From: Escherichia phage phiWec179 | Length of the DNA stretch: 64,000 nt | Reading direction: 5' to 3' (one strand) | Sequence record: LC739533.1 | Shown here: piece by piece, positions 1-64,000 of the stretch | Layout of the letters: the number at the start of each line of letters is the position of its first letter | Position numbering within the stretch: position 1 is the first letter of the stretch | The notes under the pieces: generated by a model | Told to the model about the DNA's origin: nothing | Databases searched by the model: none | The model's input: only the letters and a program-made list of their open reading frames with translations | Made by a program: the position numbers and the translations under genes

Positions 1-702
1 TGCGTTGGACATTTGTGAACGAGGTGTAACATAAACAGACCCATCTTGAATAGACACGTTATGATCAATACTCTTACAAATGTGTTCCAGGTAGTGTGAA
101 GTATTTCCACACATCGCTGTCGCAGAAGAAAGGGTCTGATCATTGTCGATATGAATGTTACCTTCTGTTGTCCCAAGATCCTTAACAAGATCTGCAACAA
201 CACGTCTTACTTTCGTCCCTTTAGGGTAGCTACGACTGGTACGGGCTTCAGAGATGTTGATACCTCCGTCCAGACAATGGAGAACAGTTTTACGATCGAC
301 ACTATCGAACGTATCACTTACCCACTGAATTGTACCCTTGAAAATCATAACCAATTCTTGCCCTTCGTATCCAACTGCTAAAGCTACTGCCAGGTTGTTA
401 CGAATGCCTCGGTTGATGTAGTTTACTGTGTCATCCGACAGGTTGTAAACAGTAATCTCCGCTTGGTTAGGATCTTTGTTATTATCTTTCTTGATATTGA
501 AAGTAATTTGATGATGTTCAAGTAGATACAAATTAGAAGAAGATTTTGTAGTGCTTCCCAATTTAGTATCCAAATCTACTGTTGATTTAAAGGATGAGTT
601 GCTTGTCCTTTTCTGCACGGTATTCGTTGCCGTACCAATCAACAGTTTATATGCCCTGTTCAGATTGGGAACAGGGGCTTTTGTATATTCTCTTTCTGCC
701 AT
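1..702 (-). CDS. Tail/baseplate-region structural protein, truncated at window edge
   Basis: Minus-strand frame open to window start; ATG at 700-702 preceded by GGGGAG RBS; co-oriented with tail gene block. Forward ORFs 151-381 and 594-782 are antisense to it. Confidence 0.45.
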   Translation of the reverse strand, partial: MAEREYTKAPVPNLNRAYKLLIGTATNTVQKRTSNSSFKSTVDLDTKLGSTTKSSSNLYLLEHHQITFNIKKDNNKDPNQAEITVYNLSDDTVNYINRGIRNNLAVALAVGYEGQELVMIFKGTIQWVSDTFDSVDRKTVLHCLDGGINISEARTSRSYPKGTKVRRVVADLVKDLGTTEGNIHIDNDQTLSSATAMCGNTSHYLEHICKSIDHNVSIQDGSVYVTPRSQMSNA

Positions 703-720
703 ACAATCTCCCCTTAACTA

Positions 721-1134
721 TTAAGCTTGGTTCGATAGATTATCTATGTAAACCAAAACAAAACGTTTTTCAATTCCTGTAGTTGTGTAACCAGGACGAC
801 CGTTAATCTTTACCGTATCGATCATGTAAAGCTGTCCATCGGGAACACCTTCGAGATACTTGTACGGCTTCAGCAGGTCAAGTCCGTTGGTTATCTTAAA
901 CGTTACGCTCGGTTCGTCTCCTGATAAACCTATAAGGCACTGCCAAGCTTCATCACGAGTGTTCCAACGTAAACGTATATCGTAATCTACACCATCCAAT
1001 GTTACAGTGTAGGTTTGGTCTGGATATTCTTCTGTCTTCAAATACCAGGCAAAGTAATCAGAACGGTCTTCCAAGAAGACAGCCTTATATCCAGAGTTTG
1101 TTGTGCTTCGTGTTGCTTTAGAATAAGTTGCCAC
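721..1134 (-). CDS. Hypothetical tail-associated protein
   Basis: 137 aa ORF tightly packed between minus-strand tail genes; no recognisable motif. Confidence 0.45.
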   Translation of the reverse strand: MATYSKATRSTTNSGYKAVFLEDRSDYFAWYLKTEEYPDQTYTVTLDGVDYDIRLRWNTRDEAWQCLIGLSGDEPSVTFKITNGLDLLKPYKYLEGVPDGQLYMIDTVKINGRPGYTTTGIEKRFVLVYIDNLSNQA

Positions 1135-1136
1135 GA

Positions 1137-1871
1137 TTACCCTCCGTTATTCGACGGTGTATTAGTATCTCTTGCAGCATTTTGGTTAATTGGGTTAGTG
1201 ACTTTAGCACCACCAGTTGGAGCCTTGCTCTTAACCTCGCCACCAGTAGATTTGTTCGGGGCAGTCTTCACAGCTATCGCGTTAGTTGTTGCAGTGCTGA
1301 CCAAACGAATCTGCTCCAATTCCAGGTTGAACTGCATAGCGAATTCTGAACGATATTCGTAAGTGTAACCTTTCAGGATCACGTTCTCGAAAGTACGGTG
1401 TTCTGTTAATAGAACTATCGGTTGACGAGCATCAAAAATCTGATCAAGGTACTCGATTGCTTGGGAAATACGTGTTCCATTAACCCCTGCACTGTAAAGC
1501 TGATCACGCATCAAACGTACAGGCGTTTCTGTAATAACACCTGTCAATTTAAAAGTGTTGTTGTTTATTTTGACGTTATCACTCACTGTACTGCCGGATT
1601 CAACAGGGAAGCTTGTGATATCTGCTGAACGAGTTACTCCAACTTCCGGTGCGGAGTCGAAAGTAATCGCCATAAAGTTTTGTATGTATTGATCACTTGA
1701 GCTATTGTAAACACTGGCTAAGATACAAAAACCGTTATCACCTTTCACCGTGGAGGCGGAGTTATTCGTATTTTGTGTTGAGTTCACCTCTTGCTCGGAT
1801 TTGTAGACGGCTCTTACCGACTGTTGTGGAGTCATTGCTGCCATGATAACCTCATAGTAATGGTAATGCAA
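1137..1871 (-). CDS. Hypothetical tail protein
   Basis: 244 aa ORF directly downstream (minus sense) of tape measure candidate; position-based call. Confidence 0.45.
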   Translation of the reverse strand: MHYHYYEVIMAAMTPQQSVRAVYKSEQEVNSTQNTNNSASTVKGDNGFCILASVYNSSSDQYIQNFMAITFDSAPEVGVTRSADITSFPVESGSTVSDNVKINNNTFKLTGVITETPVRLMRDQLYSAGVNGTRISQAIEYLDQIFDARQPIVLLTEHRTFENVILKGYTYEYRSEFAMQFNLELEQIRLVSTATTNAIAVKTAPNKSTGGEVKSKAPTGGAKVTNPINQNAARDTNTPSNNGG

Positions 1872-1947
1872 AGAGGAAGATGCAAGATCTTCCCATATTG
1901 ATTATGATACCACAAATGTCGTCGTTATGTCAATGTAAAAATAATTC

Positions 1948-3015
1948 TTGACTACCATGATCCGCCTTGCTACACTGTATTTATTAACTAAGGAGGAAAT
2001 TATGGGCGTGATTAAAGGTTGGGACATTCAGAAGAAAGAATGTGAAGAAGTGGCAAGACCAGGTATTACTGTTCTTGGATTTGTTGAACCGTGGAATGGT
2101 GCACATACCAAACTGATGCTGAAATGTGAGAAGCATGGGGAATGGAATACAACCTCCATCAACAACTTCAAAAAGAATGGTTCTGGTTGTAATGGTTGTA
2201 GAGCGGATATATGTGGTGCAAGAGCAGAAGGGAATAGCTTTGCAAGTAAAAATGCTATCTCAGATGAGCAACACATTAAGGATTTCTTGGCTACCGGATT
2301 GTTTGCAGAGGGGACAACCTTCGTCAATACAGGTGTGAAAACAAAAGGTAATCACAACTGCGTGTGGAAAGTAAGTTGCCCTGTTTGTGCTGTGGATGTA
2401 TATTCTCAAGCTGGTTTATGTGATGGTAGTTTTGAAGGTCTGACTACACACCTTAAGGCTGGAAAGGTTCCTTGTCGTTGCTCTCCACGTCATTGCTATT
2501 CTAAAGACCAATGGTTGTTTAGATTTCAGTTAATGTGTGAAGAAAAAGGTTATACTTTCATCAAGGCCATCTACGAAGGGGAAGCATACTCTCATGGAGA
2601 TGTTGAGTATGCTTGTCCAGAACACGGCTCACAACGCATGACTGTGAAGAACCTCATGTCAGGTAAAGGTTGTCCAGAGTGTGCCAATAAAACACAACAG
2701 TTCTGTTATATCAATGAAGTGTATGATGAAGATAATAATCTCTGCGCTCTTAAATTTGGAATTGCCAATGATGCTGAACGTAGGATCAAAGGTCAGAACT
2801 CGAAGAATGCTTTCACAATGCAACAGAAAGCTGTCTACTTCTTTGATGATATCAAGTCGTGTCGAGCAGCAGAAAGGAAGTGTTTGAAGATGTTGAAGTG
2901 CGGTGTTGTGAATAAATTTCAATTGCAGGATGGACACACAGAAACAACCCATCTGGACAATTACGAAATTATTGAGGCTATTTACGAAAGTTTTGGAGGG
3001 GTGTTACAGAAATGA
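1948..3015 (+). CDS. Cys-rich zinc-ribbon protein with C-terminal T5orf172/GIY-YIG-like domain
   Basis: Repeated C-x-x-C/C-P-E-H-G/C-P-E-C pairs; C-terminal LKFGIANDAERRIKG resembles the KIGxT..RL core of T5orf172 domain; opposite strand to surrounding tail genes. Confidence 0.45.
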   Translation: MTTMIRLATLYLLTKEEIMGVIKGWDIQKKECEEVARPGITVLGFVEPWNGAHTKLMLKCEKHGEWNTTSINNFKKNGSGCNGCRADICGARAEGNSFASKNAISDEQHIKDFLATGLFAEGTTFVNTGVKTKGNHNCVWKVSCPVCAVDVYSQAGLCDGSFEGLTTHLKAGKVPCRCSPRHCYSKDQWLFRFQLMCEEKGYTFIKAIYEGEAYSHGDVEYACPEHGSQRMTVKNLMSGKGCPECANKTQQFCYINEVYDEDNNLCALKFGIANDAERRIKGQNSKNAFTMQQKAVYFFDDIKSCRAAERKCLKMLKCGVVNKFQLQDGHTETTHLDNYEIIEAIYESFGGVLQK

Positions 3016-3040
3016 AAAAAGGGGCCGAAGCCCCTTTCTT
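3015..3040. terminator. Bidirectional rho-independent terminator between convergent genes
   Basis: A-run, GGGGC-CGAA-GCCCC hairpin, T-run; reads as terminator on both strands. Confidence 0.6.
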
Positions 3041-4994
3041 AGTTACCACCAGATTGTCCACTTAAAGTAGCTAAAGTTAAACGGTTGAAAACATTGTTAC
3101 CACTGTTCTGAATACGAGCATCCAACATATTACCAAACTCCGAAGACGGGTTGATTGTTACGTTGATCAGATCACTCGGAATAGCAATCGTGTTTTCTAC
3201 AATAGGTTGGTTACGAGCCAGATTAACGTTTGGCGTATAAGCTGTTTCACGCAAATTCTCTAAAGGATTCCCGAAACCGAAAGCATGTGTTCGAGTTTCT
3301 TCTCCTCGGAACATTCTTCCAACGTCTTGAGTATCAATTCCAGTCCACTTATAAAGGAAGTCGGCTACTGGGTTGGTATCTCCTGATTGTGTTGCGGCGT
3401 ACAATTTGTCCGGTATAGTTTTATTAGGATCAGAATCCGGTCCGAAGATAGATGGTAAGTTTGTCACTAACCATTTATTAATATCTTCCGTGATACCGAT
3501 AATCTCTGTACCAAACTTAGCAACATTCAGTGTGGCATTTGCAAACTCCACCCCAAGATTCTTGGCAAAATTGTCCAAAGATTTAACGTTATCTAACCAA
3601 GATTCGTCTTTAGGTATTGCACTCATAAATCCTTCCAGGAAATAGTTCTGCATCCCTTGACCAACCAAACCTATTGTTGCAGTTAAACGTGTGTACTGTT
3701 TAGAAGCTTCCATTTGCTCATTAGTCAATGCAGCACCAGTACGTTGAAGCATACGGAGGGTTTCTTGGAAGCCTTCTCCGTTCTTGCTAAACATACGTTG
3801 GTAATGCATGAGGTCATCTCCAAGGTTCTCAAGAAGACGACCAATCTGTGCCGAGTTCATGCCGCGACGCTCACCTTCATTCACAGTTGCCTGGATGAAA
3901 GCTAACGGATCGTTCTGCATGTGCTTAATTTGCGAAGGGTTCCAGCCGAACATGTTCATGATATCGTTGATACCGTTGTCCCCGCCACGCCATTTTCCTT
4001 TCTTCTCGTCCCATTCAGAAGCCATCATCGAGTTACCTAAACGTTCACGAACGTCTTTAAGGTTATCGATTGACTTGATAATGTTTGCCGAGTCAACACC
4101 GTTCTGTTCACCCCAAGCAGTCATTGTCATAATGGCGTTGGCGTTTGCCTGAACGTTCTCTGCACCACGACCTACAAACTTGATACGATCATTAGCATTT
4201 TGCAAAGTGTTCCCTACAACAGAGCCACCTGCAAATAACCCTGCACCGATCATAGAAGAAACCATCATACGAGGGTTAAGACCTAAAGCACCATCTCGCA
4301 TTTGGGAATACTTACGTTCCTTATCTCGACGTTGTTGTGCCAATTCTCGTTTATGGTTACGTTCAATATCGCGCAACTCTTTATCACGCATACGTTGACG
4401 TTGCTTGGCTTCTGCTTCCAGTTCTCGACGAATCCTACGGCGACCACGAACCTCATCCTCAATATCTTTCGTTTTTTCTCTGTGGGATTTACGAAGGTTA
4501 TCAAGCTGATGGGCCAGAGTTTGGTTCATACGTTGAAGAGTGATATCTCCACGTTTGTATGATTCTACAGAGGCATCCATGATTTGTTTTGCTTGGCGTT
4601 GTGCATCTATGGAAGCTTTGGTATATTGCATACCACGCTTCTCAAAATTCTCCATGCGGAGGTTGCCTAAATCGTTACGACGAGCTTGGAGTTCTGCTGC
4701 GCGTTCTTCTGGTGTTTTCTTACCTGGTTTCGTTGGACGACCAGGACCGGAGGTAGTTCCACCACCTTTTGGAGCAGAAGGGGGAGCAGGGCGAGCAGGG
4801 AAAGTCTGCGCTTTACGCATTTCTCTTTCGATCTCTTTCATCTGCTGCCTAAATTTACTCATGTTTAAGGTAGGTTGGATTTTTTCAGCGAACCTTTTAA
4901 TACTTTCGACAGAATCTTTGGCCTCTTTGAGACTGTTCTTGTCCACCTTAAATGTGACTACGTTACTGATTTTTGAGGCATTAATATCTAACAA
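3039..4994 (-). CDS. Tail tape measure protein (tentative)
   Basis: 651 aa, long charged coiled-coil region (REK-rich), Gly/Ala-rich segment; sits immediately downstream of frameshifted chaperone pair. Confidence 0.45.
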   Translation of the reverse strand: MLDINASKISNVVTFKVDKNSLKEAKDSVESIKRFAEKIQPTLNMSKFRQQMKEIEREMRKAQTFPARPAPPSAPKGGGTTSGPGRPTKPGKKTPEERAAELQARRNDLGNLRMENFEKRGMQYTKASIDAQRQAKQIMDASVESYKRGDITLQRMNQTLAHQLDNLRKSHREKTKDIEDEVRGRRRIRRELEAEAKQRQRMRDKELRDIERNHKRELAQQRRDKERKYSQMRDGALGLNPRMMVSSMIGAGLFAGGSVVGNTLQNANDRIKFVGRGAENVQANANAIMTMTAWGEQNGVDSANIIKSIDNLKDVRERLGNSMMASEWDEKKGKWRGGDNGINDIMNMFGWNPSQIKHMQNDPLAFIQATVNEGERRGMNSAQIGRLLENLGDDLMHYQRMFSKNGEGFQETLRMLQRTGAALTNEQMEASKQYTRLTATIGLVGQGMQNYFLEGFMSAIPKDESWLDNVKSLDNFAKNLGVEFANATLNVAKFGTEIIGITEDINKWLVTNLPSIFGPDSDPNKTIPDKLYAATQSGDTNPVADFLYKWTGIDTQDVGRMFRGEETRTHAFGFGNPLENLRETAYTPNVNLARNQPIVENTIAIPSDLINVTINPSSEFGNMLDARIQNSGNNVFNRLTLATLSGQSGGN

Positions 4995-5008
4995 AGTATT
5001 TCCTCCTG

Positions 5009-5257
5009 TTAGTGTATCATTTTCTTAAACATGTCTTGCATTTGAGAAGCGTTCTCTTGTTGCTTTCTCTTTATTGAAGTGTCTTTGCTGTACAGAGCTT
5101 CGATATAATCCTCATAGGTGAGGTACTCGTACATTCCTAACAGATAATCCACCCCGTATTGATCCAGGGTGGAGCGTGTTTCCGAGGTATTCTTCACAAC
5201 CTTGCAGAGAATGATCTCATACCACTTCAACGTAAGAGTCTTCTCTGCGGTTTCCAT
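5009..5257 (-). CDS. Tail assembly chaperone, frameshift extension (T part of G-T fusion)
   Basis: ORF in -1 frame relative to 5278-5760; its frame stays open upstream across the end of the preceding gene up to a slippery heptamer. Confidence 0.45.
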   Translation of the reverse strand: METAEKTLTLKWYEIILCKVVKNTSETRSTLDQYGVDYLLGMYEYLTYEDYIEALYSKDTSIKRKQQENASQMQDMFKKMIH

Positions 5258-5277
5258 CGCGTGACGAATGGCTGGAC

Positions 5278-5760
5278 TTAGTTCGTTGCCAGATCCTGAA
5301 CCGCTTGGAACTGGGTCAACAGTTTTCCGAAACCTCGTTTGAAAAAAGGGCCATAGTTCACCTCAAGAACTTTTGCTGTCAAGTCGAGGACAAGTTCTGG
5401 GTGAGCAAAGAAGAGTTCATCGAAGTTATCAGATACATTATGTCCTGCTTCGGTATATACTTCGTCTAAGATCTTACGGAGGAACACGGTAAGGTTCTTC
5501 TCTTCAAGACCAGAGAACAATTGAATAAGTGCCATTGCAATACGAGATTCCAGATCTTCATCAGCCGACATAAGGGCGGTATTGTACATGGTCATAGGTA
5601 CAGCTAAAACGCTACCGAGTTCTGGAATACGTTCGAAGACCTTTGAAGGACTCCACTTCAGAATACGGAAGGTTACGAAACGGGTTTCATCCAAGTAAAT
5701 TTTTACGATTTCTTCTGGACGTGCATATTGTTTGATAGTATCGTCTTGTTGTTCTGACAT
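5278..5760 (-). CDS. Tail assembly chaperone (G-like)
   Basis: 160 aa ORF between tube and tape measure candidates; contains in-frame slippery site near 3' end. Confidence 0.5.
   Translation of the reverse strand: MSEQQDDTIKQYARPEEIVKIYLDETRFVTFRILKWSPSKVFERIPELGSVLAVPMTMYNTALMSADEDLESRIAMALIQLFSGLEEKNLTVFLRKILDEVYTEAGHNVSDNFDELFFAHPELVLDLTAKVLEVNYGPFFKRGFGKLLTQFQAVQDLATN
5341..5347 (-). other. -1 programmed ribosomal frameshift slippery heptamer T_TTT_TTC
   Basis: Minus-strand sequence ggC_CCT_TTT_TTC_aaa in zero frame of chaperone gene; -1 frame then runs without stops into ORF 5009-5257. Confidence 0.5.
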
Positions 5761-5780
5761 AGTTTCCTCTCTTTTTAGTT

Positions 5781-5806
5781 AAATAAAAAGGGCATTTCTG
5801 CCCTTT
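5781..5806 (-). terminator. Rho-independent terminator after tail tube gene
   Basis: Hairpin GGGCA-GAAA-TGCCC followed by T-run on minus strand. Confidence 0.6.
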
Positions 5807-5811
5807 CGTTA

Positions 5812-6291
5812 TTATTGAATGGTCAGTGCAGAGATAGAGTTAAGAACACTCATACCTACACCAACTTCATTACGTAACAGGCTTGCATCTTTCAGACCGA
5901 TAACCCATTGGTTCTCTGTAATCATTTCGCCCATGGTGTCTTCAGGTTGAGACTGAATCCAACCAATGGTGCTAATGTAATAGCCACGAGGATCTTCCAG
6001 ATAAACGCTGAATGCTACTTGACGAGTAGAATACATTGTTTGAGCATAAGTTGCAAGAACTTCGTTCGCTGGAGATGTACGTTGCAGAGAAATAGTCATG
6101 GTGCCGAGACGGTTGCGGCTAAGAGCCAGAGAAACATCGCCATCAGTACCAGCATATGGGTTAATAATATCGTTGGCTTTTGCGATTACAATTTTAGTGT
6201 CGGTTGCAAAACCCCACGGCTCCCATCCACCCAGGGACAGAACGATTTGGGAAGGATCATAGGCCATTACGCCAGTAAGCATTTTATCCAA
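5812..6291 (-). CDS. Tail tube protein (tentative)
   Basis: 159 aa ORF downstream of sheath candidate, followed by strong terminator; size and position typical of contractile-tail tube. Confidence 0.5.
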   Translation of the reverse strand: MDKMLTGVMAYDPSQIVLSLGGWEPWGFATDTKIVIAKANDIINPYAGTDGDVSLALSRNRLGTMTISLQRTSPANEVLATYAQTMYSTRQVAFSVYLEDPRGYYISTIGWIQSQPEDTMGEMITENQWVIGLKDASLLRNEVGVGMSVLNSISALTIQ

Positions 6292-6337
6292 TTTGGATCT
6301 CCTTTAGGGATAAGGCGAGGTTGCCCCCGCCAAATTA

Positions 6338-7711
6338 TTAGTTTGCAGTACGGTTGGTCAGGACGTGAACCTGAACCTTAACGTAATGGAAGAATCCTGC
6401 GTAAACGTATTCAATCTTCATGCCGTCAACCAGACGCTGATTAATCTGCGAATCAGTCATGTCAGCACGAGAAGGAAGGTAAACGATAGGCTTCAGGTCA
6501 ACACGCAGTCCAGTTTCTTCTGAAACAACCACTTCGTTAGAAATAGAACCGTTCAGAATACCAACTTGGATCGGGTTAGCCAGAACCGCTTGTTTAATCA
6601 GAGCCAGACCATTGGAAGTAGCACGAACACCACCACCCAACATTGACTGCTGTTTGAACAGAGTGAACAGAGATTCTTCGGTACGAGCTTTGAACCACAG
6701 AGCGTGAACTACGTAGTCAGCAAAGAAACCGTTAACCATCAGACCATCGCGGTAGAACAGAGTTGCGTGTTCTTTACGGTAGATGTTACCATTCTGTTGA
6801 ACAATGTTATTTTCCGCAGTCTGACCAAGCTTCTCGATTTCAACTCCAACCAGAGTTTTACCGTGTAGAGTGGTAGTACCAGGCTGTGCAGAGCAGATAG
6901 AACCAACTACGGCAGCTTCTGGGAATACAGAGTCCGCGTCGCTCATCCACAAGGCGAAACAGGTGTTGACGTAACCGAGGTCATTCAAACGCTCAAGAAC
7001 GTTGTCTTCGGCTTTAGTAGTGATACCAACGTCTGAACTGGAGAAGAAGTATACTTTATCATTCTCTTCTACCCAAGCAGCTACATCAAGAATATCTTCA
7101 ACAGCGTGGGAGTCAGACAGAACCCAGAACCAGCTACTATCGATATCGTGCAGAGCGGCGATATCTTCGGTAATGCCGTTAGCGTAGACGGTTTCTTTAG
7201 CGAAGCCGTTTGCATCCAGAGAAGCGTATTTGCCTACAACTGGAGAAACAGTGATCACAGCACCATCGTTAGCAACGGTAAACAGACCACCATAAACTAC
7301 GTCTGCATTGATCATTTCTGTCAGACCAACAACGATTTCTTGTGCTGTTGCAGTGTCGTCAGCAATGAATTTGAAATCTTTCTTGTTCTTGCCTTCTTTG
7401 ATAGTGACAACATATGTTGCACTGTCTTCAACTGCTGGGGTCAGGGTAAAGTTTGTTACTTCACGCTTACCAACAATCACTTGACTTGGTGCGAATAATC
7501 CGTTAAACAGTTTAACTGCCATGATATAGGCTGGATCATTAACACCGTAACCCGCTTCCAGAAGTGCGTCAGAAGAGGTGTAATATTCAATCGCGTTACC
7601 AGTGACAGTCTGACCAGTAAGGATCAGGGGAATGTCAAACTGGGTTTCACGGATTGATGTAGCTCCGTACAGTAAAGTTACGGTTGCTACCTTTTCACGA
7701 AAAGTTGCCAT
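6338..7711 (-). CDS. Tail sheath protein (tentative)
   Basis: 457 aa ORF preceding tube gene; size and order as in P2/Mu-like sheath-tube-chaperone-TMP modules. Confidence 0.5.
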   Translation of the reverse strand: MATFREKVATVTLLYGATSIRETQFDIPLILTGQTVTGNAIEYYTSSDALLEAGYGVNDPAYIMAVKLFNGLFAPSQVIVGKREVTNFTLTPAVEDSATYVVTIKEGKNKKDFKFIADDTATAQEIVVGLTEMINADVVYGGLFTVANDGAVITVSPVVGKYASLDANGFAKETVYANGITEDIAALHDIDSSWFWVLSDSHAVEDILDVAAWVEENDKVYFFSSSDVGITTKAEDNVLERLNDLGYVNTCFALWMSDADSVFPEAAVVGSICSAQPGTTTLHGKTLVGVEIEKLGQTAENNIVQQNGNIYRKEHATLFYRDGLMVNGFFADYVVHALWFKARTEESLFTLFKQQSMLGGGVRATSNGLALIKQAVLANPIQVGILNGSISNEVVVSEETGLRVDLKPIVYLPSRADMTDSQINQRLVDGMKIEYVYAGFFHYVKVQVHVLTNRTAN

Positions 7712-7744
7712 TTATGCTCCTGTTAGAAACTTATTCCAATGAAT

Positions 7745-8443
7745 TTATTCGTTGGGGTTGTTAAATAATGATCCATCATCAGTTACTGGTGAGTATTCGC
7801 CATTAACCTCATGAACTACGTAAATTCTATCCAGAGTTAAATCCAGAGGTGTGGGATCATTGTAGCTATCTCTGAATGATCGAATATGCATGTTGACAGC
7901 CTCTATAGGGGTTGTCATAATATCCTCAATACTCATACGAGTGTTGAAGGTCATAATCATACGCGCTCTAACTTCAGTCTTATCTCCATCCAGAACTGTG
8001 TTTGCCTGTGTGATATTTGTTGCTGACAGGAAACCCATCCCTTTGGAATAGAGATGCTTGTATTTTAATTCCTCTGCACCACGTAGAGCAGCCAGAACAT
8101 AGCTCAACAGAGTAGTAGGTCTTCCACGGAAAGCCATGAGTTCAATCTCATAGGTATTGTCCATCTCGTAGGAAAACATGTCTTGCTCTATTTTGCCTCG
8201 GTAAGACCACCCACCAGAATCACTGGAGGTGATAATACGTAGTGCCAGGTATGGATTGGTAGGTTGGACGAACGGTTTGTCCATCACGTAAATTGGCAAT
8301 CCAGTTAATTCTTGAAGGAAACTACCTATATTAAGATAGATAGCGTTCTCATACGCTTCGATTTGTTCGTAGATATTAGCCAAAGTTTCCTCCCTCTTGA
8401 TCGTAATCCCATGTATTGTTTTGATCGTCCAATATGGCGACAC
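7745..8443 (-). CDS. Hypothetical virion (neck/tail) protein
   Basis: 232 aa ORF in late block; start overlaps upstream gene, true start may be internal. Confidence 0.4.
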   Translation of the reverse strand: MSPYWTIKTIHGITIKREETLANIYEQIEAYENAIYLNIGSFLQELTGLPIYVMDKPFVQPTNPYLALRIITSSDSGGWSYRGKIEQDMFSYEMDNTYEIELMAFRGRPTTLLSYVLAALRGAEELKYKHLYSKGMGFLSATNITQANTVLDGDKTEVRARMIMTFNTRMSIEDIMTTPIEAVNMHIRSFRDSYNDPTPLDLTLDRIYVVHEVNGEYSPVTDDGSLFNNPNE

Positions 8444-8825
8444 AATGATGATGGGTTAGGAAAGTAGTTCGAGTCCAATCTTTAAGGGAGTACACAGAAT
8501 ACCACTGACCATCAATCAAGATTTGGTCGGATAGTTGAGAGGTTCCTTGTTGGATGCCTCGCATTTCTGTTTTAGTCCAGAAACTATATTGCGCCTTTGA
8601 TCTGTACCCTTCAGGCAGTGCTTTTAGAGTTTTTCCAGAGATTGGTTGCAGACTTGCAGCCGCTATCTCAAACTCTTCATATTCTACGGTACTACCCATA
8701 TTGGCGATAACAGAACCTACAGCTTCTTTGTAGACACGTCTACGCCCTTGATATGAGGTAAGATCAAGGAGAGTGAATTGATCAAGTAACACCTGTATCT
8801 CCTTTTTAGTATACATCAAAAACAA
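8376..8825 (-). CDS. Hypothetical virion protein
   Basis: 149 aa ORF in late block. Confidence 0.4.
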   Translation of the reverse strand: MFLMYTKKEIQVLLDQFTLLDLTSYQGRRRVYKEAVGSVIANMGSTVEYEEFEIAAASLQPISGKTLKALPEGYRSKAQYSFWTKTEMRGIQQGTSQLSDQILIDGQWYSVYSLKDWTRTTFLTHHHCVAILDDQNNTWDYDQEGGNFG

Positions 8826-8837
8826 AATTTATGCAAG

Positions 8838-9326
8838 TTATTTTTTAGACTTGCCTTTTGTGATCTTCGAGTCTATCTCGTTAATCATGTGCCCTGTGTC
8901 AATCAACGTGTGTGTAGAATAATTCCCTCTATCACGACGAATCTTAATTGTCACCGGAGAAAGTGCTCTATATCGTTGGGAAGCTATTGCTCTTGCTATT
9001 CCTTCACGAGAAGCTTTCGCTATCGGCTCAAAAACTCCGAGTCCTTTATTTCGCATCAAGTATTGAACAAAAACATTCGGTAATAGCTTGGCTATCTCTT
9101 TACTGGAAATCACAGCACCGTCAGTCATAAACGGACGGGCTGGAATATTATTTGTTTCGTTACCATATTGCTGGATAGCAGCTATCGCCGGAATAGTGAG
9201 ATCTGATTCAGGGTGTCTCTTGTTTTCAAGGAAACCAGCTTCAATTTCCACATTCTCTAATACCATCATCTTTTTAATGATTGTATCCCAGTCTGTGTCT
9301 GTGCCTGGCAAGATCTCACTTTTCAT
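8838..9326 (-). CDS. Hypothetical head-tail joining protein
   Basis: 162 aa ORF, position between capsid and tail modules. Confidence 0.4.
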   Translation of the reverse strand: MKSEILPGTDTDWDTIIKKMMVLENVEIEAGFLENKRHPESDLTIPAIAAIQQYGNETNNIPARPFMTDGAVISSKEIAKLLPNVFVQYLMRNKGLGVFEPIAKASREGIARAIASQRYRALSPVTIKIRRDRGNYSTHTLIDTGHMINEIDSKITKGKSKK

Positions 9327-9874
9327 TATTTGTCCCTACGATAATATGATACAGGTCCGTAGTTTCGCAGATAGTTTACGTTACGTGTTTTACGATCTAC
9401 ACTGGCAACATTACCTAAACCATTCACAGAGTTAGGATCGCTGTTGACACGATCGATTTCACGAGCATCTACACCACCAATCAGAACACGACTTGTTGCA
9501 CCACGTCCAGCGGTACATCCTGGAATAACCATTAAGCCGTTCAGGTAGTTGTTGTAGATATCTTCCCAAGGAGATTTGTATTCTACTTGACCGTTACTAA
9601 ACTTAACTTCTACTTCCACTTCGCCCATCTTTTCACGGCGGGACATTGCACCACCACTTTGACTGTTGTTATTTAAAACATCAGTGTTCCACAGGTATTC
9701 AAGAACAGAAATTAAACTGTTCCACAGAACAGCACACTTATTAGAGTCGGCGTTACCAATAATATCGATCCACGTCTGGATAATCTGAATCAACACTGCG
9801 TCTGGCAAAGTTTCTTGAGACGGATTATAAACAAGGATTCGAACCATTGGTGCCAATTCAGTAGCAATCAGCAT
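9326..9874 (-). CDS. Hypothetical head-tail joining protein
   Basis: 182 aa ORF; 1-nt overlap with downstream gene. Confidence 0.4.
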   Translation of the reverse strand: MLIATELAPMVRILVYNPSQETLPDAVLIQIIQTWIDIIGNADSNKCAVLWNSLISVLEYLWNTDVLNNNSQSGGAMSRREKMGEVEVEVKFSNGQVEYKSPWEDIYNNYLNGLMVIPGCTAGRGATSRVLIGGVDAREIDRVNSDPNSVNGLGNVASVDRKTRNVNYLRNYGPVSYYRRDK

Positions 9875-9883
9875 AACTTCTCC

Positions 9884-10228
9884 TTACTTTTTACGGAGTG
9901 ATCGTTTCTTGGCTGGTGAATCTACTGCTTCAACTTTCAGAACTTCCTGCTCAACTTCAATCTCTTTGTAGTCTTCGAAGCTGACAAGGAAATACCCCAT
10001 ATGCTCTTCACTACTAAACGGATGAACCAACAGACCAGTTTCTTCACGCAGACGTTGTAAGAAATGAATAAAATTACCACCTAAAGCAACACGACCATCT
10101 TTCAGATAGAAAGACATTGGAGGTGCTTGGGTGAGAGTCTTCTCTGCATCCAGATTGCTCACGAGCTTAGAGAAGTCCTGAATCATTTCGTGGTAGCTGA
10201 AGTAACGTTTTAATTGTGGGTTTGACAT
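9884..10228 (-). CDS. Hypothetical head-tail connector protein
   Basis: 114 aa ORF immediately after terminator that follows capsid gene. Confidence 0.4.
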   Translation of the reverse strand: MSNPQLKRYFSYHEMIQDFSKLVSNLDAEKTLTQAPPMSFYLKDGRVALGGNFIHFLQRLREETGLLVHPFSSEEHMGYFLVSFEDYKEIEVEQEVLKVEAVDSPAKKRSLRKK

Positions 10229-10261
10229 AATAATCTCCTCGGTATATAGTGTTCATATAAC

Positions 10262-10296
10262 AAAAAAGGCTCGCCCATCACGGACGAGCCTCTTTT
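10262..10296 (-). terminator. Rho-independent terminator after major capsid gene
   Basis: GGCTCG...CGAGCC hairpin followed by TTTTTT on minus strand. Confidence 0.6.
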
Positions 10297-10310
10297 AGAA
10301 CAGAGTTCTA

Positions 10311-11309
10311 TTAAGCAGTGGTCAGACGAACGATCAGTTCTGGGCGAACGTTAACTGCCAGAAGAGAGAATTCAGACTGAAGACTTACAGTACGGTGCTC
10401 ACTGATCATGAACGTGTACAGTTCACGAGCAACAGTGTTAGCCAGTTCTGGAGTATCAGCAGGAGCGTAGTGCGCCTGGAACATATCCGCGATACCCATA
10501 GGCAGAACATATGCTTCACCAGCAGGGATGTTACCGTGAATATCTTCGATGTAGGTTACGCCGTTCCATTCGAACACCTGAACGTCCATGTTACCGTTCA
10601 AACGGTCACGCAGAAGGTTAGGAGTACCCTGGAAGTACTGGTAAGCCTGACGAACGAACGGAGAGTTAACCAGAGAAGCGAAGAACTCACGAGAGCACAG
10701 AGCAACGATACGAGTAGCGGTAGAACCGTCTTGTTTTTCGTCGATGATGTATGCACGAGCTTCTTGCTCAACGGTAGCCGCTGGAGAAACAGTGGTAGAA
10801 GCGAAATCTACAGGAACTGATTTCTGGGTAGCGCCCCACTCGGTGTACCAGTTGTACGCAGAGTTAGCAGCGCCGCCGCCAGTGTATGCACGACCCATTA
10901 CTGCTTCAGCAAAGATCTTCTCTTTGGTTTTTGCAGCATCACGCAGAATCTGCGTCATATAACGGTTAACTACTTCTGCTTCAGTACGCAGAGAGTCGTT
11001 GATACCAGCCATAGCGAAGCTACGGAAAGACTGGATATCTTGAGCTTTGATGTTCTTATCCAGTGGGAAGAATGGGATACGGAACACTTTGACTTCTGGA
11101 GTATCCATAGTCAGGAAGTTACGCTCACCACCACGTTCACGGGCAGGGATCAGACCATCTTGAGTTTTTTGTTTGCCGATTTCAACAACGGTAGTTGCAT
11201 GGTACTGTACATCAAACAGACCCAGGCTGGCAATCAGTGTATCAGGAGTATCCTGAAGTTCGATCATTGGGCTGAAATCAACAACCTGATCTAAAATTAC
11301 TGCTGGCAT
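10311..11309 (-). CDS. Major capsid protein (tentative)
   Basis: 332 aa ORF after scaffold-like gene, own strong terminator; position in portal-scaffold-capsid order. Confidence 0.5.
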   Translation of the reverse strand: MPAVILDQVVDFSPMIELQDTPDTLIASLGLFDVQYHATTVVEIGKQKTQDGLIPARERGGERNFLTMDTPEVKVFRIPFFPLDKNIKAQDIQSFRSFAMAGINDSLRTEAEVVNRYMTQILRDAAKTKEKIFAEAVMGRAYTGGGAANSAYNWYTEWGATQKSVPVDFASTTVSPAATVEQEARAYIIDEKQDGSTATRIVALCSREFFASLVNSPFVRQAYQYFQGTPNLLRDRLNGNMDVQVFEWNGVTYIEDIHGNIPAGEAYVLPMGIADMFQAHYAPADTPELANTVARELYTFMISEHRTVSLQSEFSLLAVNVRPELIVRLTTA

Positions 11310-11331
11310 TATATTAATCTCCTATCAAAAA

Positions 11332-11724
11332 TTAAGAAGTGAAAACGACTTTTTCAGTCAGTTTCAGATCACGAGTTTCCAGTGCTGCTACGCCAGCGTC
11401 GTCAATCAGATTACCGTTGCTATAGAATACAGCAAAACGGTTCAGAGTCAGGTCGCGTACACCAACAACGGCGGTGAAAGTGTCACCAACTGCAACATCA
11501 TCGATACCGAACAGAGCATCAGTCCACAGCAGAACTTTAGCAGCATCAGCGGCAGCGGCAGCTTCGGTGTTGTCAGCTTTCAGTACGGAACCAATTTTCA
11601 TGGTTGCGGTTTTAACCAGGTTTACTTCGCGTACACAGTGTCCGAGGTCAGAGCTAAAAACTCCACCCAGAACCAGGTGTCCGAATTCCTGGCGAGAGTT
11701 AGATAAAGTAATTCCTTTAGCCAT
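11332..11724 (-). CDS. Hypothetical head protein (decoration-like?)
   Basis: 130 aa ORF between scaffold and capsid candidates. Confidence 0.35.
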   Translation of the reverse strand: MAKGITLSNSRQEFGHLVLGGVFSSDLGHCVREVNLVKTATMKIGSVLKADNTEAAAAADAAKVLLWTDALFGIDDVAVGDTFTAVVGVRDLTLNRFAVFYSNGNLIDDAGVAALETRDLKLTEKVVFTS

Positions 11725-11743
11725 TTAATTTAATCTCCTAAGA

Positions 11744-12862
11744 TTATTGTTTCTGGGCTTTTTTGAGTTCGGCAGCTTTCTGACGAATCAGTTCAGATGC
11801 AGACTTGGCAACAACTTCAACATTGGCAACATCAGCGCCTTGTTCTTTACCAAACTCTTTCTTAACTGCTTCAACTTCTGCACGGGCTTTTTCGAATGCG
11901 TTAACAACAGTTTCAGCGATCTCTTTATTATCGATCAGGTATTTAACCAGAGCTTCAACTTTTTCTTCTTCTACGAAAGCGTAGGACTTAACAACAGTGG
12001 TGTACTCTTCTTCGATACGAGCCAGTTCAGCTTTACGAAGTTCTTCTGCTGCGAGTTCTGCTTTAGCGATCTTTTCCTGTGCTGCCAGTTCTGCTTGTTC
12101 ACGGGCTTCTGTCGCTGCTTTTTCTACAGCTTCAGCAATCTGTGCTTTCATCAGGTCTTGGAATTCGGCAGATTTCAGGAATTCTTCTTTGTTAATATTT
12201 TCCAAAGGTAATTCTCCTTTATTGATTCCAGTTGTGTTTGCAGATTTGTCACCTGCGGGGTTAGCCTCTGCATCCACAGAGTTCTTATTGGTTTGAGCAT
12301 TATGTGCTTTCACCAGATAATCTTTAACTTGATCGTGTTTCAGAGCACCTTTAATAAGATCGCCAAGAGCATCTTCGATCAGGTCTTCAAAGAAATCGAC
12401 GGAAACCATAACGTCACCATCAACAACTTGATAATCGGTAGTACGTACAACAGGTTTAGCAACTTCAGCCAGTTCAACAACTAATCCGTTCAAAGTGAAG
12501 TCCACAGCAAACATGCCGTGATCAGAACAGAAGATTGCAACGTTAGCATCAAAGTCTACATCTGCCAGCCAAACCCAGTCCCAACATGTGGAGAACTTTT
12601 CGTTTACAGCGTTGGCGATGCGGTCCATTACTTGCTGAATGTAACCTTTACGTAATTCAGTAACGTCTTCACCCATTTTAGCCAGAGCTTCGATTTTCTC
12701 GAAGGTCACTTCAGGAGAGCCGTCAGATTTAAAAAGCAGTGGGGTATTGTAACCAGACGCTGCACCACCTTGAAAATCGAAAGTGTATGCGATATGTGCG
12801 CCCAGAGTTTCTTCCGTAGCTTTACCCGAAAAGTCTACGTTAGTAAGATATGTATTTGCCAC
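11744..12862 (-). CDS. Head scaffolding protein (tentative)
   Basis: 372 aa; C-terminal half highly charged alpha-helical repeats (AEELRKAELARIEEE, KAELAAQEKIAKAEL). Confidence 0.45.
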   Translation of the reverse strand: MANTYLTNVDFSGKATEETLGAHIAYTFDFQGGAASGYNTPLLFKSDGSPEVTFEKIEALAKMGEDVTELRKGYIQQVMDRIANAVNEKFSTCWDWVWLADVDFDANVAIFCSDHGMFAVDFTLNGLVVELAEVAKPVVRTTDYQVVDGDVMVSVDFFEDLIEDALGDLIKGALKHDQVKDYLVKAHNAQTNKNSVDAEANPAGDKSANTTGINKGELPLENINKEEFLKSAEFQDLMKAQIAEAVEKAATEAREQAELAAQEKIAKAELAAEELRKAELARIEEEYTTVVKSYAFVEEEKVEALVKYLIDNKEIAETVVNAFEKARAEVEAVKKEFGKEQGADVANVEVVAKSASELIRQKAAELKKAQKQ

Positions 12863-12864
12863 AA

Positions 12865-13344
12865 TTAGTCCTTCTTGACTTTCACGCCCATCGCACCTAT
12901 ACTCAAACCTTTAAGAACACCGTCCTTACGAGCTTGATACAGTTCAGGGTCGTTGAATTGGATTTTAACGAGGGGAGTTCCTTCCACAACGAGTTCGTCA
13001 CCAATGTAACAATCAACTTCGTTCACCCAAGCTTTAACTGGAGCAAATTTGTCTGTGTTCTTCATGTGACCAAGATTACCACTTACGTTAGTAATATTCT
13101 CATTGAAGTTGTCTACCATCTTCCTGATTTCCATATCGGACATACGCTCACCGTGGAGGTCGTCTTTTTCAGGTGGACAATACAATACCTCAATAACCTG
13201 CATTTGCTCTTCGTCAAACTTATTATGTTTGATTACTGTTTGAGGTTGTTGAGGAGGTGTAGAATCTTGTTGGGATGGGGTTGATTCTTTCATACCGCTG
13301 AACGATTTGAAGAGTTCCCAGAGTGTATCTTTATTAAGTTCCAT
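12865..13344 (-). CDS. Hypothetical head assembly protein
   Basis: 159 aa ORF between portal and scaffold candidates. Confidence 0.35.
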   Translation of the reverse strand: MELNKDTLWELFKSFSGMKESTPSQQDSTPPQQPQTVIKHNKFDEEQMQVIEVLYCPPEKDDLHGERMSDMEIRKMVDNFNENITNVSGNLGHMKNTDKFAPVKAWVNEVDCYIGDELVVEGTPLVKIQFNDPELYQARKDGVLKGLSIGAMGVKVKKD

Positions 13345-13435
13345 ATGAACCTCTTAAAAACAAATATCCCATAAATCTTAGTCTACAGGATATTCGTCAT
13401 TTTGTCAATACCTAAAATCAAAAAAGTTTAATTTT

Positions 13436-15001
13436 TTAATTCGATAAGTTTGCTGCTGATGGATCAAGAGCCGAAACGCTGGTGGATGTACCTGTACCTG
13501 CGGTCGCCATACCGTCTCCAGAACGTGAAGTTTTATCTGGCATGAATGTCTCCATATATTCTACGAATTTATCCTTGTCAGAAACAATGTCGTCTGGTAT
13601 ACGATAATCAAAGCCTAACTTCTCTAAGAACTCGTTGATAATTTCCGCTGTAAGTGGAATAGCTCCTGCTGCAACAATCTGTTGGATCGCTTTAGCGTTT
13701 ACTTCAATATCAGGATCGCCCATTTCACCACTAACAAACTTCGGCATATCTTCATCGGAAAGGAAGATATTGTTTAAGCGAAGTGCTTGTGGGATCAATT
13801 GAGAGTTAATAGCTTCAACAACAATATCTACATCACGTTCAATGAAGTGTGAGAGCAGGGTCTGTTTATTATCGGACAATGCAAAGCTGCCAGCGTCCCC
13901 GTCACCCATTATCAATACACCCGCACCAAAACGGTTGTAAATATCCAGTTTACGTTGTTTGATCAGTTCTTGCGTATCAAACTGTTTACCAGCCCCTTCT
14001 ACACCTTGGAACACCAGGTCATACTGACGCATAACAGTGCCTTCATAAACGTCTGAAGGTAATACCATATATGCTTGCTCACCAGAGTGTAGGTTAGCAA
14101 TGTTTGCCTGGAGCACGCGTAAGGACTGTGCTTCATCTCCGGCAGGGTCAAGAGATGCGCGGTTAAGAATATCGCTCGGTACTTTCAGAACAGGCATACC
14201 GCCCAAATCTTTAGAAACACCGATAACTTCGAATTCTTGAATTAAAGATTTTTCACGCCAGCTACGATATACAGCCAACAGAGGTGACACACCCAGAGGA
14301 TTGTTTTCTGTGATATTGCTACCAACAAAAATAACCTTGTTCATGGGGATTTGACGTACACCCAGTTGTAGCTTACTATTACCTGGAGCCAACATAGTAT
14401 TGGTGATGTTCTGGTTTACCGAAATAACGGAGCGACCATCATCAGAATAGGTGAAAGGGTTTGACATATCCAAAGTATCTTGCGGTCGGAAAGCAAGCTT
14501 AGTGAGACGATAATAGCCATAGTATGGACTCTTCGGATCTTCGTCAAGTTCAAACACCTTTTCAGCAAATGCAAAACCGAACTGCTTATATGTAAGAAGA
14601 GATCTCACATACTGGCGTAATGGTGCTTGCATGTTGCGTAACATGTATTCAATAAACTTTGCAGCTTTTCTTGACTTGGCAGAGTTTACGTTGTATTTTA
14701 TTTTAAAGTCGAAAAATGCTCTGTCTACGAAAATGTATGTTGCATCAAGAGCGGTAGCAACATCTGGGTCTTCACCCATTTCCTTATAAGTACGGATGTT
14801 TTCAGGAAAGCGTGTTTCATACGGTTGCATGAAGTTAGTGAATGCTTTGATTGAGTTCAACCCAATCGTCCCGATTTCAGGAGAGAGAAGTAAACTCTTT
14901 TCTTTCTCTGCCTGTTTTGACGGAGAGAGAGCAGCTTTGTTCACTGCACTTTGTTTCCAGTAATCCGACTTCTTAGTGTACTGTCTTTTTTCTGTTGACA
15001 C
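13436..15001 (-). CDS. Portal protein (tentative)
   Basis: 521 aa ORF directly downstream of terminase large subunit; GTG start at 14999-15001 with GGAGGAAG RBS. Confidence 0.5.
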   Translation of the reverse strand: MSTEKRQYTKKSDYWKQSAVNKAALSPSKQAEKEKSLLLSPEIGTIGLNSIKAFTNFMQPYETRFPENIRTYKEMGEDPDVATALDATYIFVDRAFFDFKIKYNVNSAKSRKAAKFIEYMLRNMQAPLRQYVRSLLTYKQFGFAFAEKVFELDEDPKSPYYGYYRLTKLAFRPQDTLDMSNPFTYSDDGRSVISVNQNITNTMLAPGNSKLQLGVRQIPMNKVIFVGSNITENNPLGVSPLLAVYRSWREKSLIQEFEVIGVSKDLGGMPVLKVPSDILNRASLDPAGDEAQSLRVLQANIANLHSGEQAYMVLPSDVYEGTVMRQYDLVFQGVEGAGKQFDTQELIKQRKLDIYNRFGAGVLIMGDGDAGSFALSDNKQTLLSHFIERDVDIVVEAINSQLIPQALRLNNIFLSDEDMPKFVSGEMGDPDIEVNAKAIQQIVAAGAIPLTAEIINEFLEKLGFDYRIPDDIVSDKDKFVEYMETFMPDKTSRSGDGMATAGTGTSTSVSALDPSAANLSN

Positions 15002-15104
15002 TTTCTTCCTCCGGCACTGTGCTTAAAGATCAATAGGGCAAGGGTTAAATAAATTAACCCGCCCATAAAGTCATTGTACACTTTAAAGTAACTTTTGTCA
15101 ACAA

Positions 15105-17183
15105 TTATCTTCGACGAGGAGTACTTACAGTAGTGAAATGCCTGGAGTTCATGTTACTGTACCCAGTAGGTGCATTTGTTGTTGTAGGTATCGCTACAGC
15201 CTTGTGTGCCGTCTCTTTCGCCAGAGTGTTGAAGCAAGATGCTGCGGCATCTGGAAGGTCATCTTTAAGCATTGCTGTAGATCGTTCACCGTTAAAAGAT
15301 TCCAATTCTTTATAAAAGTGATTCAAAGTTTCAATGTTAGGAAATGAATCTTCTACGATATAAACAAAACCATTCTGACAGGCACTACTGAACGGCATGA
15401 AACGTTGAAGTTTCTTTTTGTTGCCTGGCATTGCGTCGGGTTTAACAACAAAACCTTCAACAATAAGTTTCTTAGCTGATTCCGTATATTCAATGAGTCC
15501 AGCACCAGACGGGTCTTTTGGAAGAACGATCTGAACATCTGGTCCATCAATCTTAGCCTGTTGGAGGATCAGGTTATCCCTGTCACCAGGTAAGCGTCGG
15601 AATCTTCCGAAAACTTTACTCTTCTCGTCTATAGCGTCGTAATCATAATCCCCGAAGATATAAATGTTCCCGTTTAGGTCTTTACCCATCTTAACCGATG
15701 CTGTATAGTCGGGATAACGATAACGTTCACTTGGAACGGATACAGCTTTATCCCATGCACGCATATACTTCATGTTGTTAGGAACATCTTTGTATTCTAT
15801 CTTGTGAAGCCATTCACGTTGGAAGAATGATTCCTCTTGAATACGGGCAAACCAACAACCATCCAGAAGCTGTGCTCGCTTGATCGCTGTCTGCGATTTA
15901 AGAGAAGCCAGGTATTTCGGGTTAAGGCGAATCAGTTCAGGGTTATCAAAGATCGTACCGCCGATAAACACAAACGTTTGAGGTTCGATCGTAACAATCT
16001 CACCAGTGTTTGGGTTCTCCATGAAACAGTTTTCAGGATACTTCTCTTTAAGTTCCTCTGCTGTGTCGGCAAATACAGGCTCATCATTTACAATAATGAA
16101 GTAGGTTTGTTTACCACACATATCTTCACGAGGATAACCGCCTTCGTCAAGATAAGGTAACACCCAGTTCAGTACCCAGCTATCCGCATCGGGGTTACAG
16201 GTACAGAGCATGAAAGATGTTTCTGACTCGGAACGCATACGACCGAGAAGATAAAGCATCTCGTACTGGGTGAAATGGGTGAGTTCGTCAAAACCAACCA
16301 TACTGTACTGTGTACCCTGATGGTTAGTCTCGGCTGTAACGTTATCGTTCTCCAGATGGTCAAACTTCAAAGTACCACCGTTAGTGGCCTCAAAGATAAT
16401 GTCCATCGTACTTTCTTTTACGTGTGGTTGTAAAGGAAGATACAAACGTTTAGCTTCTGTAAACAAACCCCCTGGCTTACGGTGTGCAGTAGTGTTCTTA
16501 CGGAATAAGATACCACCGAACAAAGGATCTTTATAGGCAAACTTAAGGGCTTTTAGCAGAAGCAGACGAGACTTGCCGCTATTGCCAGTAACGAAGCAGT
16601 GATTGCCCCGTCTAAGGACAATATAGCTACTTGGAGTTTCAAAGCAATATTTCTTATCATCAGATGTAATAACCTCGTGTATTTTTAAATAAGTGTTTTG
16701 TTTGCCTGGGATGTTAAATGGAACGCGCTTACCGAACGGATCTTCAATGTATCCTTTCAGTGGTGCTCCTGCTTGTTGCAGAGCAATAAGATCTCCCACA
16801 GCAATCTCAAAATGTTTTTTGGATTTCTTTTTCTTGTAAAAGACGAAACGATGCTCCATACTCAACTCTTGGAACACTCCTGCACCATTAGTGATTCGGT
16901 ACAGGTTGTCATCTTTCATATCGTATTCTACGAAGTAAGGTGTGACCAACTCTAAGCGTTTTCTCTTAGGATTATACTGGTAGATATCTTCTCCACTGTA
17001 CTGACTTATTTGTTTCCAACCATCACGGGTAAGATACTCTGTTTCAGCAGATACACAACCTGCGGCACCACCGTAAATCATAACTTCCGGCATTAGATCC
17101 ATTGCCAGCGTCTGTTTACCTGGTTGAGCCTTTACTTCGATATCAGCGCCAGCTAAACTGCCAGCCGCTTTTTTCTTAGCCAC
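15105..17183 (-). CDS. terL: Terminase large subunit, intein-containing precursor
   Basis: N-terminal YGGAAG ... SGKS split Walker A, Walker B-like VGFDELTHF, nuclease-type C-terminal region; GTG start with AAGGAGG RBS. Confidence 0.8.
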   Translation of the reverse strand: MAKKKAAGSLAGADIEVKAQPGKQTLAMDLMPEVMIYGGAAGCVSAETEYLTRDGWKQISQYSGEDIYQYNPKRKRLELVTPYFVEYDMKDDNLYRITNGAGVFQELSMEHRFVFYKKKKSKKHFEIAVGDLIALQQAGAPLKGYIEDPFGKRVPFNIPGKQNTYLKIHEVITSDDKKYCFETPSSYIVLRRGNHCFVTGNSGKSRLLLLKALKFAYKDPLFGGILFRKNTTAHRKPGGLFTEAKRLYLPLQPHVKESTMDIIFEATNGGTLKFDHLENDNVTAETNHQGTQYSMVGFDELTHFTQYEMLYLLGRMRSESETSFMLCTCNPDADSWVLNWVLPYLDEGGYPREDMCGKQTYFIIVNDEPVFADTAEELKEKYPENCFMENPNTGEIVTIEPQTFVFIGGTIFDNPELIRLNPKYLASLKSQTAIKRAQLLDGCWFARIQEESFFQREWLHKIEYKDVPNNMKYMRAWDKAVSVPSERYRYPDYTASVKMGKDLNGNIYIFGDYDYDAIDEKSKVFGRFRRLPGDRDNLILQQAKIDGPDVQIVLPKDPSGAGLIEYTESAKKLIVEGFVVKPDAMPGNKKKLQRFMPFSSACQNGFVYIVEDSFPNIETLNHFYKELESFNGERSTAMLKDDLPDAAASCFNTLAKETAHKAVAIPTTTNAPTGYSNMNSRHFTTVSTPRRR
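16581..17057 (-). mobile_element. Mini-intein inserted in terminase P-loop (159 aa)
   Basis: Insert begins with Cys (CVSAETEY...), ends ...CFVTGN followed by Ser; removing it restores YGGAAGSGKS. No homing endonuclease domain evident. Confidence 0.6.
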
Positions 17184-17192
17184 TTCTCCTCC

Positions 17193-17519
17193 TTACTTAC
17201 TGATAATCCCTTTCTCTTGCAGAGCCTTAATGTAGTTTTGCAGACCGATTACTTTATTACGATCTTGACTCCAGAGAACATTGTTTGTGGTTCCGTTGTC
17301 AACAACTTCTGAACGAGAAACACCTTTCGCCACTTGTTGATCCGTATACGGCACTGGCTCACTTACACCCTCCATAAGAGAGGATTCTGGAGCTTTGACT
17401 TCTTGTACCGCAACAGCTTTACATTCATCAATTAGAATCGGGGAGGCTTTTGTTGAGGATGCGCAACCCGTCATCATTAGGGCCGAAGCAAGACATAGAC
17501 CCAGTAGTAGTTTTTGCAT
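17193..17519 (-). CDS. Outer-membrane lipoprotein, o-spanin-like
   Basis: Signal peptide MQKLLLGLCLASALMMTG-C lipobox; start overlaps 3' end of i-spanin-like ORF in another frame. Confidence 0.45.
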   Translation of the reverse strand: MQKLLLGLCLASALMMTGCASSTKASPILIDECKAVAVQEVKAPESSLMEGVSEPVPYTDQQVAKGVSRSEVVDNGTTNNVLWSQDRNKVIGLQNYIKALQEKGIISK

Positions 17520-17835
17520 AGTTTGTTTTCTCCTCGTTTATCTTCTTTTCCTTGTTTGCTAAATCTTTTCTCAATTGAGCATTCTTGGCAGAGAGTGAAG
17601 CGATTTGGTTATTAAGAGCGAGACGTTCATCATCTGCTTTCTTTTGAAGAACATCAAAATCTTGTTTTGCTTTTGCTTGTTGTTGCTGATAGATAGTTAC
17701 TTGGTGCTGTTCTCCAGCAGTGTAACCATTATCATATAAAGCCTTTCCGCCGAAGTATAAACCAGCTAAAAGGGCTACTAACAGAAGAATAACGTAAAAC
17801 CATTTACTCTTCAGAATCATTGGTATCAGGTTCAT
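17428..17835 (-). CDS. i-spanin-like protein (N-terminal TM plus coiled coil)
   Basis: N-terminal hydrophobic helix then periplasmic coiled coil (QQQQAKAKQDFDVLQKKADDERLALNNQIASLSAKNAQLRKDL); overlapped by lipoprotein gene. Confidence 0.45.
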   Translation of the reverse strand: MNLIPMILKSKWFYVILLLVALLAGLYFGGKALYDNGYTAGEQHQVTIYQQQQAKAKQDFDVLQKKADDERLALNNQIASLSAKNAQLRKDLANKEKKINEEKTNYAKTTTGSMSCFGPNDDGLRILNKSLPDSN

Positions 17836-18100
17836 CTTTAAATCTCACTTTCGGTAAGGATGGAGAGTTATTCACTACCTTCTTCACTTCCATCGGTTGG
17901 GCTTCCGCAAGAATCTCTTCCCACGTCTTCTCGATCATCATCTAATTCGTCCTCAAGATCCCATTGACGGGAATAATCATTCTTTCTGTCGCGGTGGACA
18001 GAAGATTTGTTAAAATCATTCTTAACTACAAAGTTGCGCATATTTTATCCTCCTCAATATTGATCTTATCACAAAACATATACACAATGCAAGCCCTAAA

Positions 18101-18132
18101 AATAAAAAGCCCCTAACCTTTCGGAAAGGGGT
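18101..18132 (-). terminator. Rho-independent terminator
   Basis: GGGG/CCCC-closed hairpin followed by T-run on minus strand. Confidence 0.4.
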
Positions 18133-18181
18133 TGTTAAAATAACAAGGAGGAGAGGGCAAAGCGCCCCAAGAGAGGAGAGG

Positions 18182-18472
18182 TTAAATTACAATTTTCTTA
18201 GGCTGTTCTTCCACAACGGTAGGCGTTTCTTCCTCCATTGCTTCATAATGTTCTTCCAACCAGTCTTCGACTTGCTCTTTAATGGCTTTCGCTGCTTGGA
18301 ATCGGAGAGGTTTTGCTGCTTCGTTGTCATACACAAGTTCAACGATGTATTTCATGGCTGCGAGATAGTTCTCGGCAAACAATTCCTTCACTGTTGCTTG
18401 TGCTGCATCCATAGCGTAAATTTGTTGCATTTCTGCGGTAGGTCGTCCACGACCACGTTTAAGTTTAGGCAT
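18182..18472 (-). CDS. Small basic protein (possible DNA-binding / small terminase candidate)
   Basis: 96 aa; N-terminal KLKRGRGRPT basic motif; position upstream of terminase. Confidence 0.35.
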   Translation of the reverse strand: MPKLKRGRGRPTAEMQQIYAMDAAQATVKELFAENYLAAMKYIVELVYDNEAAKPLRFQAAKAIKEQVEDWLEEHYEAMEEETPTVVEEQPKKIVI

Positions 18473-18562
18473 GTGTATTCCTCCTACAATTTATCGTATC
18501 ATAAAAATATTCTTGTGTCAAGTTTTACTTTTACATGTACAACTGACATACCAATAACCCAG

Positions 18563-18590
18563 AAACAAAAAAGCCTCCACGAGGGAGGCT
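18563..18590 (-). terminator. Rho-independent terminator
   Basis: GCCTCC-ACGAG-GGAGGC hairpin followed by TTTTTTGTTTC on minus strand. Confidence 0.5.
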
Positions 18591-18672
18591 CTATGCGAGT
18601 TAGGGTTAACATGTGTCCCTAATATCATTTTAACATTTCAGTATAAAAATGTCTTTAGGATAATTCTTATAA

Positions 18673-18943
18673 TTAAGGTCTGTTGATTACCTTAACAGTT
18701 TGTCCTTTGTCGTTCATCAGATAGGCTGATTCAGTTTTGTGAACAAAGATAACACGTTCACCTGCGATAACAGAGGCTACCACGCCATCTGGTCGATCAT
18801 AACCTTCCCAATGATACTGAATAATTACGTCATCCTCTAAGCAGTAAAAGAATTCTTCTTCATTTACATTGAAAGGGACGGTATTGTAAATCTTTACTTC
18901 ATCTTCTTTAGAAAATTTACGGATTGTTTTTAACGTATACATG
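18673..18943 (-). CDS. Hypothetical protein
   Basis: About 90 aa from ATG at 18943; the longer listed ORF to 19170 runs through tRNA genes and is rejected. Confidence 0.4.
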
Positions 18944-19049
18944 ATGTGTCCTATTAAGTATTTAGTGTTTAGTGGGTTGTGCGTTTTAGGAGTCGCACCC
19001 CTCCCTCTTAGAAGGAACCAGGCAAGGTCTTCAAAGATACCGCTGGCGC

Positions 19050-19128
19050 GATATTTGGAGGCGGGAATCGGATTCGAACCGATGATCTCCAGCATATGAA
19101 ACTGGCGAGGACGACCAAACTCCTCTAT
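19050..19128 (-). tRNA. tRNA with anticodon CAU (Met or Ile2)
   Basis: Hand-folded: acceptor AGCGGGA/TCCCGCC (1:72 mismatch), anticodon stem CCAGT/GCTGG, loop TTCATAT, T-arm ATCGG-TTCGAAT-CCGAT, encoded CCA. Confidence 0.6.
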
Positions 19129-19134
19129 CCCGCT

Positions 19135-19205
19135 ATTAGGTGTCCCGTGCTGGATTCGAACCAGCATCACAATAAGTTGTGGATCTCTTATCCTGTAAGT
19201 CTAAC
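19135..19205 (-). tRNA. tRNA-like element, non-canonical (no standard anticodon arm found)
   Basis: Perfect T-arm GCTGG-TTCGAAT-CCAGC and near-complementary acceptor strands, but the middle forms a CACAA/TTGTG tetraloop hairpin instead; no encoded CCA. Confidence 0.3.
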
Positions 19206-19206
19206 G

Positions 19207-19280
19207 GGAAACTGGTTGTTTCGACAAGAATCGAACTTGTGTCTCACGATTATCAGTCGTGGGTTCTACCATTGAACTAC
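19207..19280 (-). tRNA. tRNA-Ile (GAU)
   Basis: Acceptor TGTTTCG/CGAAACA, D-arm GTTC-AATGGTA-GAAC, anticodon arm CACGA-CTGATAA-TCGTG, T-arm ACAAG-TTCGATT-CTTGT, encoded ACCA. Confidence 0.75.
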
Positions 19281-19286
19281 GAAACA

Positions 19287-27770: not shown

Positions 27771-27994
27771 TGGCAACAACATTCTATTTTGAAGGTAGTG
27801 AGAAAAAGACTTCCATTACCTTTCAAAGGGGTACACCAGCAGAAGATTTCTTATGGATGATAATCGATCATCTGAAAAGCGAAGGTATTCACCATATAGA
27901 CGAGTATTTCGCAGAGTCTACGGACTGGCAAAGCGTTGTTATGGAAGATGTTATTTTCGAACTACACCATATTATTAAGGAGGAGGGAATTTGA
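27770..27994 (+). CDS. Hypothetical protein
   Basis: Start at ATG 27770 overlapping upstream stop. Confidence 0.4.
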   Translation: MATTFYFEGSEKKTSITFQRGTPAEDFLWMIIDHLKSEGIHHIDEYFAESTDWQSVVMEDVIFELHHIIKEEGI

Positions 27995-29106
27995 AACAGA
28001 CTAATCAGACACTTTACGGTAAAGACTCAAATGGTAAACTGAAGCAATGGACTGTTTTCACAGACGGGGCAACAGTTACCGTAGCTCACGGTAAAGTTGG
28101 TGGGAAGATTACACAAAAATCATACGAGGCAGAAGCTAAAAACACTGGACGTGCAAATGCAACCACTCCAGAAGAACAAGCTGAAGCTGAAGCTTTTGCC
28201 AAATGGACTAAGCAACTGAAGAATGGTTATTATAAAACCACGGAAGAAGCAGAGAACCATGTTCCATCTACACCAATGAAATGCCAGGACTATAAAGATT
28301 TTGCGCATAAGGTGGTCTTCCCTGGGTATGCACAATACAAACTGAATGGCTTACGTTCAATGATCAACATGAAGGGCGAATGTTTGTCTAAAGCTGGAGA
28401 AGTTTACAAACTCCCTCCGCACTGGCAAGGTATTCCAAACTTCATCAGCGAAGTTGTTGGTCATCCTCTGGATGGGGAAGTGTTCGCTGGTCTTGGTGTT
28501 CTTAGTTTGCAACAGATCAACAGCGCATGGAAAAAGCACAATGAGAATACACCGCTCCTCAACTATTATGTTTACGATGTTCCTGTGGCAGATATGCCAT
28601 TTGAGAAGCGTGTTGAAGTATTAGCGGCTCTTAAAGCTGTAGCCGAAGATAACGGTTTGGACGAACTGATCTGTGTCGTACATACAGAGTATATTGAAAA
28701 TCAAGAACAGTTGGATGCATTTTATGCTAAAGCTTTACTTGAAAAAGCTGAAGGTATCGTGTATCGTAATGCTCATGGTGTCTATGAGTTTGATAAACGT
28801 TCCTATGACGTGATCAAACGAAAACCGCGCCAGACTTTGGAAGTTAAAGTTATTTCTATGCGTTCTGATAAAAATAACGATGGGGTGTTGACAGGTGAGA
28901 TGGAGAATGGTAAACTTGTTGAGTTCTTGATGCGAAAAGATGCTCACGAAACTATCAACTACCGTAAAGCAGAGAATGCCGAAACTTTGATTGGTCAGTT
29001 TGTTGAGATCGAGTATGAAGAATTTTCTGATGAAGGTATCCCAACTAAACCAGTCGGTGTACGTCTTCGTAAAATGATCCCAGGGACTTGGGAGCCAGCA
29101 GAGTAA
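27991..29106 (+). CDS. ATP-dependent DNA ligase-like nucleotidyltransferase
   Basis: Motif I-like KLNGLR, motif III-like LDGEVFA, motif IV EGIVYR, motif V VIKRK in correct order; apparent TTG start after AGGAGG RBS. Confidence 0.55.
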   Translation: MKQTNQTLYGKDSNGKLKQWTVFTDGATVTVAHGKVGGKITQKSYEAEAKNTGRANATTPEEQAEAEAFAKWTKQLKNGYYKTTEEAENHVPSTPMKCQDYKDFAHKVVFPGYAQYKLNGLRSMINMKGECLSKAGEVYKLPPHWQGIPNFISEVVGHPLDGEVFAGLGVLSLQQINSAWKKHNENTPLLNYYVYDVPVADMPFEKRVEVLAALKAVAEDNGLDELICVVHTEYIENQEQLDAFYAKALLEKAEGIVYRNAHGVYEFDKRSYDVIKRKPRQTLEVKVISMRSDKNNDGVLTGEMENGKLVEFLMRKDAHETINYRKAENAETLIGQFVEIEYEEFSDEGIPTKPVGVRLRKMIPGTWEPAE

Positions 29107-29116
29107 AGGAGGTTGT

Positions 29117-29305
29117 ATGTTGATTTTAACAGTGTATATCTTGTTGTCAGTATTGGCTGTATGCTGTATGTTCCTTAGCTGTTGCAAAGATAAGACACTT
29201 TTAGTCTCTGTAGCAAAAACTATAGATGCGATAATGGCGGGTATCGGGTACGCAGCAGTGATCTACATTTTCTGTTTTTACTTTGTGGCTGAATGGGTTA
29301 ATTAA
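29117..29305 (+). CDS. Small membrane protein
   Basis: 62 aa, almost entirely hydrophobic helices. Confidence 0.45.
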   Translation: MLILTVYILLSVLAVCCMFLSCCKDKTLLVSVAKTIDAIMAGIGYAAVIYIFCFYFVAEWVN

Positions 29306-29314
29306 GGGGGATTT

Positions 29315-29503
29315 ATGGGTGTTGAAGTTTTTCTGATTCTTTTGTTGCTTTCTATTGTGGCTTGTGGTATTATTATGGCTTCTACATTCCCATTAAACAC
29401 TTGGTGGCGAAAATTAAGTCTGATGCTTATATACTGTGCAGCAGGTGCACAAATGGGTTCGGTTGTTATCTACTTGACTGAACTCGCAAAAAATTATTTT
29501 TAA
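29315..29503 (+). CDS. Small membrane protein
   Basis: 62 aa, two predicted hydrophobic helices. Confidence 0.45.
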   Translation: MGVEVFLILLLLSIVACGIIMASTFPLNTWWRKLSLMLIYCAAGAQMGSVVIYLTELAKNYF

Positions 29504-29516
29504 TAAGGAGAACAAG

Positions 29517-30245
29517 ATGATCGAGAACTTTTTTAAAGAGATTAAGGTAGATGTGGACTTCTATAAGAAAGCAGCTAAACATGTAATTGATTGGAATGCA
29601 AAAGCGCGTGGCGGAGAACAGCCGGAATTTGACCAGGCGATGTTTGTTTCCCAGATCGGGTTTGTTCGTGAAGAACTGAAAGAGTATGAAGAAGCCGCTA
29701 AAACTAATGATCACGTTGAACTCTTGGATGCAGCCGCCGATGTATTCGTTGTTTCCAGTTACCTGGTGTACATGTTCTTTGGTGAAGAAGCCACTCTGAA
29801 GTTCCTTGAGAATCAGGTTGGTACTGTCTTCACAGAAACAATCTACACCGATTTCGACAATATGGAAGCTACCTTCACTGATCCTGTTCAGATGGCAGTA
29901 TTGAGTGCTGGTATTATGAACCTTGCGCGTGATACGCTGGTGCGTTCTGTTTATGCAGACAAAAAGATTATGAAAGAAGTTCTTGACAGTAATGATTCTA
30001 AGTACCCTACTAAGAAGCAACTGTTGGCTGTATGGAATACTTCCGATATTGATCTTGCAATTTCACAAGAATGCGCAGCGATTGAAGAGCGTAATGCCAA
30101 TCGTCCTGAAGGTGCTTACACTGGCGTACATGCTACGTACAATGAAAAACAGAAAGTTTATGTGTTCTTTGATGATAAAGGTAAGATCATGAAGCCTTCT
30201 ACCTTTGTTAAACCTGATATTGCAAAAATCATTGCTAAGAAATAA
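29517..30245 (+). CDS. MazG-like nucleotide pyrophosphohydrolase (tentative)
   Basis: REELKEYEEA ... LLDAAADVF acidic helix pair resembling the MazG EExxE...D motif. Confidence 0.4.
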   Translation: MIENFFKEIKVDVDFYKKAAKHVIDWNAKARGGEQPEFDQAMFVSQIGFVREELKEYEEAAKTNDHVELLDAAADVFVVSSYLVYMFFGEEATLKFLENQVGTVFTETIYTDFDNMEATFTDPVQMAVLSAGIMNLARDTLVRSVYADKKIMKEVLDSNDSKYPTKKQLLAVWNTSDIDLAISQECAAIEERNANRPEGAYTGVHATYNEKQKVYVFFDDKGKIMKPSTFVKPDIAKIIAKK

Positions 30246-30251
30246 TCTGTA

Positions 30252-30277
30252 AGCCGCCCTTCGGGGCGGTTATTGTG
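30252..30277 (+). terminator. Rho-independent terminator (weak T-run)
   Basis: CCGCCC-TTCG-GGGCGG hairpin followed by TTATTGT. Confidence 0.4.
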
Positions 30278-30302
30278 AGAGTTAAATAATAGGAGGAAAT
30301 AT

Positions 30303-31181
30303 ATGTTCGTTAAATCTTTTAAATCTGCACTTCCGATGGTTGCTGGTGATAATGCTTCTGTAGCGTCTCTGAACGAGTTCAACGAATTTCCGATTGACTT
30401 TGTACCTGCTGAAGGATCTCAAGCCCATACTATTGGTCTGGTTCGTTTTGAAGATGACGGGAAATACGTAAAAGAGTTCTCCGATCTGGAACTCCTTCAG
30501 GTTGGTCAATCTGTCAAGAAAGTTGACAAGAAGAAAGTTAAACGTCTTCTTAATGAACGCCTGGAAGAAATTCGAGTAGATATGGAAAGCCAGGGTCAAG
30601 AATTCTTTGTCGCTAAAGAAGACATGAAAGCCCTGAAAGCTGATATTGAATTTGGTCTGCTTCCAGAAACTGAACCAGAAGATTTCTTCAATTATGTAGT
30701 TCTGGATAAAACAACCAACCTGTTCTATGTGATCAACGGCAGTAAGAAAGTAGCGGAAGCTATTACTTCCTTCTTCCGTAATGTTTTAGGGACTTTCCCT
30801 TCTGTAGGCTTTAGTGTTCACGAAGAAGCGATTATCAAAGGTTTTGGTACATTGCTGAAAGAACACGAAGCTGATCGCCTTACTCTTGGCAACTATATTA
30901 AACTGGAAGATAGTGAAGGTGTTGTTGTCTGGACGAAAGAATCTCTTTACGATTCCAAAGCAATCGAACTTAAAGAAGACGGTAAAGATGTTGTCGCTAT
31001 TGGCTTGGAGTACGATGGTGTGCTGGAGTTTGTAGTAGATAAAGAGTTGAAGTTGAGTAAGCTTCGTTTCCCTAAATACTTCAACGATGACGAAGGTTCT
31101 ATTGAAGCATCTACTCTACTTTGCTTCAACGAGATTCGTGGTTTGATGGCAGATCTGACGAAAGCAACTATTCTTAAATAA
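30303..31181 (+). CDS. Hypothetical protein (RdgC-like size and pattern, tentative)
   Basis: 292 aa; weak resemblance to recombination-associated RdgC; not verified. Confidence 0.3.
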   Translation: MFVKSFKSALPMVAGDNASVASLNEFNEFPIDFVPAEGSQAHTIGLVRFEDDGKYVKEFSDLELLQVGQSVKKVDKKKVKRLLNERLEEIRVDMESQGQEFFVAKEDMKALKADIEFGLLPETEPEDFFNYVVLDKTTNLFYVINGSKKVAEAITSFFRNVLGTFPSVGFSVHEEAIIKGFGTLLKEHEADRLTLGNYIKLEDSEGVVVWTKESLYDSKAIELKEDGKDVVAIGLEYDGVLEFVVDKELKLSKLRFPKYFNDDEGSIEASTLLCFNEIRGLMADLTKATILK

Positions 31182-31185
31182 GTGC

Positions 31186-31214
31186 TTGACTTGCAGACTT
31201 CATTGTGATACTAT
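31186..31214 (+). promoter_or_regulatory. Sigma70-like promoter
   Basis: TTGACT -35, 17-nt spacer, TACTAT -10. Confidence 0.5.
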
Positions 31215-31243
31215 GCCTACCTACTCAACGAGGTAGGCTTTTA
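31215..31243 (+). terminator. Hairpin with T-run overlapping promoter-proximal leader
   Basis: GCCTACCT-ACTCAACG-AGGTAGGC then TTTT; may terminate upstream transcripts or structure the leader. Confidence 0.4.
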
Positions 31244-31252
31244 GGAGGTGTT

Positions 31253-31462
31253 ATGAAAAAGACAATTGCAGCGTTACTGTTGGCAACAAGTTTCTCGGCA
31301 GCGGCTGGACAAACTACTCTCATTCTTTCGGATGAGGAAGTTAGCGGAAATACTAAATATTGTTTCTATTCCAACTCCATCTACGACAAAGTTATCCAGA
31401 TCTCTGCGAGTCGGCAATGTCCTTACACAAAAACATTCAGTACGGATGATGACGATGAATAA
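31253..31462 (+). CDS. Small secreted protein with signal peptide
   Basis: MKKTIAALLLATSFSAAAG signal-peptide-like N-terminus, two Cys, acidic C-terminus DDDDE; RBS AGGAGG. Confidence 0.5.
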   Translation: MKKTIAALLLATSFSAAAGQTTLILSDEEVSGNTKYCFYSNSIYDKVIQISASRQCPYTKTFSTDDDDE

Positions 31463-31506
31463 TAGGGGGAATTATCAGCGGGTACATTTTAATAAAACCG
31501 GAAGAT

Positions 31507-32598
31507 TTGCACAAGTATGTTGACCTAAACACTGTTGTGGTTATTGACTACGATCAGGTTGCTTTCCAAGCGGCTTCTGCTGTAGAGAAGCGTCGTATCT
31601 TGGCTAAACATGCAGCCTCCGGTTCCGAAAAAGAATTTGACAATAAGACAGAGTTTTGGGGTAAGAGTAAGACTGAAATTGGTGGTTGGCTTGGAGCATT
31701 GAATGCTAAACGAGAAGAGCAGGGTAAACGTCCTTTCACCAAAGAAGAGTTTGAAATTATTGATGTGCAATACGTACCAGACACTTTGTCACATGCTTTT
31801 CAAGCAGCTAAAACAAAAGTTCAAGCGATCTTAAAGCATTTAAGTTTAGAAAAATATTGCGGAGTTATCGGTGTAGGGAAAACCTTCCGACATGATTTTA
31901 AGATGCCTACCGAATATAAATCTGAACGATCTGACATTAAGCCTTTACAACTATCCGATACCAAAGACTACTTGGTAGAGCAACACAATGGGGATGTTGT
32001 TACGGTTATCGAAGCCGATGATGAATTAGAGAAGTACGGTTTCCAAGGCTACAAAGATTACAAACGCACAGGCAAATTCTCTTACATCCTGGCGTCAATA
32101 GATAAAGACAGCCTATCCACTCCAAGCATCCTCTTTAACTTCTACAAAGAAGACGGTGTATTCAAGAATCCCGATATCATTCTGATAGACGAGTCCATTG
32201 GAGATTTGTGGATTGTTGAGAAGGGCAAGAAAAAAGAGGTTAAGGGTTGGGGATCTTTCTGGTTGGCCTATCAGATGCTGATGGGAGATAAAACGGATAG
32301 CATCCGTCCTTACCAGGATTTTGGTATTAAGTTTGGAGATGTTTCTTGTTTCAACTTGATATCTGAATGCAAGACCCAAGCTGAACTTTTCCAGAAAGTG
32401 AAAGATACATTTTATACCTGGTTCCCTGAAGGTGTTAAATTTACATCTTGGGATGGGGAAGCAGTAGAATTAACAACCGATCAATGGATCGAGACAATAT
32501 TCCAACTCGTTTACATGAAACGTTGGGATAACGATAACACAACTTTTGAGAGTATGCTTCAAGCGTACATTTCACAACAGGAGATAATTAATGAGTAA
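31507..32598 (+). CDS. 5'-3' exonuclease / flap endonuclease-like (tentative)
   Basis: N-terminal VVVIDYDQVAFQAA resembles FEN/PIN motif; LMGDKTDSIRPYQDFGIKFGDV resembles H3TH LxGDxxDNIPG..GIG; apparent TTG start. Confidence 0.45.
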   Translation: MHKYVDLNTVVVIDYDQVAFQAASAVEKRRILAKHAASGSEKEFDNKTEFWGKSKTEIGGWLGALNAKREEQGKRPFTKEEFEIIDVQYVPDTLSHAFQAAKTKVQAILKHLSLEKYCGVIGVGKTFRHDFKMPTEYKSERSDIKPLQLSDTKDYLVEQHNGDVVTVIEADDELEKYGFQGYKDYKRTGKFSYILASIDKDSLSTPSILFNFYKEDGVFKNPDIILIDESIGDLWIVEKGKKKEVKGWGSFWLAYQMLMGDKTDSIRPYQDFGIKFGDVSCFNLISECKTQAELFQKVKDTFYTWFPEGVKFTSWDGEAVELTTDQWIETIFQLVYMKRWDNDNTTFESMLQAYISQQEIINE

Positions 32599-33556
32599 AT
32601 TAACAACAGAGCAGAAAGTAGAAATCATTAGCCTTAAAACACAAGGTCTTTCTTCTCGCCAGATCGCTGCATTAGTTCTCGGTAGCGCGACAAAGAAAAG
32701 CACAGTGAACGATTTCTTGGTTCGTGAAAACTCTGCCAATGCTGGAACTCCTAAAGTTAAACCAGAAGGTCCAGTAGTTAAAATTATTGACGTTGAAACA
32801 GCACCAGAAATTGCGTATACTTTCCGTCGATTCAAAGCTTTTATCTCTCCTGATCAGGTGATTCGCCGTGGTTACTTGCTGTCCTACTCTTCCGCAGATC
32901 TGCGTACTGCTGAAGTTGAAGGTAAGAACTTGGCAAGCTACCCTCTGTTCGATATTGATCACACAGACGATTGGGAACTGTGTCAAGACATTTGGAAGCT
33001 TCTGGATGAAGCTGATATCGTTGTAGCTCACAACGGTGTTAAATTTGACCGTGCTTATATTAACCAGCGTTTCGCATACCACGGAATGGTTCCTCCGTCG
33101 AACTATGTTGTGGTCGATACTCTGAAAGCGGCTAAGAAACAATTCTTCTTACCGTCTAATTCTCTGAAAGAGATGGGTGCTTACTTCGAAACAGAGAGCG
33201 AAAAACTTGATAACGAAGGGTTCCCATTGTGGAAGGCTTGTTGTGAAGGTGATCGTGATGCGTTTGAACGTATGCAAACTTACAACGATGGTGATGTAGT
33301 TTCTCTGCGAGATCTGTACATTAAGATTCTGGCATGGATTCCGCAACATCCTAACGTATCTGCTTACTACGAAGATACCAAAGTTCGTTGCTCTCGTTGT
33401 GGCAGTGCACATGTGAATGTACTGGCAGATAAGAAGTACCACACAGCAGTAAGTTCTTTTGATATTATTCGTTGTGAAGATTGTGGTGGACTTTCTCGTG
33501 GACGTGTTAACAGCCGTTCCAAAGATAAGATGAAAAACACCATTGTAGGGATTTAA
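32591..33556 (+). CDS. DEDDh-type 3'-5' exonuclease with N-terminal HTH and C-terminal zinc ribbon
   Basis: IIDVETAPE (Exo I), VVAHNGVKFDRAYI (Exo II), YNDGDV (Exo III); C-terminal CSRCG ... CEDCGG. Confidence 0.55.
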   Translation: MSKLTTEQKVEIISLKTQGLSSRQIAALVLGSATKKSTVNDFLVRENSANAGTPKVKPEGPVVKIIDVETAPEIAYTFRRFKAFISPDQVIRRGYLLSYSSADLRTAEVEGKNLASYPLFDIDHTDDWELCQDIWKLLDEADIVVAHNGVKFDRAYINQRFAYHGMVPPSNYVVVDTLKAAKKQFFLPSNSLKEMGAYFETESEKLDNEGFPLWKACCEGDRDAFERMQTYNDGDVVSLRDLYIKILAWIPQHPNVSAYYEDTKVRCSRCGSAHVNVLADKKYHTAVSSFDIIRCEDCGGLSRGRVNSRSKDKMKNTIVGI

Positions 33557-33561
33557 TAAGA

Positions 33562-33590
33562 AAGGGGCTTCGGCCCCTTTTTTAATTTAA
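33562..33590 (+). terminator. Rho-independent terminator
   Basis: AGGGGC-TTCG-GCCCCT hairpin followed by TTTTTTAATTT. Confidence 0.7.
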
Positions 33591-33593
33591 GTG

Positions 33594-33622
33594 TTGACAT
33601 AGAGAACCAAGTGCGATACAAT
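33594..33622 (+). promoter_or_regulatory. Near-consensus sigma70 promoter
   Basis: TTGACA -35, 17-nt spacer, TACAAT -10. Confidence 0.6.
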
Positions 33623-33664
33623 CTTTATCAAGAAGGCATATCGCCTTAACAAGAGGAGACTATC

Positions 33665-34123
33665 ATGAGTAAGAATATTATTGTTTTTCGTAACGCTGCT
33701 GATTTCCGTAATTATGCCGCAGAATCTGGTCGTAACAATGCAGCCCGTGCTTTGTATCGTCAGTTCTTACGTTTAAATAATCTGGAGCGTAACGAGCTAA
33801 TCCAGGATTCCTCTGGTTTGACAGTAGGGAAAGATAACCGTCAACAAGTACTTATCGGAGGTTGCCTGTACGGTGTGTCTGTGAACGATAAAGGTGATTG
33901 TCGTCAGTACGACACTGACTATGTTGGTCTGATTAATATCTCCCCGACTACAGGCAGAGTTCTACTGGCATTCACTAACGATTTATCTTTACACAAGAAA
34001 CCAAACTTGATCCGCACAAAAGGAAACAATGCATCTTATAACGCTGCTCTTAGCAAAGATGCTTCTGTAGAGCTTGAAAACTTTAAAATCTGGGATAACA
34101 CCACTCCAGAACAAAATTACTAA
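33665..34123 (+). CDS. Hypothetical protein
   Basis: 152 aa; first gene after strong promoter; RBS GAGGAG. Confidence 0.45.
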   Translation: MSKNIIVFRNAADFRNYAAESGRNNAARALYRQFLRLNNLERNELIQDSSGLTVGKDNRQQVLIGGCLYGVSVNDKGDCRQYDTDYVGLINISPTTGRVLLAFTNDLSLHKKPNLIRTKGNNASYNAALSKDASVELENFKIWDNTTPEQNY

Positions 34124-34132
34124 GGAGGTTGA

Positions 34133-34360
34133 ATGAGCATTACATTAACAGGTAATGAAATTTTTGAATTATTTGAAATGTTGGGTATGAACTACTCAAT
34201 CGAAAAAGATCCAGAATTATTGGACGTTAGCATCACCGTCTTAGAAGACAAAGAACTTCTTGATGATAATGGTAACGTTATGTACAAAGGTCGTGTAGCT
34301 TTCTATACAGATTACCCTGAAGAGGGTGGAGTTGGAATCCAGGAGGAAAATTATGTCTAA
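34133..34360 (+). CDS. Hypothetical acidic protein
   Basis: 75 aa; RBS AAGGAGG. Confidence 0.45.
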   Translation: MSITLTGNEIFELFEMLGMNYSIEKDPELLDVSITVLEDKELLDDNGNVMYKGRVAFYTDYPEEGGVGIQEENYV

Positions 34361-34751
34361 TGCATTTAATGATCAAGTTGACGGACACCATTACACAGAT
34401 ATGGTAATGCAACCTATAGAGTTGGCTTATCTTGTAGGTGGCACACCTTGTTTCTGCAAGCTTGCTAAATACTCTACTCGTGTCAAGGGTGATCGCATGA
34501 TCAACTTGGACAAAGCTATTCATTGCATCGCGCTGGAAGCTACCATGATGGAAAACCATAGTTTCATGGTACAGGAAAACTACCCAGCAGCCACAAGTAA
34601 GGCCAAAACTGATCAAGCCATGTTACTGATTGACTTCTTCACAAAAGATCCGTTAATCCGCGAAGCTTTGAAGTGTATGTATTGTTCTTACTACCAAGAT
34701 GCAATGATGGCTATCCGAAAACTTAAGGAACAAATTAGTAATGGCGAATAA
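34353..34751 (+). CDS. Hypothetical protein
   Basis: Start at ATG 34353 after RBS AGGAGGA. Confidence 0.4.
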   Translation: MSNAFNDQVDGHHYTDMVMQPIELAYLVGGTPCFCKLAKYSTRVKGDRMINLDKAIHCIALEATMMENHSFMVQENYPAATSKAKTDQAMLLIDFFTKDPLIREALKCMYCSYYQDAMMAIRKLKEQISNGE

Positions 34752-34932
34752 CACAAAACAGTACGGAGAAGGTGAGGTTTATAAAATTTATAACCGTAAA
34801 GGGGATAAGCTTTTAGTAACTATCACCATCCCAGAAAATATGTGCAAGGCAGGTTTGGATCGCCTGTTGTTCTTTAAACACAATATTCCACCTGGTGAAT
34901 ACACAATCAAGAAGGTGCCAATTGTCAAGTAA
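34741..34932 (+). CDS. Hypothetical protein
   Basis: 63 aa; overlapping start. Confidence 0.4.
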   Translation: MANNTKQYGEGEVYKIYNRKGDKLLVTITIPENMCKAGLDRLLFFKHNIPPGEYTIKKVPIVK

Positions 34933-34945
34933 AGAACCAAAAATA

Positions 34946-35500
34946 ATGTGGGGCGAAGGAACGCCCTGGAAGTCACAAGCAGAGTTTTACACTTATCTTC
35001 GTGGCTGTCTTCGTCAGGCTTGGATGCGTCACCCTAACAAAATCAAACTCCTGAATGCAAAACGATACAAAGCGGATCGTCTTGACAAAGATGGTAAGGT
35101 GATGTTAGATAAGAAGACTGGCTTACCGAAACAGGTTTGGCATTGTTCTTGTGAAGTGTGCGGATACACTGGAGGTATGAAAGACTTCCAAGTGGATCAT
35201 ATCCATGCAGCAAAAAACTTGCAATGTTTTGATGACATTCCTATGTTCGTTCTACGTCTGATTTATGTCAATGTGGAAGACTTACGTATGGTTTGTAAAT
35301 CTTGTAACTCTATCTTAGCTTACGCTGACAAGCAGGGCATTTCTTTCGAACAAGCAAAAGTTGAGAAAGAAGCTATTGCGATCTGCAAAGATAAGCAAGA
35401 TAAGAAATGGTTAACGAAACGAGGTATCGAACCAGCAAGTACCGTAGCAAAACGAAGAGAACAAATAGTCAAAATCCTATTGCAGGAAATCGAAAGTTAG
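34946..35500 (+). CDS. HNH / endonuclease VII-like His-Me finger nuclease (tentative)
   Basis: WHCSCEVCG ... QVDHIHA ... VCKSCNS follows the CxxC-DH-CxxCN pattern of T4 endoVII/HNH nucleases. Confidence 0.4.
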   Translation: MWGEGTPWKSQAEFYTYLRGCLRQAWMRHPNKIKLLNAKRYKADRLDKDGKVMLDKKTGLPKQVWHCSCEVCGYTGGMKDFQVDHIHAAKNLQCFDDIPMFVLRLIYVNVEDLRMVCKSCNSILAYADKQGISFEQAKVEKEAIAICKDKQDKKWLTKRGIEPASTVAKRREQIVKILLQEIES

Positions 35501-35534
35501 GTTAATATAACAATACTGGAAGAGAGGAGGGATT

Positions 35535-36152
35535 ATGAAGATAGTTTGTGATTGGGATCTGGTGGTTGCTCCACTGGATGTTGCTTGGCTGGAATGGTTG
35601 GTTAAAGTTAGTGGAGATTGTGTAGGCTTCTCCGAAGCTGTCAAGAATGTTGACTACGATCTTACTAAATACTTCCCAGGTTTCCGTGAGAAGTTTAACA
35701 TCGATCCTTACGGCTTTCTGGATAATCCCCATCTCTATGACACGATGGGATGTATCAAACCTATGGCTGACTTCTTAGAAGGTATTGTGAAAGAGGGCGA
35801 TAATGCACTTATTGCAAGTGTGACTAAAGGTGGACACCTTAGCTCAAAACACAAACATGTTTTAAGAACTTTGCCAACCATTGATTTTGGTAAAGGTTCT
35901 GGTAACGGTTTCTTTGCCACAAAAGAAAAATACCTGTTGCCTTGTGATATTGCCATAGATGATAGGGCAGAAAACCTGTTGTATTTTCCAGATCATGTTG
36001 TTAAGATTTATTACAATACGATGTATAAAGATTTGTATTTGGAAGAATTAAAAAAGAAACCAAACGTAGTTGTCACGGGTTTGTACAATCAAGCAGAAAC
36101 CTGTTGGCAGGTTTATTCAATGTTAAAAGAACGAGGAGAAATTAATGTCTAA
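35535..36152 (+). CDS. HAD-superfamily hydrolase, possible 5'-deoxynucleotidase
   Basis: N-terminal CDWDLVV (DxDxV motif I-like) and downstream IDD motif; located just upstream of thyX. Confidence 0.35.
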   Translation: MKIVCDWDLVVAPLDVAWLEWLVKVSGDCVGFSEAVKNVDYDLTKYFPGFREKFNIDPYGFLDNPHLYDTMGCIKPMADFLEGIVKEGDNALIASVTKGGHLSSKHKHVLRTLPTIDFGKGSGNGFFATKEKYLLPCDIAIDDRAENLLYFPDHVVKIYYNTMYKDLYLEELKKKPNVVVTGLYNQAETCWQVYSMLKERGEINV

Positions 36153-37134
36153 TATCAGTGCACAAGTCATCGCCCAATCCATCAACGAAGAAGGACAGAT
36201 GATCACAACTTTCGAACTGGAATATCCACGCATCATCCATTCGGAACTGATGACACACCGCCTATTCTCCCGAAACGCTGCTTCAAGCCGCGCTATTCCC
36301 GTCAAGACTTTGATTGAGATGGTTCGCAACGAACCTGCGGCACCTGTTCGATTTGGTCAACACCAACCTGGGATGCAGGATCAAGGTGTAGAGTATGATG
36401 CTCTCATTGGGGTAGGTTATTCGAGTCGTGAGTGGTGGAATTTAGCTGCACTTAGTGCGGCAAACTTTGCAGAACAAATGGCGGAAGCTGGTTACGCGAA
36501 GCAGGTTTGTAATCGCCTTCTTGAACCATTCCAAAAAATGAAGACGGTTCTGACAGCAACCGAATATGAAAACTTCTGGTGGCTACGTGATGATGCTGAT
36601 GCTGATCCGACTATTGAAGCTTTAGCCAAAATTATGTTTGAAGCCTATGAAGCTTCTACTCCAGAACTACTGGCTCCAGGTCAATGGCATACGCCTTACG
36701 TAGATCATGTCTACGAGAACATTGGTTTGGAAGGTGATGATGTTTGGGTATTCAGTGGGTATAGCACTACAGATGAAAATGGCAATACTATCATGCTGTC
36801 GCTGGAAGAAGCACTTGCAATCTCTTCTTCTTGTTGCGCACAAGTGAGCTATCGTCGTCTGAATGCAACTAAAGATAAAGCTTTGGACATTTATGGACGT
36901 TTGCTTACCGGACGTAAAGTTCACGCTTCCCCTTTTGAACATCAGGCAACCCCAATGAAAAAAATGGATTTGTCAGGCTTAAAACGACAGGAGCATGGTG
37001 TTAATATTCCTCCGTTCCCGATTTCTTGGGAACCAGGCGTTACTCATGTAGATCGTAATGGTCAATTCTGGTCGGGGAATATGAAGGGTTGGGTACAACA
37101 TCGTCAACTTTTAGACAATCATACTAAATGGTGA
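36145..37134 (+). CDS. thyX: Flavin-dependent thymidylate synthase ThyX
   Basis: ThyX signature THRLFSRNAASSRAIP (RHR...SxR). Confidence 0.8.
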   Translation: MSNISAQVIAQSINEEGQMITTFELEYPRIIHSELMTHRLFSRNAASSRAIPVKTLIEMVRNEPAAPVRFGQHQPGMQDQGVEYDALIGVGYSSREWWNLAALSAANFAEQMAEAGYAKQVCNRLLEPFQKMKTVLTATEYENFWWLRDDADADPTIEALAKIMFEAYEASTPELLAPGQWHTPYVDHVYENIGLEGDDVWVFSGYSTTDENGNTIMLSLEEALAISSSCCAQVSYRRLNATKDKALDIYGRLLTGRKVHASPFEHQATPMKKMDLSGLKRQEHGVNIPPFPISWEPGVTHVDRNGQFWSGNMKGWVQHRQLLDNHTKW

Positions 37135-37150
37135 TTCGAGTAAATTCTTA

Positions 37151-37180
37151 TTGACTTTAGTGTTAGATTTAGTGTAGTAT
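37151..37180 (+). promoter_or_regulatory. Sigma70-like promoter
   Basis: TTGACT -35, 18-nt spacer, TAGTAT -10; followed by leader hairpin GGGGG...CCCCC. Confidence 0.4.
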
Positions 37181-37230
37181 AGCAAAACGTTGGGGGAGGT
37201 GAGATTCCCCCTTTATAAAAGGAGAAAATT

Positions 37231-37641
37231 ATGTCATTAGTAAACACTACCACTTGGGCTACCGTGAGCATGTCTACCGTTAAGTCTACCCCGATCTGGA
37301 AGCAAGAGTCAGAAAAATACCGTGGTCATATTCCTCACGATCGTCACGCAGATGTACTTCGTGCCGCTCTGGTGTTCCTTGGTATGAACGAAGATGGCAA
37401 CTTCTCTGTTGAACGTAATGTTAACATTCGTAGTAACAACGACAACAGTTTGGTTTATATCAACACAACTCTTTATACTTTTGCTGTTAAAGAAAGCTGT
37501 CCTTTCAAACATATCTACCAAAAGAATGATATTTTTCATTACGGAGATGAAGAGTTTGGCGGTTGGGGTGTGACCCACACAAAAATGGATGATTTCGGTA
37601 ATTCCTATGATCCTGCGAGAGCAGAAGATAATTCACTTTAA
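37231..37641 (+). CDS. Hypothetical protein
   Basis: 136 aa; RBS AAAAGGAG. Confidence 0.45.
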   Translation: MSLVNTTTWATVSMSTVKSTPIWKQESEKYRGHIPHDRHADVLRAALVFLGMNEDGNFSVERNVNIRSNNDNSLVYINTTLYTFAVKESCPFKHIYQKNDIFHYGDEEFGGWGVTHTKMDDFGNSYDPARAEDNSL

Positions 37642-37651
37642 GAGAGGGATA

Positions 37652-37897
37652 ATGACCGATAATAAATACGAAGGCTGTGAGATTGAAGTTTACTTTGATG
37701 AGACAGTAGGCTGTAATGTTACAGTTATTTTAGATACTTCCAAACGCTTATCACCAAAACGACAGGAAGCAGATCGCAAAGCTAAAGCGAAAGGTTTCCA
37801 TGATATAAATCATTTTGAAGGGTTCCTTTATGCGAACGGGCTGTTTAACGAAATGAAATTTGGATACGATGTAGACGTGCTTGGGATTCATAGTTAA
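37652..37897 (+). CDS. Hypothetical protein
   Basis: Start moved to ATG 37652 after RBS AGAGGGA. Confidence 0.4.
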   Translation: MTDNKYEGCEIEVYFDETVGCNVTVILDTSKRLSPKRQEADRKAKAKGFHDINHFEGFLYANGLFNEMKFGYDVDVLGIHS

Positions 37898-37911
37898 TAT
37901 AGGGAGGAGAA

Positions 37912-40152
37912 GTGATTCGATACGTTACTAAATCAAATGGTAAGACAGAAGAGTTCAATCCTGAAAAACTGCGTAAATGGTCTGAATTTGCAGCAGGGAA
38001 ACTGAACTGGTCGGAAATTGAATTAGAAGCTGTGAAACGTTGTTACGATGGTGTGTCTACTCGTGATTTACATAAAGCTATGATCGCTGCGTGTATTGAT
38101 AAGAAGACTCAAGCGTACAGTGATATGGCAGGTCGATTGCTTCTCGGTATGATTTACAAACAGGCTCACGGGGGATACCACAGTATCCCTTCCCTGTACA
38201 CTTTCTACCAAGATATGGTGAAGCGTGGACATTGGGCCAAGATGGACTATACCGAAGAAGAAATCAAAGAGATTGGTAAGATTGTCAAACATAACAAGAA
38301 TCTAACCTACGGTTATTCTGTTCTTCGTCAGATGGCGGATAAATACTTGGTTCGTGATGCTGTGAATGATGTTGTTCACGAGTCACCGCAATTCCTGTTT
38401 ATTGGTGTGGCAATGCGTGTTATGGAGATCCAGCCTAAAGATCGTCGTATCAACGATATCAAAAAGCTGTACACATACGTAAGTGATCTTCAGATTAACT
38501 TACCATCTCCTTATCTGACAACGTTACGTACTCCGATCAAAGGTAGCGCGTCTTGTTGTTTATTCCGTGCAGACGATACAGCAGAGTCTTTGGCTATTGC
38601 AAACTATCTGGCACACGAATATACGTTGAATAATGCAGGGATTGGTGTTAACCTCCAAACTCGTGCAACTGGACAGGGTGTTAAGAACAACCGTATCGTT
38701 CATGGTGGTCTTCTCCCTTACCTCAAGTGGATGGAAGATAGCGTAGGAGCTTCTAAACAAGCGAGTCGTGGAGGTAGTGCAACGGTTACGTTCACAATCT
38801 TGGAGCCAGATTTTGAAGATCTGATTCGACTGAAGAACCCAACCACTCCGATCGATAAGCGTGTTGATAAGCTGGATTACTCTGTTGTTGTAAACCGCTC
38901 CTTCCTTCGCCGTGCGGCTAAAGGTGAAGAGTGGATGCTTGTGAGCTGTGACGAAGCACCGGAACTTTACGAAGCATTGTACAAAAGTGAAGAAGAGTTC
39001 GATGCGGTCTACGATAAAGTTAGTCGCCGTCGCATCAAAAAGAAAATTGTTAAGGCTCGTGACCTGTTGACTGAAATCATTGTTCAACGTGCAGAAACTG
39101 GACGTATTTATATGTTCTTCGCTGACAACGTAAACAATCACAGTCCTTTCCTGGATACTGTGTATCAGTCAAACTTATGTCAGGAGATCTTTTTACCTAC
39201 TAAAGCGTTCCATAAAATGACGGATCTCTTTACTGGTGAAAACACAGAAGATCAAGAATTGGCTTTATGCTTCTTGTCCTCTATTGTTGCTGGGCGCGTT
39301 ACGCCGGAGCAATATGAAGATGTTGCGTATTATACTGTATTGACGATTGATAACGTTATTGAGACGATGGAATATCCGTTCAAACATAACGAGATCACAG
39401 CTAAGGCTCGCCGCTCTATCGGCGTAGGTATTACAAACCTTGCACATTACTTGGCAAGCAACTTTGTAACCTATTCTGATCCTTATGCGAAGAAGCTGAT
39501 GCATGAATTAGCAGAACGTCATTACTTCTGGTTGGCACAAGCCTCTCTGCGCTTGGCGAAAGAGAAAGGTAATGCCGAGTGGATGGATAAAACTAAGTGG
39601 CCTCAAGGTTGGCTCCCTATTGACACCTACGCTAAAGCAGTAGATACTATTGGGGACTTTGAACTGAAGCTGGATTGGGAAGGCTTACGTGCTGGTATCA
39701 TTGAACAAGGTGGTATCCGTAACAGTGTGCTTGCAGCAGTGGCCCCGAACGAATCAAGTAGCTTGGTGAGTAATACGACCAACTCACTCTACCCTGTACG
39801 TGACACGATCATGTACAAACAGAGTCAGAAAGGTAACGTACTGTTTATCGTACCAGATTACGAAAAACTGAAAATGTTCTATCAGTCGGCGTGGGATACC
39901 CCGTCTAAAGATATTGCCGAGATGTATGGACTCTTCACTAAGTTTACGGATCAGGGTATCTCCTGTGATGCTTGGTTAGATTATTCCAAAATGGAAGGTG
40001 GACGTTTATCAGTGAAAGCCGAGATGCAATTTATCTTAACATTTGCAAAGCTTGGTGGTAAATCTCTTTACTACCTGAACAGCCGAACCAAATCAGCGGA
40101 ATCTATGGCCCAAGAAGATTCTGATGGTGGTTGTGAAGCTTGTAAAATGTAG
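37912..40152 (+). CDS. nrdA: Ribonucleoside-diphosphate reductase alpha subunit (class I)
   Basis: 746 aa; N-terminal ATP-cone (IRYVTKSNGKTEEFNPEKL), paired with adjacent R2; GTG start after GGGAGGAG RBS. Confidence 0.85.
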   Translation: MIRYVTKSNGKTEEFNPEKLRKWSEFAAGKLNWSEIELEAVKRCYDGVSTRDLHKAMIAACIDKKTQAYSDMAGRLLLGMIYKQAHGGYHSIPSLYTFYQDMVKRGHWAKMDYTEEEIKEIGKIVKHNKNLTYGYSVLRQMADKYLVRDAVNDVVHESPQFLFIGVAMRVMEIQPKDRRINDIKKLYTYVSDLQINLPSPYLTTLRTPIKGSASCCLFRADDTAESLAIANYLAHEYTLNNAGIGVNLQTRATGQGVKNNRIVHGGLLPYLKWMEDSVGASKQASRGGSATVTFTILEPDFEDLIRLKNPTTPIDKRVDKLDYSVVVNRSFLRRAAKGEEWMLVSCDEAPELYEALYKSEEEFDAVYDKVSRRRIKKKIVKARDLLTEIIVQRAETGRIYMFFADNVNNHSPFLDTVYQSNLCQEIFLPTKAFHKMTDLFTGENTEDQELALCFLSSIVAGRVTPEQYEDVAYYTVLTIDNVIETMEYPFKHNEITAKARRSIGVGITNLAHYLASNFVTYSDPYAKKLMHELAERHYFWLAQASLRLAKEKGNAEWMDKTKWPQGWLPIDTYAKAVDTIGDFELKLDWEGLRAGIIEQGGIRNSVLAAVAPNESSSLVSNTTNSLYPVRDTIMYKQSQKGNVLFIVPDYEKLKMFYQSAWDTPSKDIAEMYGLFTKFTDQGISCDAWLDYSKMEGGRLSVKAEMQFILTFAKLGGKSLYYLNSRTKSAESMAQEDSDGGCEACKM

Positions 40153-40157
40153 CAATA

Positions 40158-40181
40158 CAGGGGCTTCGGCCCCTTTTTTAT
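40158..40181 (+). terminator. Rho-independent terminator after nrdA
   Basis: AGGGGC-TTCG-GCCCCT followed by TTTTTT. Confidence 0.65.
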
Positions 40182-40193
40182 TGAGGAGCGATT

Positions 40194-40532
40194 ATGAGCA
40201 CACTTATAGTTTTACCTGGAGTAACCCCAATCTACCGACCTGGGTTTAAGCCTCTGTTGCTTTGCCCTGAAGATTTCACCCCTACTTGGTGTCACCATTA
40301 TCTTGGTGGACGTGAAATAGCTAACATGCAGATTTGGGAATCTTTTTATCCAGAAGCCACGGCTTACGCAATAACAAGAGCAAGAAGTGAAGAAACAGTG
40401 ACTGTTATACTTGGTAGAAGCGTATGGGAAGCATTAGAAGGTTTCTACCGGAGTAATGGTTTTGAGGAACAAGATATTTTAAACTTAAAAGGTTTTTGTG
40501 AAATAGTGGAGGATTTAAATGGCAGCAATTAA
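40194..40532 (+). CDS. Hypothetical protein between nrdA and nrdB
   Basis: 112 aa; RBS GGAG. Confidence 0.45.
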   Translation: MSTLIVLPGVTPIYRPGFKPLLLCPEDFTPTWCHHYLGGREIANMQIWESFYPEATAYAITRARSEETVTVILGRSVWEALEGFYRSNGFEEQDILNLKGFCEIVEDLNGSN

Positions 40533-41604
40533 TTTACATAATGAGACTTACAAAACAGGTAAATATCCGGTATTCATGGGTGAGCAATTGGGGATCTTTG
40601 ACTCAATTAATGTGACGTATCCTGAAATGCACCGTCTGTATAAACTTCAGAAAGCCCAAGATTGGGATGAGAATGAAGTGGATCTTAGTCAGACCCGTAA
40701 AGACTTTGTAGCGTGTTCAAAAAACAACTACGATGTTATGATCAAGAACTTGTCGTTCCAGTGGGAGAATGATTCTCTGGCAAAATCCATCATCACTTTG
40801 TTCTCTCCGTTTTTGAGCAACAATGAAGCATGTGCTATGATGATGAAGCAGAGTGAGATGGAAGTGCTTCACGCTCTAACTTACTCGGAGATTGTTCGCC
40901 AGTGTACTCCAAACCCTGTAGAAGTTATTGATCAGATTATGGAGAACGACAAGATCTTCAACCGTATGGGTATCATTGCAGAGATCATGGGAGAGTTGGA
41001 AGAAGCAGGTCACAAATATGCACTTGGTCTGATTGAAGCTGATGATAAACTACGTTTGCTGGTCATGAAAGGTCTGGTAGCCCTGATTGGTCTGGAAGGT
41101 ATCCAGTTTATCTCTTCTTTCTCGGCAACGTTCGCCTTGGCAGAACAGCAACTGTTTGTAGGTGCTTGTAAGCTGATTCAGAAAATCATGTTGGATGAAA
41201 TCCTGCATGTTAAAATGGACTATGCTGTCATTGATGCTCTGATGCAAGATCCTGTGTGGAAGAAGATCTACGAAGATAACATCGAAGAACTTACAACTAT
41301 TCTGGATACAGTTATCGCTCAAGAAGAGCAGTGGTGTGATTATCTGTTTAGCGAAGGACGTTTTATCGTTGGGCTGAATGCTGAACTGTCCCGTCAATGG
41401 GTGTACTTCAATGCGGCTCCAATTTATCGTCGTTTGAAGATGAAGCACAGCTTTAAATCTCCTAAACAGAACCCACTACCTTGGATGGACATTTGGTTAA
41501 ACCCAGATCAGATTCAAGCAGCGGCGCAAGAGATCCAAGTTACAGCTTACAAACTGAACTCGGCTAACAAAGATGTTTCTGATGATATGGAGTTTGACTT
41601 CTAA
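40519..41604 (+). CDS. nrdB: Ribonucleoside-diphosphate reductase beta subunit
   Basis: 361 aa, helical di-iron R2-like (EVLHALTYSEI), paired with nrdA. Confidence 0.8.
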   Translation: MAAINLHNETYKTGKYPVFMGEQLGIFDSINVTYPEMHRLYKLQKAQDWDENEVDLSQTRKDFVACSKNNYDVMIKNLSFQWENDSLAKSIITLFSPFLSNNEACAMMMKQSEMEVLHALTYSEIVRQCTPNPVEVIDQIMENDKIFNRMGIIAEIMGELEEAGHKYALGLIEADDKLRLLVMKGLVALIGLEGIQFISSFSATFALAEQQLFVGACKLIQKIMLDEILHVKMDYAVIDALMQDPVWKKIYEDNIEELTTILDTVIAQEEQWCDYLFSEGRFIVGLNAELSRQWVYFNAAPIYRRLKMKHSFKSPKQNPLPWMDIWLNPDQIQAAAQEIQVTAYKLNSANKDVSDDMEFDF

Positions 41605-41822
41605 TGAAACTTAAATGTGTAGGATTGATCGACACATTCAAAGACGTATTTGACAAAGGGGCTTCCTATGAAGCCTCGGAGTTAAAGAACGGTTTTTGTG
41701 ATGTGCATGGTAAACGTCTTAAGAAAAACGGAGAACCTTGGCTTGGTGTTATGTCTTGTGGTCATATTGTGGTTAACGGTGTTGCAAAGTTTGAAATCGT
41801 AAAGGAGGAAGATAATGAGTGA
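41604..41822 (+). CDS. Hypothetical protein
   Basis: 72 aa; ATGA overlap with nrdB stop. Confidence 0.4.
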   Translation: MKLKCVGLIDTFKDVFDKGASYEASELKNGFCDVHGKRLKKNGEPWLGVMSCGHIVVNGVAKFEIVKEEDNE

Positions 41823-41958
41823 GTTTAGTTTTTGCCCTATTTGTGGTGGTACAGGTAATGCCTTAATTAGTGCGGAGCAGTACAGCCCGTGTTGGCATTG
41901 TTCTGGTAGTGGTTTGGTAGTTGAAGAAAACAAAGAGGAGGAAAAAGATGGGGATTGA
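41815..41958 (+). CDS. Zinc-ribbon small protein (47 aa)
   Basis: CPICGGTG ... CWHCSGSG (DnaJ-like CxxCxGxG pairs); RBS AAGGAGGA; below ORF-track cutoff. Confidence 0.4.
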   Translation: MSEFSFCPICGGTGNALISAEQYSPCWHCSGSGLVVEENKEEEKDGD

Positions 41959-42274
41959 TATCGAATGGAAGATGGTGCAAGGCGCACCATATAAGAAATG
42001 GGAAGAAGTGTTTAAAGGCGATCCGCAGATTGAGGATCAATTCGATGGGGATTTCAACTGGTTTCTTTACGAAGGTATTGGGTTAGTGAGTGTCTCCCCG
42101 TGGTTTGATGCAGATCCTGAAGATTGTGTCTTTGGTATTGAACTTGCGTCAGGATGCAGCGCACGGGCAATAGATCTCACAAGCTTGGATAAAAAAGCAA
42201 ACGAGATCTATTTTGAACTGCTTAATAAGTATAATATTGAGACTGAAACGTTAGTATCACAAAACGTTTGGTAA
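41948..42274 (+). CDS. Hypothetical protein
   Basis: Start at ATG 41948 after RBS AGGAGGA. Confidence 0.4.
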   Translation: MGIDIEWKMVQGAPYKKWEEVFKGDPQIEDQFDGDFNWFLYEGIGLVSVSPWFDADPEDCVFGIELASGCSARAIDLTSLDKKANEIYFELLNKYNIETETLVSQNVW

Positions 42275-42283
42275 GGAGAACTA

Positions 42284-43276
42284 ATGCGCTATCTGGTAAC
42301 AGGTGGTCTTGGTTTTATTGGGAGCGCCGTTGTGCGCTCTCTTTGTCAAGATCCTAATAACGAAGTTTTTGTCATTGATAAAATGGGCTACGCAGCCGAT
42401 ATTGAAAATGTAGGGGATATCACTCACGCCAAACTAAGCATGACGGATTTGGCAAACGAAGCACAGGTCAAAAGTTTGGTGGTAGAATGCAACCCTGATT
42501 TCATTATTCACTTAGCGGCAGAGAGTCATGTGGACAACTCTATCAAAAATCCACGAGCTTTCATCGACTCCAATATCATCGGTACATATAATTTACTGGA
42601 AGCTGCGAGACTACTCCCAAGGAATAAGCTGAAGATGTTTGTACACGTCTCCACAGACGAAGTGTACGGCGATATGGCAGACTCTGGCGCTCCCTTTACC
42701 GAAGAGACAGCATATACTCCTTCAAGCCCGTACAGCGCGTCCAAGGCGGCTTCTGATCATCTTGTGAAAGCTTGGCACCGTACTTATGACTTGCCTGTAG
42801 TGATAACTAATTGCTCCAATAATTTTGGACCTTACCAATACCCTGAAAAATTGATTCCAAAAGTAATCACAAGCATCTTGACGAACAAAGAAATCCCAGT
42901 GTATGGTAAAGGTGATCAGGTACGAGACTGGCTTTTTGTTGAGGACCATGCACGAGCTATTCTTCAGGTAGCTTCTGGCGGCGAACCTGGACAAACTTAC
43001 AACGTAGGTACACGTAATCCTAAAACCAATATGGAGATCATCTATATGATTTGTGATTACATGGATGCCGTACACCCGCAAAGTGGAACCTACCCCTCTT
43101 CAAGTTTAATAACTTTTGTTGAAGATCGTAAAGGACATGACTTGCATTATGAAATCAACCCTGCTAAGATTGAATCTGAACTGGGTTGGAGTGCAAACTC
43201 CACATTTGAACAAGACCTTTACTCTACGATAGAGTGGTATTTAAACAACCCTCAATGGTGGAGAGAAAAGATTTAA
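42284..43276 (+). CDS. rmlB: dTDP-glucose 4,6-dehydratase
   Basis: TGGLGFIGS Rossmann motif, [10 protein letters not shown] (YxxxK) catalytic motif. Confidence 0.85.
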
Positions 43277-43284
43277 GGAGGGTT

Positions 43285-44163
43285 ATGAAAGGTATTATTT
43301 TGGCTGGAGGAAGTGGAACCCGCCTACATCCAGTAACACGCAGTGTGAGCAAGCAATTGCTCCCTGTGTATGACAAACCTATGATTTATTATCCTTTATC
43401 AGTCTTGATGTTGGCAGATATTAAGGATATCTTAATCATCACAACCCCAGGCGATCAGGAAGATTTTGAGTATCTTCTTGGAGATGGATCTATGTTTGGG
43501 ATAAAGATCACTTACGCAATGCAGTCTGAACCACGAGGTCTTGCAGATGCTTTCATCATTGGTAAAGATTTCATTGGGGAAGATTCTGTTGCCCTTATTT
43601 TAGGGGATAACTTGTTCTTCGGACAAAGTTTCGGAAAACTTCTTATCCAAGCCAGCGAAATGGTGGATGTTTGGGGTGGAGCTTGTATCTTCGGGTATCT
43701 GGTGAAAGATCCTGAACGATTCGGTGTTGTTGAGTTTGGAAGTAATCGCCAAGCTATCTCTATTGAAGAGAAACCGGAACATCCTAAATCAGACTATGCT
43801 GTCACGGGTTTGTATTTCTATGACAACTCTGTTGTTCAACGTGCATTGGAAGTAACCCCTTCCGAGCGTGGAGAACTGGAGATCACAGATATCAATCGCA
43901 GCTACCTCGAAGACAGGAAGTTACAAGTTGAAGTTCTTGGAAGAGGATTCACTTGGTTGGATACAGGGACACACGCCAGTCTAATGGAAGCAGGTCAATT
44001 CGTGCAGACTATTGAGAACTGCCAAGGATTGAAGATTGCGTGCCTGGAAGAGATCGCTTTCAAAAAAGGGTGGATTTCTTTAGAGACTTTGGTGTATCAT
44101 GGCAACTCATTGAAGAAAACAGAGTACGGGCAATATTTGTTAAAATTAGCGGAGGGTAAATGA
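43285..44163 (+). CDS. rmlA: Glucose-1-phosphate thymidylyltransferase
   Basis: [17 protein letters not shown] signature; start set to ATG 43285 after RBS AAGGAGGG. Confidence 0.85.
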
Positions 44164-44720
44164 AAATAAAAGAATTAAGTATTCCTGGTCTGGTTGTCTT
44201 TAAACCTCAAGTTTACAAAGATGATCGTGGTTACTTCACGGAGACGTTTAACGAGAAGATTTACGAAGAGGTTATTGGCAAACAAACGTTTGTTCAGGAT
44301 AACCATTCATTCTCTACTTTAGGTGTTCTTCGCGGAATGCACTTTCAAGTAAACAATCCGCAAGGTAAGCTTGTACGTTGCACACGAGGTGAAGTTTTTG
44401 ACGTGGCTGTAGATCTTCGTGAAGGTAGTCCAACCTTCGGACAATGGGAAGGTGTGATTCTTAGTGGGCGTAACAATAAACAGTTTTGGATTCCACCTGG
44501 CTTTGCACATGGTTTTGTTGTAACCTCTTATGAAGCCAACTTTGAATACAAGTGCACCAACTACTACGATCCGGCATCTGAACGTAGTTTGTTGTGGAAC
44601 GATCCTACTGTGAATATTGATTGGGGTTTTGATATGATTTTCAATGATGAGAATTTTGTACCTATCATTTCGGAAAAGGATGCACAAGCTAAAACACTGA
44701 AGGAGCTTATGGAATCATGA
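44160..44720 (+). CDS. rmlC: dTDP-4-dehydrorhamnose 3,5-epimerase
   Basis: Cupin-type RmlC pattern ([11 protein letters not shown] ... GMHFQ ... [10 protein letters not shown]). Confidence 0.85.
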
Positions 44721-45559
44721 AAACATATTTAGTATTGGGTGGTAATGGTCAATTAGGTCAGGCACTGCGTAAAGTGGTGCCGGAGAATGTGACTTTGGTG
44801 TATCCAGAAAAGCGTGTAGATATCACCAGTTTCGAAGCTGTAAGAAAAGCGATCATGGACACCCCAAATATTAACGGTGTTATCAACTGTGCGGCATACA
44901 CTGCGGTGGACAAAGCAGAGACAGATGTTGATGCAGCTATGGCTGTAAATTTACACGGGGCAGCTAATATTGCTGCCTTCTGTAAGGCTTGGGATATTGA
45001 CATGGTGCATATTTCTACTGACTATGTGTTCAACAGCGATAAACCGTTGTTCCATCAGGATGAACCCAACCCTATCAATGTTTACGGGTTATCTAAAAGT
45101 TTGGGTGAAGCTGCTGTTCGTGGTATCTACCATAAAGCTTTTATTATCCGCACGGCTTCTGTGTATAGCGAGTTTGGTAACAACTTCCTGAAGACTATGG
45201 TGTCTCGTTACAACGATGGTCAAAGAGACTTCTCGGTAGTTGCAGATCAAACATCTCGACCAACTTATGCCCCAGATTTGGCTAAGATGATTTTCCAAGT
45301 GTTGGAAACAGGATATAACACCCGTACTTTGCATTACGCTGGGAACATCACTGTTTCGTGGCACCAGTTCGCAAAAATGATATTGACACGTATGCCTGAA
45401 TCTGTTATTATACACCCGACCTCTGCTGCAACCTATAATTCGGCAGCGATGCGACCAGCAAAGTCTATACTAATTACGTCTGGTTGGAACGAACCTTCAA
45501 GCGTCGGACAAGGTATTGAAGAATCTTTAGCAGTATTACTTAATAAGGAGAGAGCATGA
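44717..45559 (+). CDS. rmlD: dTDP-4-dehydrorhamnose reductase
   Basis: LVLGGNGQLG Rossmann motif; ATGA-coupled to rmlC. Confidence 0.8.
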   Translation: MKTYLVLGGNGQLGQALRKVVPENVTLVYPEKRVDITSFEAVRKAIMDTPNINGVINCAAYTAVDKAETDVDAAMAVNLHGAANIAAFCKAWDIDMVHISTDYVFNSDKPLFHQDEPNPINVYGLSKSLGEAAVRGIYHKAFIIRTASVYSEFGNNFLKTMVSRYNDGQRDFSVVADQTSRPTYAPDLAKMIFQVLETGYNTRTLHYAGNITVSWHQFAKMILTRMPESVIIHPTSAATYNSAAMRPAKSILITSGWNEPSSVGQGIEESLAVLLNKERA

Positions 45560-45816
45560 ATTTTGTAATTTACGGCAAACCAAATTGCCAGTTCTGTGAA
45601 ATGTCCAAACAACTCTTAACTATGCGTGAAAAAGAGTTTGAATATCTGACATTAGATCAGGACTATGATTTTGAAGTGATGACTCAAGCAGTGATCGCAG
45701 CAACAGGAATTGCACCTCGCACCTTCCCGCAGATTTTTGTGGAAGAGCTTGGAGCAGTAACCCACGTAGGCGGTTTTACCGAACTGCGTGATTTCATGGC
45801 TCAAATTGCGGAGTAA
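45556..45816 (+). CDS. Glutaredoxin / NrdH-like redoxin
   Basis: 86 aa with N-terminal C-Q-F-C active-site motif. Confidence 0.6.
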   Translation: MNFVIYGKPNCQFCEMSKQLLTMREKEFEYLTLDQDYDFEVMTQAVIAATGIAPRTFPQIFVEELGAVTHVGGFTELRDFMAQIAE

Positions 45817-45821
45817 TATAA

Positions 45822-45971
45822 ATGAAAAGTAAACAGAAACGTAAGATCTTTTCTCGTGCTTTAGCAAACGAGCTTAAGTCCAACACAAAGAAGACGAAAC
45901 CGAAACGTGAGACTTCTCCTGAACATTTACTGTTTGACGAACTGGATCACGGAGTAGAGGACGACGAATAA
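45822..45971 (+). CDS. Small basic protein (49 aa)
   Basis: Lys/Arg-rich ORF with plausible start; below ORF-track cutoff. Confidence 0.3.
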   Translation: MKSKQKRKIFSRALANELKSNTKKTKPKRETSPEHLLFDELDHGVEDDE

Positions 45972-45979
45972 AGGAAAAC

Positions 45980-46483
45980 ATGGCTAAAAAAGTAGTAGAT
46001 GAGTTTGACATGTTGGCTGTTGATGAAGGACTGAAGCTGACTGTTTACCCAGACACCTTGGGATATTGGACAGTCGGCATTGGACACCTCTTAACTAAAA
46101 AGAAAGATAAGGCGGAAGCTATTCGTATTCTGGATGCTCTTGTTGGTCGCAAGACTAACGGAGTTATCACAGAGAAAGAAGCCCGTGCTATCTTTGCTGA
46201 CGATGTTGAAAAGGCGAAAAAACAGATTAAAAACAGTTCCATTCTTGCCCCAATTTATGATAAGGTGAGTGAAACCCGTAAACTGGCAATCATCAATATG
46301 GTGTTCCAGTTGGGGTTAACAGGAACGGAAGGCTTTAAAAATAGCTTGACTTTAATCAGTAATTCGTACTATACTCAAGCTGGTAAAAACATGAGAGCCA
46401 GTAAATGGTACTCTCAAACGCCAAACCGTGCAGAACGAGTAATCAAGGTTCTAACATCTGGGACTCTTGATTCTTACAACTAA
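45980..46483 (+). CDS. Endolysin, T4 lysozyme-like (GH24)
   Basis: Collinear with T4 lysozyme: DEGLKLTVYPDTLGYWTVGIGHLLTK ... NMVFQLG ... WYSQTPNRAERV. Confidence 0.85.
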   Translation: MAKKVVDEFDMLAVDEGLKLTVYPDTLGYWTVGIGHLLTKKKDKAEAIRILDALVGRKTNGVITEKEARAIFADDVEKAKKQIKNSSILAPIYDKVSETRKLAIINMVFQLGLTGTEGFKNSLTLISNSYYTQAGKNMRASKWYSQTPNRAERVIKVLTSGTLDSYN

Positions 46484-46485
46484 CA

Positions 46486-46506
46486 AAGGGGCGCAAGCCC
46501 CTTCTA
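46486..46506 (+). terminator. Hairpin, weak terminator
   Basis: GGGGC-GCAA-GCCCC followed by TTCT. Confidence 0.35.
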
Positions 46507-46520
46507 TAAGGAGTGCTACT

Positions 46521-47276
46521 ATGGGAAAAACAGCTACCGCTAAATCACCGCGCCAGAAGTTAGCTTCTAATGCGAAAGTAGAAAGTCGTTATGCTGCAAA
46601 AGCAGTTGGAAATGATGACTATCGTTTAGATGGGTTTTCACCAGAAGGAGATCAGCAGCAAATCGTTCAAAGTATGATCTGGAATGATCTTACAGTCGTA
46701 AATGCTCCAGCAGGGACAGGCAAGACTTCCGTGACTTTATGGAAAGCTTTGCAGATGCTTCGAGCAGGAGATTTCCGTAAGCTTCTTTTTATTAAAAACC
46801 CGACTGAAGTTGGTGATGATCAGATTGGTTTCCTTTCAGGAGATAAAACTGATAAACTGGCGGCGCACTACGAATCAACCAAACGAATCTTCCAGCAGTT
46901 TATGACTGCAAACAAATTAGAGAATGATATTGGTTCCGGTAAGATTGAACTTAATATCCCGAACTACCTACTGGGTGCTACCCTGGACAACACTATTGTG
47001 ATCATTGATGAAGCACAGCTTATGTCTCCAGAAACATTAAAACTTCTGGTAGAGCGTGCAGGGATCAACACTCATGTTGTTGTTCTTGGAGATGTTCGTC
47101 AAACCTACGCTATCAAGAAGCGTGCAAACGGTTTGAAAGATCTTCTTGACAAAGTTGCCCCTGAAGGTGAAGATGGTGTTCGTGTCCCTCTGGTAGACTT
47201 TATCGGTTATGTGCAGTTAACCACAGATGACAACAAACGATCTCGTTTGTCTAAGTTCATCACGGAAATTTATTAA
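46521..47276 (+). CDS. phoH: PhoH-like ATPase
   Basis: Walker A GTGKT, Walker B VIIDEAQ; start moved to ATG 46521. Confidence 0.75.
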   Translation: MGKTATAKSPRQKLASNAKVESRYAAKAVGNDDYRLDGFSPEGDQQQIVQSMIWNDLTVVNAPAGTGKTSVTLWKALQMLRAGDFRKLLFIKNPTEVGDDQIGFLSGDKTDKLAAHYESTKRIFQQFMTANKLENDIGSGKIELNIPNYLLGATLDNTIVIIDEAQLMSPETLKLLVERAGINTHVVVLGDVRQTYAIKKRANGLKDLLDKVAPEGEDGVRVPLVDFIGYVQLTTDDNKRSRLSKFITEIY

Positions 47277-47315
47277 TAACAAAAAAGCAAGGATGCTTTA
47301 TTAAAGGGAGGGTCG

Positions 47316-47813
47316 ATGGTACAGACAATTATAGATCGGACTGGTATTGATGAATGTTACCAAACTGGGCTTGTGAAGCCTAACGAGTTCCGACAGATTT
47401 GCGTGAATCATATTGAGAAAGAAATTGCACTAACTTTGGAGAACCTTACTCTCCGAGACAAGCTGTCAATGTTTGTGGCTTGGTGTAAAGGTGAAGATTG
47501 GTTATTGGCCCATTTTCAAGAACTTTCTGATAGTCAAGAAGGCTTATATGAATGTATAATAGGAATAGCTGGCTCCAATCCTGAACTTCTCCATTTGGAA
47601 GAAGAAGAGGCGAAGTTATTGTTCTTAAGCAACATGTTCAATCGTAAAGCATTGCTTGTTCGTGAGTGTAGTGATCTTTTAAATCATCCACTGGCGATCA
47701 CAAACGAAATACTGGTTGACAAAGAGACATTACGTGCGATAGACTATCTGCGCAAGTATGTCAACGGCGGGAAAGCAGTTCTTAAAACATTAACAGAGGA
47801 GGAAGCAGAATGA
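47316..47813 (+). CDS. Hypothetical protein
   Basis: 165 aa; ATGA-coupled to HslV-like gene. Confidence 0.45.
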   Translation: MVQTIIDRTGIDECYQTGLVKPNEFRQICVNHIEKEIALTLENLTLRDKLSMFVAWCKGEDWLLAHFQELSDSQEGLYECIIGIAGSNPELLHLEEEEAKLLFLSNMFNRKALLVRECSDLLNHPLAITNEILVDKETLRAIDYLRKYVNGGKAVLKTLTEEEAE

Positions 47814-48499
47814 CTACAATTATCGCAACCAAAAACAAGATCCTTAGCGACGGTAAAGTAACTTTCGGTGGTCGTGTAGATTCAACCAATTTCAAGAAAG
47901 TACGTAAGATTGGGGATTATCTCGTAGGTGGCGCAGGGCGTTTGACTTCGGTATTAGCTTTCTTCCAGTGGTTCGAACAGAACCTGCAATGTGAAGCGGC
48001 GCGTGAGGCAGTGCCTGGGTTGATGATCAGTTCTAACCCTGATCGTGAAGATGAAGAGTTTATTGCTCTCGTTGTTCACCCAGACGGACGTATTTTCCTG
48101 CATGAAGGTAATGATCCTACTCGTGCATACCCAATCGACGAAGAATACTACGCAGTAGGTAGTGGTTCCGATTTCGCGCTCGCAGCACTGGACGGCGGTG
48201 CTTCTCCAGAAGCTGCTATGGAGGTTGCCAAGAAGCGTGACGCATACTCCGGTGGCGAAACCTTCGTTGAAGAATTAGATGAGATCATTGAACTGACTGA
48301 CGAAGATCTCGAAAACTTCACCAAACAAGAACTGATCAACCTGCTCAAGTTTGGTGATCCTTCTGGTGAAGAAACTCCTCGTGACGTGGCAGGTGACGAG
48401 ACGGTAGAAGAAGAGGTTGCTGTAGAAAAAGACTTGACTTCTAAACCGGAAAATATTAATCTCGTAAACGTAGCGGATTTCGACAATCCCGCTGCTTAA
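47810..48499 (+). CDS. HslV-like N-terminal-threonine peptidase with acidic C-terminal extension
   Basis: After Met: TTIIATKNK (Thr nucleophile position), KKVRKIGD, GGAGRLTS, AVGSGSDFALAAL, collinear with HslV; extra acidic tail. Confidence 0.55.
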   Translation: MTTIIATKNKILSDGKVTFGGRVDSTNFKKVRKIGDYLVGGAGRLTSVLAFFQWFEQNLQCEAAREAVPGLMISSNPDREDEEFIALVVHPDGRIFLHEGNDPTRAYPIDEEYYAVGSGSDFALAALDGGASPEAAMEVAKKRDAYSGGETFVEELDEIIELTDEDLENFTKQELINLLKFGDPSGEETPRDVAGDETVEEEVAVEKDLTSKPENINLVNVADFDNPAA

Positions 48500-48504
48500 T
48501 AAAA

Positions 48505-48527
48505 CTGCCCCTTCGGGGGCATTTCTT
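48505..48527 (+). terminator. Rho-independent terminator
   Basis: GCCCC-TTCG-GGGGC followed by ATTTCTT. Confidence 0.45.
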
Positions 48528-48544
48528 ACACAGAGGAGATTATT

Positions 48545-48982
48545 ATGTTGAACGTTCCTGTTAAATTCGTCGATAGCTGTGTTAATGCTTACCAACAAAC
48601 TTGTAAACGTGCCTCAAACTGTTTGCAGTCTTTGATTCAAACGCGGTACGTGATCCAAAAGAAAAGAAAGTGGTTTGGTAAGGATTCTTATAGTGTTAAT
48701 GCGTTTGGGGAGTATCAACTCCAATATGACGATAACATGCAGCACATCTTAGAGTTTTTACTGATAAAAGATAAAATCTCCCCTGCGGATTACCAGTTAC
48801 TTAAATTCTACGATCAGAGTTTGTCTATTGAGGAAGTTATTGAAGATATCCTTTCTCGTAAGACAGATAAGAACACTATTGGTATTACAAACTTAGAGAT
48901 GCAATTGCTTAATGAGATCTTTTTGTTTGTGGAAGATGAGTCTGTAACTAAGGAGGAGCTTTTAAATGGCTTTAAGCTATGA
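48545..48982 (+). CDS. Hypothetical protein
   Basis: 145 aa; RBS AGAGGAG. Confidence 0.45.
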   Translation: MLNVPVKFVDSCVNAYQQTCKRASNCLQSLIQTRYVIQKKRKWFGKDSYSVNAFGEYQLQYDDNMQHILEFLLIKDKISPADYQLLKFYDQSLSIEEVIEDILSRKTDKNTIGITNLEMQLLNEIFLFVEDESVTKEELLNGFKL

Positions 48983-49475
48983 TCGTCCAGAGTCCGATTA
49001 CTATCCGACTCCGCAAAAAGCGATTAACTCGTTATTTAGCATTATTGATTTTAAAAATTTGAAAGAGGAAGGATTTACATTTGCAGAACCGTGTAAAGGA
49101 CAAGCAGCGGCTATTTACCGTCACTTCCCTGAAGGTTCTCAGTATTGTGAGCTTGAAGAAGGTAAAGATTATTTTAGTCACGTATGGGAAAATCGTCCCG
49201 ACATTATAATCACTAACCCCCCGTTCAAGCTGGCATTAGAGTTCTTGGAAAAGAGCTTGAAAGAAGCAGACGTATCAGTCTACCTGCTTCGCTTGGGATT
49301 CCTTGAGTCAAAGAAACGTCGAGCGTTTCATCAAGAAAACCCACCTACGAATTTGATTGTACTCTCCGAACGTCCTTCGTTCGTAGCGGGTGGAACAGAT
49401 AAGACAGCGTATGCTTGGTACGTATACGATCCAAAACAAATTTTGGGTCTAACTCAACCATTTTATTTCGTTTAA
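48966..49475 (+). CDS. DNA N6-adenine methyltransferase, small phage Dam-like
   Basis: N-terminal DYYPTP and catalytic NPPF motif in 169 aa. Confidence 0.55.
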   Translation: MALSYDRPESDYYPTPQKAINSLFSIIDFKNLKEEGFTFAEPCKGQAAAIYRHFPEGSQYCELEEGKDYFSHVWENRPDIIITNPPFKLALEFLEKSLKEADVSVYLLRLGFLESKKRRAFHQENPPTNLIVLSERPSFVAGGTDKTAYAWYVYDPKQILGLTQPFYFV

Positions 49476-49485
49476 GGAGCACACT

Positions 49486-49722
49486 ATGGCTAAATTTATT
49501 ATGACCGTTTCTATTGATTTTGATGATGAGGACGGAGGCATTAACTTAGGTATTGCTCAGAACCTGGAAGGGGATTTGAACCCGACAGAAGCAGCTATGG
49601 CGGTATTCTTTAAAGATGCCATAACAGCCACAGCAACGCATTCTGCAAATCAAACTGTAGATTACGGTAGCATGGTTCAAGCCTTGGTTGATGCTCAAAA
49701 CGGTGAAGATTGGGATGATTAA
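49486..49722 (+). CDS. Hypothetical protein
   Basis: 78 aa acidic ORF. Confidence 0.4.
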   Translation: MAKFIMTVSIDFDDEDGGINLGIAQNLEGDLNPTEAAMAVFFKDAITATATHSANQTVDYGSMVQALVDAQNGEDWDD

Positions 49723-49925
49723 TGGCTTACAATTATTATTGCGTTTACGCAAATGAAGCAAAGAAAGGCGACACTGGCACTAATGTCTATGCAGAATCAG
49801 AAATACATGCAAAAGAAATTGGTGCGATCCTTCTGTCACGTTGGACAGGTGGTAACTATTCTGCTGCGGATTTGTTCGCAGAAATGGATGACACCATCCA
49901 AGAAGATACCATCACCACAACCTGA
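49722..49925 (+). CDS. Hypothetical protein
   Basis: 67 aa; overlapping start. Confidence 0.4.
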   Translation: MAYNYYCVYANEAKKGDTGTNVYAESEIHAKEIGAILLSRWTGGNYSAADLFAEMDDTIQEDTITTT

Positions 49926-49946
49926 TATTGCTTGAAGTAGTTGGTA

Positions 49947-49978
49947 CTCTCCTTGTTTCGGCAAGGAGGGTATTTTTA
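49947..49978 (+). terminator. Hairpin with T-run
   Basis: CTCCTTG-TTTCGG-CAAGGAG followed by TATTTTTA. Confidence 0.45.
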
Positions 49979-49989
49979 AGGAGGAAATT

Positions 49990-50181
49990 ATGCAGGAGAA
50001 TGAAGAGATAGTTGTTAAAAAGTTCCCGACACGTACACAGGCAGTCAACTTTGCCTCTGATTTGCTTTTGGATGTGGAAGGAGTTCTCATTAGACATGAA
50101 GGGGATTCCTGGAATGTCTCTTATAATGTAAACAGATCAATTATATATTTAGGAGAAGAGAACTTCTCTCGTATAGAGTGA
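49990..50181 (+). CDS. Hypothetical protein
   Basis: 63 aa; RBS AAGGAGG. Confidence 0.4.
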   Translation: MQENEEIVVKKFPTRTQAVNFASDLLLDVEGVLIRHEGDSWNVSYNVNRSIIYLGEENFSRIE

Positions 50182-50195
50182 TCGAAGGAGCAATT

Positions 50196-50768
50196 ATGCG
50201 TTCTACTTACACAGGTAAGATTAATTCTGGTATCATTTTAGCAGCAGCAGGAATCATCAGCAAAACTTTCAAAGTGGCAAACCTACCAGAGTGTGTAGAT
50301 TTTGACCACGTATTCAATCCATTAAATCCTTCTCGTTGTGTTGTTCGTAGCAACGTTGAGAATCCAAATGAGAACTTGTTTTATGTAACATCACCTTCAC
50401 AAAGTATTCTAAACCAAGTGGAGGCTAAAATTATTACCGAAGGTAGTTATTTCTCATTGCTACCTTGTAAATCGGTGGAGATTGAAGATAGTATCACCTT
50501 CGCAAATAACTTGGTCTTGACCATGTTCATGGTTTCTGATAAAGACTGTGGAGACGATATGGTTTTAGCTGTAAGGAATGTTTATGACACATTGGGTATT
50601 GCTTATAGCTGTAAGTTGTGCGATGATTATAAATCTTGTTCAGACTTTTACATAAATGGTGTTCGGGTATGCCGTGTTGAATCCTACTGGGTGCAAGACA
50701 CATACATAACAGTAGCGAACGTGATCAATGAACCTATGTTCAGCCACGCTTTAGCGTTAATCATTTGA
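50196..50768 (+). CDS. Hypothetical Cys-containing protein
   Basis: Start moved to ATG 50196 after RBS AAGGAG. Confidence 0.4.
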   Translation: MRSTYTGKINSGIILAAAGIISKTFKVANLPECVDFDHVFNPLNPSRCVVRSNVENPNENLFYVTSPSQSILNQVEAKIITEGSYFSLLPCKSVEIEDSITFANNLVLTMFMVSDKDCGDDMVLAVRNVYDTLGIAYSCKLCDDYKSCSDFYINGVRVCRVESYWVQDTYITVANVINEPMFSHALALII

Positions 50769-50778
50769 GGAGGAAGGA

Positions 50779-51108
50779 ATGGAAATTACTACAGAACAGG
50801 CTCTTATCGACGAAGGGCGTAAAATCTTAGAGAAGCATTTGGGAGATATACATCAAACCCCTGGCTACTTAGGGTGGCGCATGGTTGAAGCTGTAGATTT
50901 CCTTCCTCGTACAAAACAAGACGTTGAAATGCGTTCTCTGTTCTTGCTTGTCAAAGTAGACGGGGATACGCCTTTCAAACTCGCAGCTTCACACATTGAG
51001 AAGGTGGAGGAGAAAGCTTATTCAGAGTTTGCCGAACTCGTATTACAGGAGGATCTCGAAGGGAAGGTAAACATTTTTATTTTTCTGGATTTTGAGGAGG
51101 AGATATGA
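50779..51108 (+). CDS. Hypothetical protein
   Basis: 109 aa; RBS GAGGAGG. Confidence 0.45.
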   Translation: MEITTEQALIDEGRKILEKHLGDIHQTPGYLGWRMVEAVDFLPRTKQDVEMRSLFLLVKVDGDTPFKLAASHIEKVEEKAYSEFAELVLQEDLEGKVNIFIFLDFEEEI

Positions 51109-51842
51109 TTTTATATAAAGAGATTACCGTGGAGCAGGATCAAGACCTCTTCATCATCGGGGACTTACATGGTTGCTACGATCTTTACTTGAAAGGTAAG
51201 AATTATCTTGGTATCCGAGATACAGATGTGGTTGTGTCTCTCGGAGATTTGACAGATCGCGGTAAACAAAACTTCAAATGTGTTGTGGAATTTACACGCA
51301 AAGAGAATCGTTATGCGCTTTGTGGTAATCACGAAGATATGATGATTAAAGGCTTACTGGAAGGGGATCGTCGTTACTACGAATGTTGGTATCAGAACGG
51401 TGGTCATACAGTGTTGGCAGAATGTGATGAAGAAGGCTCTACATTACTTGCTACGATGGTCGAGGACAACCCTGTGGTTTTGGTTGTGAATTACCGAGGT
51501 ATGAAGTTAGGGTTTATTCATGGCGGATATCCTTCCTCTTTTGAATATATTCCGCTGACAGACATACCGCACCTACGTATGAACAAAGCAAGAGAGGCTA
51601 CTTTTGCTGAAGCTTTGATGTGGGATCGTGACATGGTGGAGTGTGCTAAAGAAGGTATGAAACTTCCGGTTGTTATGGGTGTTGATTATGTGTTTCACGG
51701 GCACTCTTATGTGAAAGAACCTTTGATCAATGCTAATCGTGTTTATATGGACACTGGGTCTGTTTTCAATAACAACTTAACGTTTGCCTATTTTGATGCA
51801 GACGGTGGACTTCAGTTTTATTCAACTTTACAGGAGGATTAA
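51105..51842 (+). CDS. PPP-family Ser/Thr protein phosphatase (lambda PPase-like)
   Basis: GDLHG, GDLTDRG, GNHE motifs in canonical order. Confidence 0.7.
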   Translation: MILYKEITVEQDQDLFIIGDLHGCYDLYLKGKNYLGIRDTDVVVSLGDLTDRGKQNFKCVVEFTRKENRYALCGNHEDMMIKGLLEGDRRYYECWYQNGGHTVLAECDEEGSTLLATMVEDNPVVLVVNYRGMKLGFIHGGYPSSFEYIPLTDIPHLRMNKAREATFAEALMWDRDMVECAKEGMKLPVVMGVDYVFHGHSYVKEPLINANRVYMDTGSVFNNNLTFAYFDADGGLQFYSTLQED

Positions 51843-52135
51843 TGTATAAAATTACAATCGTAGAATCTGTGGGTGAGATTCGTAAAGAAATTATTCTGGA
51901 GACGGAAGATCTGGAACTGGTACGTGAAATCATAATTGGTAAGAATGTAGACAAGGTGGAGTCGGACGCACCCAACCTGATGATCGATGACCAATATGCA
52001 GAATTTCGTCGTATTTTTGAGGAAGAAAGGAAGAAGTGGGGCAAAGAACCAAACGTTTTTCGTCCTTATAATCCGTATCCTTCTGGTGATCCGTGGATCA
52101 TGACTAACAGAAACCCGTTTGAAATAACCTGTTGA
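51842..52135 (+). CDS. Hypothetical protein
   Basis: 97 aa; ATG overlaps upstream stop. Confidence 0.4.
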   Translation: MYKITIVESVGEIRKEIILETEDLELVREIIIGKNVDKVESDAPNLMIDDQYAEFRRIFEEERKKWGKEPNVFRPYNPYPSGDPWIMTNRNPFEITC

Positions 52136-52143
52136 GGTGGCCT

Positions 52144-52722
52144 ATGAGCAACCTATTTTACACAGGCGTGGGAAGTCGAGAGATAACCCACGAAGAATGG
52201 GATTTAATGGTCGCTGTAGCAAAGTGGTTGGCTAACTGTGGTTTTACTTTACGTTCAGGTAATGCAAACGGTAGTGACTCTGCTTTCGAAACAGGTGTGG
52301 AAGAATCCAAAAACAAATCTCTCAAGGAGATTTATATCCCTTGGGAGAAGTTTGAAGGCAATGATATTCCAGGTGAGAAAATAGTTCTTGCTAAACCTGA
52401 CAGTATGAACTATGCTATCAGTCTCCAGTGGATAAAGGATATTCATCCGGCATTTGATAAATTGAAACAAGGTGCACGTAAATTGCATCAACGTAACGTT
52501 CATCAGGTGTTGGGACAAGATCTGGAGCATCCAATTCCTTCTTTGTTTTTACTGGCTTGTTCCAAAGAAGATAAGAAGGGAGACGTTATGGGTGGAACAC
52601 GGACGGCGTGGCTCATCGCTAAAGCTAATAACGTTCCATGTTTTAACTTACGTGGTAAAACAAAGGAAGAACTTTATGCTTTTCTTAAACCGTTGGTCAA
52701 GGGGGCAATCAGTGGCAATTAA
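52144..52722 (+). CDS. SLOG / DprA(Smf)-like Rossmann-fold protein
   Basis: GVGSR ... LRSGNANGSDSAFETG ... HQRN ... GGTRTAWLIAKANNVPCF matches DprA/SLOG pattern; start set to ATG 52144. Confidence 0.45.
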   Translation: MSNLFYTGVGSREITHEEWDLMVAVAKWLANCGFTLRSGNANGSDSAFETGVEESKNKSLKEIYIPWEKFEGNDIPGEKIVLAKPDSMNYAISLQWIKDIHPAFDKLKQGARKLHQRNVHQVLGQDLEHPIPSLFLLACSKEDKKGDVMGGTRTAWLIAKANNVPCFNLRGKTKEELYAFLKPLVKGAISGN

Positions 52723-53236
52723 GTTAAATCGTGCAAACGTAGGTAATCGTTTTAACCTTAGCCGTATAAACGAGGACGTAGATGTTACAGCAGATATTGA
52801 AAAAATCATGCAGGGTATTGTCCATCACGGTTTGCGTTTTGCCAGGGATTTGGTAATCTTCCGTTATGACGGAGAAGATGATCGTTCAAAGAATGATGGG
52901 ATTATCTTCGTAGATAAAGATTTAACCCAAGCAGATATTGAACAGATCAACCGTTATTTTATTGGTGTAGGGGATCTTCAAGACACGCAGCTTGCACGTA
53001 TGGCAGAAATTCTGGCGAATAAATTGTTGCAAGATATCGGAAAAGTTCTTGACAAAAATCCAAAACATGTTATAGTGACTATCCACAAAATGAGTTTTAT
53101 TAAGTATCTTAACAAACCTGGTAAACTGGGTTATGGATGGATACGCACAAGTGGACCACAAACCACTCTCGAAACCGAGATGTGCTATACAATTGAAGAA
53201 GTAAAACGTGAGGAGGAAGAGAATGGCGGAATTTAA
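52676..53236 (+). CDS. Hypothetical protein
   Basis: Long listed ORF trimmed to first start with RBS (ATG 52676; GTG 52712 alternative). Confidence 0.35.
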   Translation: MLFLNRWSRGQSVAIKLNRANVGNRFNLSRINEDVDVTADIEKIMQGIVHHGLRFARDLVIFRYDGEDDRSKNDGIIFVDKDLTQADIEQINRYFIGVGDLQDTQLARMAEILANKLLQDIGKVLDKNPKHVIVTIHKMSFIKYLNKPGKLGYGWIRTSGPQTTLETEMCYTIEEVKREEEENGGI

Positions 53237-53513
53237 TGAAGTGAAAAGTTACGAAAGCAATTTCGTAAGCAATTGGGAAGCATGGGATGAGATGGGTGTT
53301 GGTGAACTCTATTTCTACAATGTAACCCTTCGTCCAGAATATCAACATCTCATTCCAGAAGGCACTGTGCAGATCGGTATGTTCATGTCTTCTCAAGACG
53401 GTGTTGTGCAGTTTGAGTTTTACTCTGACACAGAACAGAACGAATTCACTTATCGTGCATTCAATATCGTATTAGCTTTAGGAGAGGAGAAATTTTATGA
53501 CGACGAAGTATAA
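53223..53513 (+). CDS. Hypothetical protein
   Basis: Start set to ATG 53223 after RBS GAGGAGGAAG. Confidence 0.4.
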   Translation: MAEFNEVKSYESNFVSNWEAWDEMGVGELYFYNVTLRPEYQHLIPEGTVQIGMFMSSQDGVVQFEFYSDTEQNEFTYRAFNIVLALGEEKFYDDEV

Positions 53514-53694
53514 AACAGTAGCAGAAGCACTGAAAGCAGCACACGAAGCCATTGCAGAAGCTGAACAATTGGCTGATGAAACTGGCACAAGTTTTCACTT
53601 CTCTGTTGAATATGGGATGGGTGGTACTTATGACCCAGAAGATGAGAACGAATACACTGGGACCAACTGGCACCCATCTTCCCTCGGTTGTTAA
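53497..53694 (+). CDS. Small Cys-terminated protein, paralogue 1
   Basis: N-terminal alanine-rich helix, Gly/Tyr/acidic core, C-terminal W-x-P-SS-x-x-C. Confidence 0.45.
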   Translation: MTTKYKTVAEALKAAHEAIAEAEQLADETGTSFHFSVEYGMGGTYDPEDENEYTGTNWHPSSLGC

Positions 53695-53708
53695 TAAGGA
53701 GAAATAAA

Positions 53709-53927
53709 ATGAGTGATCGTAATGCACAAGCATTAGCAGACAAAGCAAAAGAAATCATGAAGCTTGTGGATGCACTGGCAGCAGAAGCAGAAAAGGAAGG
53801 TTTCGGTCTTAGCTTAGAAAACAATACAATCTGTTTTGAAGATTGGCAGTCTTCTGCTTGCTATGGCGAAGCTGATGATGGTTTCACCGTTGACTCTGAC
53901 GGTGTTTGGTATAGCAGTAATTGTTAA
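53709..53927 (+). CDS. Small Cys-terminated protein, paralogue 2
   Basis: Same architecture as 53497-53694; ends ...VWYSSNC. Confidence 0.45.
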   Translation: MSDRNAQALADKAKEIMKLVDALAAEAEKEGFGLSLENNTICFEDWQSSACYGEADDGFTVDSDGVWYSSNC

Positions 53928-53936
53928 GGAGGGATC

Positions 53937-54206
53937 ATGTCAGAAGGTAGTGCCTTAATCAAGGCAAAAGTTAAAGAGATGGAAGAATCACAACAGAAGT
54001 TCCGCAACGAGATTGAAGAGCTTTGTGAGCAGTTCCAAGAACAAGCGTGGATCGGTGATTACGGGAATGGGGAAACTTACTACCCAACAGGAACAAACGC
54101 AGAAGAACATTATCTCACCTATATCTGCGGAGACTATGATATTGAGATTGACGAAAACGGTCTGATGACCGAAGGTCTTTGGGTGTCTTCCTCGGAAATG
54201 TGCTAA
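53937..54206 (+). CDS. Small Cys-terminated protein, paralogue 3
   Basis: Same architecture; ends ...LWVSSSEMC; followed by strong terminator. Confidence 0.45.
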   Translation: MSEGSALIKAKVKEMEESQQKFRNEIEELCEQFQEQAWIGDYGNGETYYPTGTNAEEHYLTYICGDYDIEIDENGLMTEGLWVSSSEMC

Positions 54207-54214
54207 TAAATAAT

Positions 54215-54238
54215 AACCCGCTTCGGCGGGTTTTTTAT
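54215..54238 (+). terminator. Rho-independent terminator
   Basis: CCCGC-TTCG-GCGGG followed by TTTTTTATT. Confidence 0.7.
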
Positions 54239-54247
54239 TGTGTGAGT

Positions 54248-54276
54248 GTTGACAAGACACGAAGAACCTGGTAGAC
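54248..54276 (+). promoter_or_regulatory. Sigma70-like promoter
   Basis: TTGACA -35, 17-nt spacer, TAGACT -10. Confidence 0.5.
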
Positions 54277-54305
54277 TTGTCTCATCAACTAAGAGAGGAG
54301 GATAT

Positions 54306-55244
54306 ATGAAAGTATTAATCGGTAGTCGTGCGTTGGAAATGATTTGTCGTTCTCGTGGTGTAGAACTGTATCGTGCTTGCGTAGATCTGGATTACCTCTG
54401 CACTGAAGAAGAGTGGCAAGCAGAAGCCCAGAAATTCTCGAAAGATCGTTTCGTAGAAATTGTTGAACGTAAAGGTAACAAAGGGCATATCAAAATGATC
54501 GCGGGCGCTCATCTGGAATATGATATTGCACAACCAGGCGACTCTACAGATGCTTTGATTCAATACATCAAAGAGAATGCAGATCATCTGCCGCGTATTG
54601 GTTATGATGTGGTCGCGCCTTTGGATGTTTTATACCTTCTGAAGATGAGTCACCGTTTTAAGAAGGACAGTCCTCACTTCCTGAAAACAATGAAGGATAT
54701 CCACTTCATGCGTAACCTTGGAGCGAAGATCCCTGAAGAGTTGGAAGATACATACAAACTGCGTCAGAAGGAGTCCTATAATTACGGGCACCCTAATCTG
54801 AACGTGAAAAGTAAAGATTTCTTCAAGGGTGATGAAGTGCCTTATGTGTATGATCACGATAGCCTGCACAGAGTTTTAGCTGTAATGGAGGAACCAGCTT
54901 ACACGAACTACCTAAAGGATGGTAACGAGGTAATGACAAGTAAAGATAAGTTCTATGCTGTTGACGAAACTACCAGATTGCTTGGGGTGTTAGAGGAGAG
55001 TTTGGTTCTGGCTTCGGAAAGGTGTCTAATACCTTTCAACTACAGTGTTACAGGGAAGAAGGCATTTCTTATGGCTTTGACTAAAGTTTGCACTTCTATC
55101 ACATCGGGCTACTTTCGAGAATATGCTTATGAAAAGTTCTTCCTTGTGTGTAAGGTATACGATAATATGTATCCTAACGACGAGTGGGTGGATACGTTAA
55201 GACAAGCCATAGATAAGGGGGCTGTTGATGTATATAAAGCATAA
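54306..55244 (+). CDS. Hypothetical protein, possible nucleotidyltransferase fold
   Basis: N-terminal LIGSRALEM ... CVDLDYL loosely resembles the GS...DxD signature of Pol-beta-type nucleotidyltransferases; weak. Confidence 0.3.
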   Translation: MKVLIGSRALEMICRSRGVELYRACVDLDYLCTEEEWQAEAQKFSKDRFVEIVERKGNKGHIKMIAGAHLEYDIAQPGDSTDALIQYIKENADHLPRIGYDVVAPLDVLYLLKMSHRFKKDSPHFLKTMKDIHFMRNLGAKIPEELEDTYKLRQKESYNYGHPNLNVKSKDFFKGDEVPYVYDHDSLHRVLAVMEEPAYTNYLKDGNEVMTSKDKFYAVDETTRLLGVLEESLVLASERCLIPFNYSVTGKKAFLMALTKVCTSITSGYFREYAYEKFFLVCKVYDNMYPNDEWVDTLRQAIDKGAVDVYKA

Positions 55245-55839
55245 ATATTTAGGAATCACAGACGAAGACTCCAAAGATGGAGAATTCGTCTACACGATCA
55301 CAGCAGCGAATGGATACTACCAGACCCGTATAGGGGGTTTATGGAGAGCTTTAAATGCGCGGGTAGGTAAGGGATCATACACAAACGTATGTGTAGATTT
55401 TAAAGATTTCAAAGAGTTTGCCGAGAGTGTAACAATATTAGCCAATTATAAAACATTAGATAGTTATGGGAACCACTATCACTTAGATAAAGACTTAAAA
55501 TGTTACAAGAAGGATAAATCTTACAACAAAGATTCAGTGCTGTTTATCCCTGGGCACTTAAATACCGCCTTGAAAGGTGTGATCCCTTACTTGGAGTGTG
55601 GGGCTACTTGTGGAGTCAGTTTTAGTAAGATTCGGAATAAGTTTCGAGCCTACTGTAATGATGGCGGTAGTAGACAGATACATTTAGGGTACTTCGAAAG
55701 TAAAGAAGCTGCTCAAAAAGCTTGGGTATTGGAGAAGATAAATCAAATAAAACGTTCCTTAATCAAAGAGAACATCTCGGACGAAGATATTTTGTATTTT
55801 ACGGGTGTTTTGATAAGCGATTTAGAAGGAGGTTATTGA
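55228..55839 (+). CDS. HNH homing endonuclease-like protein with AP2-like domain
   Basis: GNHYHLDKD ... N ... PGHLN HNH-like core plus FRAYCNDGGSRQIHLGYFESKEAAQKAW AP2-type element. Confidence 0.45.
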   Translation: MYIKHKYLGITDEDSKDGEFVYTITAANGYYQTRIGGLWRALNARVGKGSYTNVCVDFKDFKEFAESVTILANYKTLDSYGNHYHLDKDLKCYKKDKSYNKDSVLFIPGHLNTALKGVIPYLECGATCGVSFSKIRNKFRAYCNDGGSRQIHLGYFESKEAAQKAWVLEKINQIKRSLIKENISDEDILYFTGVLISDLEGGY

Positions 55840-55840
55840 T

Positions 55841-56239
55841 ATGGGTTGGTGTGATCAGTCACAAAGTTACTTCAAAGTGACACATGTGGATCTCAACAAG
55901 GCAAGAGTGAAGCTGTTGAGTATTGAAAAAGAAACAGCAGCTATTGACAAACGCCTCCGAGAGAGTAAAGTGGTAATCACTTCTTGGTTCGGACTGAAAC
56001 GTAAAGTCCTCACGCAGCGAGAGCATGTAATTAAAAATATGCATGGTTGGGCTTGGTTCCACGACATGGCAAAACACCTGGGGTACATTTCTACTGAAGA
56101 ACACGACCTCTTGGAGCTACGTTATCGCCTTCCAGATGTAGAAGATTTAGATTTGTGGATCAGTTCCGAACAAATCTTCTTAACCGAGAGCGATTGGAAG
56201 AAAGTCAATATTTGTCTTAAATGGAGGGAGAATGAGTAA
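55841..56239 (+). CDS. Hypothetical protein
   Basis: 132 aa; coupled start. Confidence 0.45.
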   Translation: MGWCDQSQSYFKVTHVDLNKARVKLLSIEKETAAIDKRLRESKVVITSWFGLKRKVLTQREHVIKNMHGWAWFHDMAKHLGYISTEEHDLLELRYRLPDVEDLDLWISSEQIFLTESDWKKVNICLKWRENE

Positions 56240-56915
56240 AGTAGTTTTATCAACATTTGATGGATCTGGGATCATGGTACTTCGTTACGCAGAAGCGGGA
56301 CATAAATGCTATTGTGTAAATGCTGACGAAGGTGATCACGGGGCTTATGAAGTTCGCATGGAACATCCTAACATCACTTACGTGAACGCATGGATTGATT
56401 CCAACTTCAACCCTGAAGATTACGGTATTCCTAAGCCAGATATTATCTTTGGCTTCCCTCCATGTACCATGCTTGCTGGTTGCGGTAGTAAGCACGAACG
56501 TAGCGCAGAAGAGTTGGAAGAAGCTTTGGCTAACATTCGTATCGTGGAAGCTTTAGGAAATAAATACAACGTTCCGTGGATGATTGAGAATCCGGTGGGT
56601 AAACTGTCAACATTGTGGCGTAAACCGGATTTCTATTTCGATCCTTACGAATATGGCGGATATCTGTTTGATGAAGAAGGCAGCTTCCACCCTAAAATGC
56701 CTACCCGTGACGGTTACACAAAGAAAACCTGTATTTGGCATGGCAATGGTTTTGTTAAGCCTGTGAAGAAGCCTGTGGAACATATTGGTTGCTTCTGGGG
56801 CTGGAAAAGTTTAGGCGGAGCAAGTGCGAAAACAAAGCAACTCCGATCGTTAACTGCTCGCGGTTTTGCTCGTGCTGTGTTTTTATCTAACAACCTTTTA
56901 GATAAGGAGGAATGA
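56232..56915 (+). CDS. DNA cytosine-5 methyltransferase-like protein (compact)
   Basis: Motif I-like FDGSG, motif IV GFPPCT (Pro-Cys), motif VI ENPVG, in canonical order. Confidence 0.5.
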   Translation: MSKVVLSTFDGSGIMVLRYAEAGHKCYCVNADEGDHGAYEVRMEHPNITYVNAWIDSNFNPEDYGIPKPDIIFGFPPCTMLAGCGSKHERSAEELEEALANIRIVEALGNKYNVPWMIENPVGKLSTLWRKPDFYFDPYEYGGYLFDEEGSFHPKMPTRDGYTKKTCIWHGNGFVKPVKKPVEHIGCFWGWKSLGGASAKTKQLRSLTARGFARAVFLSNNLLDKEE

Positions 56916-57580
56916 TGACCCATTTAAAACCTTTTGGTGGAAAACCTATTGTGGCGTATCAAGTAGATCGTGATGATTGGGAAGGCAGTGTAGTTGTCTT
57001 TGGTAATCATTTCTTTGCTGTGCGTCGTAAAGGCGCAAGCATGTTAGATTGTGAGGAGGAGTATTGTCATGTCTCCCGTGCCAAAGAATTCGACCAGTAT
57101 GTAGAAAAAGGTTTTGTGCCTGTCAAAGCTTTACTGGAGGCAGGATGGTGGATACACTCTGCTCATGATGGTGTTAGACTTGACGAGTCTGTAGATAGTC
57201 TTGAGGCAGATTTTGACGAATGTGAAGATGGCATGTATATTGAGGGGGATCTTGTATTTTCCCTTGACGAGAAAAGTGTGTGGAAGAACTGGGAAGAAAT
57301 GGAACGTCACGCGCATTTTATCAATGATGCTTTGATTCGTAAAGCTTGGTTCACGGAGGCGGTGAAGGTAGCGTATCCGCAATTCACCTTTACAGAGGTT
57401 TGGGGCGGTCCACACCACATCACCCATACAGCATTTTTCGACTTCCCTGGTTCACGTTACAAAGGTAATGTAATGTGGGACTGGGATGAGAATGAAGTAC
57501 CATCTGTTCAAGACTTTCGTTGTTATGTTTGCCAAGGCGATCAAGAAGCCCTTGACAAATACCTGCAAAGTCTGGTATAG
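56912..57580 (+). CDS. Hypothetical protein
   Basis: 222 aa; ATGA-coupled. Confidence 0.45.
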   Translation: MMTHLKPFGGKPIVAYQVDRDDWEGSVVVFGNHFFAVRRKGASMLDCEEEYCHVSRAKEFDQYVEKGFVPVKALLEAGWWIHSAHDGVRLDESVDSLEADFDECEDGMYIEGDLVFSLDEKSVWKNWEEMERHAHFINDALIRKAWFTEAVKVAYPQFTFTEVWGGPHHITHTAFFDFPGSRYKGNVMWDWDENEVPSVQDFRCYVCQGDQEALDKYLQSLV

Positions 57581-57597
57581 TGCCAGCATCTGAACAA

Positions 57598-57625
57598 AGC
57601 CTCCTGCTTCAGGGGGCTTTTCTTT
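57598..57625 (+). terminator. Rho-independent terminator
   Basis: AGCCTCC-TGCTTCA-GGGGGCT followed by TTTCTTTT. Confidence 0.55.
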
Positions 57626-57638
57626 TATGGGAGGAAAT

Positions 57639-58133
57639 ATGTTTCAAGTAGAAATTCATGTGCACAACAGTTGTTCAAATTGCGAAACTTGTGGTTACAA
57701 TAGTTCAACCATGATCACTGTTAGCGGAGACTTAGGACATGCCAAGTTTGGCGAAGTCGCAAGCTGCTTCAGCGGAGAGGATGCAGATTGGCATGATATT
57801 GCTTTGTGGCTATGCGGAAGACTGAATGTAAATTGTAAAGACTTCCCTGAACTGTTGAGCCGAAATCTTATTGATAGTCGGGAACAAGCCTACAATATTT
57901 ATGCCGCTTCTGTTTATGTTGATCATAAATGGGTAGAAGATGAAGAAGCTGAACGTTTGCTGCGCCTCTACTACGAAGCAGAGGAAGCTTATGATAACTA
58001 TTATAGCATGTCCAACATTCTACGCTTGTTTGCAGAGTTTGATATTTACTTTGAAGTGAGTTATTCTGAAGAGGAAGTGTATGATTTTGATGACGATGAT
58101 TACGAGGAGGATGAAGAATGCCAAGACGATTAA
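57639..58133 (+). CDS. Hypothetical Cys-containing acidic protein
   Basis: Start set to ATG 57639 after RBS GGGAGGAAA; C-terminal poly-acidic tail. Confidence 0.4.
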   Translation: MFQVEIHVHNSCSNCETCGYNSSTMITVSGDLGHAKFGEVASCFSGEDADWHDIALWLCGRLNVNCKDFPELLSRNLIDSREQAYNIYAASVYVDHKWVEDEEAERLLRLYYEAEEAYDNYYSMSNILRLFAEFDIYFEVSYSEEEVYDFDDDDYEEDEECQDD

Positions 58134-58918
58134 TAGTGATCAGCGGTGCTGGTCTAAGCGCCGATAGCGGTGTACGTACTTTCCGCACTGATACAGATAG
58201 CGGGAAAGCTTTGTGGGATGAATACGACCTTTCTGAAGTGTGCGATATTTTCAATTTCCGTGCTGGCTACCAGCAAGAACAATGTGTTCCTGGCGCTGCT
58301 GGTGGATTAGATGCAGAGGGATACAACCTCTACCGTAAAACTCACGACTTCTACAATAAACGTCGCGTAGAGATGGATAGTGTGTCTCCTAACGCTGCGC
58401 ATTACCAGATCGCAGAGTGGTTCCAAGAGTACGGCTGCGATCGTGTTATCAACATCACAACAAACGTAGATGATCTTCTGGAACAAGCAGGGGTTGTTCA
58501 TGAAGATGTTCTGCATGTTCACGGCTTCCTGCCTGAAGTGATTGTAGACAATAGAATCATCAAGGATGTTGGTTATGCTGCTATTGATGTAGATGATTAC
58601 AAGTATGTGAAGCCCAATGTAGTGTTCTTTGGGGAGACTGCCCCACTGTATAACGATATGTACCACATCTTAGACGGCTTGACGGCTCAAGATATGGTGG
58701 TTGTAGTGGGCTGCTCTAATCAAGTGATCAACTTCAACTGGGATTTGTTCCCAGCCCTCAACATAGGAACAAAGATGGTCGTAGTTAATCCTGGGGTTAA
58801 TTACGAAGAAACACTTCTCTATGAAGATCGTGGAGTTTTTGTTTACCGAGAAAAAGCTGCAACAGCCTTCAGTAATGAAGGTTTCATTAAAATGATCGAA
58901 GACCACTTAAACAAATAA
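58118..58918 (+). CDS. Sir2-family (sirtuin-like) NAD-dependent protein
   Basis: ISGAGLSADSGVRTFR, VLHVHG, VVFFGE; no obvious Zn-binding Cys tetrad. Confidence 0.6.
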   Translation: MPRRLIVISGAGLSADSGVRTFRTDTDSGKALWDEYDLSEVCDIFNFRAGYQQEQCVPGAAGGLDAEGYNLYRKTHDFYNKRRVEMDSVSPNAAHYQIAEWFQEYGCDRVINITTNVDDLLEQAGVVHEDVLHVHGFLPEVIVDNRIIKDVGYAAIDVDDYKYVKPNVVFFGETAPLYNDMYHILDGLTAQDMVVVVGCSNQVINFNWDLFPALNIGTKMVVVNPGVNYEETLLYEDRGVFVYREKAATAFSNEGFIKMIEDHLNK

Positions 58919-58923
58919 ACCAA

Positions 58924-58948
58924 CCAAGGGGCTACGGCCCCTTTCTTA
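58924..58948 (+). terminator. Rho-independent terminator
   Basis: AGGGGC-TACG-GCCCCT followed by TTCTTATT. Confidence 0.55.
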
Positions 58949-58961
58949 TTAGGAGATTACT

Positions 58962-59234
58962 ATGCAACAAGAAACTTTCGATTTTTATCTCGCCAATTAC
59001 GTCTACTACTTCTCTAATGGTACACAGAAAGGGGAAGGCAACCTTTACCTGGCTACCAACACTGGAGCAGGTGTTCGTAAAGCCAATATTGATTTAGCAA
59101 GAGAAACAGTTCGCTCTGGACTGGAAGAGACGCTTGAAACTCCCGTTGTTGTGGTTATACAAACTATCAGTTACCTTGCAACTTGTACTAAAGAAGATTT
59201 TGAGGCTCCTCAAACGCAATCTAACGAAGCATAA
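58962..59234 (+). CDS. Hypothetical protein
   Basis: 90 aa; last plus-strand gene before convergent terminator. Confidence 0.45.
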   Translation: MQQETFDFYLANYVYYFSNGTQKGEGNLYLATNTGAGVRKANIDLARETVRSGLEETLETPVVVVIQTISYLATCTKEDFEAPQTQSNEA

Positions 59235-59268
59235 AAGAAAGGCACCCAAGTGGGTGCCTTTTCTATTT
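59234..59268. terminator. Bidirectional terminator between convergent gene blocks
   Basis: A-run, AGGCACCC-AAG-TGGGTGCCT hairpin, T-run. Confidence 0.6.
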
Positions 59269-59303
59269 GAGAGCGTCTCTGTGCGATTTAAGGGGGTTCT
59301 CGG

Positions 59304-59534
59304 CTATTTGTGAAGTGCTCTCTCGTACAACTCGATAATCAACTCGTCTTCGGCAGTAATACGGGCCATTTGATCTGTCTTCAGGATTGCTGGTTGGTAA
59401 TGATGCATTTCACTGCTCAAGATACACTCCCACTCATCTTCCCCTACTCTCTCACCTACGTGAATCTTCACAGGATACCAGAAAGGATTGTCCACCAGGA
59501 ATGCCATACAACCTTCTTCGATTTTGCTCAACAT
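59304..59534 (-). CDS. Hypothetical protein
   Basis: 76 aa; RBS AAGGAG. Confidence 0.45.
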   Translation of the reverse strand: MLSKIEEGCMAFLVDNPFWYPVKIHVGERVGEDEWECILSSEMHHYQPAILKTDQMARITAEDELIIELYERALHK

Positions 59535-59555
59535 AGTAATCTCCTTTGTTCAGAT

Positions 59556-59580
59556 ATGAAAAAACCCGCCGAAGCGGGTT
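59556..59580 (-). terminator. Rho-independent terminator
   Basis: ACCCGC-TTCG-GCGGGT followed by TTTTTTCAT on minus strand. Confidence 0.6.
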
Positions 59581-59624
59581 CATGTGCTGCGGTAGGATCA
59601 GTATCCTACAGCACGAATTGTTTG

Positions 59625-59909
59625 TCAACGTTTGGAGTAGAAAAACTCCTCATATTCTGATCGTGTGACTATTGCTGGGCGACCTTTAGTGCCGAAGAAG
59701 TTTGCGCTTGGGCCTTGTGCCATACCTTTATTGAACAAGCAGTAATCCCCACGCATATAAATCCCAGAGAATGTTTCAACAACATCGTATTTGCCAACGC
59801 TGGAGAACTTAATTTCTCCATCTGCATCTCGAACTGCGATCACAGCTTGTTCAGGCCATTCTTCGTTGAGAGCTTTAAGACCGTTGTAAACTTCTTGTAC
59901 GAGTTCCAT
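59625..59909 (-). CDS. Hypothetical protein
   Basis: 94 aa. Confidence 0.45.
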   Translation of the reverse strand: MELVQEVYNGLKALNEEWPEQAVIAVRDADGEIKFSSVGKYDVVETFSGIYMRGDYCLFNKGMAQGPSANFFGTKGRPAIVTRSEYEEFFYSKR

Positions 59910-59918
59910 ATTACCTCC

Positions 59919-60092
59919 TTAAAGTACGATTTTTTCTTCGTCTGGTTTGTCATAATTTGGAGAGTAGACATGTGAAGGGTTGAAACCCTTGAAGCTACCA
60001 CGTCCTTTACGAGGACAGTTGAAAGTACGAGCCTGATGATCACCGAAAGACTTACCACAATGCACACATTTGAAGTTGGTAACTTTATTCAT
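59919..60092 (-). CDS. Zinc-finger small protein
   Basis: CVHCG ... CPRKG Cys pairs; start set to ATG 60092 after RBS AAAGGAGAAG. Confidence 0.45.
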   Translation of the reverse strand: MNKVTNFKCVHCGKSFGDHQARTFNCPRKGRGSFKGFNPSHVYSPNYDKPDEEKIVL

Positions 60093-60248
60093 GTTCTTCT
60101 CCTTTAGGTTAATAGGCTGCACCTATTAAGATGCAGCTTTTGATAGATTACTTAGATGAGTCCAGAATATCTTTTACTTTGGCGATGATAACATCTTGAT
60201 ACTTATGGATGTGATATCCTACTACTAAACCTACGATAAATGCAATCA

Positions 60249-60848
60249 TTATTTTCTCCTATTTTGCTCGAATGTAGCTTGTGTCGGTATGTCAAACCAG
60301 TGGAAGTAACCTTTTTGTTGGGGTGCGATGCTGGTGCCAGTTGCCACAGCCAACACATCCACACTGATACCTATCTGATCATCTTCTACCGTATAATCCG
60401 AGGACCATAATTTAACAGTCAACGGTGTCTTTCCGACGAGGAAGTGAAGTCCTGCGTTTCCCCAGAGATTCACTTCAATCGCCTCGTCTTGAGATACATC
60501 TTGCTCTACTTCCTGTAGTTTGTCAAACACTTTCTGCACATCTTTTGGGTTAAGACGGATACTGTGCAGATAGTCAAACATGTTCACAAAATCTTGTGCT
60601 CGTTTTGTGTTTTTGGATACAGGATGAAGACAGTGTGGCACTAACGGCGACACACGAATATACCCTCCATCATCGTACCAACGCACAATAAACACGTCTC
60701 GACTTGGCTGACGATCTTTTGCTAAGATCGTAACTTCTTGACCCTCTTCAATAGATGGGTAGTCTGGATCATACGCTGATGCACCATAGACCAAAGCTAC
60801 GTGTCCAACATCCAAAGGTGTTTTTCCGTCCCAATAATTTGTTTCCAT
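60249..60848 (-). CDS. Hypothetical protein
   Basis: 199 aa; RBS AGGAGGGGAAA. Confidence 0.45.
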   Translation of the reverse strand: METNYWDGKTPLDVGHVALVYGASAYDPDYPSIEEGQEVTILAKDRQPSRDVFIVRWYDDGGYIRVSPLVPHCLHPVSKNTKRAQDFVNMFDYLHSIRLNPKDVQKVFDKLQEVEQDVSQDEAIEVNLWGNAGLHFLVGKTPLTVKLWSSDYTVEDDQIGISVDVLAVATGTSIAPQQKGYFHWFDIPTQATFEQNRRK

Positions 60849-60857
60849 TTTCCCCTC

Positions 60858-61121
60858 CTAAATAAGATCTGTGAAGTAGTGAATAACTTCAATATTATGG
60901 AAAAGCGTTTTACGCTCTTTTGTGTATTCTGTTGTCGTGACAGTTACCTTCGCCACCCCAAAATCTTTCATAGGGAACGTGGGTGCCTCTTTCAGGATAT
61001 TATGTACTGTTTGGATGGCTTCAAATTCTGTCTCCCAGTAACTGAAGTAACCTTCGTCATCCGTGACGAGATTCTTGCCTTCCAAGTTCACGAAACAATA
61101 AAACTCTCGCGGTGTTGTCAT
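60858..61121 (-). CDS. Hypothetical protein
   Basis: 87 aa. Confidence 0.4.
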   Translation of the reverse strand: MTTPREFYCFVNLEGKNLVTDDEGYFSYWETEFEAIQTVHNILKEAPTFPMKDFGVAKVTVTTTEYTKERKTLFHNIEVIHYFTDLI

Positions 61122-61272
61122 TCCACCTTCTCCAAAGCTTTCTTGAAGAATGTAGCATGTAACAGATGGCCCTCTGTATCAAACCATGTCACTTTACAGG
61201 AGTCCCCGTAGTCCTCTGTGACGGTCATGATAACAGCTTCCCCACGTAAGGTTACAACATCGCCTACTGTAA

Positions 61273-61719
61273 TCATAAATCCTCCGGTGTACCAGCACGT
61301 AAAGCAGCTAAAGGTTCGGCTACAGCTTCCAGGGCGGCTTCAATTTGATCTTCAATCACATCACGAACCATTGCAATACGCTCATCAATATGCACAACGA
61401 AAGCATCGCTATAAGCACCAACTAACGTATTGTAAAATGTTTCTTGTGCGCTTAACGCGCCGCTAAGAATGAAATTACGTTGATCTTCAGGTAGTTGTTG
61501 GTGCTCTTCATATTTGGCAAACGTTTCACGGTTGATTTCCAACAGAGTCCCCATCATAAGGTCAAACTGCAAATCTTTGTCCGAGGGATTTCCCATTACA
61601 ATGGTATTGTAAATGTTCAGCAAGCTGGTGCTAACACGAGCATTGTTTTCTACACCTTCCATCTGACGGAAAATAGTTAACACATCAATAGTTTCTTCAA
61701 TCTTTTCGTTTTGGTTCAT
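61273..61719 (-). CDS. Hypothetical protein
   Basis: 148 aa; RBS AGAGGAGAACG. Confidence 0.45.
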   Translation of the reverse strand: MNQNEKIEETIDVLTIFRQMEGVENNARVSTSLLNIYNTIVMGNPSDKDLQFDLMMGTLLEINRETFAKYEEHQQLPEDQRNFILSGALSAQETFYNTLVGAYSDAFVVHIDERIAMVRDVIEDQIEAALEAVAEPLAALRAGTPEDL

Positions 61720-61897
61720 ATACGTTCTCCTCTATTATTGGAAGATATCCTGTAGTTTTACAGGGATTGCACTCATAAAGCTGGCCTACATCAACCATAA
61801 CGTAGCCTAAACCTCCACAATATGGACACTCCATAGGGGTACAAGGTACAGGTGTTGTTACGGTTACATCCACAACACGGGCAATTCTCATTCCCAT
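61697..61897 (-). CDS. Zinc-ribbon small protein
   Basis: CPYCGGLGY ... CNPCKTTGY (CxxCxGxG pairs). Confidence 0.45.
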   Translation of the reverse strand: MGMRIARVVDVTVTTPVPCTPMECPYCGGLGYVMVDVGQLYECNPCKTTGYLPIIEENVYEPKRKD

Positions 61898-62139
61898 TCT
61901 CCTATAAGCTGGGGATTCAAGGCGAATTGTGACATACGTTCAGTGGGAGAGTATAAGTACGGAGGTGTAATTTGCTCCAGCACCTTAGCTGCACGTACTT
62001 CATCTTCCACATCAATATGGAAACCACGTTCCATAGTTAATACGCCATGATCATTAAGAAGGAATAGAGATTCTACTCCATCTACCTTATCAATTGCAAC
62101 ATAAAGTTTAGTCATATTATCTCCATTACCATTCGGCAA
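61888..62139 (-). CDS. Hypothetical protein
   Basis: 83 aa; overlapping coupled start. Confidence 0.4.
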   Translation of the reverse strand: MPNGNGDNMTKLYVAIDKVDGVESLFLLNDHGVLTMERGFHIDVEDEVRAAKVLEQITPPYLYSPTERMSQFALNPQLIGEWE

Positions 62140-62431
62140 TCAGTTGAGGTTTGACAGCAAAAGCTTGAAAGGTTGTAATATCATAAAGAAAGACATTAGT
62201 CGCCTCTTTCAGCTTAGTTGTCATGCCAGCCTTAGTTTCTCCGTTCCACGGGAAGATAGCAACACCTTGCTCTCCAACTAACCACCAGTGGTAATTGCCG
62301 TCACGAAGATCTTTTGCTTTATAAAGATAATTAGTAATCATTGCCACGTTTCTCCCATCTTTGCATCGCCTGTAACCAGCCCTCGGCTCTTTCCCTGGTT
62401 TCGAAGTAGACAGGAATACCCGTCCCTGCAA
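62126..62431 (-). CDS. Hypothetical protein
   Basis: 101 aa. Confidence 0.4.
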   Translation of the reverse strand: MQGRVFLSTSKPGKEPRAGYRRCKDGRNVAMITNYLYKAKDLRDGNYHWWLVGEQGVAIFPWNGETKAGMTTKLKEATNVFLYDITTFQAFAVKPQLIAEW

Positions 62432-62694
62432 ATGTGACCCACCAAGTGAAGATCCACCAACCTGTTTTTATGCGATATCCTGTTTCATATTCGACCACTT
62501 TCATGAGTCACCTTTAAAATCGTCTCACTATATCATTTACTATGTGTGTCTGTCAAGTTTTTCTTAGGGAAGAAGAGATCACAATAATGAATGTAGAAAA
62601 GTTCCACCAAAACCTCATCCTTGTACGACAAACACTGCTCATCCTATTATTTTACATTAAAGCTTGGATAACAACCATCAGACAAATCTTAGTA

Positions 62695-62859
62695 TCATCT
62701 TATGGCTACAAGATAGAAACATAGAACACATCCAACCACACTTACTAAGAAACTGACATAAACAACAAACCTGTTATCGTCCACAATAGCCACAGCTAAT
62801 GCGGCAGATGTTATCAGGAAAAGAACCATCAACAGAATATCCCTGTTTACTGCATCCAT
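62695..62859 (-). CDS. Small membrane protein (54 aa)
   Basis: AGGAGGTG RBS before ATG 62859; mostly hydrophobic; below ORF-track cutoff. Confidence 0.4.
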   Translation of the reverse strand: MDAVNRDILLMVLFLITSAALAVAIVDDNRFVVYVSFLVSVVGCVLCFYLVAIR

Positions 62860-63146
62860 AGACACCTCCTCTTGTTAGTTACAGAGAGTATAATACCGGA
62901 ACGTTACGATTACAACTACGAAGAACGGGTGATTTTTGATTGATAGGTAGGACTTATCTGAAAGGAATAATTGATAGGGAACGCTGTATTGACTTTTGCG
63001 AAAAAACATGCTACCCTAAACATATGTTTACGAGCGATAGCGAGTAGTGATTTCTATAGTATTATTGCATGTTACTCACGATAGGGAGTAAGCAATGTTA
63101 GTGAGGTAGACAGACTATGATCAACCATCTACCTACTAACTATCTA

Positions 63147-63347
63147 TTACTCAGAGAAGGTACATTCGAGTACAGTCCAGACTAATATTACAGTCCAAGA
63201 TGCTAACAGTATCCTGAAGATAGTCCACCAACTAAACACATCTACCGTAATCCAGTGTCCAGCTACCAGTGATCCTGCTAACCAACCTCCTACAACAGTG
63301 ATAACCCAAAGAATAAAACCTATCAAAGAAAACGTAGCAAGTTTCAT
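63147..63347 (-). CDS. Small membrane protein
   Basis: 66 aa, two hydrophobic helices, Trp-rich. Confidence 0.45.
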   Translation of the reverse strand: MKLATFSLIGFILWVITVVGGWLAGSLVAGHWITVDVFSWWTIFRILLASWTVILVWTVLECTFSE

Positions 63348-63628
63348 TAGACTTCTCCTCTATAAAGTTTATCTTCTCTTCTAACTTCAATCTTACACTC
63401 TTTGTCTACCACAATCAAGACTGAACATGAGTAATATCCTTCTGCAACAGTCTCGATCTGTTCTTCCAGATCCTTCGTCAATTCCTCTCCCATGAGATAG
63501 AAGGCAAACTTCGTGCAATGTAATAACTCTTCCTTGAAGTTAACCATCTTGTAGATGTTCATCCCAGTCTTATGTTCATCTACTGTCCAACCACTTGATC
63601 GAAGTCTGACTGCTGCGTTATGTCTCAT
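63347..63628 (-). CDS. Hypothetical protein
   Basis: 93 aa; coupled overlaps on both sides. Confidence 0.4.
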   Translation of the reverse strand: MRHNAAVRLRSSGWTVDEHKTGMNIYKMVNFKEELLHCTKFAFYLMGEELTKDLEEQIETVAEGYYSCSVLIVVDKECKIEVRREDKLYRGEV

Positions 63629-63768
63629 CGTCCGTTACCATTCAATTGATCACGTAGCTTTTCTGCATCTCGTTTCTGTGGGAACGTGGCAACAGAGACA
63701 TTGAATTCATTAACAACAGAAAAGGACTTGTCCAGGTTTTCACGGATAGTAAAAGGTTTCTTGCTCAT
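63625..63768 (-). CDS. Small hypothetical protein (47 aa)
   Basis: ATG 63768 with ATGA overlaps at both ends; below ORF-track cutoff. Confidence 0.3.
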   Translation of the reverse strand: MSKKPFTIRENLDKSFSVVNEFNVSVATFPQKRDAEKLRDQLNGNGR

Positions 63769-63977
63769 AATCTCCCTCCATCTTTAAGACGATTTTTAAC
63801 CCAGCGTAGACGATCTGGATCTGTGTGTTGTGAAGCGTTTTCCGAATCCAGTAAATAAGCCTTTCTTCCGAACGGATAGGTTTCACATAACCCTGCTTCA
63901 ATAAACTGATTATACATCTCTTTCATAGTGTTTTCGATTAAATACCAGTTACCTTCTGGAAGGTCTAAATCATACAA
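63765..63977 (-). CDS. Hypothetical protein (start may lie beyond window)
   Basis: 70 aa ORF near window edge. Confidence 0.35.
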   Translation of the reverse strand: MYDLDLPEGNWYLIENTMKEMYNQFIEAGLCETYPFGRKAYLLDSENASQHTDPDRLRWVKNRLKDGGRL

Positions 63978-64000
63978 CCAATACTCAAGATTACCACACA

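What the first reader, a model, noticed from the sequence alone, without database searches (positions are those of the whole stretch)
56232..56915. Unusually small cytosine-5 methyltransferase-like protein
The ORF has motif I (FDGSG), the Pro-Cys catalytic motif IV (GFPPCT) and motif VI (ENPVG) in canonical order but is only 227 aa, well below typical C5-MTases and without an obvious target-recognition domain. It could be a minimal C5-MTase, a pyrimidine-modifying enzyme acting at nucleotide level, or an inactive relic.
Basis: partly seen in the sequence, partly recalled or inferred. Interest (0 to 1): 0.45.

Follow-up and report, generated by a model that had tools for sequence, protein, structure and literature searches.

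The report
Small phage Dcm-like cytosine methyltransferase
This gene encodes a compact, single-domain DNA cytosine-5 methyltransferase of a large phage family that is already annotated and has a tested relative, so it is a real enzyme gene but an ordinary one.

Summary
The window is a Phapecoctavirus, 100% identical here to Escherichia phages phiWec181 and phiWec186.

The protein is a full-length member of PHROG 757 ("DNA methyltransferase", E 1e-82). Homologues occur in 1,489 phage records and form 924 clusters at 50% identity, nearly all 200-260 aa. The small size is therefore a family trait, not a truncation. Cys78 and Glu119 are invariant across 93 diverse members.

The protein has no target-recognition domain and no motif X, and motif VIII QxRxR is replaced by Y-x-K-x-T.

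A 50%-identical homologue, phage K42/KarlJaspers Dcm, has been tested: it raises 5mC on retron Ec86 msDNA, a C82/E128/K175/K176 mutant does not, and a CCTGG site is required. All four residues are conserved here. Phages KP36 (59% identity) and AAS23 (53%) carry homologues and have EcoRII-resistant DNA.

Verdict: an active orphan DNA C5-methyltransferase, probably CCWGG-specific and anti-restriction. Already known; low interest.

The parts
56232..56915 (+). CDS of the 227-aa small Dcm-like DNA cytosine-5 methyltransferase (stop codon included)
   Evidence: ORF list and sequence. PHROG 757 at E 1.1e-82. 100% identical in phiWec181/186 and PsgM04F.
56223..56228 (+). Shine-Dalgarno-like GGAGGG, 3 nt upstream of the ATG (GGAGG core with a 4-nt spacer)
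   Evidence: Read directly from the sequence. Its function is inferred.
56256..56270 (+). Motif I (F9-D-G-S-G13), the loop after strand beta1 that binds AdoMet
   Evidence: hhalign aligns it to the canonical DLFaGiGG motif. The family consensus is F-D-x-[TS]-G. The AlphaFold model has beta1 at 4-8 followed by a helix at 14-21.
56451..56468 (+). Motif IV (G74-F-P-P-C78-T79) with the catalytic nucleophile Cys78
   Evidence: C78 is invariant, and F75 and P76 are at least 90% conserved, in 93 members. hhalign aligns it to the canonical FPCQ. It is equivalent to C82 of phage K42 Dcm.
56586..56600 (+). Motif VI (E119-N-P-V-G123); Glu119 is the counterpart of the ENV glutamate
   Evidence: E119 is invariant, and N120 and P121 are at least 96% conserved. 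hhalign aligns it to the canonical ENV. It is equivalent to E128 of K42 Dcm.
56715..56738 (+). Motif VIII-equivalent segment Y162-T-K164-K165-T166-C-I-W169 at the start of strand beta7; it replaces the canonical QxRxR
   Evidence: Y162 and W169 are invariant; K164 and T166 are each 92 of 93. The strand spans 166-171 in the model. A greedy hhalign places it opposite PQnRERvfiVg at low confidence. K164 and K165 equal K175 and K176 of K42 Dcm.
56739..56843 (+). Short variable segment (aa 170-204) in the place where canonical enzymes carry the target-recognition domain
   Evidence: It is about 35 aa, against roughly 100 aa or more in canonical enzymes. It contains the family-specific conserved residues G171, G173, F174 and P177. 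A role in DNA recognition is inferred.
56844..56882 (+). C-terminal motif R205-S-L-T-A-R-G-F-A-R-A-V-F217 (family consensus RSxTPRGFAxAVF). It resembles motif IX (RxLTPRExARLxGF) and starts the terminal helix. No GN(S/A)V motif X follows.
   Evidence: R205 is invariant, and S206, P209, G211 and A215 are at least 90% conserved. Compare the Dcm and HhaI motif IX sequences printed and the second hhalign alignment. Helices span 199-206 and 210-224 in the model.

Best explanation
The gene encodes an active, stand-alone (orphan) S-adenosylmethionine-dependent DNA cytosine-5 methyltransferase. It belongs to the small phage 'Dcm-like' family, PHROG 757. The protein is essentially a bare C5-MTase catalytic domain. 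Cys78 (motif IV) attacks C6 of a flipped-out cytosine, Glu119 (motif VI) activates the ring, and a methyl group passes from AdoMet to C5. Lys164 and Lys165, with other family-specific residues, take over the DNA and base contacts that the canonical motif VIII arginines make. By analogy with tested relatives, the target is most probably the inner cytosine of CCWGG, the site of E. coli Dcm. The enzyme is made during infection and methylates replicating phage DNA. That DNA is then protected from EcoRII-type, CCWGG-cutting restriction enzymes whatever the host's own Dcm does. As a side effect it could be sensed by retron Ec86, which fires when its msDNA is methylated by such phage enzymes. Shown here or in cited papers: the gene, the family, the conservation, the fold, homology to canonical enzymes, and 5mC formation by a 50%-identical relative. 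Inferred: activity and CCWGG specificity of this particular orthologue, the anti-restriction role, and how sequence is read without a TRD.
Against: Nothing has been measured for this protein, which is only 50-59% identical to the relatives with data. C5-MTase specificity can change over such distances. The CCWGG assignment for the family is indirect. The retron study took it from E. coli Dcm and supported it by mutating the msDNA motif, which could also affect effector binding. The EcoRII gels were run on phages grown in hosts that may have their own Dcm. Phage T1 lacks the gene (no tblastn hit) and does not avoid CCWGG either, at 83 observed against 71-100 expected. The site statistics therefore do not discriminate. 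The BASEL study found no simple link between phage MTase genes and restriction resistance. The protein departs from canonical enzymes in features usually considered essential. The QxRxR arginines are replaced, there is no motif X, and Pfam PF00145 gives no hit even at E 10.
Confidence: 0.78

Rival explanations
1. It is an active DNA C5-methyltransferase, but this Phapecoctavirus orthologue has a different or more relaxed sequence specificity than CCWGG. Without a TRD it might read only 2-3 bases, as GpC- or CpG-type enzymes do.
For: The protein has no TRD and only about 35 residues of variable region. It is only 50-59% identical to relatives with data. Its catalytic-loop region is about 5 residues shorter than the family consensus, and the near-invariant K92 is Ala in this protein, although the alignment there is uncertain. 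The CCWGG evidence in relatives is indirect.
Against: KP36 gp74 shares the same short-loop subtype and is the closest relative with data, and its DNA resists EcoRII yet is cut by EcoRV, EcoRI and NsiI. The restriction panel used on AAS23 included HhaI, Csp6I and other enzymes, and the authors concluded only Dam and Dcm methylation, which argues against broad specificity. The window avoids CCSGG, CCGG and GGCC strongly but not CCWGG.
Confidence: 0.13
2. It uses the C5-MTase mechanism to install something other than a methyl group, for example carboxymethyl from Cx-SAM as CmoX does. Alternatively it acts on free nucleotides or RNA rather than on DNA.
Against: LC-MS on the K42 homologue detected C5-methylcytosine. 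The CmoX signature is SPPC plus Arg350 in motif X, with neighbouring CmoA and CmoY genes. Here motif IV is FPPC, there is no motif X, and the neighbouring ORFs match only unknown-function, HNH and Sir2 PHROGs. Homologue-bearing phages show site-specific rather than global effects on restriction.
Confidence: 0.03
3. It is one subunit of a split methyltransferase, like M.AquI or M.EcoHK31I. On this reading it needs a separately encoded partner to supply DNA recognition or motifs IX-X, for example the overlapping downstream ORF 56912-57580.
For: The protein is small and has no TRD or motif X. Its stop overlaps the start of a 222-aa ORF of unknown function, PHROG 8514. Split C5-MTases do exist in phages: Pmask genes 88 and 87 were seen in passing.
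Against: No neighbour is conserved across the phage families that carry the gene. The flanking genes are small hypothetical proteins in Sd1, a helicase and an HNH endonuclease in StarDew, a homing endonuclease in HeinrichReichert, and different small ORFs in KP36, AAS23 and KarlJaspers. K42 Dcm expressed alone from a plasmid was sufficient to methylate msDNA and trigger the retron.
Confidence: 0.03
4. It is a catalytically dead relic, or a DNA-binding or regulatory protein that only keeps the MTase fold.
For: Pfam and NCBIfam fail to recognise it. The motif VIII arginines and motif X are missing. At the usual acidic motif II position this protein has Asn30, where 89 of 93 family members have Asp.
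Against: The catalytic Cys and Glu are invariant in 93 diverse members. The Asn30 variant is shared by K42/KarlJaspers Dcm, which is active, and by KP36 and AAS23. The family is widespread and conserved in length. A catalytic-residue mutant of the homologue loses function.
Confidence: 0.02

Closest known systems
Phage K42 / KarlJaspers (Bas06) 'Dcm-like C5 cytosine methyltransferase', the trigger of retron Ec86 (bioRxiv 10.1101/2023.08.16.553469)
   Same: It belongs to the same family and has the same single-domain architecture (236 against 227 aa). It is 50% identical over the full length at E 3e-70. The catalytic and substrate residues C82, E128, K175 and K176 correspond to C78, E119, K164 and K165. 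In both, the predicted structure superposes best on DNMT3-type domains.
   Different: It comes from a different phage family (Drexlerviridae siphovirus against a Phapecoctavirus myovirus). The window protein has a catalytic-loop region about 5 residues shorter and a different sequence in the 170-204 segment. Neither activity nor retron triggering has been tested for the window protein.
Klebsiella phage KP36 gp74 and Pantoea phage AAS23 gp52 (Drexlerviridae small 'DNA cytosine methyltransferases')
   Same: They are 59% and 53% identical over the full length. KP36 gp74 shares the short-loop subtype. Both phage DNAs are reported to resist EcoRII, which indicates Dcm-type methylation.
   Different: The evidence there is correlative: restriction gels with no gene knock-out, in hosts that may have Dcm. 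The KP36 authors did not recognise gp74 as a cytosine MTase and credited the host.
E. coli Dcm / M.EcoRII (canonical CCWGG C5-MTases, Pfam PF00145)
   Same: The chemistry is probably the same and the target site probably the same. Motifs I, IV and VI are homologous. A motif IX-like R..TPR..A segment is present.
   Different: Dcm is 472 aa, with a large TRD, QxRxR in motif VIII and GNSV in motif X. The window protein has none of these and does not hit PF00145. No Vsr partner gene lies nearby.
DNMT3A/DNMT3B catalytic domains (eukaryotic de novo C5-MTases)
   Different: The DNMT3 domain is about 280 aa, keeps motifs VIII-X, and works as a dimer or tetramer with regulatory domains. Sequence identity is only 13-20%. 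The oligomeric state of the phage protein is unknown.
M.HhaI / M.HaeIII (textbook bacterial C5-MTases)
   Different: They are about 325-330 aa with a separate small domain (TRD plus motif IX) and a motif X helix. Sequence-only searches barely see the relationship (HaeIII E 0.45).
CmoX, phage DNA cytosine C5-carboxymethyltransferase (PMC12783734)
   Different: CmoX is over 330 aa, has SPPC and a motif X arginine that binds Cx-SAM, and is encoded next to CmoA and CmoY. None of these features is present here.

Membership tests
Small phage Dcm-like C5-MTase family (PHROG 757; K42/KarlJaspers Dcm type) | Full-length sequence match to the family profile | tested here: met
   PHROG 757 at E 1.1e-82; residues 1-223 match profile positions 13-221 of 247.
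Small phage Dcm-like C5-MTase family (PHROG 757; K42/KarlJaspers Dcm type) | Homology to the experimentally studied member over the whole length | tested here: met
   50% identity at E 3e-70 to KarlJaspers bas06_0055, the 711-bp gene described for K42. Also 59% to KP36 gp74 and 53% to AAS23 gp52.
Small phage Dcm-like C5-MTase family (PHROG 757; K42/KarlJaspers Dcm type) | Conservation of the residues whose mutation abolishes activity (C82, E128, K175, K176) | tested here: met
   The pairwise alignment places them at C78, E119, K164 and K165. C78 and E119 are invariant and K164 is 92 of 93 in the family alignment.
Small phage Dcm-like C5-MTase family (PHROG 757; K42/KarlJaspers Dcm type) | Single-domain architecture of about 200-260 aa ending in RSxTPRGFAxAVFxAN | tested here: met
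   The protein is 227 aa with the C-terminal sequence RSLTARGFARAVFLSN. See the lengths of the 150 best representatives and the family consensus.
Small phage Dcm-like C5-MTase family (PHROG 757; K42/KarlJaspers Dcm type) | Formation of 5-methylcytosine in DNA, at CCWGG | not testable with these tools
   Only literature on relatives is available. It needs bisulfite, EM-seq or nanopore sequencing, or an enzyme assay.
Canonical DNA (cytosine-5) methyltransferases (Pfam PF00145; M.HhaI / Dcm / DNMT) | Match to Pfam PF00145 at or above the gathering score | tested here: not met
   No Pfam hit even at E 10. Only 2 of 93 family members reach E about 1e-3. NCBIfam gives none.
Canonical DNA (cytosine-5) methyltransferases (Pfam PF00145; M.HhaI / Dcm / DNMT) | Motif I FxGxG, motif IV Pro-Cys and motif VI ENV, in this order and homologous by profile comparison | tested here: met
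   F9-D-G-S-G13, P77-C78 and E119-N120-P121. hhalign against seven canonical enzymes gives 91.8% probability and E 7.5e-7 over residues 3-127.
Canonical DNA (cytosine-5) methyltransferases (Pfam PF00145; M.HhaI / Dcm / DNMT) | Motif VIII QxRxR (arginines contacting the flipped cytosine and the backbone) | tested here: not met
   No QxRxR occurs after motif VI. The corresponding strand start reads Y162-T-K164-K-T166, which is invariant or nearly so in the family. Q152, R154 and R156 are invariant in the canonical alignment.
Canonical DNA (cytosine-5) methyltransferases (Pfam PF00145; M.HhaI / Dcm / DNMT) | Target-recognition domain between motifs VIII and IX | tested here: not met
   About 35 residues (aa 170-204) lie between the strand and the motif IX-like segment. 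The Q-to-R spacing is 111 residues in the first sequence of A2 and longer in others.
Canonical DNA (cytosine-5) methyltransferases (Pfam PF00145; M.HhaI / Dcm / DNMT) | Motif IX (RxLTPRExARLQGFP) | tested here: inconclusive
   R205-S-L-T-A-R-G-F-A-R resembles it, and a secondary hhalign alignment pairs the two, but at a probability below 1% on its own.
Canonical DNA (cytosine-5) methyltransferases (Pfam PF00145; M.HhaI / Dcm / DNMT) | Motif X (GN[SA]V plus a helix closing the AdoMet pocket) | tested here: not met
   The protein ends 10 residues after F217 and no GN[SA]V is present. G293 and N294 are invariant in canonical enzymes. Whether the terminal helix at 210-224 occupies the same position could not be checked, because no model coordinates are available.
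Canonical DNA (cytosine-5) methyltransferases (Pfam PF00145; M.HhaI / Dcm / DNMT) | C5-MTase catalytic-domain fold | tested here: met
CmoX-type cytosine C5-carboxymethyltransferases | SPPC motif, Cx-SAM-binding Arg in motif X, and CmoA/CmoY genes nearby | tested here: not met
   Motif IV is FPPC and there is no motif X. The neighbouring ORFs match only unknown-function, HNH and Sir2 PHROGs.
Split (two-subunit) C5-MTases such as M.AquI / M.EcoHK31I | A conserved adjacent gene encoding the complementary subunit | tested here: not met
   The neighbours differ in every phage lineage examined. The homologue works when expressed alone.

The most novel reading that the evidence does not exclude
The family may be the smallest natural sequence-specific DNA C5-methyltransferase. 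On this reading it recognises a 5-bp site (CCWGG) with no TRD, no motif X and no motif VIII arginines. Recognition would instead rely on the catalytic loop, the roughly 35-residue segment after strand beta7, the invariant Arg205 and perhaps DNMT3-like dimerisation across the pseudo-palindrome. That would be a recognition mode not yet described structurally for bacterial or phage C5-MTases.
Probability: 0.35. Interest if true: 0.5.

Novelty: already known. Interest (0 to 1): 0.2.

Why it matters
For this window the result is mainly an annotation fix. The gene is labelled "hypothetical protein" in phiWec181 and phiWec186, and should be a Dcm-like DNA cytosine-5 methyltransferase, as it already is in related records.

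Biologically, it adds self-methylation of CCWGG to this phage's counter-restriction measures, alongside its extreme avoidance of other restriction sites. It also predicts that such phages could be detected by retron Ec86-type systems that sense phage Dcm activity.

More generally, the family is a compact enzyme of about 225 aa that Pfam does not see. Its means of reading DNA sequence is unsolved, which is of moderate interest to methyltransferase specialists and to people who want small epigenome-editing modules.

Tried and rejected
1. Pfam and NCBIfam scans of the protein gave nothing. A Pfam scan of 93 family members gave only two marginal PF00145 hits.

2. Sequence and profile searches of the PDB gave only marginal N-terminal matches: HaeIII at E 0.45 and DNMT2 at E 0.23. 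hhalign against a single Dcm sequence was also weak. A seven-sequence canonical profile was needed to reach significance.

3. I considered a partner-subunit (split enzyme) model. I compared gene neighbourhoods in nepoznato, Sd1, StarDew, HeinrichReichert, AAS23, KP36 and KarlJaspers and found no conserved neighbour, so I rejected it.

4. I considered a Cx-SAM carboxymethyltransferase (CmoX-like) reading, because CmoX is a good fold match and E. coli makes Cx-SAM. The signature residues and partner genes are absent, and LC-MS on a homologue found 5mC, so I rejected it as unsupported.

5. I tried CCWGG site statistics as a test of specificity. The contrast within the window is striking. However, phage T1, which lacks the gene, does not avoid CCWGG either. 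The test does not discriminate, and I did not extend it to more genomes.

6. I scanned ten longer family members for extra domains that might hint at targeting. One had an HNH_2 domain and one a sub-threshold HTH, which was uninformative.

7. Residue-level questions could not be answered, because the model's coordinates are not exposed. These include which residue replaces HhaI Arg165 or Asn304, and where the terminal helix packs. The mapping of motifs VIII, IX and X therefore rests on secondary-structure register and sequence resemblance only.

Full report
**Observation.**
- FDGSG is at aa 9-13, GFPPCT at aa 74-79 (Cys78) and ENPVG at aa 119-123.
- A GGAGGG Shine-Dalgarno-like sequence precedes the ATG.
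- The gene overlaps both its upstream ORF (55841..56239) and its downstream ORF (56912..57580), so it lies in a compact + strand operon.
- The region is 100% identical to Escherichia phages phiWec181 and phiWec186. It is 77-98% identical to other Phapecoctavirus genomes such as nepoznato, ESCO13 and phAPEC8 variants.
- In those records the gene is variously labelled "hypothetical protein", "DNA methyltransferase", "Dcm" or "putative site-specific DNA methylase".

**Family.** Pfam and NCBIfam do not recognise the protein at all, but PHROGs does.
- It matches PHROG 757, "DNA methyltransferase", at E 1.1e-82 over the full length.
- tblastn finds relatives in 1,489 of 50,697 phage records. Most cover more than 80% of the query. 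They span Drexlerviridae (including Webervirus), Dhillonvirus, Vequintavirus, Phapecoctavirus and others.
- An exhaustive HMMER search of 1.84 billion representatives finds 924 clusters at 50% identity. Nearly all full-length ones are 200-260 aa.
- The 90%-clustered database shows the same uniform length, with a few prophage copies named "DNA cytosine methyltransferase".
- The small size is therefore the conserved architecture of a large family, not a truncation.

**Conservation.** I aligned 93 members that are only 32-57% identical to the query.
- Invariant: Cys78, Gly85, Glu119, Pro138, Tyr162, Trp169, Pro177 and Arg205.
- At least 90% conserved: Phe75, Pro76, Asn120, Pro121, Lys164, Thr166, Ser206, Pro209, Gly211 and Ala215.
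- The catalytic Cys of motif IV and the Glu of motif VI are thus under strict selection, which argues against an inactive relic.
- The family also has its own C-terminal signature, RSxTPRGFAxAVFxAN.

**Relation to canonical C5-MTases.** Sequence-only searches barely see the link: HaeIII at E 0.45 and DNMT2 at E 0.23.
- I built a small canonical profile, alignment A2, from E. coli Dcm and six phage PF00145-type enzymes of 303-472 aa.
- hhalign of the family against it gives 91.8% probability and E 7.5e-7 over residues 3-127. It pairs F9 with the FxGxG Phe, P77-C78 with the canonical PC, and E119-N120 with ENV.
- Beyond motif VI the alignment is unreliable.
- A published HHpred run on the 53%-identical AAS23 gp52 reported 99.7% probability to PDB 3ME5.

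**Fold.** AlphaFold2 with the family alignment gives a confident model: pLDDT 91.9 and pTM 0.90, with seven strands and flanking helices typical of a class I methyltransferase.
- Foldseek likewise puts DNMT3A and DNMT3B first at E about 1e-7.

**Anatomy and departures from the canon.** Motifs I, IV and VI are present.
- Where canonical enzymes have QxRxR at the start of strand beta7, this family has Y162-x-K164-x-T166. This mapping comes from strand register and a low-confidence greedy alignment.
- About 35 residues (aa 170-204) follow before a segment that resembles motif IX. Compare R205-S-L-T-A-R-G-F-A-R with RRLTPRECARL in Dcm and RKLHPRECARV in HhaI.
- The protein ends one helix later. 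There is no TRD and no GN(S/A)V motif X.
- I could not inspect model coordinates. Which residues replace the canonical Arg and Asn contacts, and whether the terminal helix sits where the motif X helix does, remain inferences.

**Experimental evidence on relatives.**
- *Retron Ec86 study* (bioRxiv 10.1101/2023.08.16.553469):
  - Escape mutants of phage K42, a strain of KarlJaspers/Bas06, all disrupt a 711-bp dcm gene.
  - Expressing it alone is toxic only when the retron is present.
  - LC-MS shows high 5mC on msDNA with the wild-type gene but not with a C82A/E128A/K175A/K176A mutant.
  - Changing the msDNA CCTGG site abolishes defence.
  - 34 of 35 Ec86-sensitive phages encode such a Dcm.
  - I fetched KarlJaspers. 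Its bas06_0055 is exactly 711 bp and 50% identical to the window protein over the full length (E 3e-70). C82, E128, K175 and K176 align with C78, E119, K164 and K165.
- *Klebsiella phage KP36:* its DNA has 155 EcoRII sites but is not cut by EcoRII, whereas podovirus KP34 from the same study is cut. The authors saw no phage cytosine MTase gene and credited the host. KP36 gp74 is in fact a 59%-identical family member.
- *Pantoea phage AAS23:* its DNA is reported as Dcm-methylated, and its gp52 is 53% identical. Pantoea phage MED16, in which only Dam and DpdA modification genes were found, is cut by EcoRII.
- Together these make a DNA C5-MTase with Dcm-like (CCWGG) specificity the best-supported function. 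None of them tests this orthologue, and the specificity evidence is indirect.

**Context.**
- No neighbouring gene is conserved across the lineages that carry the gene. In the window the neighbours are unknown-function PHROGs, an HNH-like ORF and a Sir2-like protein. This argues against a split enzyme or an R-M operon. The gene is an orphan methyltransferase.
- The window avoids many restriction sites to an extreme degree. CTAG is 0 against 186±11 in shuffles, CCSGG is 0 against 38±6, and GGWCC, CCGG, GGCC and many 6-bp palindromes are strongly depleted.
- CCWGG is slightly enriched, at 94 against 75±8. That fits a site protected by methylation.
- Phage T1 lacks the gene and does not avoid CCWGG either, so I treat this only as consistent, not as evidence of specificity.

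**Alternatives.**
- A different or relaxed specificity remains possible (about 0.13).
- A CmoX-like carboxymethyltransferase or a non-DNA substrate is unlikely. The CmoX signature and partner genes are absent, and 5mC was the product seen for the homologue.
- The split-enzyme and dead-relic models are contradicted by the lack of a conserved partner, by activity of the homologue expressed alone, and by invariant catalytic residues.

**Verdict.**
- The gene is a routine member of an already annotated family with an experimentally tested member, so novelty is "already known" and interest is low.
- The open point is mechanistic. It is not known how a catalytic domain of about 225 aa, without a TRD, motif X or the motif VIII arginines, achieves sequence specificity. 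The DNMT3-like structural resemblance suggests oligomerisation as one possibility, and this would need structures or biochemistry to settle.

Noticed in passing
window 1-64000: The window avoids restriction sites to an extreme degree. CTAG occurs 0 times against 186+-11 in dinucleotide-preserving shuffles. CCSGG occurs 0 times against 38+-6. GGWCC, CCGG and GGCC are 3-4 fold depleted. Many 6-bp palindromes (CAGCTG, CTGCAG, CACGTG, CGTACG, CTCGAG and others) are absent although 3-13 copies are expected. GATC, CCWGG and GCWGC are not avoided.
   Followed up: partly
window 58118-58918 (+): A 266-aa Sir2-like protein (PHROG 2162, E 6e-101) is encoded 1.2 kb downstream in the same operon. A phage-borne Sir2/NAD-dependent deacetylase homologue may be a counter-defence or NAD-metabolism gene.
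   Followed up: no
window 55225-55839 (+): A 204-aa ORF with a TTG start matches only the C-terminal parts of HNH endonuclease PHROGs (for example positions 202-376 of 420). The related phage nepoznato has an annotated HNH endonuclease at the equivalent place. It is possibly a degraded or truncated homing endonuclease.
   Followed up: no
window 56912-57580 (+): A 222-aa ORF of unknown function (PHROG 8514) has a start codon that overlaps the methyltransferase stop (ATGATGA). It is conserved next to the gene within Phapecoctavirus but not in other phage families.
   Followed up: partly
hits H5/H26 (OR584014.1) and 36 'Campylobacter' phage records: 'Pseudomonas phage PsgM04F' is 98% identical in DNA to E. 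coli Phapecoctavirus genomes and encodes a 100% identical protein. Several 'Campylobacter phage' records of about 44 kb carry a coliphage-like copy at about 53% identity. The host labels in these records look doubtful, perhaps from contamination or mis-assignment.
   Followed up: no
L007 (Klebsiella phage KP36) 47552-48244 (-): The 2013 KP36 paper states that the phage has no cytosine methyltransferase and attributes its EcoRII resistance to the host. The genome does encode a 230-aa member of this family (gp74, FPSC variant of motif IV), which offers a simpler explanation.
   Followed up: yes
L014 (Mycobacterium phage Pmask) 1144-1674 and 1835-2146; L015 (Bacillus phage Bcp1) 409-1074: Other short or split C5-MTase genes turned up while collecting canonical enzymes. 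Pmask genes 88 and 87 are two adjacent 'DNA methylase' ORFs of 176 and 103 aa next to a ParB-like gene. Bcp1_133 is a 221-aa 'C-5 cytosine-specific DNA methylase I' lying between two further C-5 methylase genes, Bcp1_132 (only partly in the locus) and the 327-aa Bcp1_134.
   Followed up: no
protein P0248 (348 aa, metagenomic family member): One family member carries a C-terminal HNH_2 endonuclease domain (PF13391, E 6e-8) fused to the small methyltransferase. This may be a fused modification-nuclease protein or a homing-endonuclease insertion.
   Followed up: no

What the first reader, a model, noticed from the sequence alone, without database searches (positions are those of the whole stretch)
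58118..58918. Sir2-like NAD-dependent enzyme at the end of the early block
Sirtuin Rossmann motif GAGLSADSGVRTFR, catalytic-His region VLHVHG and VVFFGE are present, but no zinc-binding Cys tetrad. A SIR2 on the phage side could deplete or remodel NAD+, modify a host protein, or counter an NAD-based defence. It sits in a block that also holds a SLOG/DprA-like gene, two phosphoesterases and two DNA methyltransferases.
Basis: partly seen in the sequence, partly recalled or inferred. Interest (0 to 1): 0.6.

Follow-up and report, generated by a model that had tools for sequence, protein, structure and literature searches.

The report
Zinc-free sirtuin gene of a coliphage
This is a real, apparently active NAD-dependent sirtuin gene that lacks the usual zinc site, but it belongs to a phage sirtuin family already annotated in about 2% of phage genomes, and its substrate has never been tested.

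Summary
Window 58118-58918 (+) encodes a 266-aa SIR2-family protein (Pfam E 1e-19; phrog_2162 E 6e-101) with every quoted motif and no zinc-binding cysteines.

It is not new. The window is Escherichia phage phiWec181/186 (Phapecoctavirus), where the gene is already annotated cobB. Homologues occur in 978 of 50,697 phage records (T5-like, rV5-like, KVP40-like, jumbo phages). Zinc-ligand loss in phage sirtuins was noted in 2016, and the clade was discussed in 2022.

The protein is a zinc-free offshoot of class III (CobB/SIRT5-type) sirtuins. The AF2 model (pLDDT 91) matches CobB best (TM 0.85). All catalytic and acyl-pocket residues, including the anion-binding Tyr79/Arg82 pair, are invariant in 40 homologues. 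No defence-NADase signature was found.

Best guess (0.4): an NAD-dependent deacylase acting on an acidic acyl-lysine of a conserved host or phage protein.

Main rival (0.3): the published Tpt1/KptA-like RNA 2'-phosphate removal idea. I reproduced its gene-context basis in other lineages. Here, however, the sirtuin lies 29-33 kb from the repair cassette, and this phage has lost the RNA ligase and kinase.

NAD depletion or counter-defence has no support. Interest is modest.

The parts
58118..58918 (+). Sirtuin CDS, 266 aa (cobB / Sir2-like; BDU12322.1 / BDU12762.1)
   Evidence: ORF; Pfam SIR2 E 9.9e-20; phrog_2162 E 5.7e-101; AF2 pLDDT 91.1, pTM 0.88; Foldseek top hit CobB 1s5p, TM 0.85
58145..58186 (+). 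NAD-binding Rossmann motif GAGLSADSGVRTFR (G10-A-G12, S14, S17, F22-R23)
   Evidence: Coordinates verified; residues invariant in 40 homologues
58235..58243 (+). E40-V41-C42; Cys42 occupies the CobB Ala76 acyl-pocket position
   Evidence: HMMER alignment to CobB; 40/40 Cys
58349..58366 (+). FYNKRR: Tyr79/Arg82, equivalent to CobB Tyr92/Arg95 (class III anion-binding pair)
   Evidence: Aligned to CobB FYNARR; 40/40 invariant; retained in 37 of 48 Zn-less representative clusters
58457..58474 (+). TTNVDD: Asn116/Asp118 (CobB TQNIDN)
58508..58525 (+). VLHVHG: catalytic His135 (CobB His147)
   Evidence: His present in 140/140 representatives
58526..58609 (+). Cysteine-free remnant of the zinc-ribbon module (residues 137-164); predicted beta-hairpin
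   Evidence: No Cys here; 0-1 Cys in all 40 homologues and no CxxC; strands E136-143 and E147-150 in the model
58610..58636 (+). KPNVVFFGE: FGE loop and acyl-lysine tunnel (V168, F170, F171, E173)
58709..58753 (+). Clade-specific motif GCSNQVINFNWDLFP, replacing the canonical GTSxxVYPAA substrate-binding strand
57627..58133 (+). Upstream ORF (phrog_9509; Cys-rich N-terminus, very acidic C-terminus) overlapping the sirtuin start by 16 nt. Lineage-specific neighbour, function unknown
58962..59234 (+). Downstream 90-aa ORF (phrog_15991), last gene of the + strand block
57552..57581 (+). Promoter-like site (TTGACA-18-TATAGT, TG extension, 11/12) upstream of the three-gene unit; consensus match only
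59238..59261 (.). GC-rich hairpin flanked by A and T runs between the convergent blocks; probable bidirectional terminator
   Evidence: terminator annotated at the same spot in phAPEC8
25081..25425 (+). cREC (cyclic-phosphate-processing Rec) homologue. Adjacent to the sirtuin in rV5-like and RaK2 phages but 33 kb away here
   Evidence: tblastn 53-56% to Bas51/BIS47 ORFs; Bas51 ORF hits PF20274 E 1.3e-14; RaK2 homologue
25937..26482 (+). Metallophosphoesterase of the repair cassette
26497..26835 (+). 112-aa ORF occupying the place of the RNA ligase + kinase pair found in sister phages
27991..29106 (+). ATP-dependent DNA ligase (directly downstream of the sirtuin in rV5-like phages)
29517..30245 (+). 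MazG-like pyrophosphohydrolase of the same cassette
51105..51842 (+). NinI/PrpA-like metallophosphatase 6.3 kb upstream. 27% identical to the phosphatase next to a bacterial Zn-less sirtuin

Best explanation
The gene encodes a stand-alone, catalytically intact, zinc-free sirtuin derived from the class III (CobB/SIRT5) lineage. It is a member of the widespread phage family phrog_2162. Shown here: it has the sirtuin fold, an intact NAD+ site, the Asn116/Asp118/His135 catalytic set, and an acyl-type pocket whose lining (Cys42, Tyr79, Arg82, Val117, Val168, Phe170, Phe171, Val203, Ile204) is invariant across the family. Inferred: it binds NAD+ and releases nicotinamide as an oxygen of the substrate attacks C1' of the ribose. 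His135 then activates the ribose 2'-OH for the second step, and Tyr79/Arg82 hold a negatively charged group of the substrate. My committed guess is that the substrate is an acidic acyl-lysine (succinyl, malonyl or glutaryl type, possibly also acetyl) on a conserved host or phage protein. The enzyme would then be an early/middle-expressed deacylase with a specificity different from host CobB. The cysteine-free hairpin and the clade-specific GCSNQVINFNWELFP strand would provide that specificity.
For: Family membership: Pfam SIR2, phrog_2162. Nearest solved relatives by sequence are CobB, Sir2Af2, SIRT5 and Sir2Af1. Nearest by fold are CobB (TM 0.85), Sir2Af1 and SIRT5, in complexes with acyl peptides. 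All catalytic and NAD-binding residues are invariant in 40 homologues of 53-98% identity. All CobB acyl-pocket equivalents are invariant too. In a survey of 140 representative clusters the Zn-less forms grade into canonical 4-Cys class III sirtuins, and all keep Asn116 and His135. The family is uniformly acidic (median pI 5.0; this protein pI 4.6, net charge -19), like the CobB core and unlike what is expected of an RNA-end enzyme. A Zn-less YxxR relative sits in an ordinary bacterial chromosomal context with no RNA-repair genes. In this genome and its subfamily the gene is not next to any RNA-repair gene. This phage has no RNA ligase or kinase in the 151 of 154.5 kb searched. dN/dS is 0.04-0.08. 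The large T5-like group keeps the gene without an Rnl1-type ligase: 289 Salmonella phage records have the sirtuin and 14 have Rnl1. An independent modelling study of the KVP40-like branch also concluded that the acetyl-lysine tunnel is retained (PMC5107563).
Against: There is no biochemical data for any member. Host CobB restricts T4 and lambda (PMC4271551), so a generic CobB activity would not obviously help a phage. The zinc module and the VYP peptide-binding strand are both altered. NCBIfam CobB models score far below their cut-offs (97 vs 243; 79 vs 320). In at least four other phage groups the sirtuin lies beside non-homologous phosphoesterases (cREC, HAD_SAK, metallophosphoesterase) or Nudix/NADAR. 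A simple deacylase role does not explain that pattern. No target protein can be named.
Confidence: 0.4

Rival explanations
1. A Tpt1/KptA-like enzyme for nucleic-acid ends (the Iyer, Burroughs and Aravind 2022 proposal). The sirtuin would transfer ADP-ribose from NAD+ to a 2'-phosphate on RNA, for example at a healed or ligated tRNA break made by a host anticodon nuclease. His135 would then drive formation of ADP-ribose 1'',2''-cyclic phosphate and leave a 2'-OH. Neighbouring cREC, HAD, metallophosphoesterase and Nudix enzymes would prepare the ends or dispose of the cyclic-phosphate product.
For: I reproduced the gene context. In Vequintavirus Bas51 and Mydovirus BIS47 the order is phosphoesterase, polynucleotide kinase, RNA ligase, cREC, Sir2, DNA ligase, MazG. 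In T5-like phages HAD_SAK_2 lies 0-0.4 kb downstream. In RaK2 the order is Sir2, Nudix, cREC. T4-like contigs show RlaP-Sir2-NADAR and Sir2-Metallophos-HAD_SAK. Of 24 Sir2 lineages sampled from IMG/VR, 10-11 have a cREC, HAD_SAK or MPE gene within about 3 kb and 5 have Rnl1 plus kinase within 3 kb. The partners are non-homologous phosphoesterases, which suggests a functional link rather than inherited synteny. The two-step chemistry parallels Tpt1, and the invariant Tyr79/Arg82 pair could hold a phosphate (established knowledge of the sirtuin and Tpt1 mechanisms; inference).
Against: No sirtuin has ever been shown to act on RNA. The hydrophobic acyl-lysine tunnel is kept unchanged. The protein is strongly acidic. 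In the window the sirtuin is 29-33 kb from the cassette, and the RNA ligase and kinase are absent from phiWec186 and, by a separate deletion, from phAPEC8. Across Phapecoctavirus the two loci are always about 30 kb apart. Most family members (T5-like) have no Rnl1-type ligase. Five of 24 lineages show no panel gene within 10 kb.
Confidence: 0.3
2. A mono-ADP-ribosyltransferase (SirTM-like or T4 Alt/Mod-like in effect) that tags a host protein or nucleic acid to redirect host functions. NADAR or Nudix neighbours in some phages would reverse the tag or clear its products.
For: Sirtuins can ADP-ribosylate (SirTM, SIRT4/6; established knowledge). A Sir2-NADAR adjacency occurs in one T4-like contig. 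phiWec186 encodes a NADAR elsewhere in its genome.
Against: No macrodomain or NADAR partner lies near the gene in this window. Invariant retention of His135 and the acyl pocket points to two-step deacylase-type chemistry. The nearest relatives are deacylases.
Confidence: 0.1
3. An NAD+ glycohydrolase, or an NAD-centred counter-defence factor, that lowers or remodels the NAD+ pool or destroys an NAD-derived immune signal.
For: Defence SIR2 NADases also lack the zinc module (established knowledge). Some relatives sit next to NAMPT, which would recycle nicotinamide.
Against: PADLOC gives only noise (E 5e-4 over 38 residues). No defence SIR2 appears in the top 50 fold matches. The protein is a stand-alone 266-aa enzyme with no sensor domain or partner gene. 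The substrate pocket is strictly conserved, which a plain NADase would not need. NAD+ depletion would harm a virulent phage. This phage has no NadV or PRPP synthetase homologue to compensate.
Confidence: 0.06
4. A catalytically dead or purely structural remnant that is carried along passively.
For: Loss of the zinc site could in principle destabilise a sirtuin.
Against: All catalytic residues are invariant across phage families that share only about 50% identity. dN/dS is 0.04-0.08. The fold is predicted with high confidence. Homologues occur in 978 phage records.
Confidence: 0.02

Closest known systems
Phage sirtuin family phrog_2162: the 'Sir2-like protein' of T5, rV5, phAPEC8, Mydo and KVP40; the 'distinct clade of viral sirtuins' of Iyer et al. 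2022
   Same: Orthologous. phrog E 5.7e-101. Identity is 48-57% to Bas51, BIS47 and HdH2 proteins and 96-98% to the phAPEC8/UP17 proteins. It shares the Zn-less small domain, Tyr/Arg pair and GCSNQVINFNWELFP motif.
   Different: In this genus the gene is 29-33 kb from the cREC/phosphoesterase/ligase/MazG cassette rather than inside it. This particular phage has lost the RNA ligase and kinase.
Class III sirtuin deacylases: E. coli CobB, human SIRT5, Archaeoglobus Sir2Af1
   Same: Best sequence and fold matches. It has the same GAG, FR, N, D, H and FGE residues, the same Tyr-x-x-Arg pair, and equivalent acyl-pocket positions.
   Different: No Cys4 zinc site. About 25% identity. Scores are far below the NCBIfam CobB cut-offs. 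A variable insert of 0-30 residues sits in the helical module. The VYP strand is replaced by VIN. No basic N-terminal extension. Host CobB is antiviral (PMC4271551), so the roles probably differ.
Defence-associated SIR2 NADases (ThsA, DSR1/DSR2, SIR2-HerA, SIR2-pAgo)
   Same: SIR2 superfamily, NAD+ as substrate, no zinc ribbon (established knowledge).
   Different: No PADLOC match. No fused sensor and no partner gene. They are not among the top fold matches. This gene is encoded by a virulent phage.
Tpt1/KptA RNA 2'-phosphotransferase
   Same: Possible functional analogy only: NAD+-dependent, two-step, with nicotinamide release and a cyclic ADP-ribose product. In other phages the sirtuin occupies the place a Tpt1 would have in an RNA-repair cassette.
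   Different: Unrelated fold. The activity has not been shown for any sirtuin. The cassette link is absent here.
Class M sirtuins (SirTM), the macrodomain-linked ADP-ribosyltransferases
   Same: Bacterial or phage sirtuins proposed to modify macromolecules (PMC9503650).
   Different: No macrodomain neighbour. The catalytic His and class III pocket are retained.

Membership tests
SIR2 superfamily (PF02146) | Profile match above the curated threshold | tested here: met
   71.7 bits vs gathering cut-off 24, E 9.9e-20
SIR2 superfamily (PF02146) | Rossmann NAD+ site (GAGxS, F-R) and catalytic Asn/Asp/His | tested here: met
   G10-A-G12, S14, F22-R23, N116, D118, H135 align to the CobB residues and are invariant
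SIR2 superfamily (PF02146) | Sirtuin two-domain fold | tested here: met
   AF2 pLDDT 91; Foldseek probability 1.00 and TM 0.85 to CobB
Class III sirtuin deacylases (CobB/SIRT5) | Tyr-x-x-Arg pair that binds acidic acyl groups | tested here: met
   Y79/R82 align to CobB Y92/R95; 40/40 invariant
Class III sirtuin deacylases (CobB/SIRT5) | Cys4 zinc-ribbon module | tested here: not met
   No Cys in residues 137-164 and no CxxC in any of 40 homologues
Class III sirtuin deacylases (CobB/SIRT5) | Score above the NCBIfam CobB equivalog/subfamily cut-offs | tested here: not met
   97.3 vs 243; 79.3 vs 320; 70.9 vs 318
Class III sirtuin deacylases (CobB/SIRT5) | NAD+-dependent lysine deacylase activity | not testable with these tools
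   Needs enzymology; no published assay found
Phage sirtuin clade (phrog_2162; Iyer et al. 2022) | Profile match and orthology to the T5-, rV5- and Mydo-type proteins | tested here: met
   E 5.7e-101; 49-57% identity over full length
Phage sirtuin clade (phrog_2162; Iyer et al. 2022) | Neighbourhood with RNA-end repair genes (RNA ligase, kinase, cREC, HAD_SAK, 2H, Nudix) | tested here: not met
   Immediate neighbours are phrog_9509, phrog_15991 and phrog_8514, all of unknown function. cREC, MPE, DNA ligase and MazG lie 29-33 kb upstream. RNA ligase and kinase are absent from the genome. The feature is met in Bas51, BIS47, HdH2 and RaK2.
Defence-associated SIR2 NADases | Match to PADLOC defence SIR2 models | tested here: not met
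   Only PDC-S65 at E 5e-4 over 38 residues
Defence-associated SIR2 NADases | Fusion to, or operon with, a sensor or partner (SLOG, TIR, HerA, pAgo, DSR C-terminal domain) | tested here: not met
   Single-domain 266-aa protein. The DprA/SLOG-like gene is 5.4 kb away with about ten genes between.
SirTM (macrodomain-linked sirtuins) | Adjacent macrodomain gene | tested here: not met
   No macro hit among neighbours
Tpt1/KptA 2'-phosphotransferase | Tpt1 (PTS_2-RNA) fold or profile | tested here: not met
   The only Pfam hit is SIR2. Any relation would be functional analogy, not membership.
Tpt1/KptA 2'-phosphotransferase | NAD+-dependent removal of RNA 2'-phosphate | not testable with these tools
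   Requires biochemistry

The most novel reading that the evidence does not exclude
The phage sirtuin family, including this gene, is not a protein deacylase. It would be the first sirtuin directed at a phosphate group: an analogue of Tpt1/KptA that ADP-ribosylates and removes 2'-phosphates (or other terminal phosphates) on RNA or on a nucleotide-derived molecule. Tyr79/Arg82 would be repurposed from carboxylate to phosphate binding. The varied phosphoesterase, Nudix and NADAR neighbours would dispose of the ADP-ribose cyclic phosphate product. It would persist in phages that have lost their own RNA ligase because it works with host enzymes or on a non-ligation substrate.
Probability: 0.25. 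Interest if true: 0.8.

Novelty: already known. Interest (0 to 1): 0.33.

Why it matters
About 2% of sequenced phage genomes carry this zinc-free sirtuin, including model phages such as T5, the rV5-like and phAPEC8-like therapeutic candidates, and KVP40. Nobody has measured what it does. Two incompatible in-silico proposals exist: a protein deacetylase that activates host metabolism, and a Tpt1-like RNA-repair enzyme. NAD+ is now recognised as a central battleground between phages and bacteria, so settling the substrate would be useful. If the nucleic-acid hypothesis were right, it would extend sirtuin chemistry to a new substrate class. As a genome-scan finding, however, this gene is an ordinary member of that family and is already annotated. 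What this analysis adds is that the Phapecoctavirus lineage separates the sirtuin from the repair cassette and can lose the RNA ligase while keeping the sirtuin. That makes it a convenient natural background for testing the two hypotheses.

Tried and rejected
1. Defence-type SIR2: the PADLOC scan gave only a 38-residue noise hit. Rejected.

2. Clues from immediate neighbours: Pfam and PHROG scans of the 221-, 164- and 90-aa flanking ORFs and other block genes gave only unknown-function families.

3. The upstream ORF (57627-58133), which overlaps the sirtuin start, as a family-wide partner or a zinc module supplied in trans: it is confined to Stephanstirmvirinae (132 records) and is usually separated from the sirtuin by about 66 nt. 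Rejected as a general partner.

4. 'Sirtuin kept under selection after an ancestral loss of RNA ligase': dN/dS between the two ligase-less genomes is 0.04. However, one search showed that the losses are independent. phAPEC8 has a clean 2.3-kb deletion with flanks 97-100% identical to a ligase-bearing relative, so it is evidently recent. phiWec186 has a separate replacement. The argument is therefore weak and I do not rely on it. The T5-like phages are the better long-term case.

5. RNA ligase, kinase, NadV or PRPP synthetase elsewhere in the phage: none found in 151 of 154.5 kb. Record positions 50001-53450, within a structural-gene region, were not fetched.

6. Experimental literature on any phage sirtuin of this family: none found. 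There is only transcript profiling and homology modelling for a KVP40-like phage.

7. Zinc loss as a unique phage innovation: rejected. Zn-less forms make up 48 of 140 representative clusters and include a bacterial chromosomal example. The loss had already been noted in 2016.
Full report
**Observation.** Window 58118-58918 (+) is an ATG-to-stop ORF of 266 aa. A GAGGAGG ribosome-binding site lies about 8 nt upstream, inside the 3' end of the preceding ORF. The protein matches Pfam SIR2 at E 9.9e-20 (71.7 bits, cut-off 24) and PHROG family phrog_2162, 'Sir2 (NAD-dependent deacetylase)', at E 5.7e-101. Its four cysteines (42, 56, 107, 199) form no CxxC pair. None lies in the segment that replaces the CobB zinc ribbon.

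**Source and prior knowledge.** The window is 100% identical over the tested 3 kb to Escherichia phages phiWec181 and phiWec186 (Phapecoctavirus, Stephanstirmvirinae). There the gene is already annotated 'cobB, NAD-dependent protein deacylase'. In phAPEC8 it is annotated as a 'putative Sir2-like protein'.
- tblastn finds homologues in 978 of 50,697 phage records. These include T5-like, rV5-like (Vequintavirinae, Mydovirus), KVP40-like and jumbo phages.
- No paper in the searchable library reports an enzymatic or genetic test of any member.
- Two in-silico proposals exist. Skliros et al. 2016 modelled the KVP40-like protein, noted that its zinc ligands are missing while the acetyl-lysine tunnel is retained, and proposed deacetylation of host acetyl-CoA synthetase (PMC5107563). 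Iyer, Burroughs and Aravind 2022 defined 'a distinct clade' of phage sirtuins and proposed, from gene neighbourhoods, a KptA/Tpt1-like removal of RNA 2'-phosphate (PMC9503650).

**What the protein is.** The AlphaFold2 model built on a 40-sequence alignment is confident (pLDDT 91.1, pTM 0.88).
- Fold and sequence relatives: the best solved-structure matches are E. coli CobB (TM 0.85), Sir2Af1 and SIRT5, mostly in acyl-peptide complexes. No defence-associated SIR2 NADase appears in the top 50. Sequence search of the PDB gives the same order.
- Catalytic set: the residues aligned to CobB are G10-A-G12, F22-R23, N116, D118, H135 (= CobB H147) and F171-G-E173. All are invariant in 40 homologues that share 53-98% identity.
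- Substrate pocket: the class III pair Tyr79/Arg82 (= CobB Tyr92/Arg95) is also invariant. In CobB and SIRT5 this pair binds the carboxylate of succinyl- or malonyl-lysine (established knowledge). The other positions that line the CobB acyl pocket (Cys42, Val117, Val168, Phe170, Val203, Ile204) are invariant as well.
- Differences from CobB: the cysteine-free 28-38-residue hairpin in place of the zinc ribbon; a variable 0-30-residue insert in the helical module; replacement of the canonical GTSxxVYPAA strand by GCSNQVINFNWELFP; and scores far below the NCBIfam CobB cut-offs.
- Wider survey: in an exhaustive search of 1.84 billion representative proteins, 24 of the 30 nearest full-length clusters are Zn-less. 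More distant ones are mostly canonical sirtuins with two CxxC pairs. All 140 keep Asn116 and His135.

The protein is therefore a zinc-free offshoot of class III sirtuins, not a defence-type NADase (PADLOC negative).

**Genomic context here.** The gene is the penultimate one of a + strand block of about 37 kb (22.5-59.2 kb) that carries nrdAB, DNA ligase, thymidylate synthase, exonucleases and similar genes.
- Its immediate neighbours are phrog_8514, phrog_9509 and phrog_15991, all of unknown function.
- A promoter-like site at 57552-57581 and a hairpin at 59238-59261 bracket a possible three-gene unit (consensus matches only).
- The overlapping upstream ORF is restricted to Stephanstirmvirinae and is not a family-wide partner.

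**Testing the RNA-repair hypothesis.** I reproduced its basis in other lineages.
- Vequintavirus Bas51 and Mydovirus BIS47: the order is phosphoesterase, polynucleotide kinase, RNA ligase, cREC (PF20274), Sir2, DNA ligase, MazG.
- T5-like phages: a HAD_SAK_2 'Swiss-army-knife' RNA-end phosphatase follows within 0-0.4 kb.
- RaK2: the order is Sir2, Nudix, cREC.
- T4-like metagenomic contigs: RlaP-Sir2-NADAR, NAMPT-Sir2, and Sir2-Metallophos-HAD_SAK.
- Sampled lineages: among 24 Sir2 lineages (75% identity clusters) from IMG/VR, 10-11 have a cREC, HAD_SAK or metallophosphoesterase gene within about 3 kb. Five have RNA ligase plus kinase within 3 kb, and five have no panel gene within 10 kb.

Recurrence with non-homologous phosphoesterases is a real signal that the deacylase model does not explain. 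The window tells a different story, however.
- Homologues of cREC (25081-25425), the phosphoesterase (25937-26482), DNA ligase (27991-29106) and MazG (29517-30245) are present, but 29-33 kb upstream of the sirtuin.
- The RNA ligase and kinase that sit between them in sister phages (SKA64, ESCO5 and most Phapecoctavirus) are replaced here by a 112-aa ORF. They are found nowhere in the 151 kb of the genome that I searched.
- phAPEC8 lost them by an independent 2.3-kb deletion.
- Throughout the genus the sirtuin and the cassette are about 30 kb apart.
- The largest group of carriers, the T5-like phages, has no Rnl1-type ligase: 289 Salmonella phage records carry the sirtuin and 14 carry Rnl1.
- The whole family is acidic (median pI 5.0; this protein pI 4.6, net charge -19), which is unfavourable for binding polynucleotides.
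- One Zn-less relative with the Tyr/Arg pair lies in an ordinary bacterial chromosomal neighbourhood.

**A caveat on my own analysis.** dN/dS for the sirtuin is 0.04 between the two ligase-less genomes and 0.06-0.08 against ESCO5. Because the two ligase losses are independent, and at least one is recent, this shows purifying selection in general. It does not show selection that persisted after the loss.

**Weighing.**
- Shown: family membership, fold, an intact catalytic apparatus and pocket, absence of the zinc site, absence of defence-type features, and absence of repair-gene linkage in this genome.
- Inferred: NAD+ cleavage with nicotinamide release, and a His135-assisted second step on a substrate that carries a negative charge held by Tyr79/Arg82.
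- Substrate: I commit, at 0.4, to an acidic acyl-lysine on a conserved host or phage protein. Everything that defines deacylase chemistry and the acyl pocket is conserved, and the local evidence does not support RNA repair. The specificity must differ from host CobB, which restricts T4 and lambda (PMC4271551).
- Rivals: the Tpt1-like model stays a serious rival at 0.3 because of the convergent phosphoesterase neighbourhoods. ADP-ribosyltransferase (0.1), NADase or counter-defence (0.06) and an inactive remnant (0.02) are less likely.

**Novelty and interest.** The gene, its family, the missing zinc ligands and both functional hypotheses are already in databases or papers, so the finding is 'already known'. 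The biological question is open and experimentally tractable: what does a sirtuin carried by about 2% of phages do? Phapecoctaviruses with and without the RNA ligase are a useful natural pair for testing it. Interest is modest (0.33). It would be high only if the nucleic-acid-directed reading proved true.

Noticed in passing
window 26497-26835: A 112-aa ORF (phrog_1365) occupies the place of the RNA ligase + P-loop kinase pair present in SKA64, ESCO5 and most Phapecoctavirus genomes. phAPEC8 lost the same genes by an independent 2.3-kb deletion that fuses the N-terminus of the metallophosphoesterase to a downstream ORF.
   Followed up: yes
window 55225-55839: A 203-aa ORF with a weak AP2-domain hit (E 1e-3) is inserted between two genes that are adjacent in ESCO5 and phAPEC8. 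It is probably a homing-endonuclease insertion.
   Followed up: partly
window 57627-58133: An ORF with a Cys-rich N-terminus and an extremely acidic C-terminus (…DDDDYEEDEECQDD) overlaps the sirtuin start by 16 nt. It belongs to phrog_9509, is found only in Stephanstirmvirinae (132 records), and has no known function.
   Followed up: partly
window 42284-45559: A complete dTDP-L-rhamnose pathway (rffG, rfbA, rfbC, rfbD homologues) is encoded by the phage. Its purpose (DNA or surface-sugar modification?) was not examined.
   Followed up: no
window 19056-21113 (- strand): The GenBank record annotates an array of ten tRNA genes here, next to the strand-switch region.
   Followed up: no
window 50196-50768: A 190-aa ORF carries the PHROG/RefSeq label 'histidyl tRNA synthetase' (phrog_4806, E 1e-47). 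It has no Pfam hit and is far too short for a HisRS, so the label is probably misleading.
   Followed up: partly
window 54306-55244: A 312-aa protein made of DUF7277 + DUF7275 (E 1e-67), conserved in the subfamily, of unknown function.
   Followed up: no
L015/L016 6001-7659 (Logan metagenome contigs): A Zn-less sirtuin with the Tyr-x-x-Arg pair (P0140) lies in a bacterial chromosome between a TRAP transporter (dctPQM) and a PrpA/NinI-like metallophosphatase. That phosphatase is 27% identical to window 51105-51842, which lies 6.3 kb upstream of the phage sirtuin.
   Followed up: partly
phiWec186 record about 148.5 kb (L009 38487-39002), outside the window: The phage encodes a NADAR-family protein (41% identical to that of BIS47). 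No NadV or PRPP synthetase homologue was found.
   Followed up: partly
window 56549-64000: The window differs from the deposited phiWec186 sequence by a single base in this 7.4-kb stretch. The first 50 kb are identical.
   Followed up: no

What the first reader, a model, noticed from the sequence alone, without database searches (positions are those of the whole stretch)
62860..63146. Non-coding island with direct repeats ATTGATAGG between small minus-strand genes
This 287-bp region has no plausible ORF. It contains two copies of TTGATAGG(T/G)A 33 bp apart and an inverted repeat AGGTAGA...TCTACCT. It may be an operator or promoter region for the rightmost gene block, or a packaging or replication signal.
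Basis: seen in the sequence. Interest (0 to 1): 0.3.

Follow-up and report, generated by a model that had tools for sequence, protein, structure and literature searches.

The report
Antisense promoter and small RNA island
This gene-free gap in an E. coli phage genome most likely holds a promoter pointing against all neighbouring genes, which would make a small folded non-coding RNA, plus candidate binding sites for a phage zinc-finger protein; no transcript has been measured, and nothing like it was found in Rfam or in the full-text literature searched.

Summary
The window is a Phapecoctavirus genome, 100% identical to phiWec181/186 over the 1.7 kb compared.

**Observation.** The repeats and the inverted repeat are real. 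The island is better conserved than its flanking genes: 82-89% versus 48-67% nucleotide identity to phAPEC8.

**Plus-strand promoter.** The plus strand is antisense to every neighbouring gene. It carries a sigma-70 extended -10 promoter, TTGACT-17-TGcTACCCT (62989-63017).

**Predicted RNA.** The conserved transcribed stretch is about 115 nt and folds into three hairpins.
- HP1 has an invariant CGAGC/GCGAG stem with tandem G·A pairs.
- HP2 carries compensatory changes between phage clades.

**A three-copy family.** This is one of three paralogous promoter-leader modules per genome across Stephanstirmvirinae.
- One copy heads the replication genes.
- One heads the tRNA and structural genes (window 22335-22402).
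- This copy is antisense in all 12 loci examined.

**The ATTGATAGG repeats.** They are two boxes of a conserved three-box array just upstream of the promoter. The same box pattern sits in front of a conserved 57-aa C2H2-like zinc-finger gene (59919-60092), which makes that protein the candidate binder.

**Function (inferred).** A regulated antisense non-coding RNA acting on the early operon. Nothing found in Rfam or the literature. No support for a packaging site or replication origin.

The parts
62939..62947 (+). Its centre is about -81 from the predicted start.
   Evidence: The core AT and G are conserved in 14 lineages. In most lineages the box abuts the Shine-Dalgarno sequence of the next minus-strand gene.
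62953..62960 (+). Box B (CTTATCTG), an inverted and degenerate copy of the box. Other lineages have CCTATCAA. Its centre is about -68.
   Evidence: alignment A8, columns 20-27, AT invariant.
62970..62978 (+). It ends exactly 10 bp before the -35 hexamer in all 14 lineages.
   Evidence: A41 T42 G44 G45 invariant; no indels between the box and the promoter.
62989..63017 (+). Sigma-70-type promoter: -35 TTGACT (62989-62994), a 17-bp spacer, extended -10 TG (63009-63010), and -10 TACCCT (63012-63017).
   Evidence: Unique in this form in the window. The geometry is invariant in 43 distinct copies. Its paralogues sit at the heads of operons. The consensus scan did not list it, because TACCCT matches only 3 of 6 positions of TATAAT.
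63018..63029 (+). Dyad AAACATATGTTT spanning the predicted transcription start (about 63024).
   Evidence: Sequence. The arms covary among copies. Its role is unexplained, because the 5' arm should lie upstream of +1.
63028..63047 (+). HP1: TTA-CGAGC-GATA-GCGAG-TAG, a hairpin with tandem G·A pairs.
   Evidence: The core is invariant in 40 distinct copies. The outer pairs covary (CG 23 / AU 12; the next pair is formed in 39 of 40). There are many U·G pairs, which would be A·C mismatches on the other strand. The covariance model R1 finds only the two copies in the window, both of which were among its training sequences.
63064..63096 (+). HP2: outer stem ATTGC/GCAAT and inner stem TTACTC/GAGTAA, with loop ACGATAGG.
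   Evidence: Two compensatory pair changes between the window clade and the phAPEC8 clade. A UUYCAUG...CAUGRAA hairpin sits at the same place in other lineages.
63097..63140 (+). HP3: GTTAGT-g-AGGTAGA ... It is followed by a pyrimidine-rich tail, TATCTATTACTC.
   Evidence: The stem core is invariant in Phapecoctavirus. The conserved block ends here.
63024..63146 (+). Predicted non-coding RNA of about 115-125 nt, antisense to the early polycistronic transcript. Both ends are predicted, not mapped.
62887..62915 (-). Weak promoter-like site (TTGTAA-17-TATACT) for the next minus-strand gene (62695-62859).
   Evidence: It lies in the part of the island that does not align with phAPEC8.
22335..22402 (-). 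Paralogous copy (class ii): TTGACT-17-TGaTACCCT plus CGAGC-GCA-GCGAG. It sits at a divergent junction upstream of small ORFs and the tRNA cluster.
   Evidence: tRNAs.
60122..60146 (-). Second box array (O2): CTATCAA-N10-TTAATAGG-N6-CTATTAA. The central box lies in the loop of a covarying hairpin. The array sits directly upstream of the ribosome-binding site of the zinc-finger gene.
59919..60092 (-). Gene for a conserved 57-aa C2H2-like zinc-finger protein, the candidate binder of the boxes.
   Evidence: 74-87% amino-acid identity across genera. The profile matches classical C2H2 fingers in the PDB (E 3.6e-11 and 1.9e-6). Pfam matches are sub-threshold only, and the PHROG family has no known function.

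Best explanation
The island is a compact regulatory node whose main conserved content is on the plus strand, antisense to all surrounding genes.

**Promoter.** A host sigma-70 extended -10 promoter (TTGACT, 17 bp, TGcTACCCT) starts transcription near 63024.

**RNA.** It makes a non-coding RNA of about 115-125 nt that folds into three hairpins:
- HP1, with an invariant CGAGC/GCGAG stem containing tandem G·A pairs.
- HP2.

**Family.** The promoter and HP1 form one of three paralogous modules per genome. One module heads the replication and nucleotide-metabolism operon. One heads the tRNA and structural operon. This one is always an orphan pointing against the early-gene cluster.

**Boxes.** The same box pattern lies in front of a conserved 57-aa C2H2-like zinc-finger gene 2.8 kb away. 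That protein is therefore the likely binder, and it would tie the output of this promoter to its own level.

**What is shown.** The conservation, the paralogy, the orientation, the hairpin covariation and the sharing of the box motif.

**What is inferred.**
- That the promoter is active.
- The ends of the RNA.
- That the zinc-finger protein binds the boxes.
- That the RNA acts in cis. It would pair with the early read-through transcript that crosses the island (a perfect duplex of about 115 bp, a substrate for RNase III), and its promoter would fire head-on against early transcription. Either effect would uncouple or lower expression of the distal early genes once this promoter class is active.
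For: **Conservation**
- The island core aligns at about 84% identity in 65 further phage records where megablast aligns none of the flanking genes.
- Against phAPEC8 the core is 82-89% identical and the flanking genes are 48-67% identical.

**Promoter**
- The -35, the 17-bp spacing, the TG and TACCCTA are invariant in 43 distinct copies.
- The paralogous copies sit where promoters are needed: a divergent junction before the tRNA and terminase genes, and the head of the replication cluster.

**Independent unit**
- In phi92 one copy is co-oriented with its neighbouring genes and another is antisense to them.
- Class iii is antisense to the ORFs on both sides in all 12 loci examined.

**RNA structure on the plus strand**
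- HP1 covariation score is 0.27 against 0.16 in shuffles (0 of 500 reach it), and slid controls score 0.06-0.12.
- HP1 has many U·G pairs.
- HP2 has two compensatory changes and U·G pairs.
- Folding z-scores are -3.3 for the phAPEC8 and phi92 versions.

**A short RNA rather than a long transcript**
- 73-130 nt of gene-free space is kept downstream of the start in every lineage.
- The conserved block ends at HP3.

**Boxes and the zinc-finger gene**
- There are no indels between the boxes and the -35 in 14 lineages.
- The B-N(9-11)-C pattern gives 13 strand-wise hits in 508 kb. Twelve lie upstream of this promoter class or upstream of the zinc-finger gene; the thirteenth (L243) is of unknown context.
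- The zinc-finger profile matches C2H2 fingers.
- Class iii promoters often have a weakened -35 (TTTACT), whereas classes i and ii always have TTGAC.
Against: - No transcript data exist, and no paper was found.
- TACCCT matches only 3 of 6 positions of the -10 consensus, and the promoter scan did not list it.
- No intrinsic terminator was detected, so the 3' end is a guess.
- The window's own RNA folds only marginally better than shuffles (z = -1.3).
- A covarying dyad overlaps the predicted start. This is hard to reconcile with that start site.
- The gene convergent with the RNA is not conserved between genera, so no single antisense target gene is conserved.
- Read on the minus strand, the boxes have the same order as the array before the zinc-finger gene, and in most lineages they abut a ribosome-binding site. 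They could therefore serve the minus-strand mRNA rather than this promoter.
- The HP1 core also occurs in unrelated bacterial intergenic repeats. It may be a generic stable hairpin rather than a specific binding site.
- The structure model of the zinc-finger protein has low confidence (pLDDT 58).
Confidence: 0.55

Rival explanations
1. The promoter-leader is the entry point for long, termination-resistant antisense transcription. HP1/HP2 would be a promoter-proximal RNA element, working like HK022 put or lambda nut, that modifies RNA polymerase. The three copies would then drive the two long operons, while this copy sweeps back through about 30 kb of early genes to shut them off.
For: The same promoter and HP1 head a 33-kb and a 43-kb transcription unit. 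The structural unit contains several predicted terminators and no annotated internal promoters. The HP1 stem is sequence-invariant, as a factor-binding or polymerase-binding site would be. Orientation against the early cluster is universal.
Against: There is no sequence or Rfam similarity to any known antitermination RNA. Conservation stops about 115 nt after the start, and gene-free space is reserved for just that length. Antisense RNA here is untranslated and C-rich/G-poor, which makes it a natural Rho substrate (inference). No candidate factor was identified.
Confidence: 0.15
2. The conserved elements serve the minus strand. The boxes would be an operator or a 5'-UTR element controlling the next minus-strand gene. 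The hairpins would be inter-cistronic processing or stability structures in the early mRNA. The plus-strand promoter-like motif would be incidental.
For: Read on the minus strand, the box order equals that of the array before the zinc-finger gene. In most lineages box A abuts the Shine-Dalgarno sequence of the downstream gene. The downstream gene group (the AEW-family and CxxCxGxG genes) is syntenic across genera. A minus-strand promoter-like site exists.
Against: The U·G pairs in HP1 and HP2 become A·C mismatches on the minus strand. The tandem G·A pairs become C·U. In phi92 the same module is found co-oriented with genes, and the other two copies head plus-oriented units, so the module has its own polarity. 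The -35/TG/-10 geometry is invariant in 43 copies, which an incidental motif would not be.
Confidence: 0.12
3. The element is a mobile or recombinogenic promoter-hairpin cassette of the PeSL type. Under this view the antisense copy is a by-product of modular shuffling and has no function of its own.
For: The module is repeated in the genome. A second and much more numerous promoter-plus-hairpin cassette class exists in the early region. Gene content next to the island differs between genera.
Against: The copy number is fixed at three. Each copy has its own conserved upstream signature and a syntenic position across at least 6 lineages. The island is more conserved than the neighbouring genes.
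Confidence: 0.08
4. The island is a replication origin, with iteron-like GATAGG boxes and a promoter whose transcript primes or activates replication, as at T4 oriF/oriG or lambda ori.
For: There are repeated boxes, an AT-rich neighbourhood, a promoter not linked to any gene, and a conserved GATC in the HP3 loop.
Against: The box pattern is shared with a site in front of a zinc-finger gene rather than forming an iteron array. Cumulative GC skew turns only where gene orientation turns, with no local signal here. The RNA is G-poor, which disfavours stable R-loops (general knowledge).
Confidence: 0.05

Closest known systems
Short cis-antisense RNAs of phages (lambda OOP RNA, P22 sar RNA) - own knowledge
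   Same: A small non-coding RNA made by host RNA polymerase from a dedicated promoter that points against neighbouring genes. It overlaps the end or intergenic part of an operon transcript, so the duplex can be cut by RNase III and the two transcriptions collide.
   Different: There is no sequence relation. This RNA has three hairpins, an upstream three-box array, and a promoter-leader shared with two operon heads. Its target and effect are untested, and the convergent gene differs between genera.
PeSL promoter/stem-loop cassettes of T4-type phages (PMC2839356, PMC4122927)
   Same: Conserved composite motifs made of a sigma-70 early promoter plus a stem-loop, repeated in intergenic regions of large virulent coliphages.
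   Different: In a PeSL the stem-loop (terminator) precedes the promoter. Copies are many, are co-oriented with genes, and lie at shuffling breakpoints. Here the hairpin follows the promoter, there are exactly three syntenic copies, and one is antisense.
Promoter-proximal antitermination RNAs (HK022 put, lambda nut) - own knowledge
   Same: Paralogous structured RNA elements just downstream of the promoters that head long phage operons.
   Different: No homology, and no Rfam match. Here the stem sequence is invariant and the loop varies, which is the reverse of boxB. No antitermination was tested.
Single-finger C2H2-type DNA binders (GAGA factor, Ros/MucR) - own knowledge
   Same: One zinc finger plus a basic stretch that recognises a short purine-rich site. 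The phage protein carries the Y/F-K-C-x-x-C-G-K-S-F signature and matches C2H2 fingers.
   Different: The ligand pattern is C-x2-C-x6-H-x6-C. Pfam matches are below threshold. Binding to the boxes is untested and could be to DNA or to RNA loops.
GCGAAGC-type ultra-stable mini-hairpins and the bacterial intergenic repeat GTCATTCCGAGCGAAGCGAGGAATC
   Same: The same apex, (C)CGAGCG-A/TA/AA-AGCGAG(G), with tandem G·A pairs and a G...A loop closure.
   Different: Those repeats are unrelated in context. Here the hairpin is always coupled to the TACCCT promoter: 2 of 2 occurrences in the window.

Membership tests
Sigma-70 extended -10 promoter | -35 hexamer close to TTGACA | tested here: met
   TTGACT at 62989-62994, 5 of 6. 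All class i and ii copies have TTGAC; many class iii copies have TTTACT.
Sigma-70 extended -10 promoter | Spacing of 16-18 bp and a TG one base upstream of the -10 hexamer | tested here: met
   A 17-bp spacer and TGc directly before TACCCT, in all 43 copies.
Sigma-70 extended -10 promoter | -10 hexamer close to TATAAT | tested here: inconclusive
   TACCCT keeps T-12, A-11 and T-7, which is only 3 of 6. The consensus scan did not list it.
Sigma-70 extended -10 promoter | A transcript 5' end 6-8 nt downstream of the -10 hexamer | not testable with these tools
   No transcript data. A covarying dyad overlaps the predicted start.
Any described RNA family (Rfam 15) | Match to a covariance model at or near its gathering score | tested here: not met
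   Only tRNAs in the window. The best hit in 62800-63250 is a nematode snoRNA at 14.8 bits against a gathering score of 60, E = 2.7.
Structured non-coding RNA | Base pairs kept through compensatory changes | tested here: met
   HP1. HP2. The sequences are related, so the shuffle counts are not probabilities.
Structured non-coding RNA | Strand assignment from G·U pairs | tested here: met
   21 U·G pairs at one HP1 pair, plus U·G pairs in HP2. All are on the promoter's strand.
Intrinsic terminator at the 3' end | A G+C-rich hairpin followed directly by a run of U | tested here: not met
   No site found in 62300-63700. HP3 is followed by ACUAACUAUCUAUUACUC.
PeSL cassette | A stem-loop upstream of an early promoter, in many copies, co-oriented with genes | tested here: not met
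   The hairpin is downstream of the promoter, there are three copies, and this one is antisense.
RfaH ops element | GGCGGTAGnnTG, with G5 and T6 essential (consensus recalled from memory) | tested here: not met
   The HP1 apex GCGATAGCG differs from GCGGTAGCG at G5. The loop varies among copies (GAA, GCA, GAAA, GGGA).
Type I toxin-antitoxin (small membrane toxin plus convergent antisense RNA) | A conserved small hydrophobic protein gene overlapped by the RNA | tested here: not met
   The convergent gene encodes a 66-aa membrane protein here and in phAPEC8. In phi92, Tr1 and the Klebsiella phages it encodes unrelated soluble proteins.
Iteron-type replication origin | An array of several direct repeats, with a strand-composition turn at the site | tested here: not met
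   Three boxes in mixed orientation, shared with a gene's upstream region. The skew turns only at gene-orientation switches.
C2H2 zinc finger (for the candidate regulator) | Match to the family profile above the curated threshold | tested here: inconclusive
   Pfam zf-C2H2 scores 13.6 bits against a cut-off of 25.2. A profile of 6 homologues matches PDB C2H2 fingers at E = 3.6e-11 and 1.9e-6 over residues 5-23. The model gives a beta-beta-alpha order at pLDDT 58.

The most novel reading that the evidence does not exclude
Stephanstirmvirinae phages run part of their temporal programme through a previously undescribed three-member regulon. Each member is a TACCCT promoter with an invariant tandem-G·A leader hairpin. 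The orphan third member makes an anti-early non-coding RNA, and its promoter is set by a phage-encoded, Krüppel-like single zinc-finger protein that also autoregulates its own gene through the same boxes.
Probability: 0.2. Interest if true: 0.7.

Novelty: new member of a known kind. Interest (0 to 1): 0.5.

Why it matters
Phages of this subfamily (phAPEC8, phi92 and many therapy candidates) have almost no mapped regulation. The genes around this site are all annotated as hypothetical.

If the reading is right, it gives four things:
- A first handle on how these phages switch between gene classes.
- A new conserved non-coding RNA and leader family that could be added to RNA databases.
- A correction to the existing annotation. 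The small ORFs called across the island are unlikely to be genes, and the 'PHIRE promoters' of phAPEC8 appear to be hairpins sitting after sigma-70 promoters.
- A concrete, cheap experiment that pairs a 57-aa zinc-finger protein with an 8-bp box.

The tandem-G·A hairpin also recurs in unrelated bacterial repeats. It may therefore be a general stable RNA building block worth characterising.

Tried and rejected
- **Rfam.** At gathering threshold and at E <= 10 there was nothing beyond tRNAs. Related loci gave nothing either.
- **Consensus scan.** It missed the plus-strand promoter and found no terminator.
- **Leaderless 7-codon ORF** (ATGTTTACGAGCGATAGCGAGTAG). Rejected, because the ATG is absent in phi92, Tr1 and the Klebsiella copies.
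- **Type I toxin-antitoxin idea.** Rejected, because the convergent gene is not conserved.
- **Origin idea.** GC skew is uninformative and only follows gene orientation.
- **Trans-acting seed idea.** The complement of the conserved 3' tail is not enriched in the window: 6 matches against 5.5 expected.
- **RfaH ops resemblance.** Rejected on the variable loop and the missing G5.
- **Pfam on ten neighbouring proteins.** Nothing informative.
- **Literature searches** on the phage group, its promoters and transcriptomes, and on the hairpin sequence found nothing relevant.
- **First short pattern scan of viral contigs** returned mostly chance matches.
- **Marine podovirus-like family with a similar TACCCTA...CGAGCGAAGCGAG pair.** It may be a chance match of a short pattern and was not used as evidence.
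- **AlphaFold model of the zinc-finger protein.** Its confidence was too low to justify a fold search.
- **Alignment of class iii RNAs across genera.** It was too divergent beyond HP1 for RNAalifold. HP2 in other genera rests on single-sequence folds.

Full report
**What the window is.** The last 1.7 kb of the window is 100% identical to Escherichia phages phiWec181 and phiWec186 (Phapecoctavirus, Stephanstirmvirinae). The finding lies between two small minus-strand genes, 63147-63347 and 62695-62859. These sit inside a long minus-strand cluster of hypothetical genes.

**Checking the observation.**
- ATTGATAGG occurs at 62939 and 62970, with a spacing of 31 bp rather than 33.
- AGGTAGA/TCTACCT is the core of a 13-bp stem at 63097-63140.
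- The only ORFs are 35-44 aa. The small ORFs that some records call here do not agree with each other.
- Alone, the repeats are near chance level.
- The island is nevertheless the one piece of this region that megablast still aligns in 65 more distant phage records, at about 84% identity.
- Against phAPEC8 the island core is 82-89% identical, while the neighbouring genes are 48-67% identical.

**What is conserved: a plus-strand promoter.**
- Alignments across genera show that the best-kept core is TTGACT, a 17-bp spacer ending in TGc, then TACCCTA. It occupies 62989-63018 on the plus strand, opposite to all nearby genes.
- About 13 nt further on comes the hairpin CGAGC-GATA-GCGAG.
- In phi92 a copy of the same module is co-oriented with its neighbouring genes, and another is antisense to them. 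The module therefore has a polarity of its own.
- TACCCT matches only 3 of 6 consensus positions, and the scan tool did not list it.
- It does keep the three key positions, has an extended -10 TG, and has a near-consensus -35 at the optimal spacing.
- This geometry is invariant in 43 distinct copies gathered from phage records, viral contigs and metagenomes.

**A three-copy family.** Profile searches of whole genomes find exactly three copies.

| Copy | phAPEC8 position | Strand | What it does there |
|---|---|---|---|
| i | 134.5 kb | minus | Heads the leftward replication and nucleotide-metabolism cluster |
| ii | 57.9 kb | plus | Sits at a divergent junction before three small ORFs, the tRNA cluster, terminase and the structural genes |
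| iii | 20.4 kb | minus | Lies inside the rightward early cluster and points against it |

- The finding is copy iii.
- The window also contains copy ii, at 22402-22335 on the minus strand, upstream of the tRNA genes.
- Copy i lies at 2750-2815 of phiWec186, outside the window.
- Each class has its own upstream signature.
- In 12 loci from at least six lineages, class iii has opposite-strand ORFs on both sides. Classes i and ii have same-strand ORFs downstream.
- In the window, the hairpin motif occurs only after the two TACCCT promoters. A covariance model finds only those two sites, both of which were among its training sequences.

**The RNA.**
- HP1 (63028-63047) has an invariant core of C-G, G·A, A·G, G-C, C-G. 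Its loop varies among copies: GAA, GATA, GAAA, GCA or GGGA.
- The outer pairs of HP1 covary (CG 23 / AU 12; the next-but-one pair is formed in 39 of 40). They include many U·G pairs, which would be mismatches on the other strand.
- HP2 (63064-63096) shows two compensatory changes between the window clade and the phAPEC8 clade. Other lineages have a UUYCAUG...CAUGRAA hairpin at the same place.
It is followed by a pyrimidine-rich tail, and conservation stops there.
- The phAPEC8 and phi92 versions fold clearly better than shuffles (z = -3.3). The window's version does so only marginally (z = -1.3).
- Every lineage keeps 73-130 nt of gene-free DNA after the predicted start.
- Together these points favour a discrete RNA of about 115-125 nt. 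Neither end has been measured, and no intrinsic terminator is detected.

**The direct repeats.**
- An alignment of 14 class iii upstream regions has no indels from the boxes to the -35.
- It shows three boxes: A (ATAGG-type), B (the inverted copy, CCTATCAA, degenerate in the window as CTTATCTG) and C (TTRATMGG). Box C ends exactly 10 bp before the -35.
- The B-N(9-11)-C pattern gives 13 strand-wise hits in 508 kb of related sequence. Twelve lie upstream of class iii promoters or directly upstream of the ribosome-binding site of a 57-aa protein gene (window 59919-60092; box array at 60122-60146). The one exception, in L243, is of unknown context.
- In that second array the central box sits in the loop of a covarying hairpin.
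- The protein is 74-87% identical across genera and is restricted to these phages.
- It carries the F/Y-K-C-x-x-C-G-K-S-F signature, and its profile matches classical C2H2 zinc fingers.
- Against that, the Pfam matches are below threshold, the PHROG family has no known function, and the structure model is weak.
- A motif found in front of a regulator-like gene and in front of a second promoter is the usual pattern of an autoregulated DNA-binding protein. This is an inference.
- The boxes could instead act in the minus-strand mRNA. Read on that strand, both arrays have the same order and lie next to a ribosome-binding site in most lineages.

**How it most likely works.**
- Shown: a conserved, self-oriented promoter-leader module; its three fixed genomic positions; plus-strand RNA structure; and a shared box motif.
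- Inferred: host RNA polymerase starts near 63024 and makes a small structured RNA. That RNA is perfectly complementary to the part of the early polycistronic transcript that crosses the island, just upstream of a syntenic group of distal early genes.
- Duplex formation (giving RNase III cleavage) and head-on transcription would then lower or uncouple expression of those genes.
- The timing would be set by whatever controls the TACCCT promoters, and for this copy by the box-binding protein.
- The weaker -35 (TTTACT) in most class iii copies fits dependence on a bound factor.
- I put 0.55 on this package. The promoter and RNA parts are much firmer than the mode of action.

**Rivals.**
- A put/nut-like leader that makes polymerase termination-resistant, so that this copy sweeps back over the early genes (0.15).
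- A purely minus-strand regulatory region (0.12). The strand-specific wobble pairs and the module's own polarity argue against it.
- A PeSL-like shuffling cassette with no function of its own (0.08).
- A replication origin (0.05). No skew signal, no iteron array, and a G-poor RNA.

**Comparison with what is known.** It works most like the short cis-antisense RNAs of lambda and P22. It looks most like the promoter-stem-loop cassettes (PeSLs) of T4-type phages (PMC2839356, PMC4122927). It fails the defining features of PeSLs, of intrinsic terminators, of the RfaH ops element, of type I toxin-antitoxin pairs and of iteron origins. It matches no Rfam family. No paper on it was found.

**Unexplained.**
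- A dyad between TACCCT and HP1 (window AAACATATGTTT, 63018-63029) has covarying arms among copies. It overlaps the predicted start, so its 5' arm should not be in the RNA.
- GATAG occurs four times on the plus strand of the island: twice in the boxes and twice in RNA hairpin loops.
- The HP1 core is also the apex of abundant bacterial intergenic repeats.

**Verdict.** The element is a new, well-conserved member of a known kind, of moderate interest. It comes with a specific testable lead, the pairing of the zinc-finger protein with the box.

Noticed in passing
window 22335-22402 (minus strand); about 225 nt of non-coding sequence follows, down to about 22150: A second copy of the TACCCT promoter plus tandem-G·A hairpin, at a divergent junction. 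About 225 nt of non-coding sequence follows it, then another promoter-like site (TTGACT...TTAGAGT) before the first small ORF and the tRNA cluster. This copy may also make a stand-alone RNA.
   Followed up: partly
L162/L164 (phAPEC8), e.g. record 556-575, 3202-3221, 143712-143731; phiWec186 137.6-144.8 kb (outside the window): The 20-mers annotated in phAPEC8 as 'promoters determined with PHIRE' appear to be a conserved hairpin (GGGCGGCAATGGTGCCGC or GGCGGGGAATAGTTCCCC) sitting directly after ordinary TTGACA-17-TAnAAT promoters. This is a second and numerous promoter-plus-5'-hairpin cassette class in the early region.
   Followed up: partly
window 59919-60146 (minus strand): A 57-aa protein with a eukaryote-like C2H2 signature (F-K-C-V-H-C-G-K-S-F). 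It is highly conserved across genera. Its gene is preceded by a three-box array whose central box lies in the loop of a covarying hairpin (GCTGCA/TGCAGC, GCTACT/TGTAGC, GCTGTA/TACAGC).
   Followed up: partly
L131 2033-2161, also L132, L136, L138, L139, L145 and others: Unrelated viral contigs carry a divergent pair of TATACCCTATCCCCCCCAA-CGAGCGAAGCGAG-TGGG modules just upstream of a terminase large subunit gene and a portal gene. This may be convergence or a chance pattern match.
   Followed up: partly
L203, L213, L214, L219, L223, L230, L239 (metagenome contigs): The hairpin core CCGAGCG(A/TA)AGCGAGG is the apex of a widespread bacterial intergenic repeat, GTCAT(T/C)CCGAGCGAAGCGAGG(A/G)AT. 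This suggests a generic, very stable tandem-G·A hairpin.
   Followed up: no
L160 15512-17058 (phiWec186 record 132962-134508) and phAPEC8 record 5513-7021; outside the window: A stretch of about 1.5 kb with no annotated gene inside the early cluster, present in both phage types. It has several long imperfect inverted repeats and no Rfam match.
   Followed up: partly
window 63018-63029 and the equivalent position in all copies: A dyad with covarying arms (AAACAT/ATGTTT, ACCC/GGGT, ACCT/AGGT, AACC/GGTT, CAC/GTG) lies between the -10 hexamer and HP1, overlapping the predicted start site.
   Followed up: partly
L004 2038-2140 (phi92, copy i) and other class i leaders: In class i leaders the U-rich stretch after HP1 (GUAUUCUCU) pairs with the Shine-Dalgarno region (AGGAGAAU) of the first gene. 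This encloses HP2, so the leader may also gate translation (z = -4.1).
   Followed up: no
window 62126-62431, 61888-62139 and 61697-61897 (minus strand): Just downstream of the island on the minus strand lie two paralogous small genes ending in ...LIAEW(E), and a gene with two CxxCxGxG (DnaJ-type) zinc motifs. The group is syntenic with the island in phAPEC8, phi92 and the Klebsiella phages.
   Followed up: partly
window 19056-21113 and 58118-58918: A cluster of ten tRNA genes on the minus strand. An ORF on the plus strand corresponds in position to phAPEC8's annotated Sir2-like gene, at the point where the two gene clusters converge.
   Followed up: no
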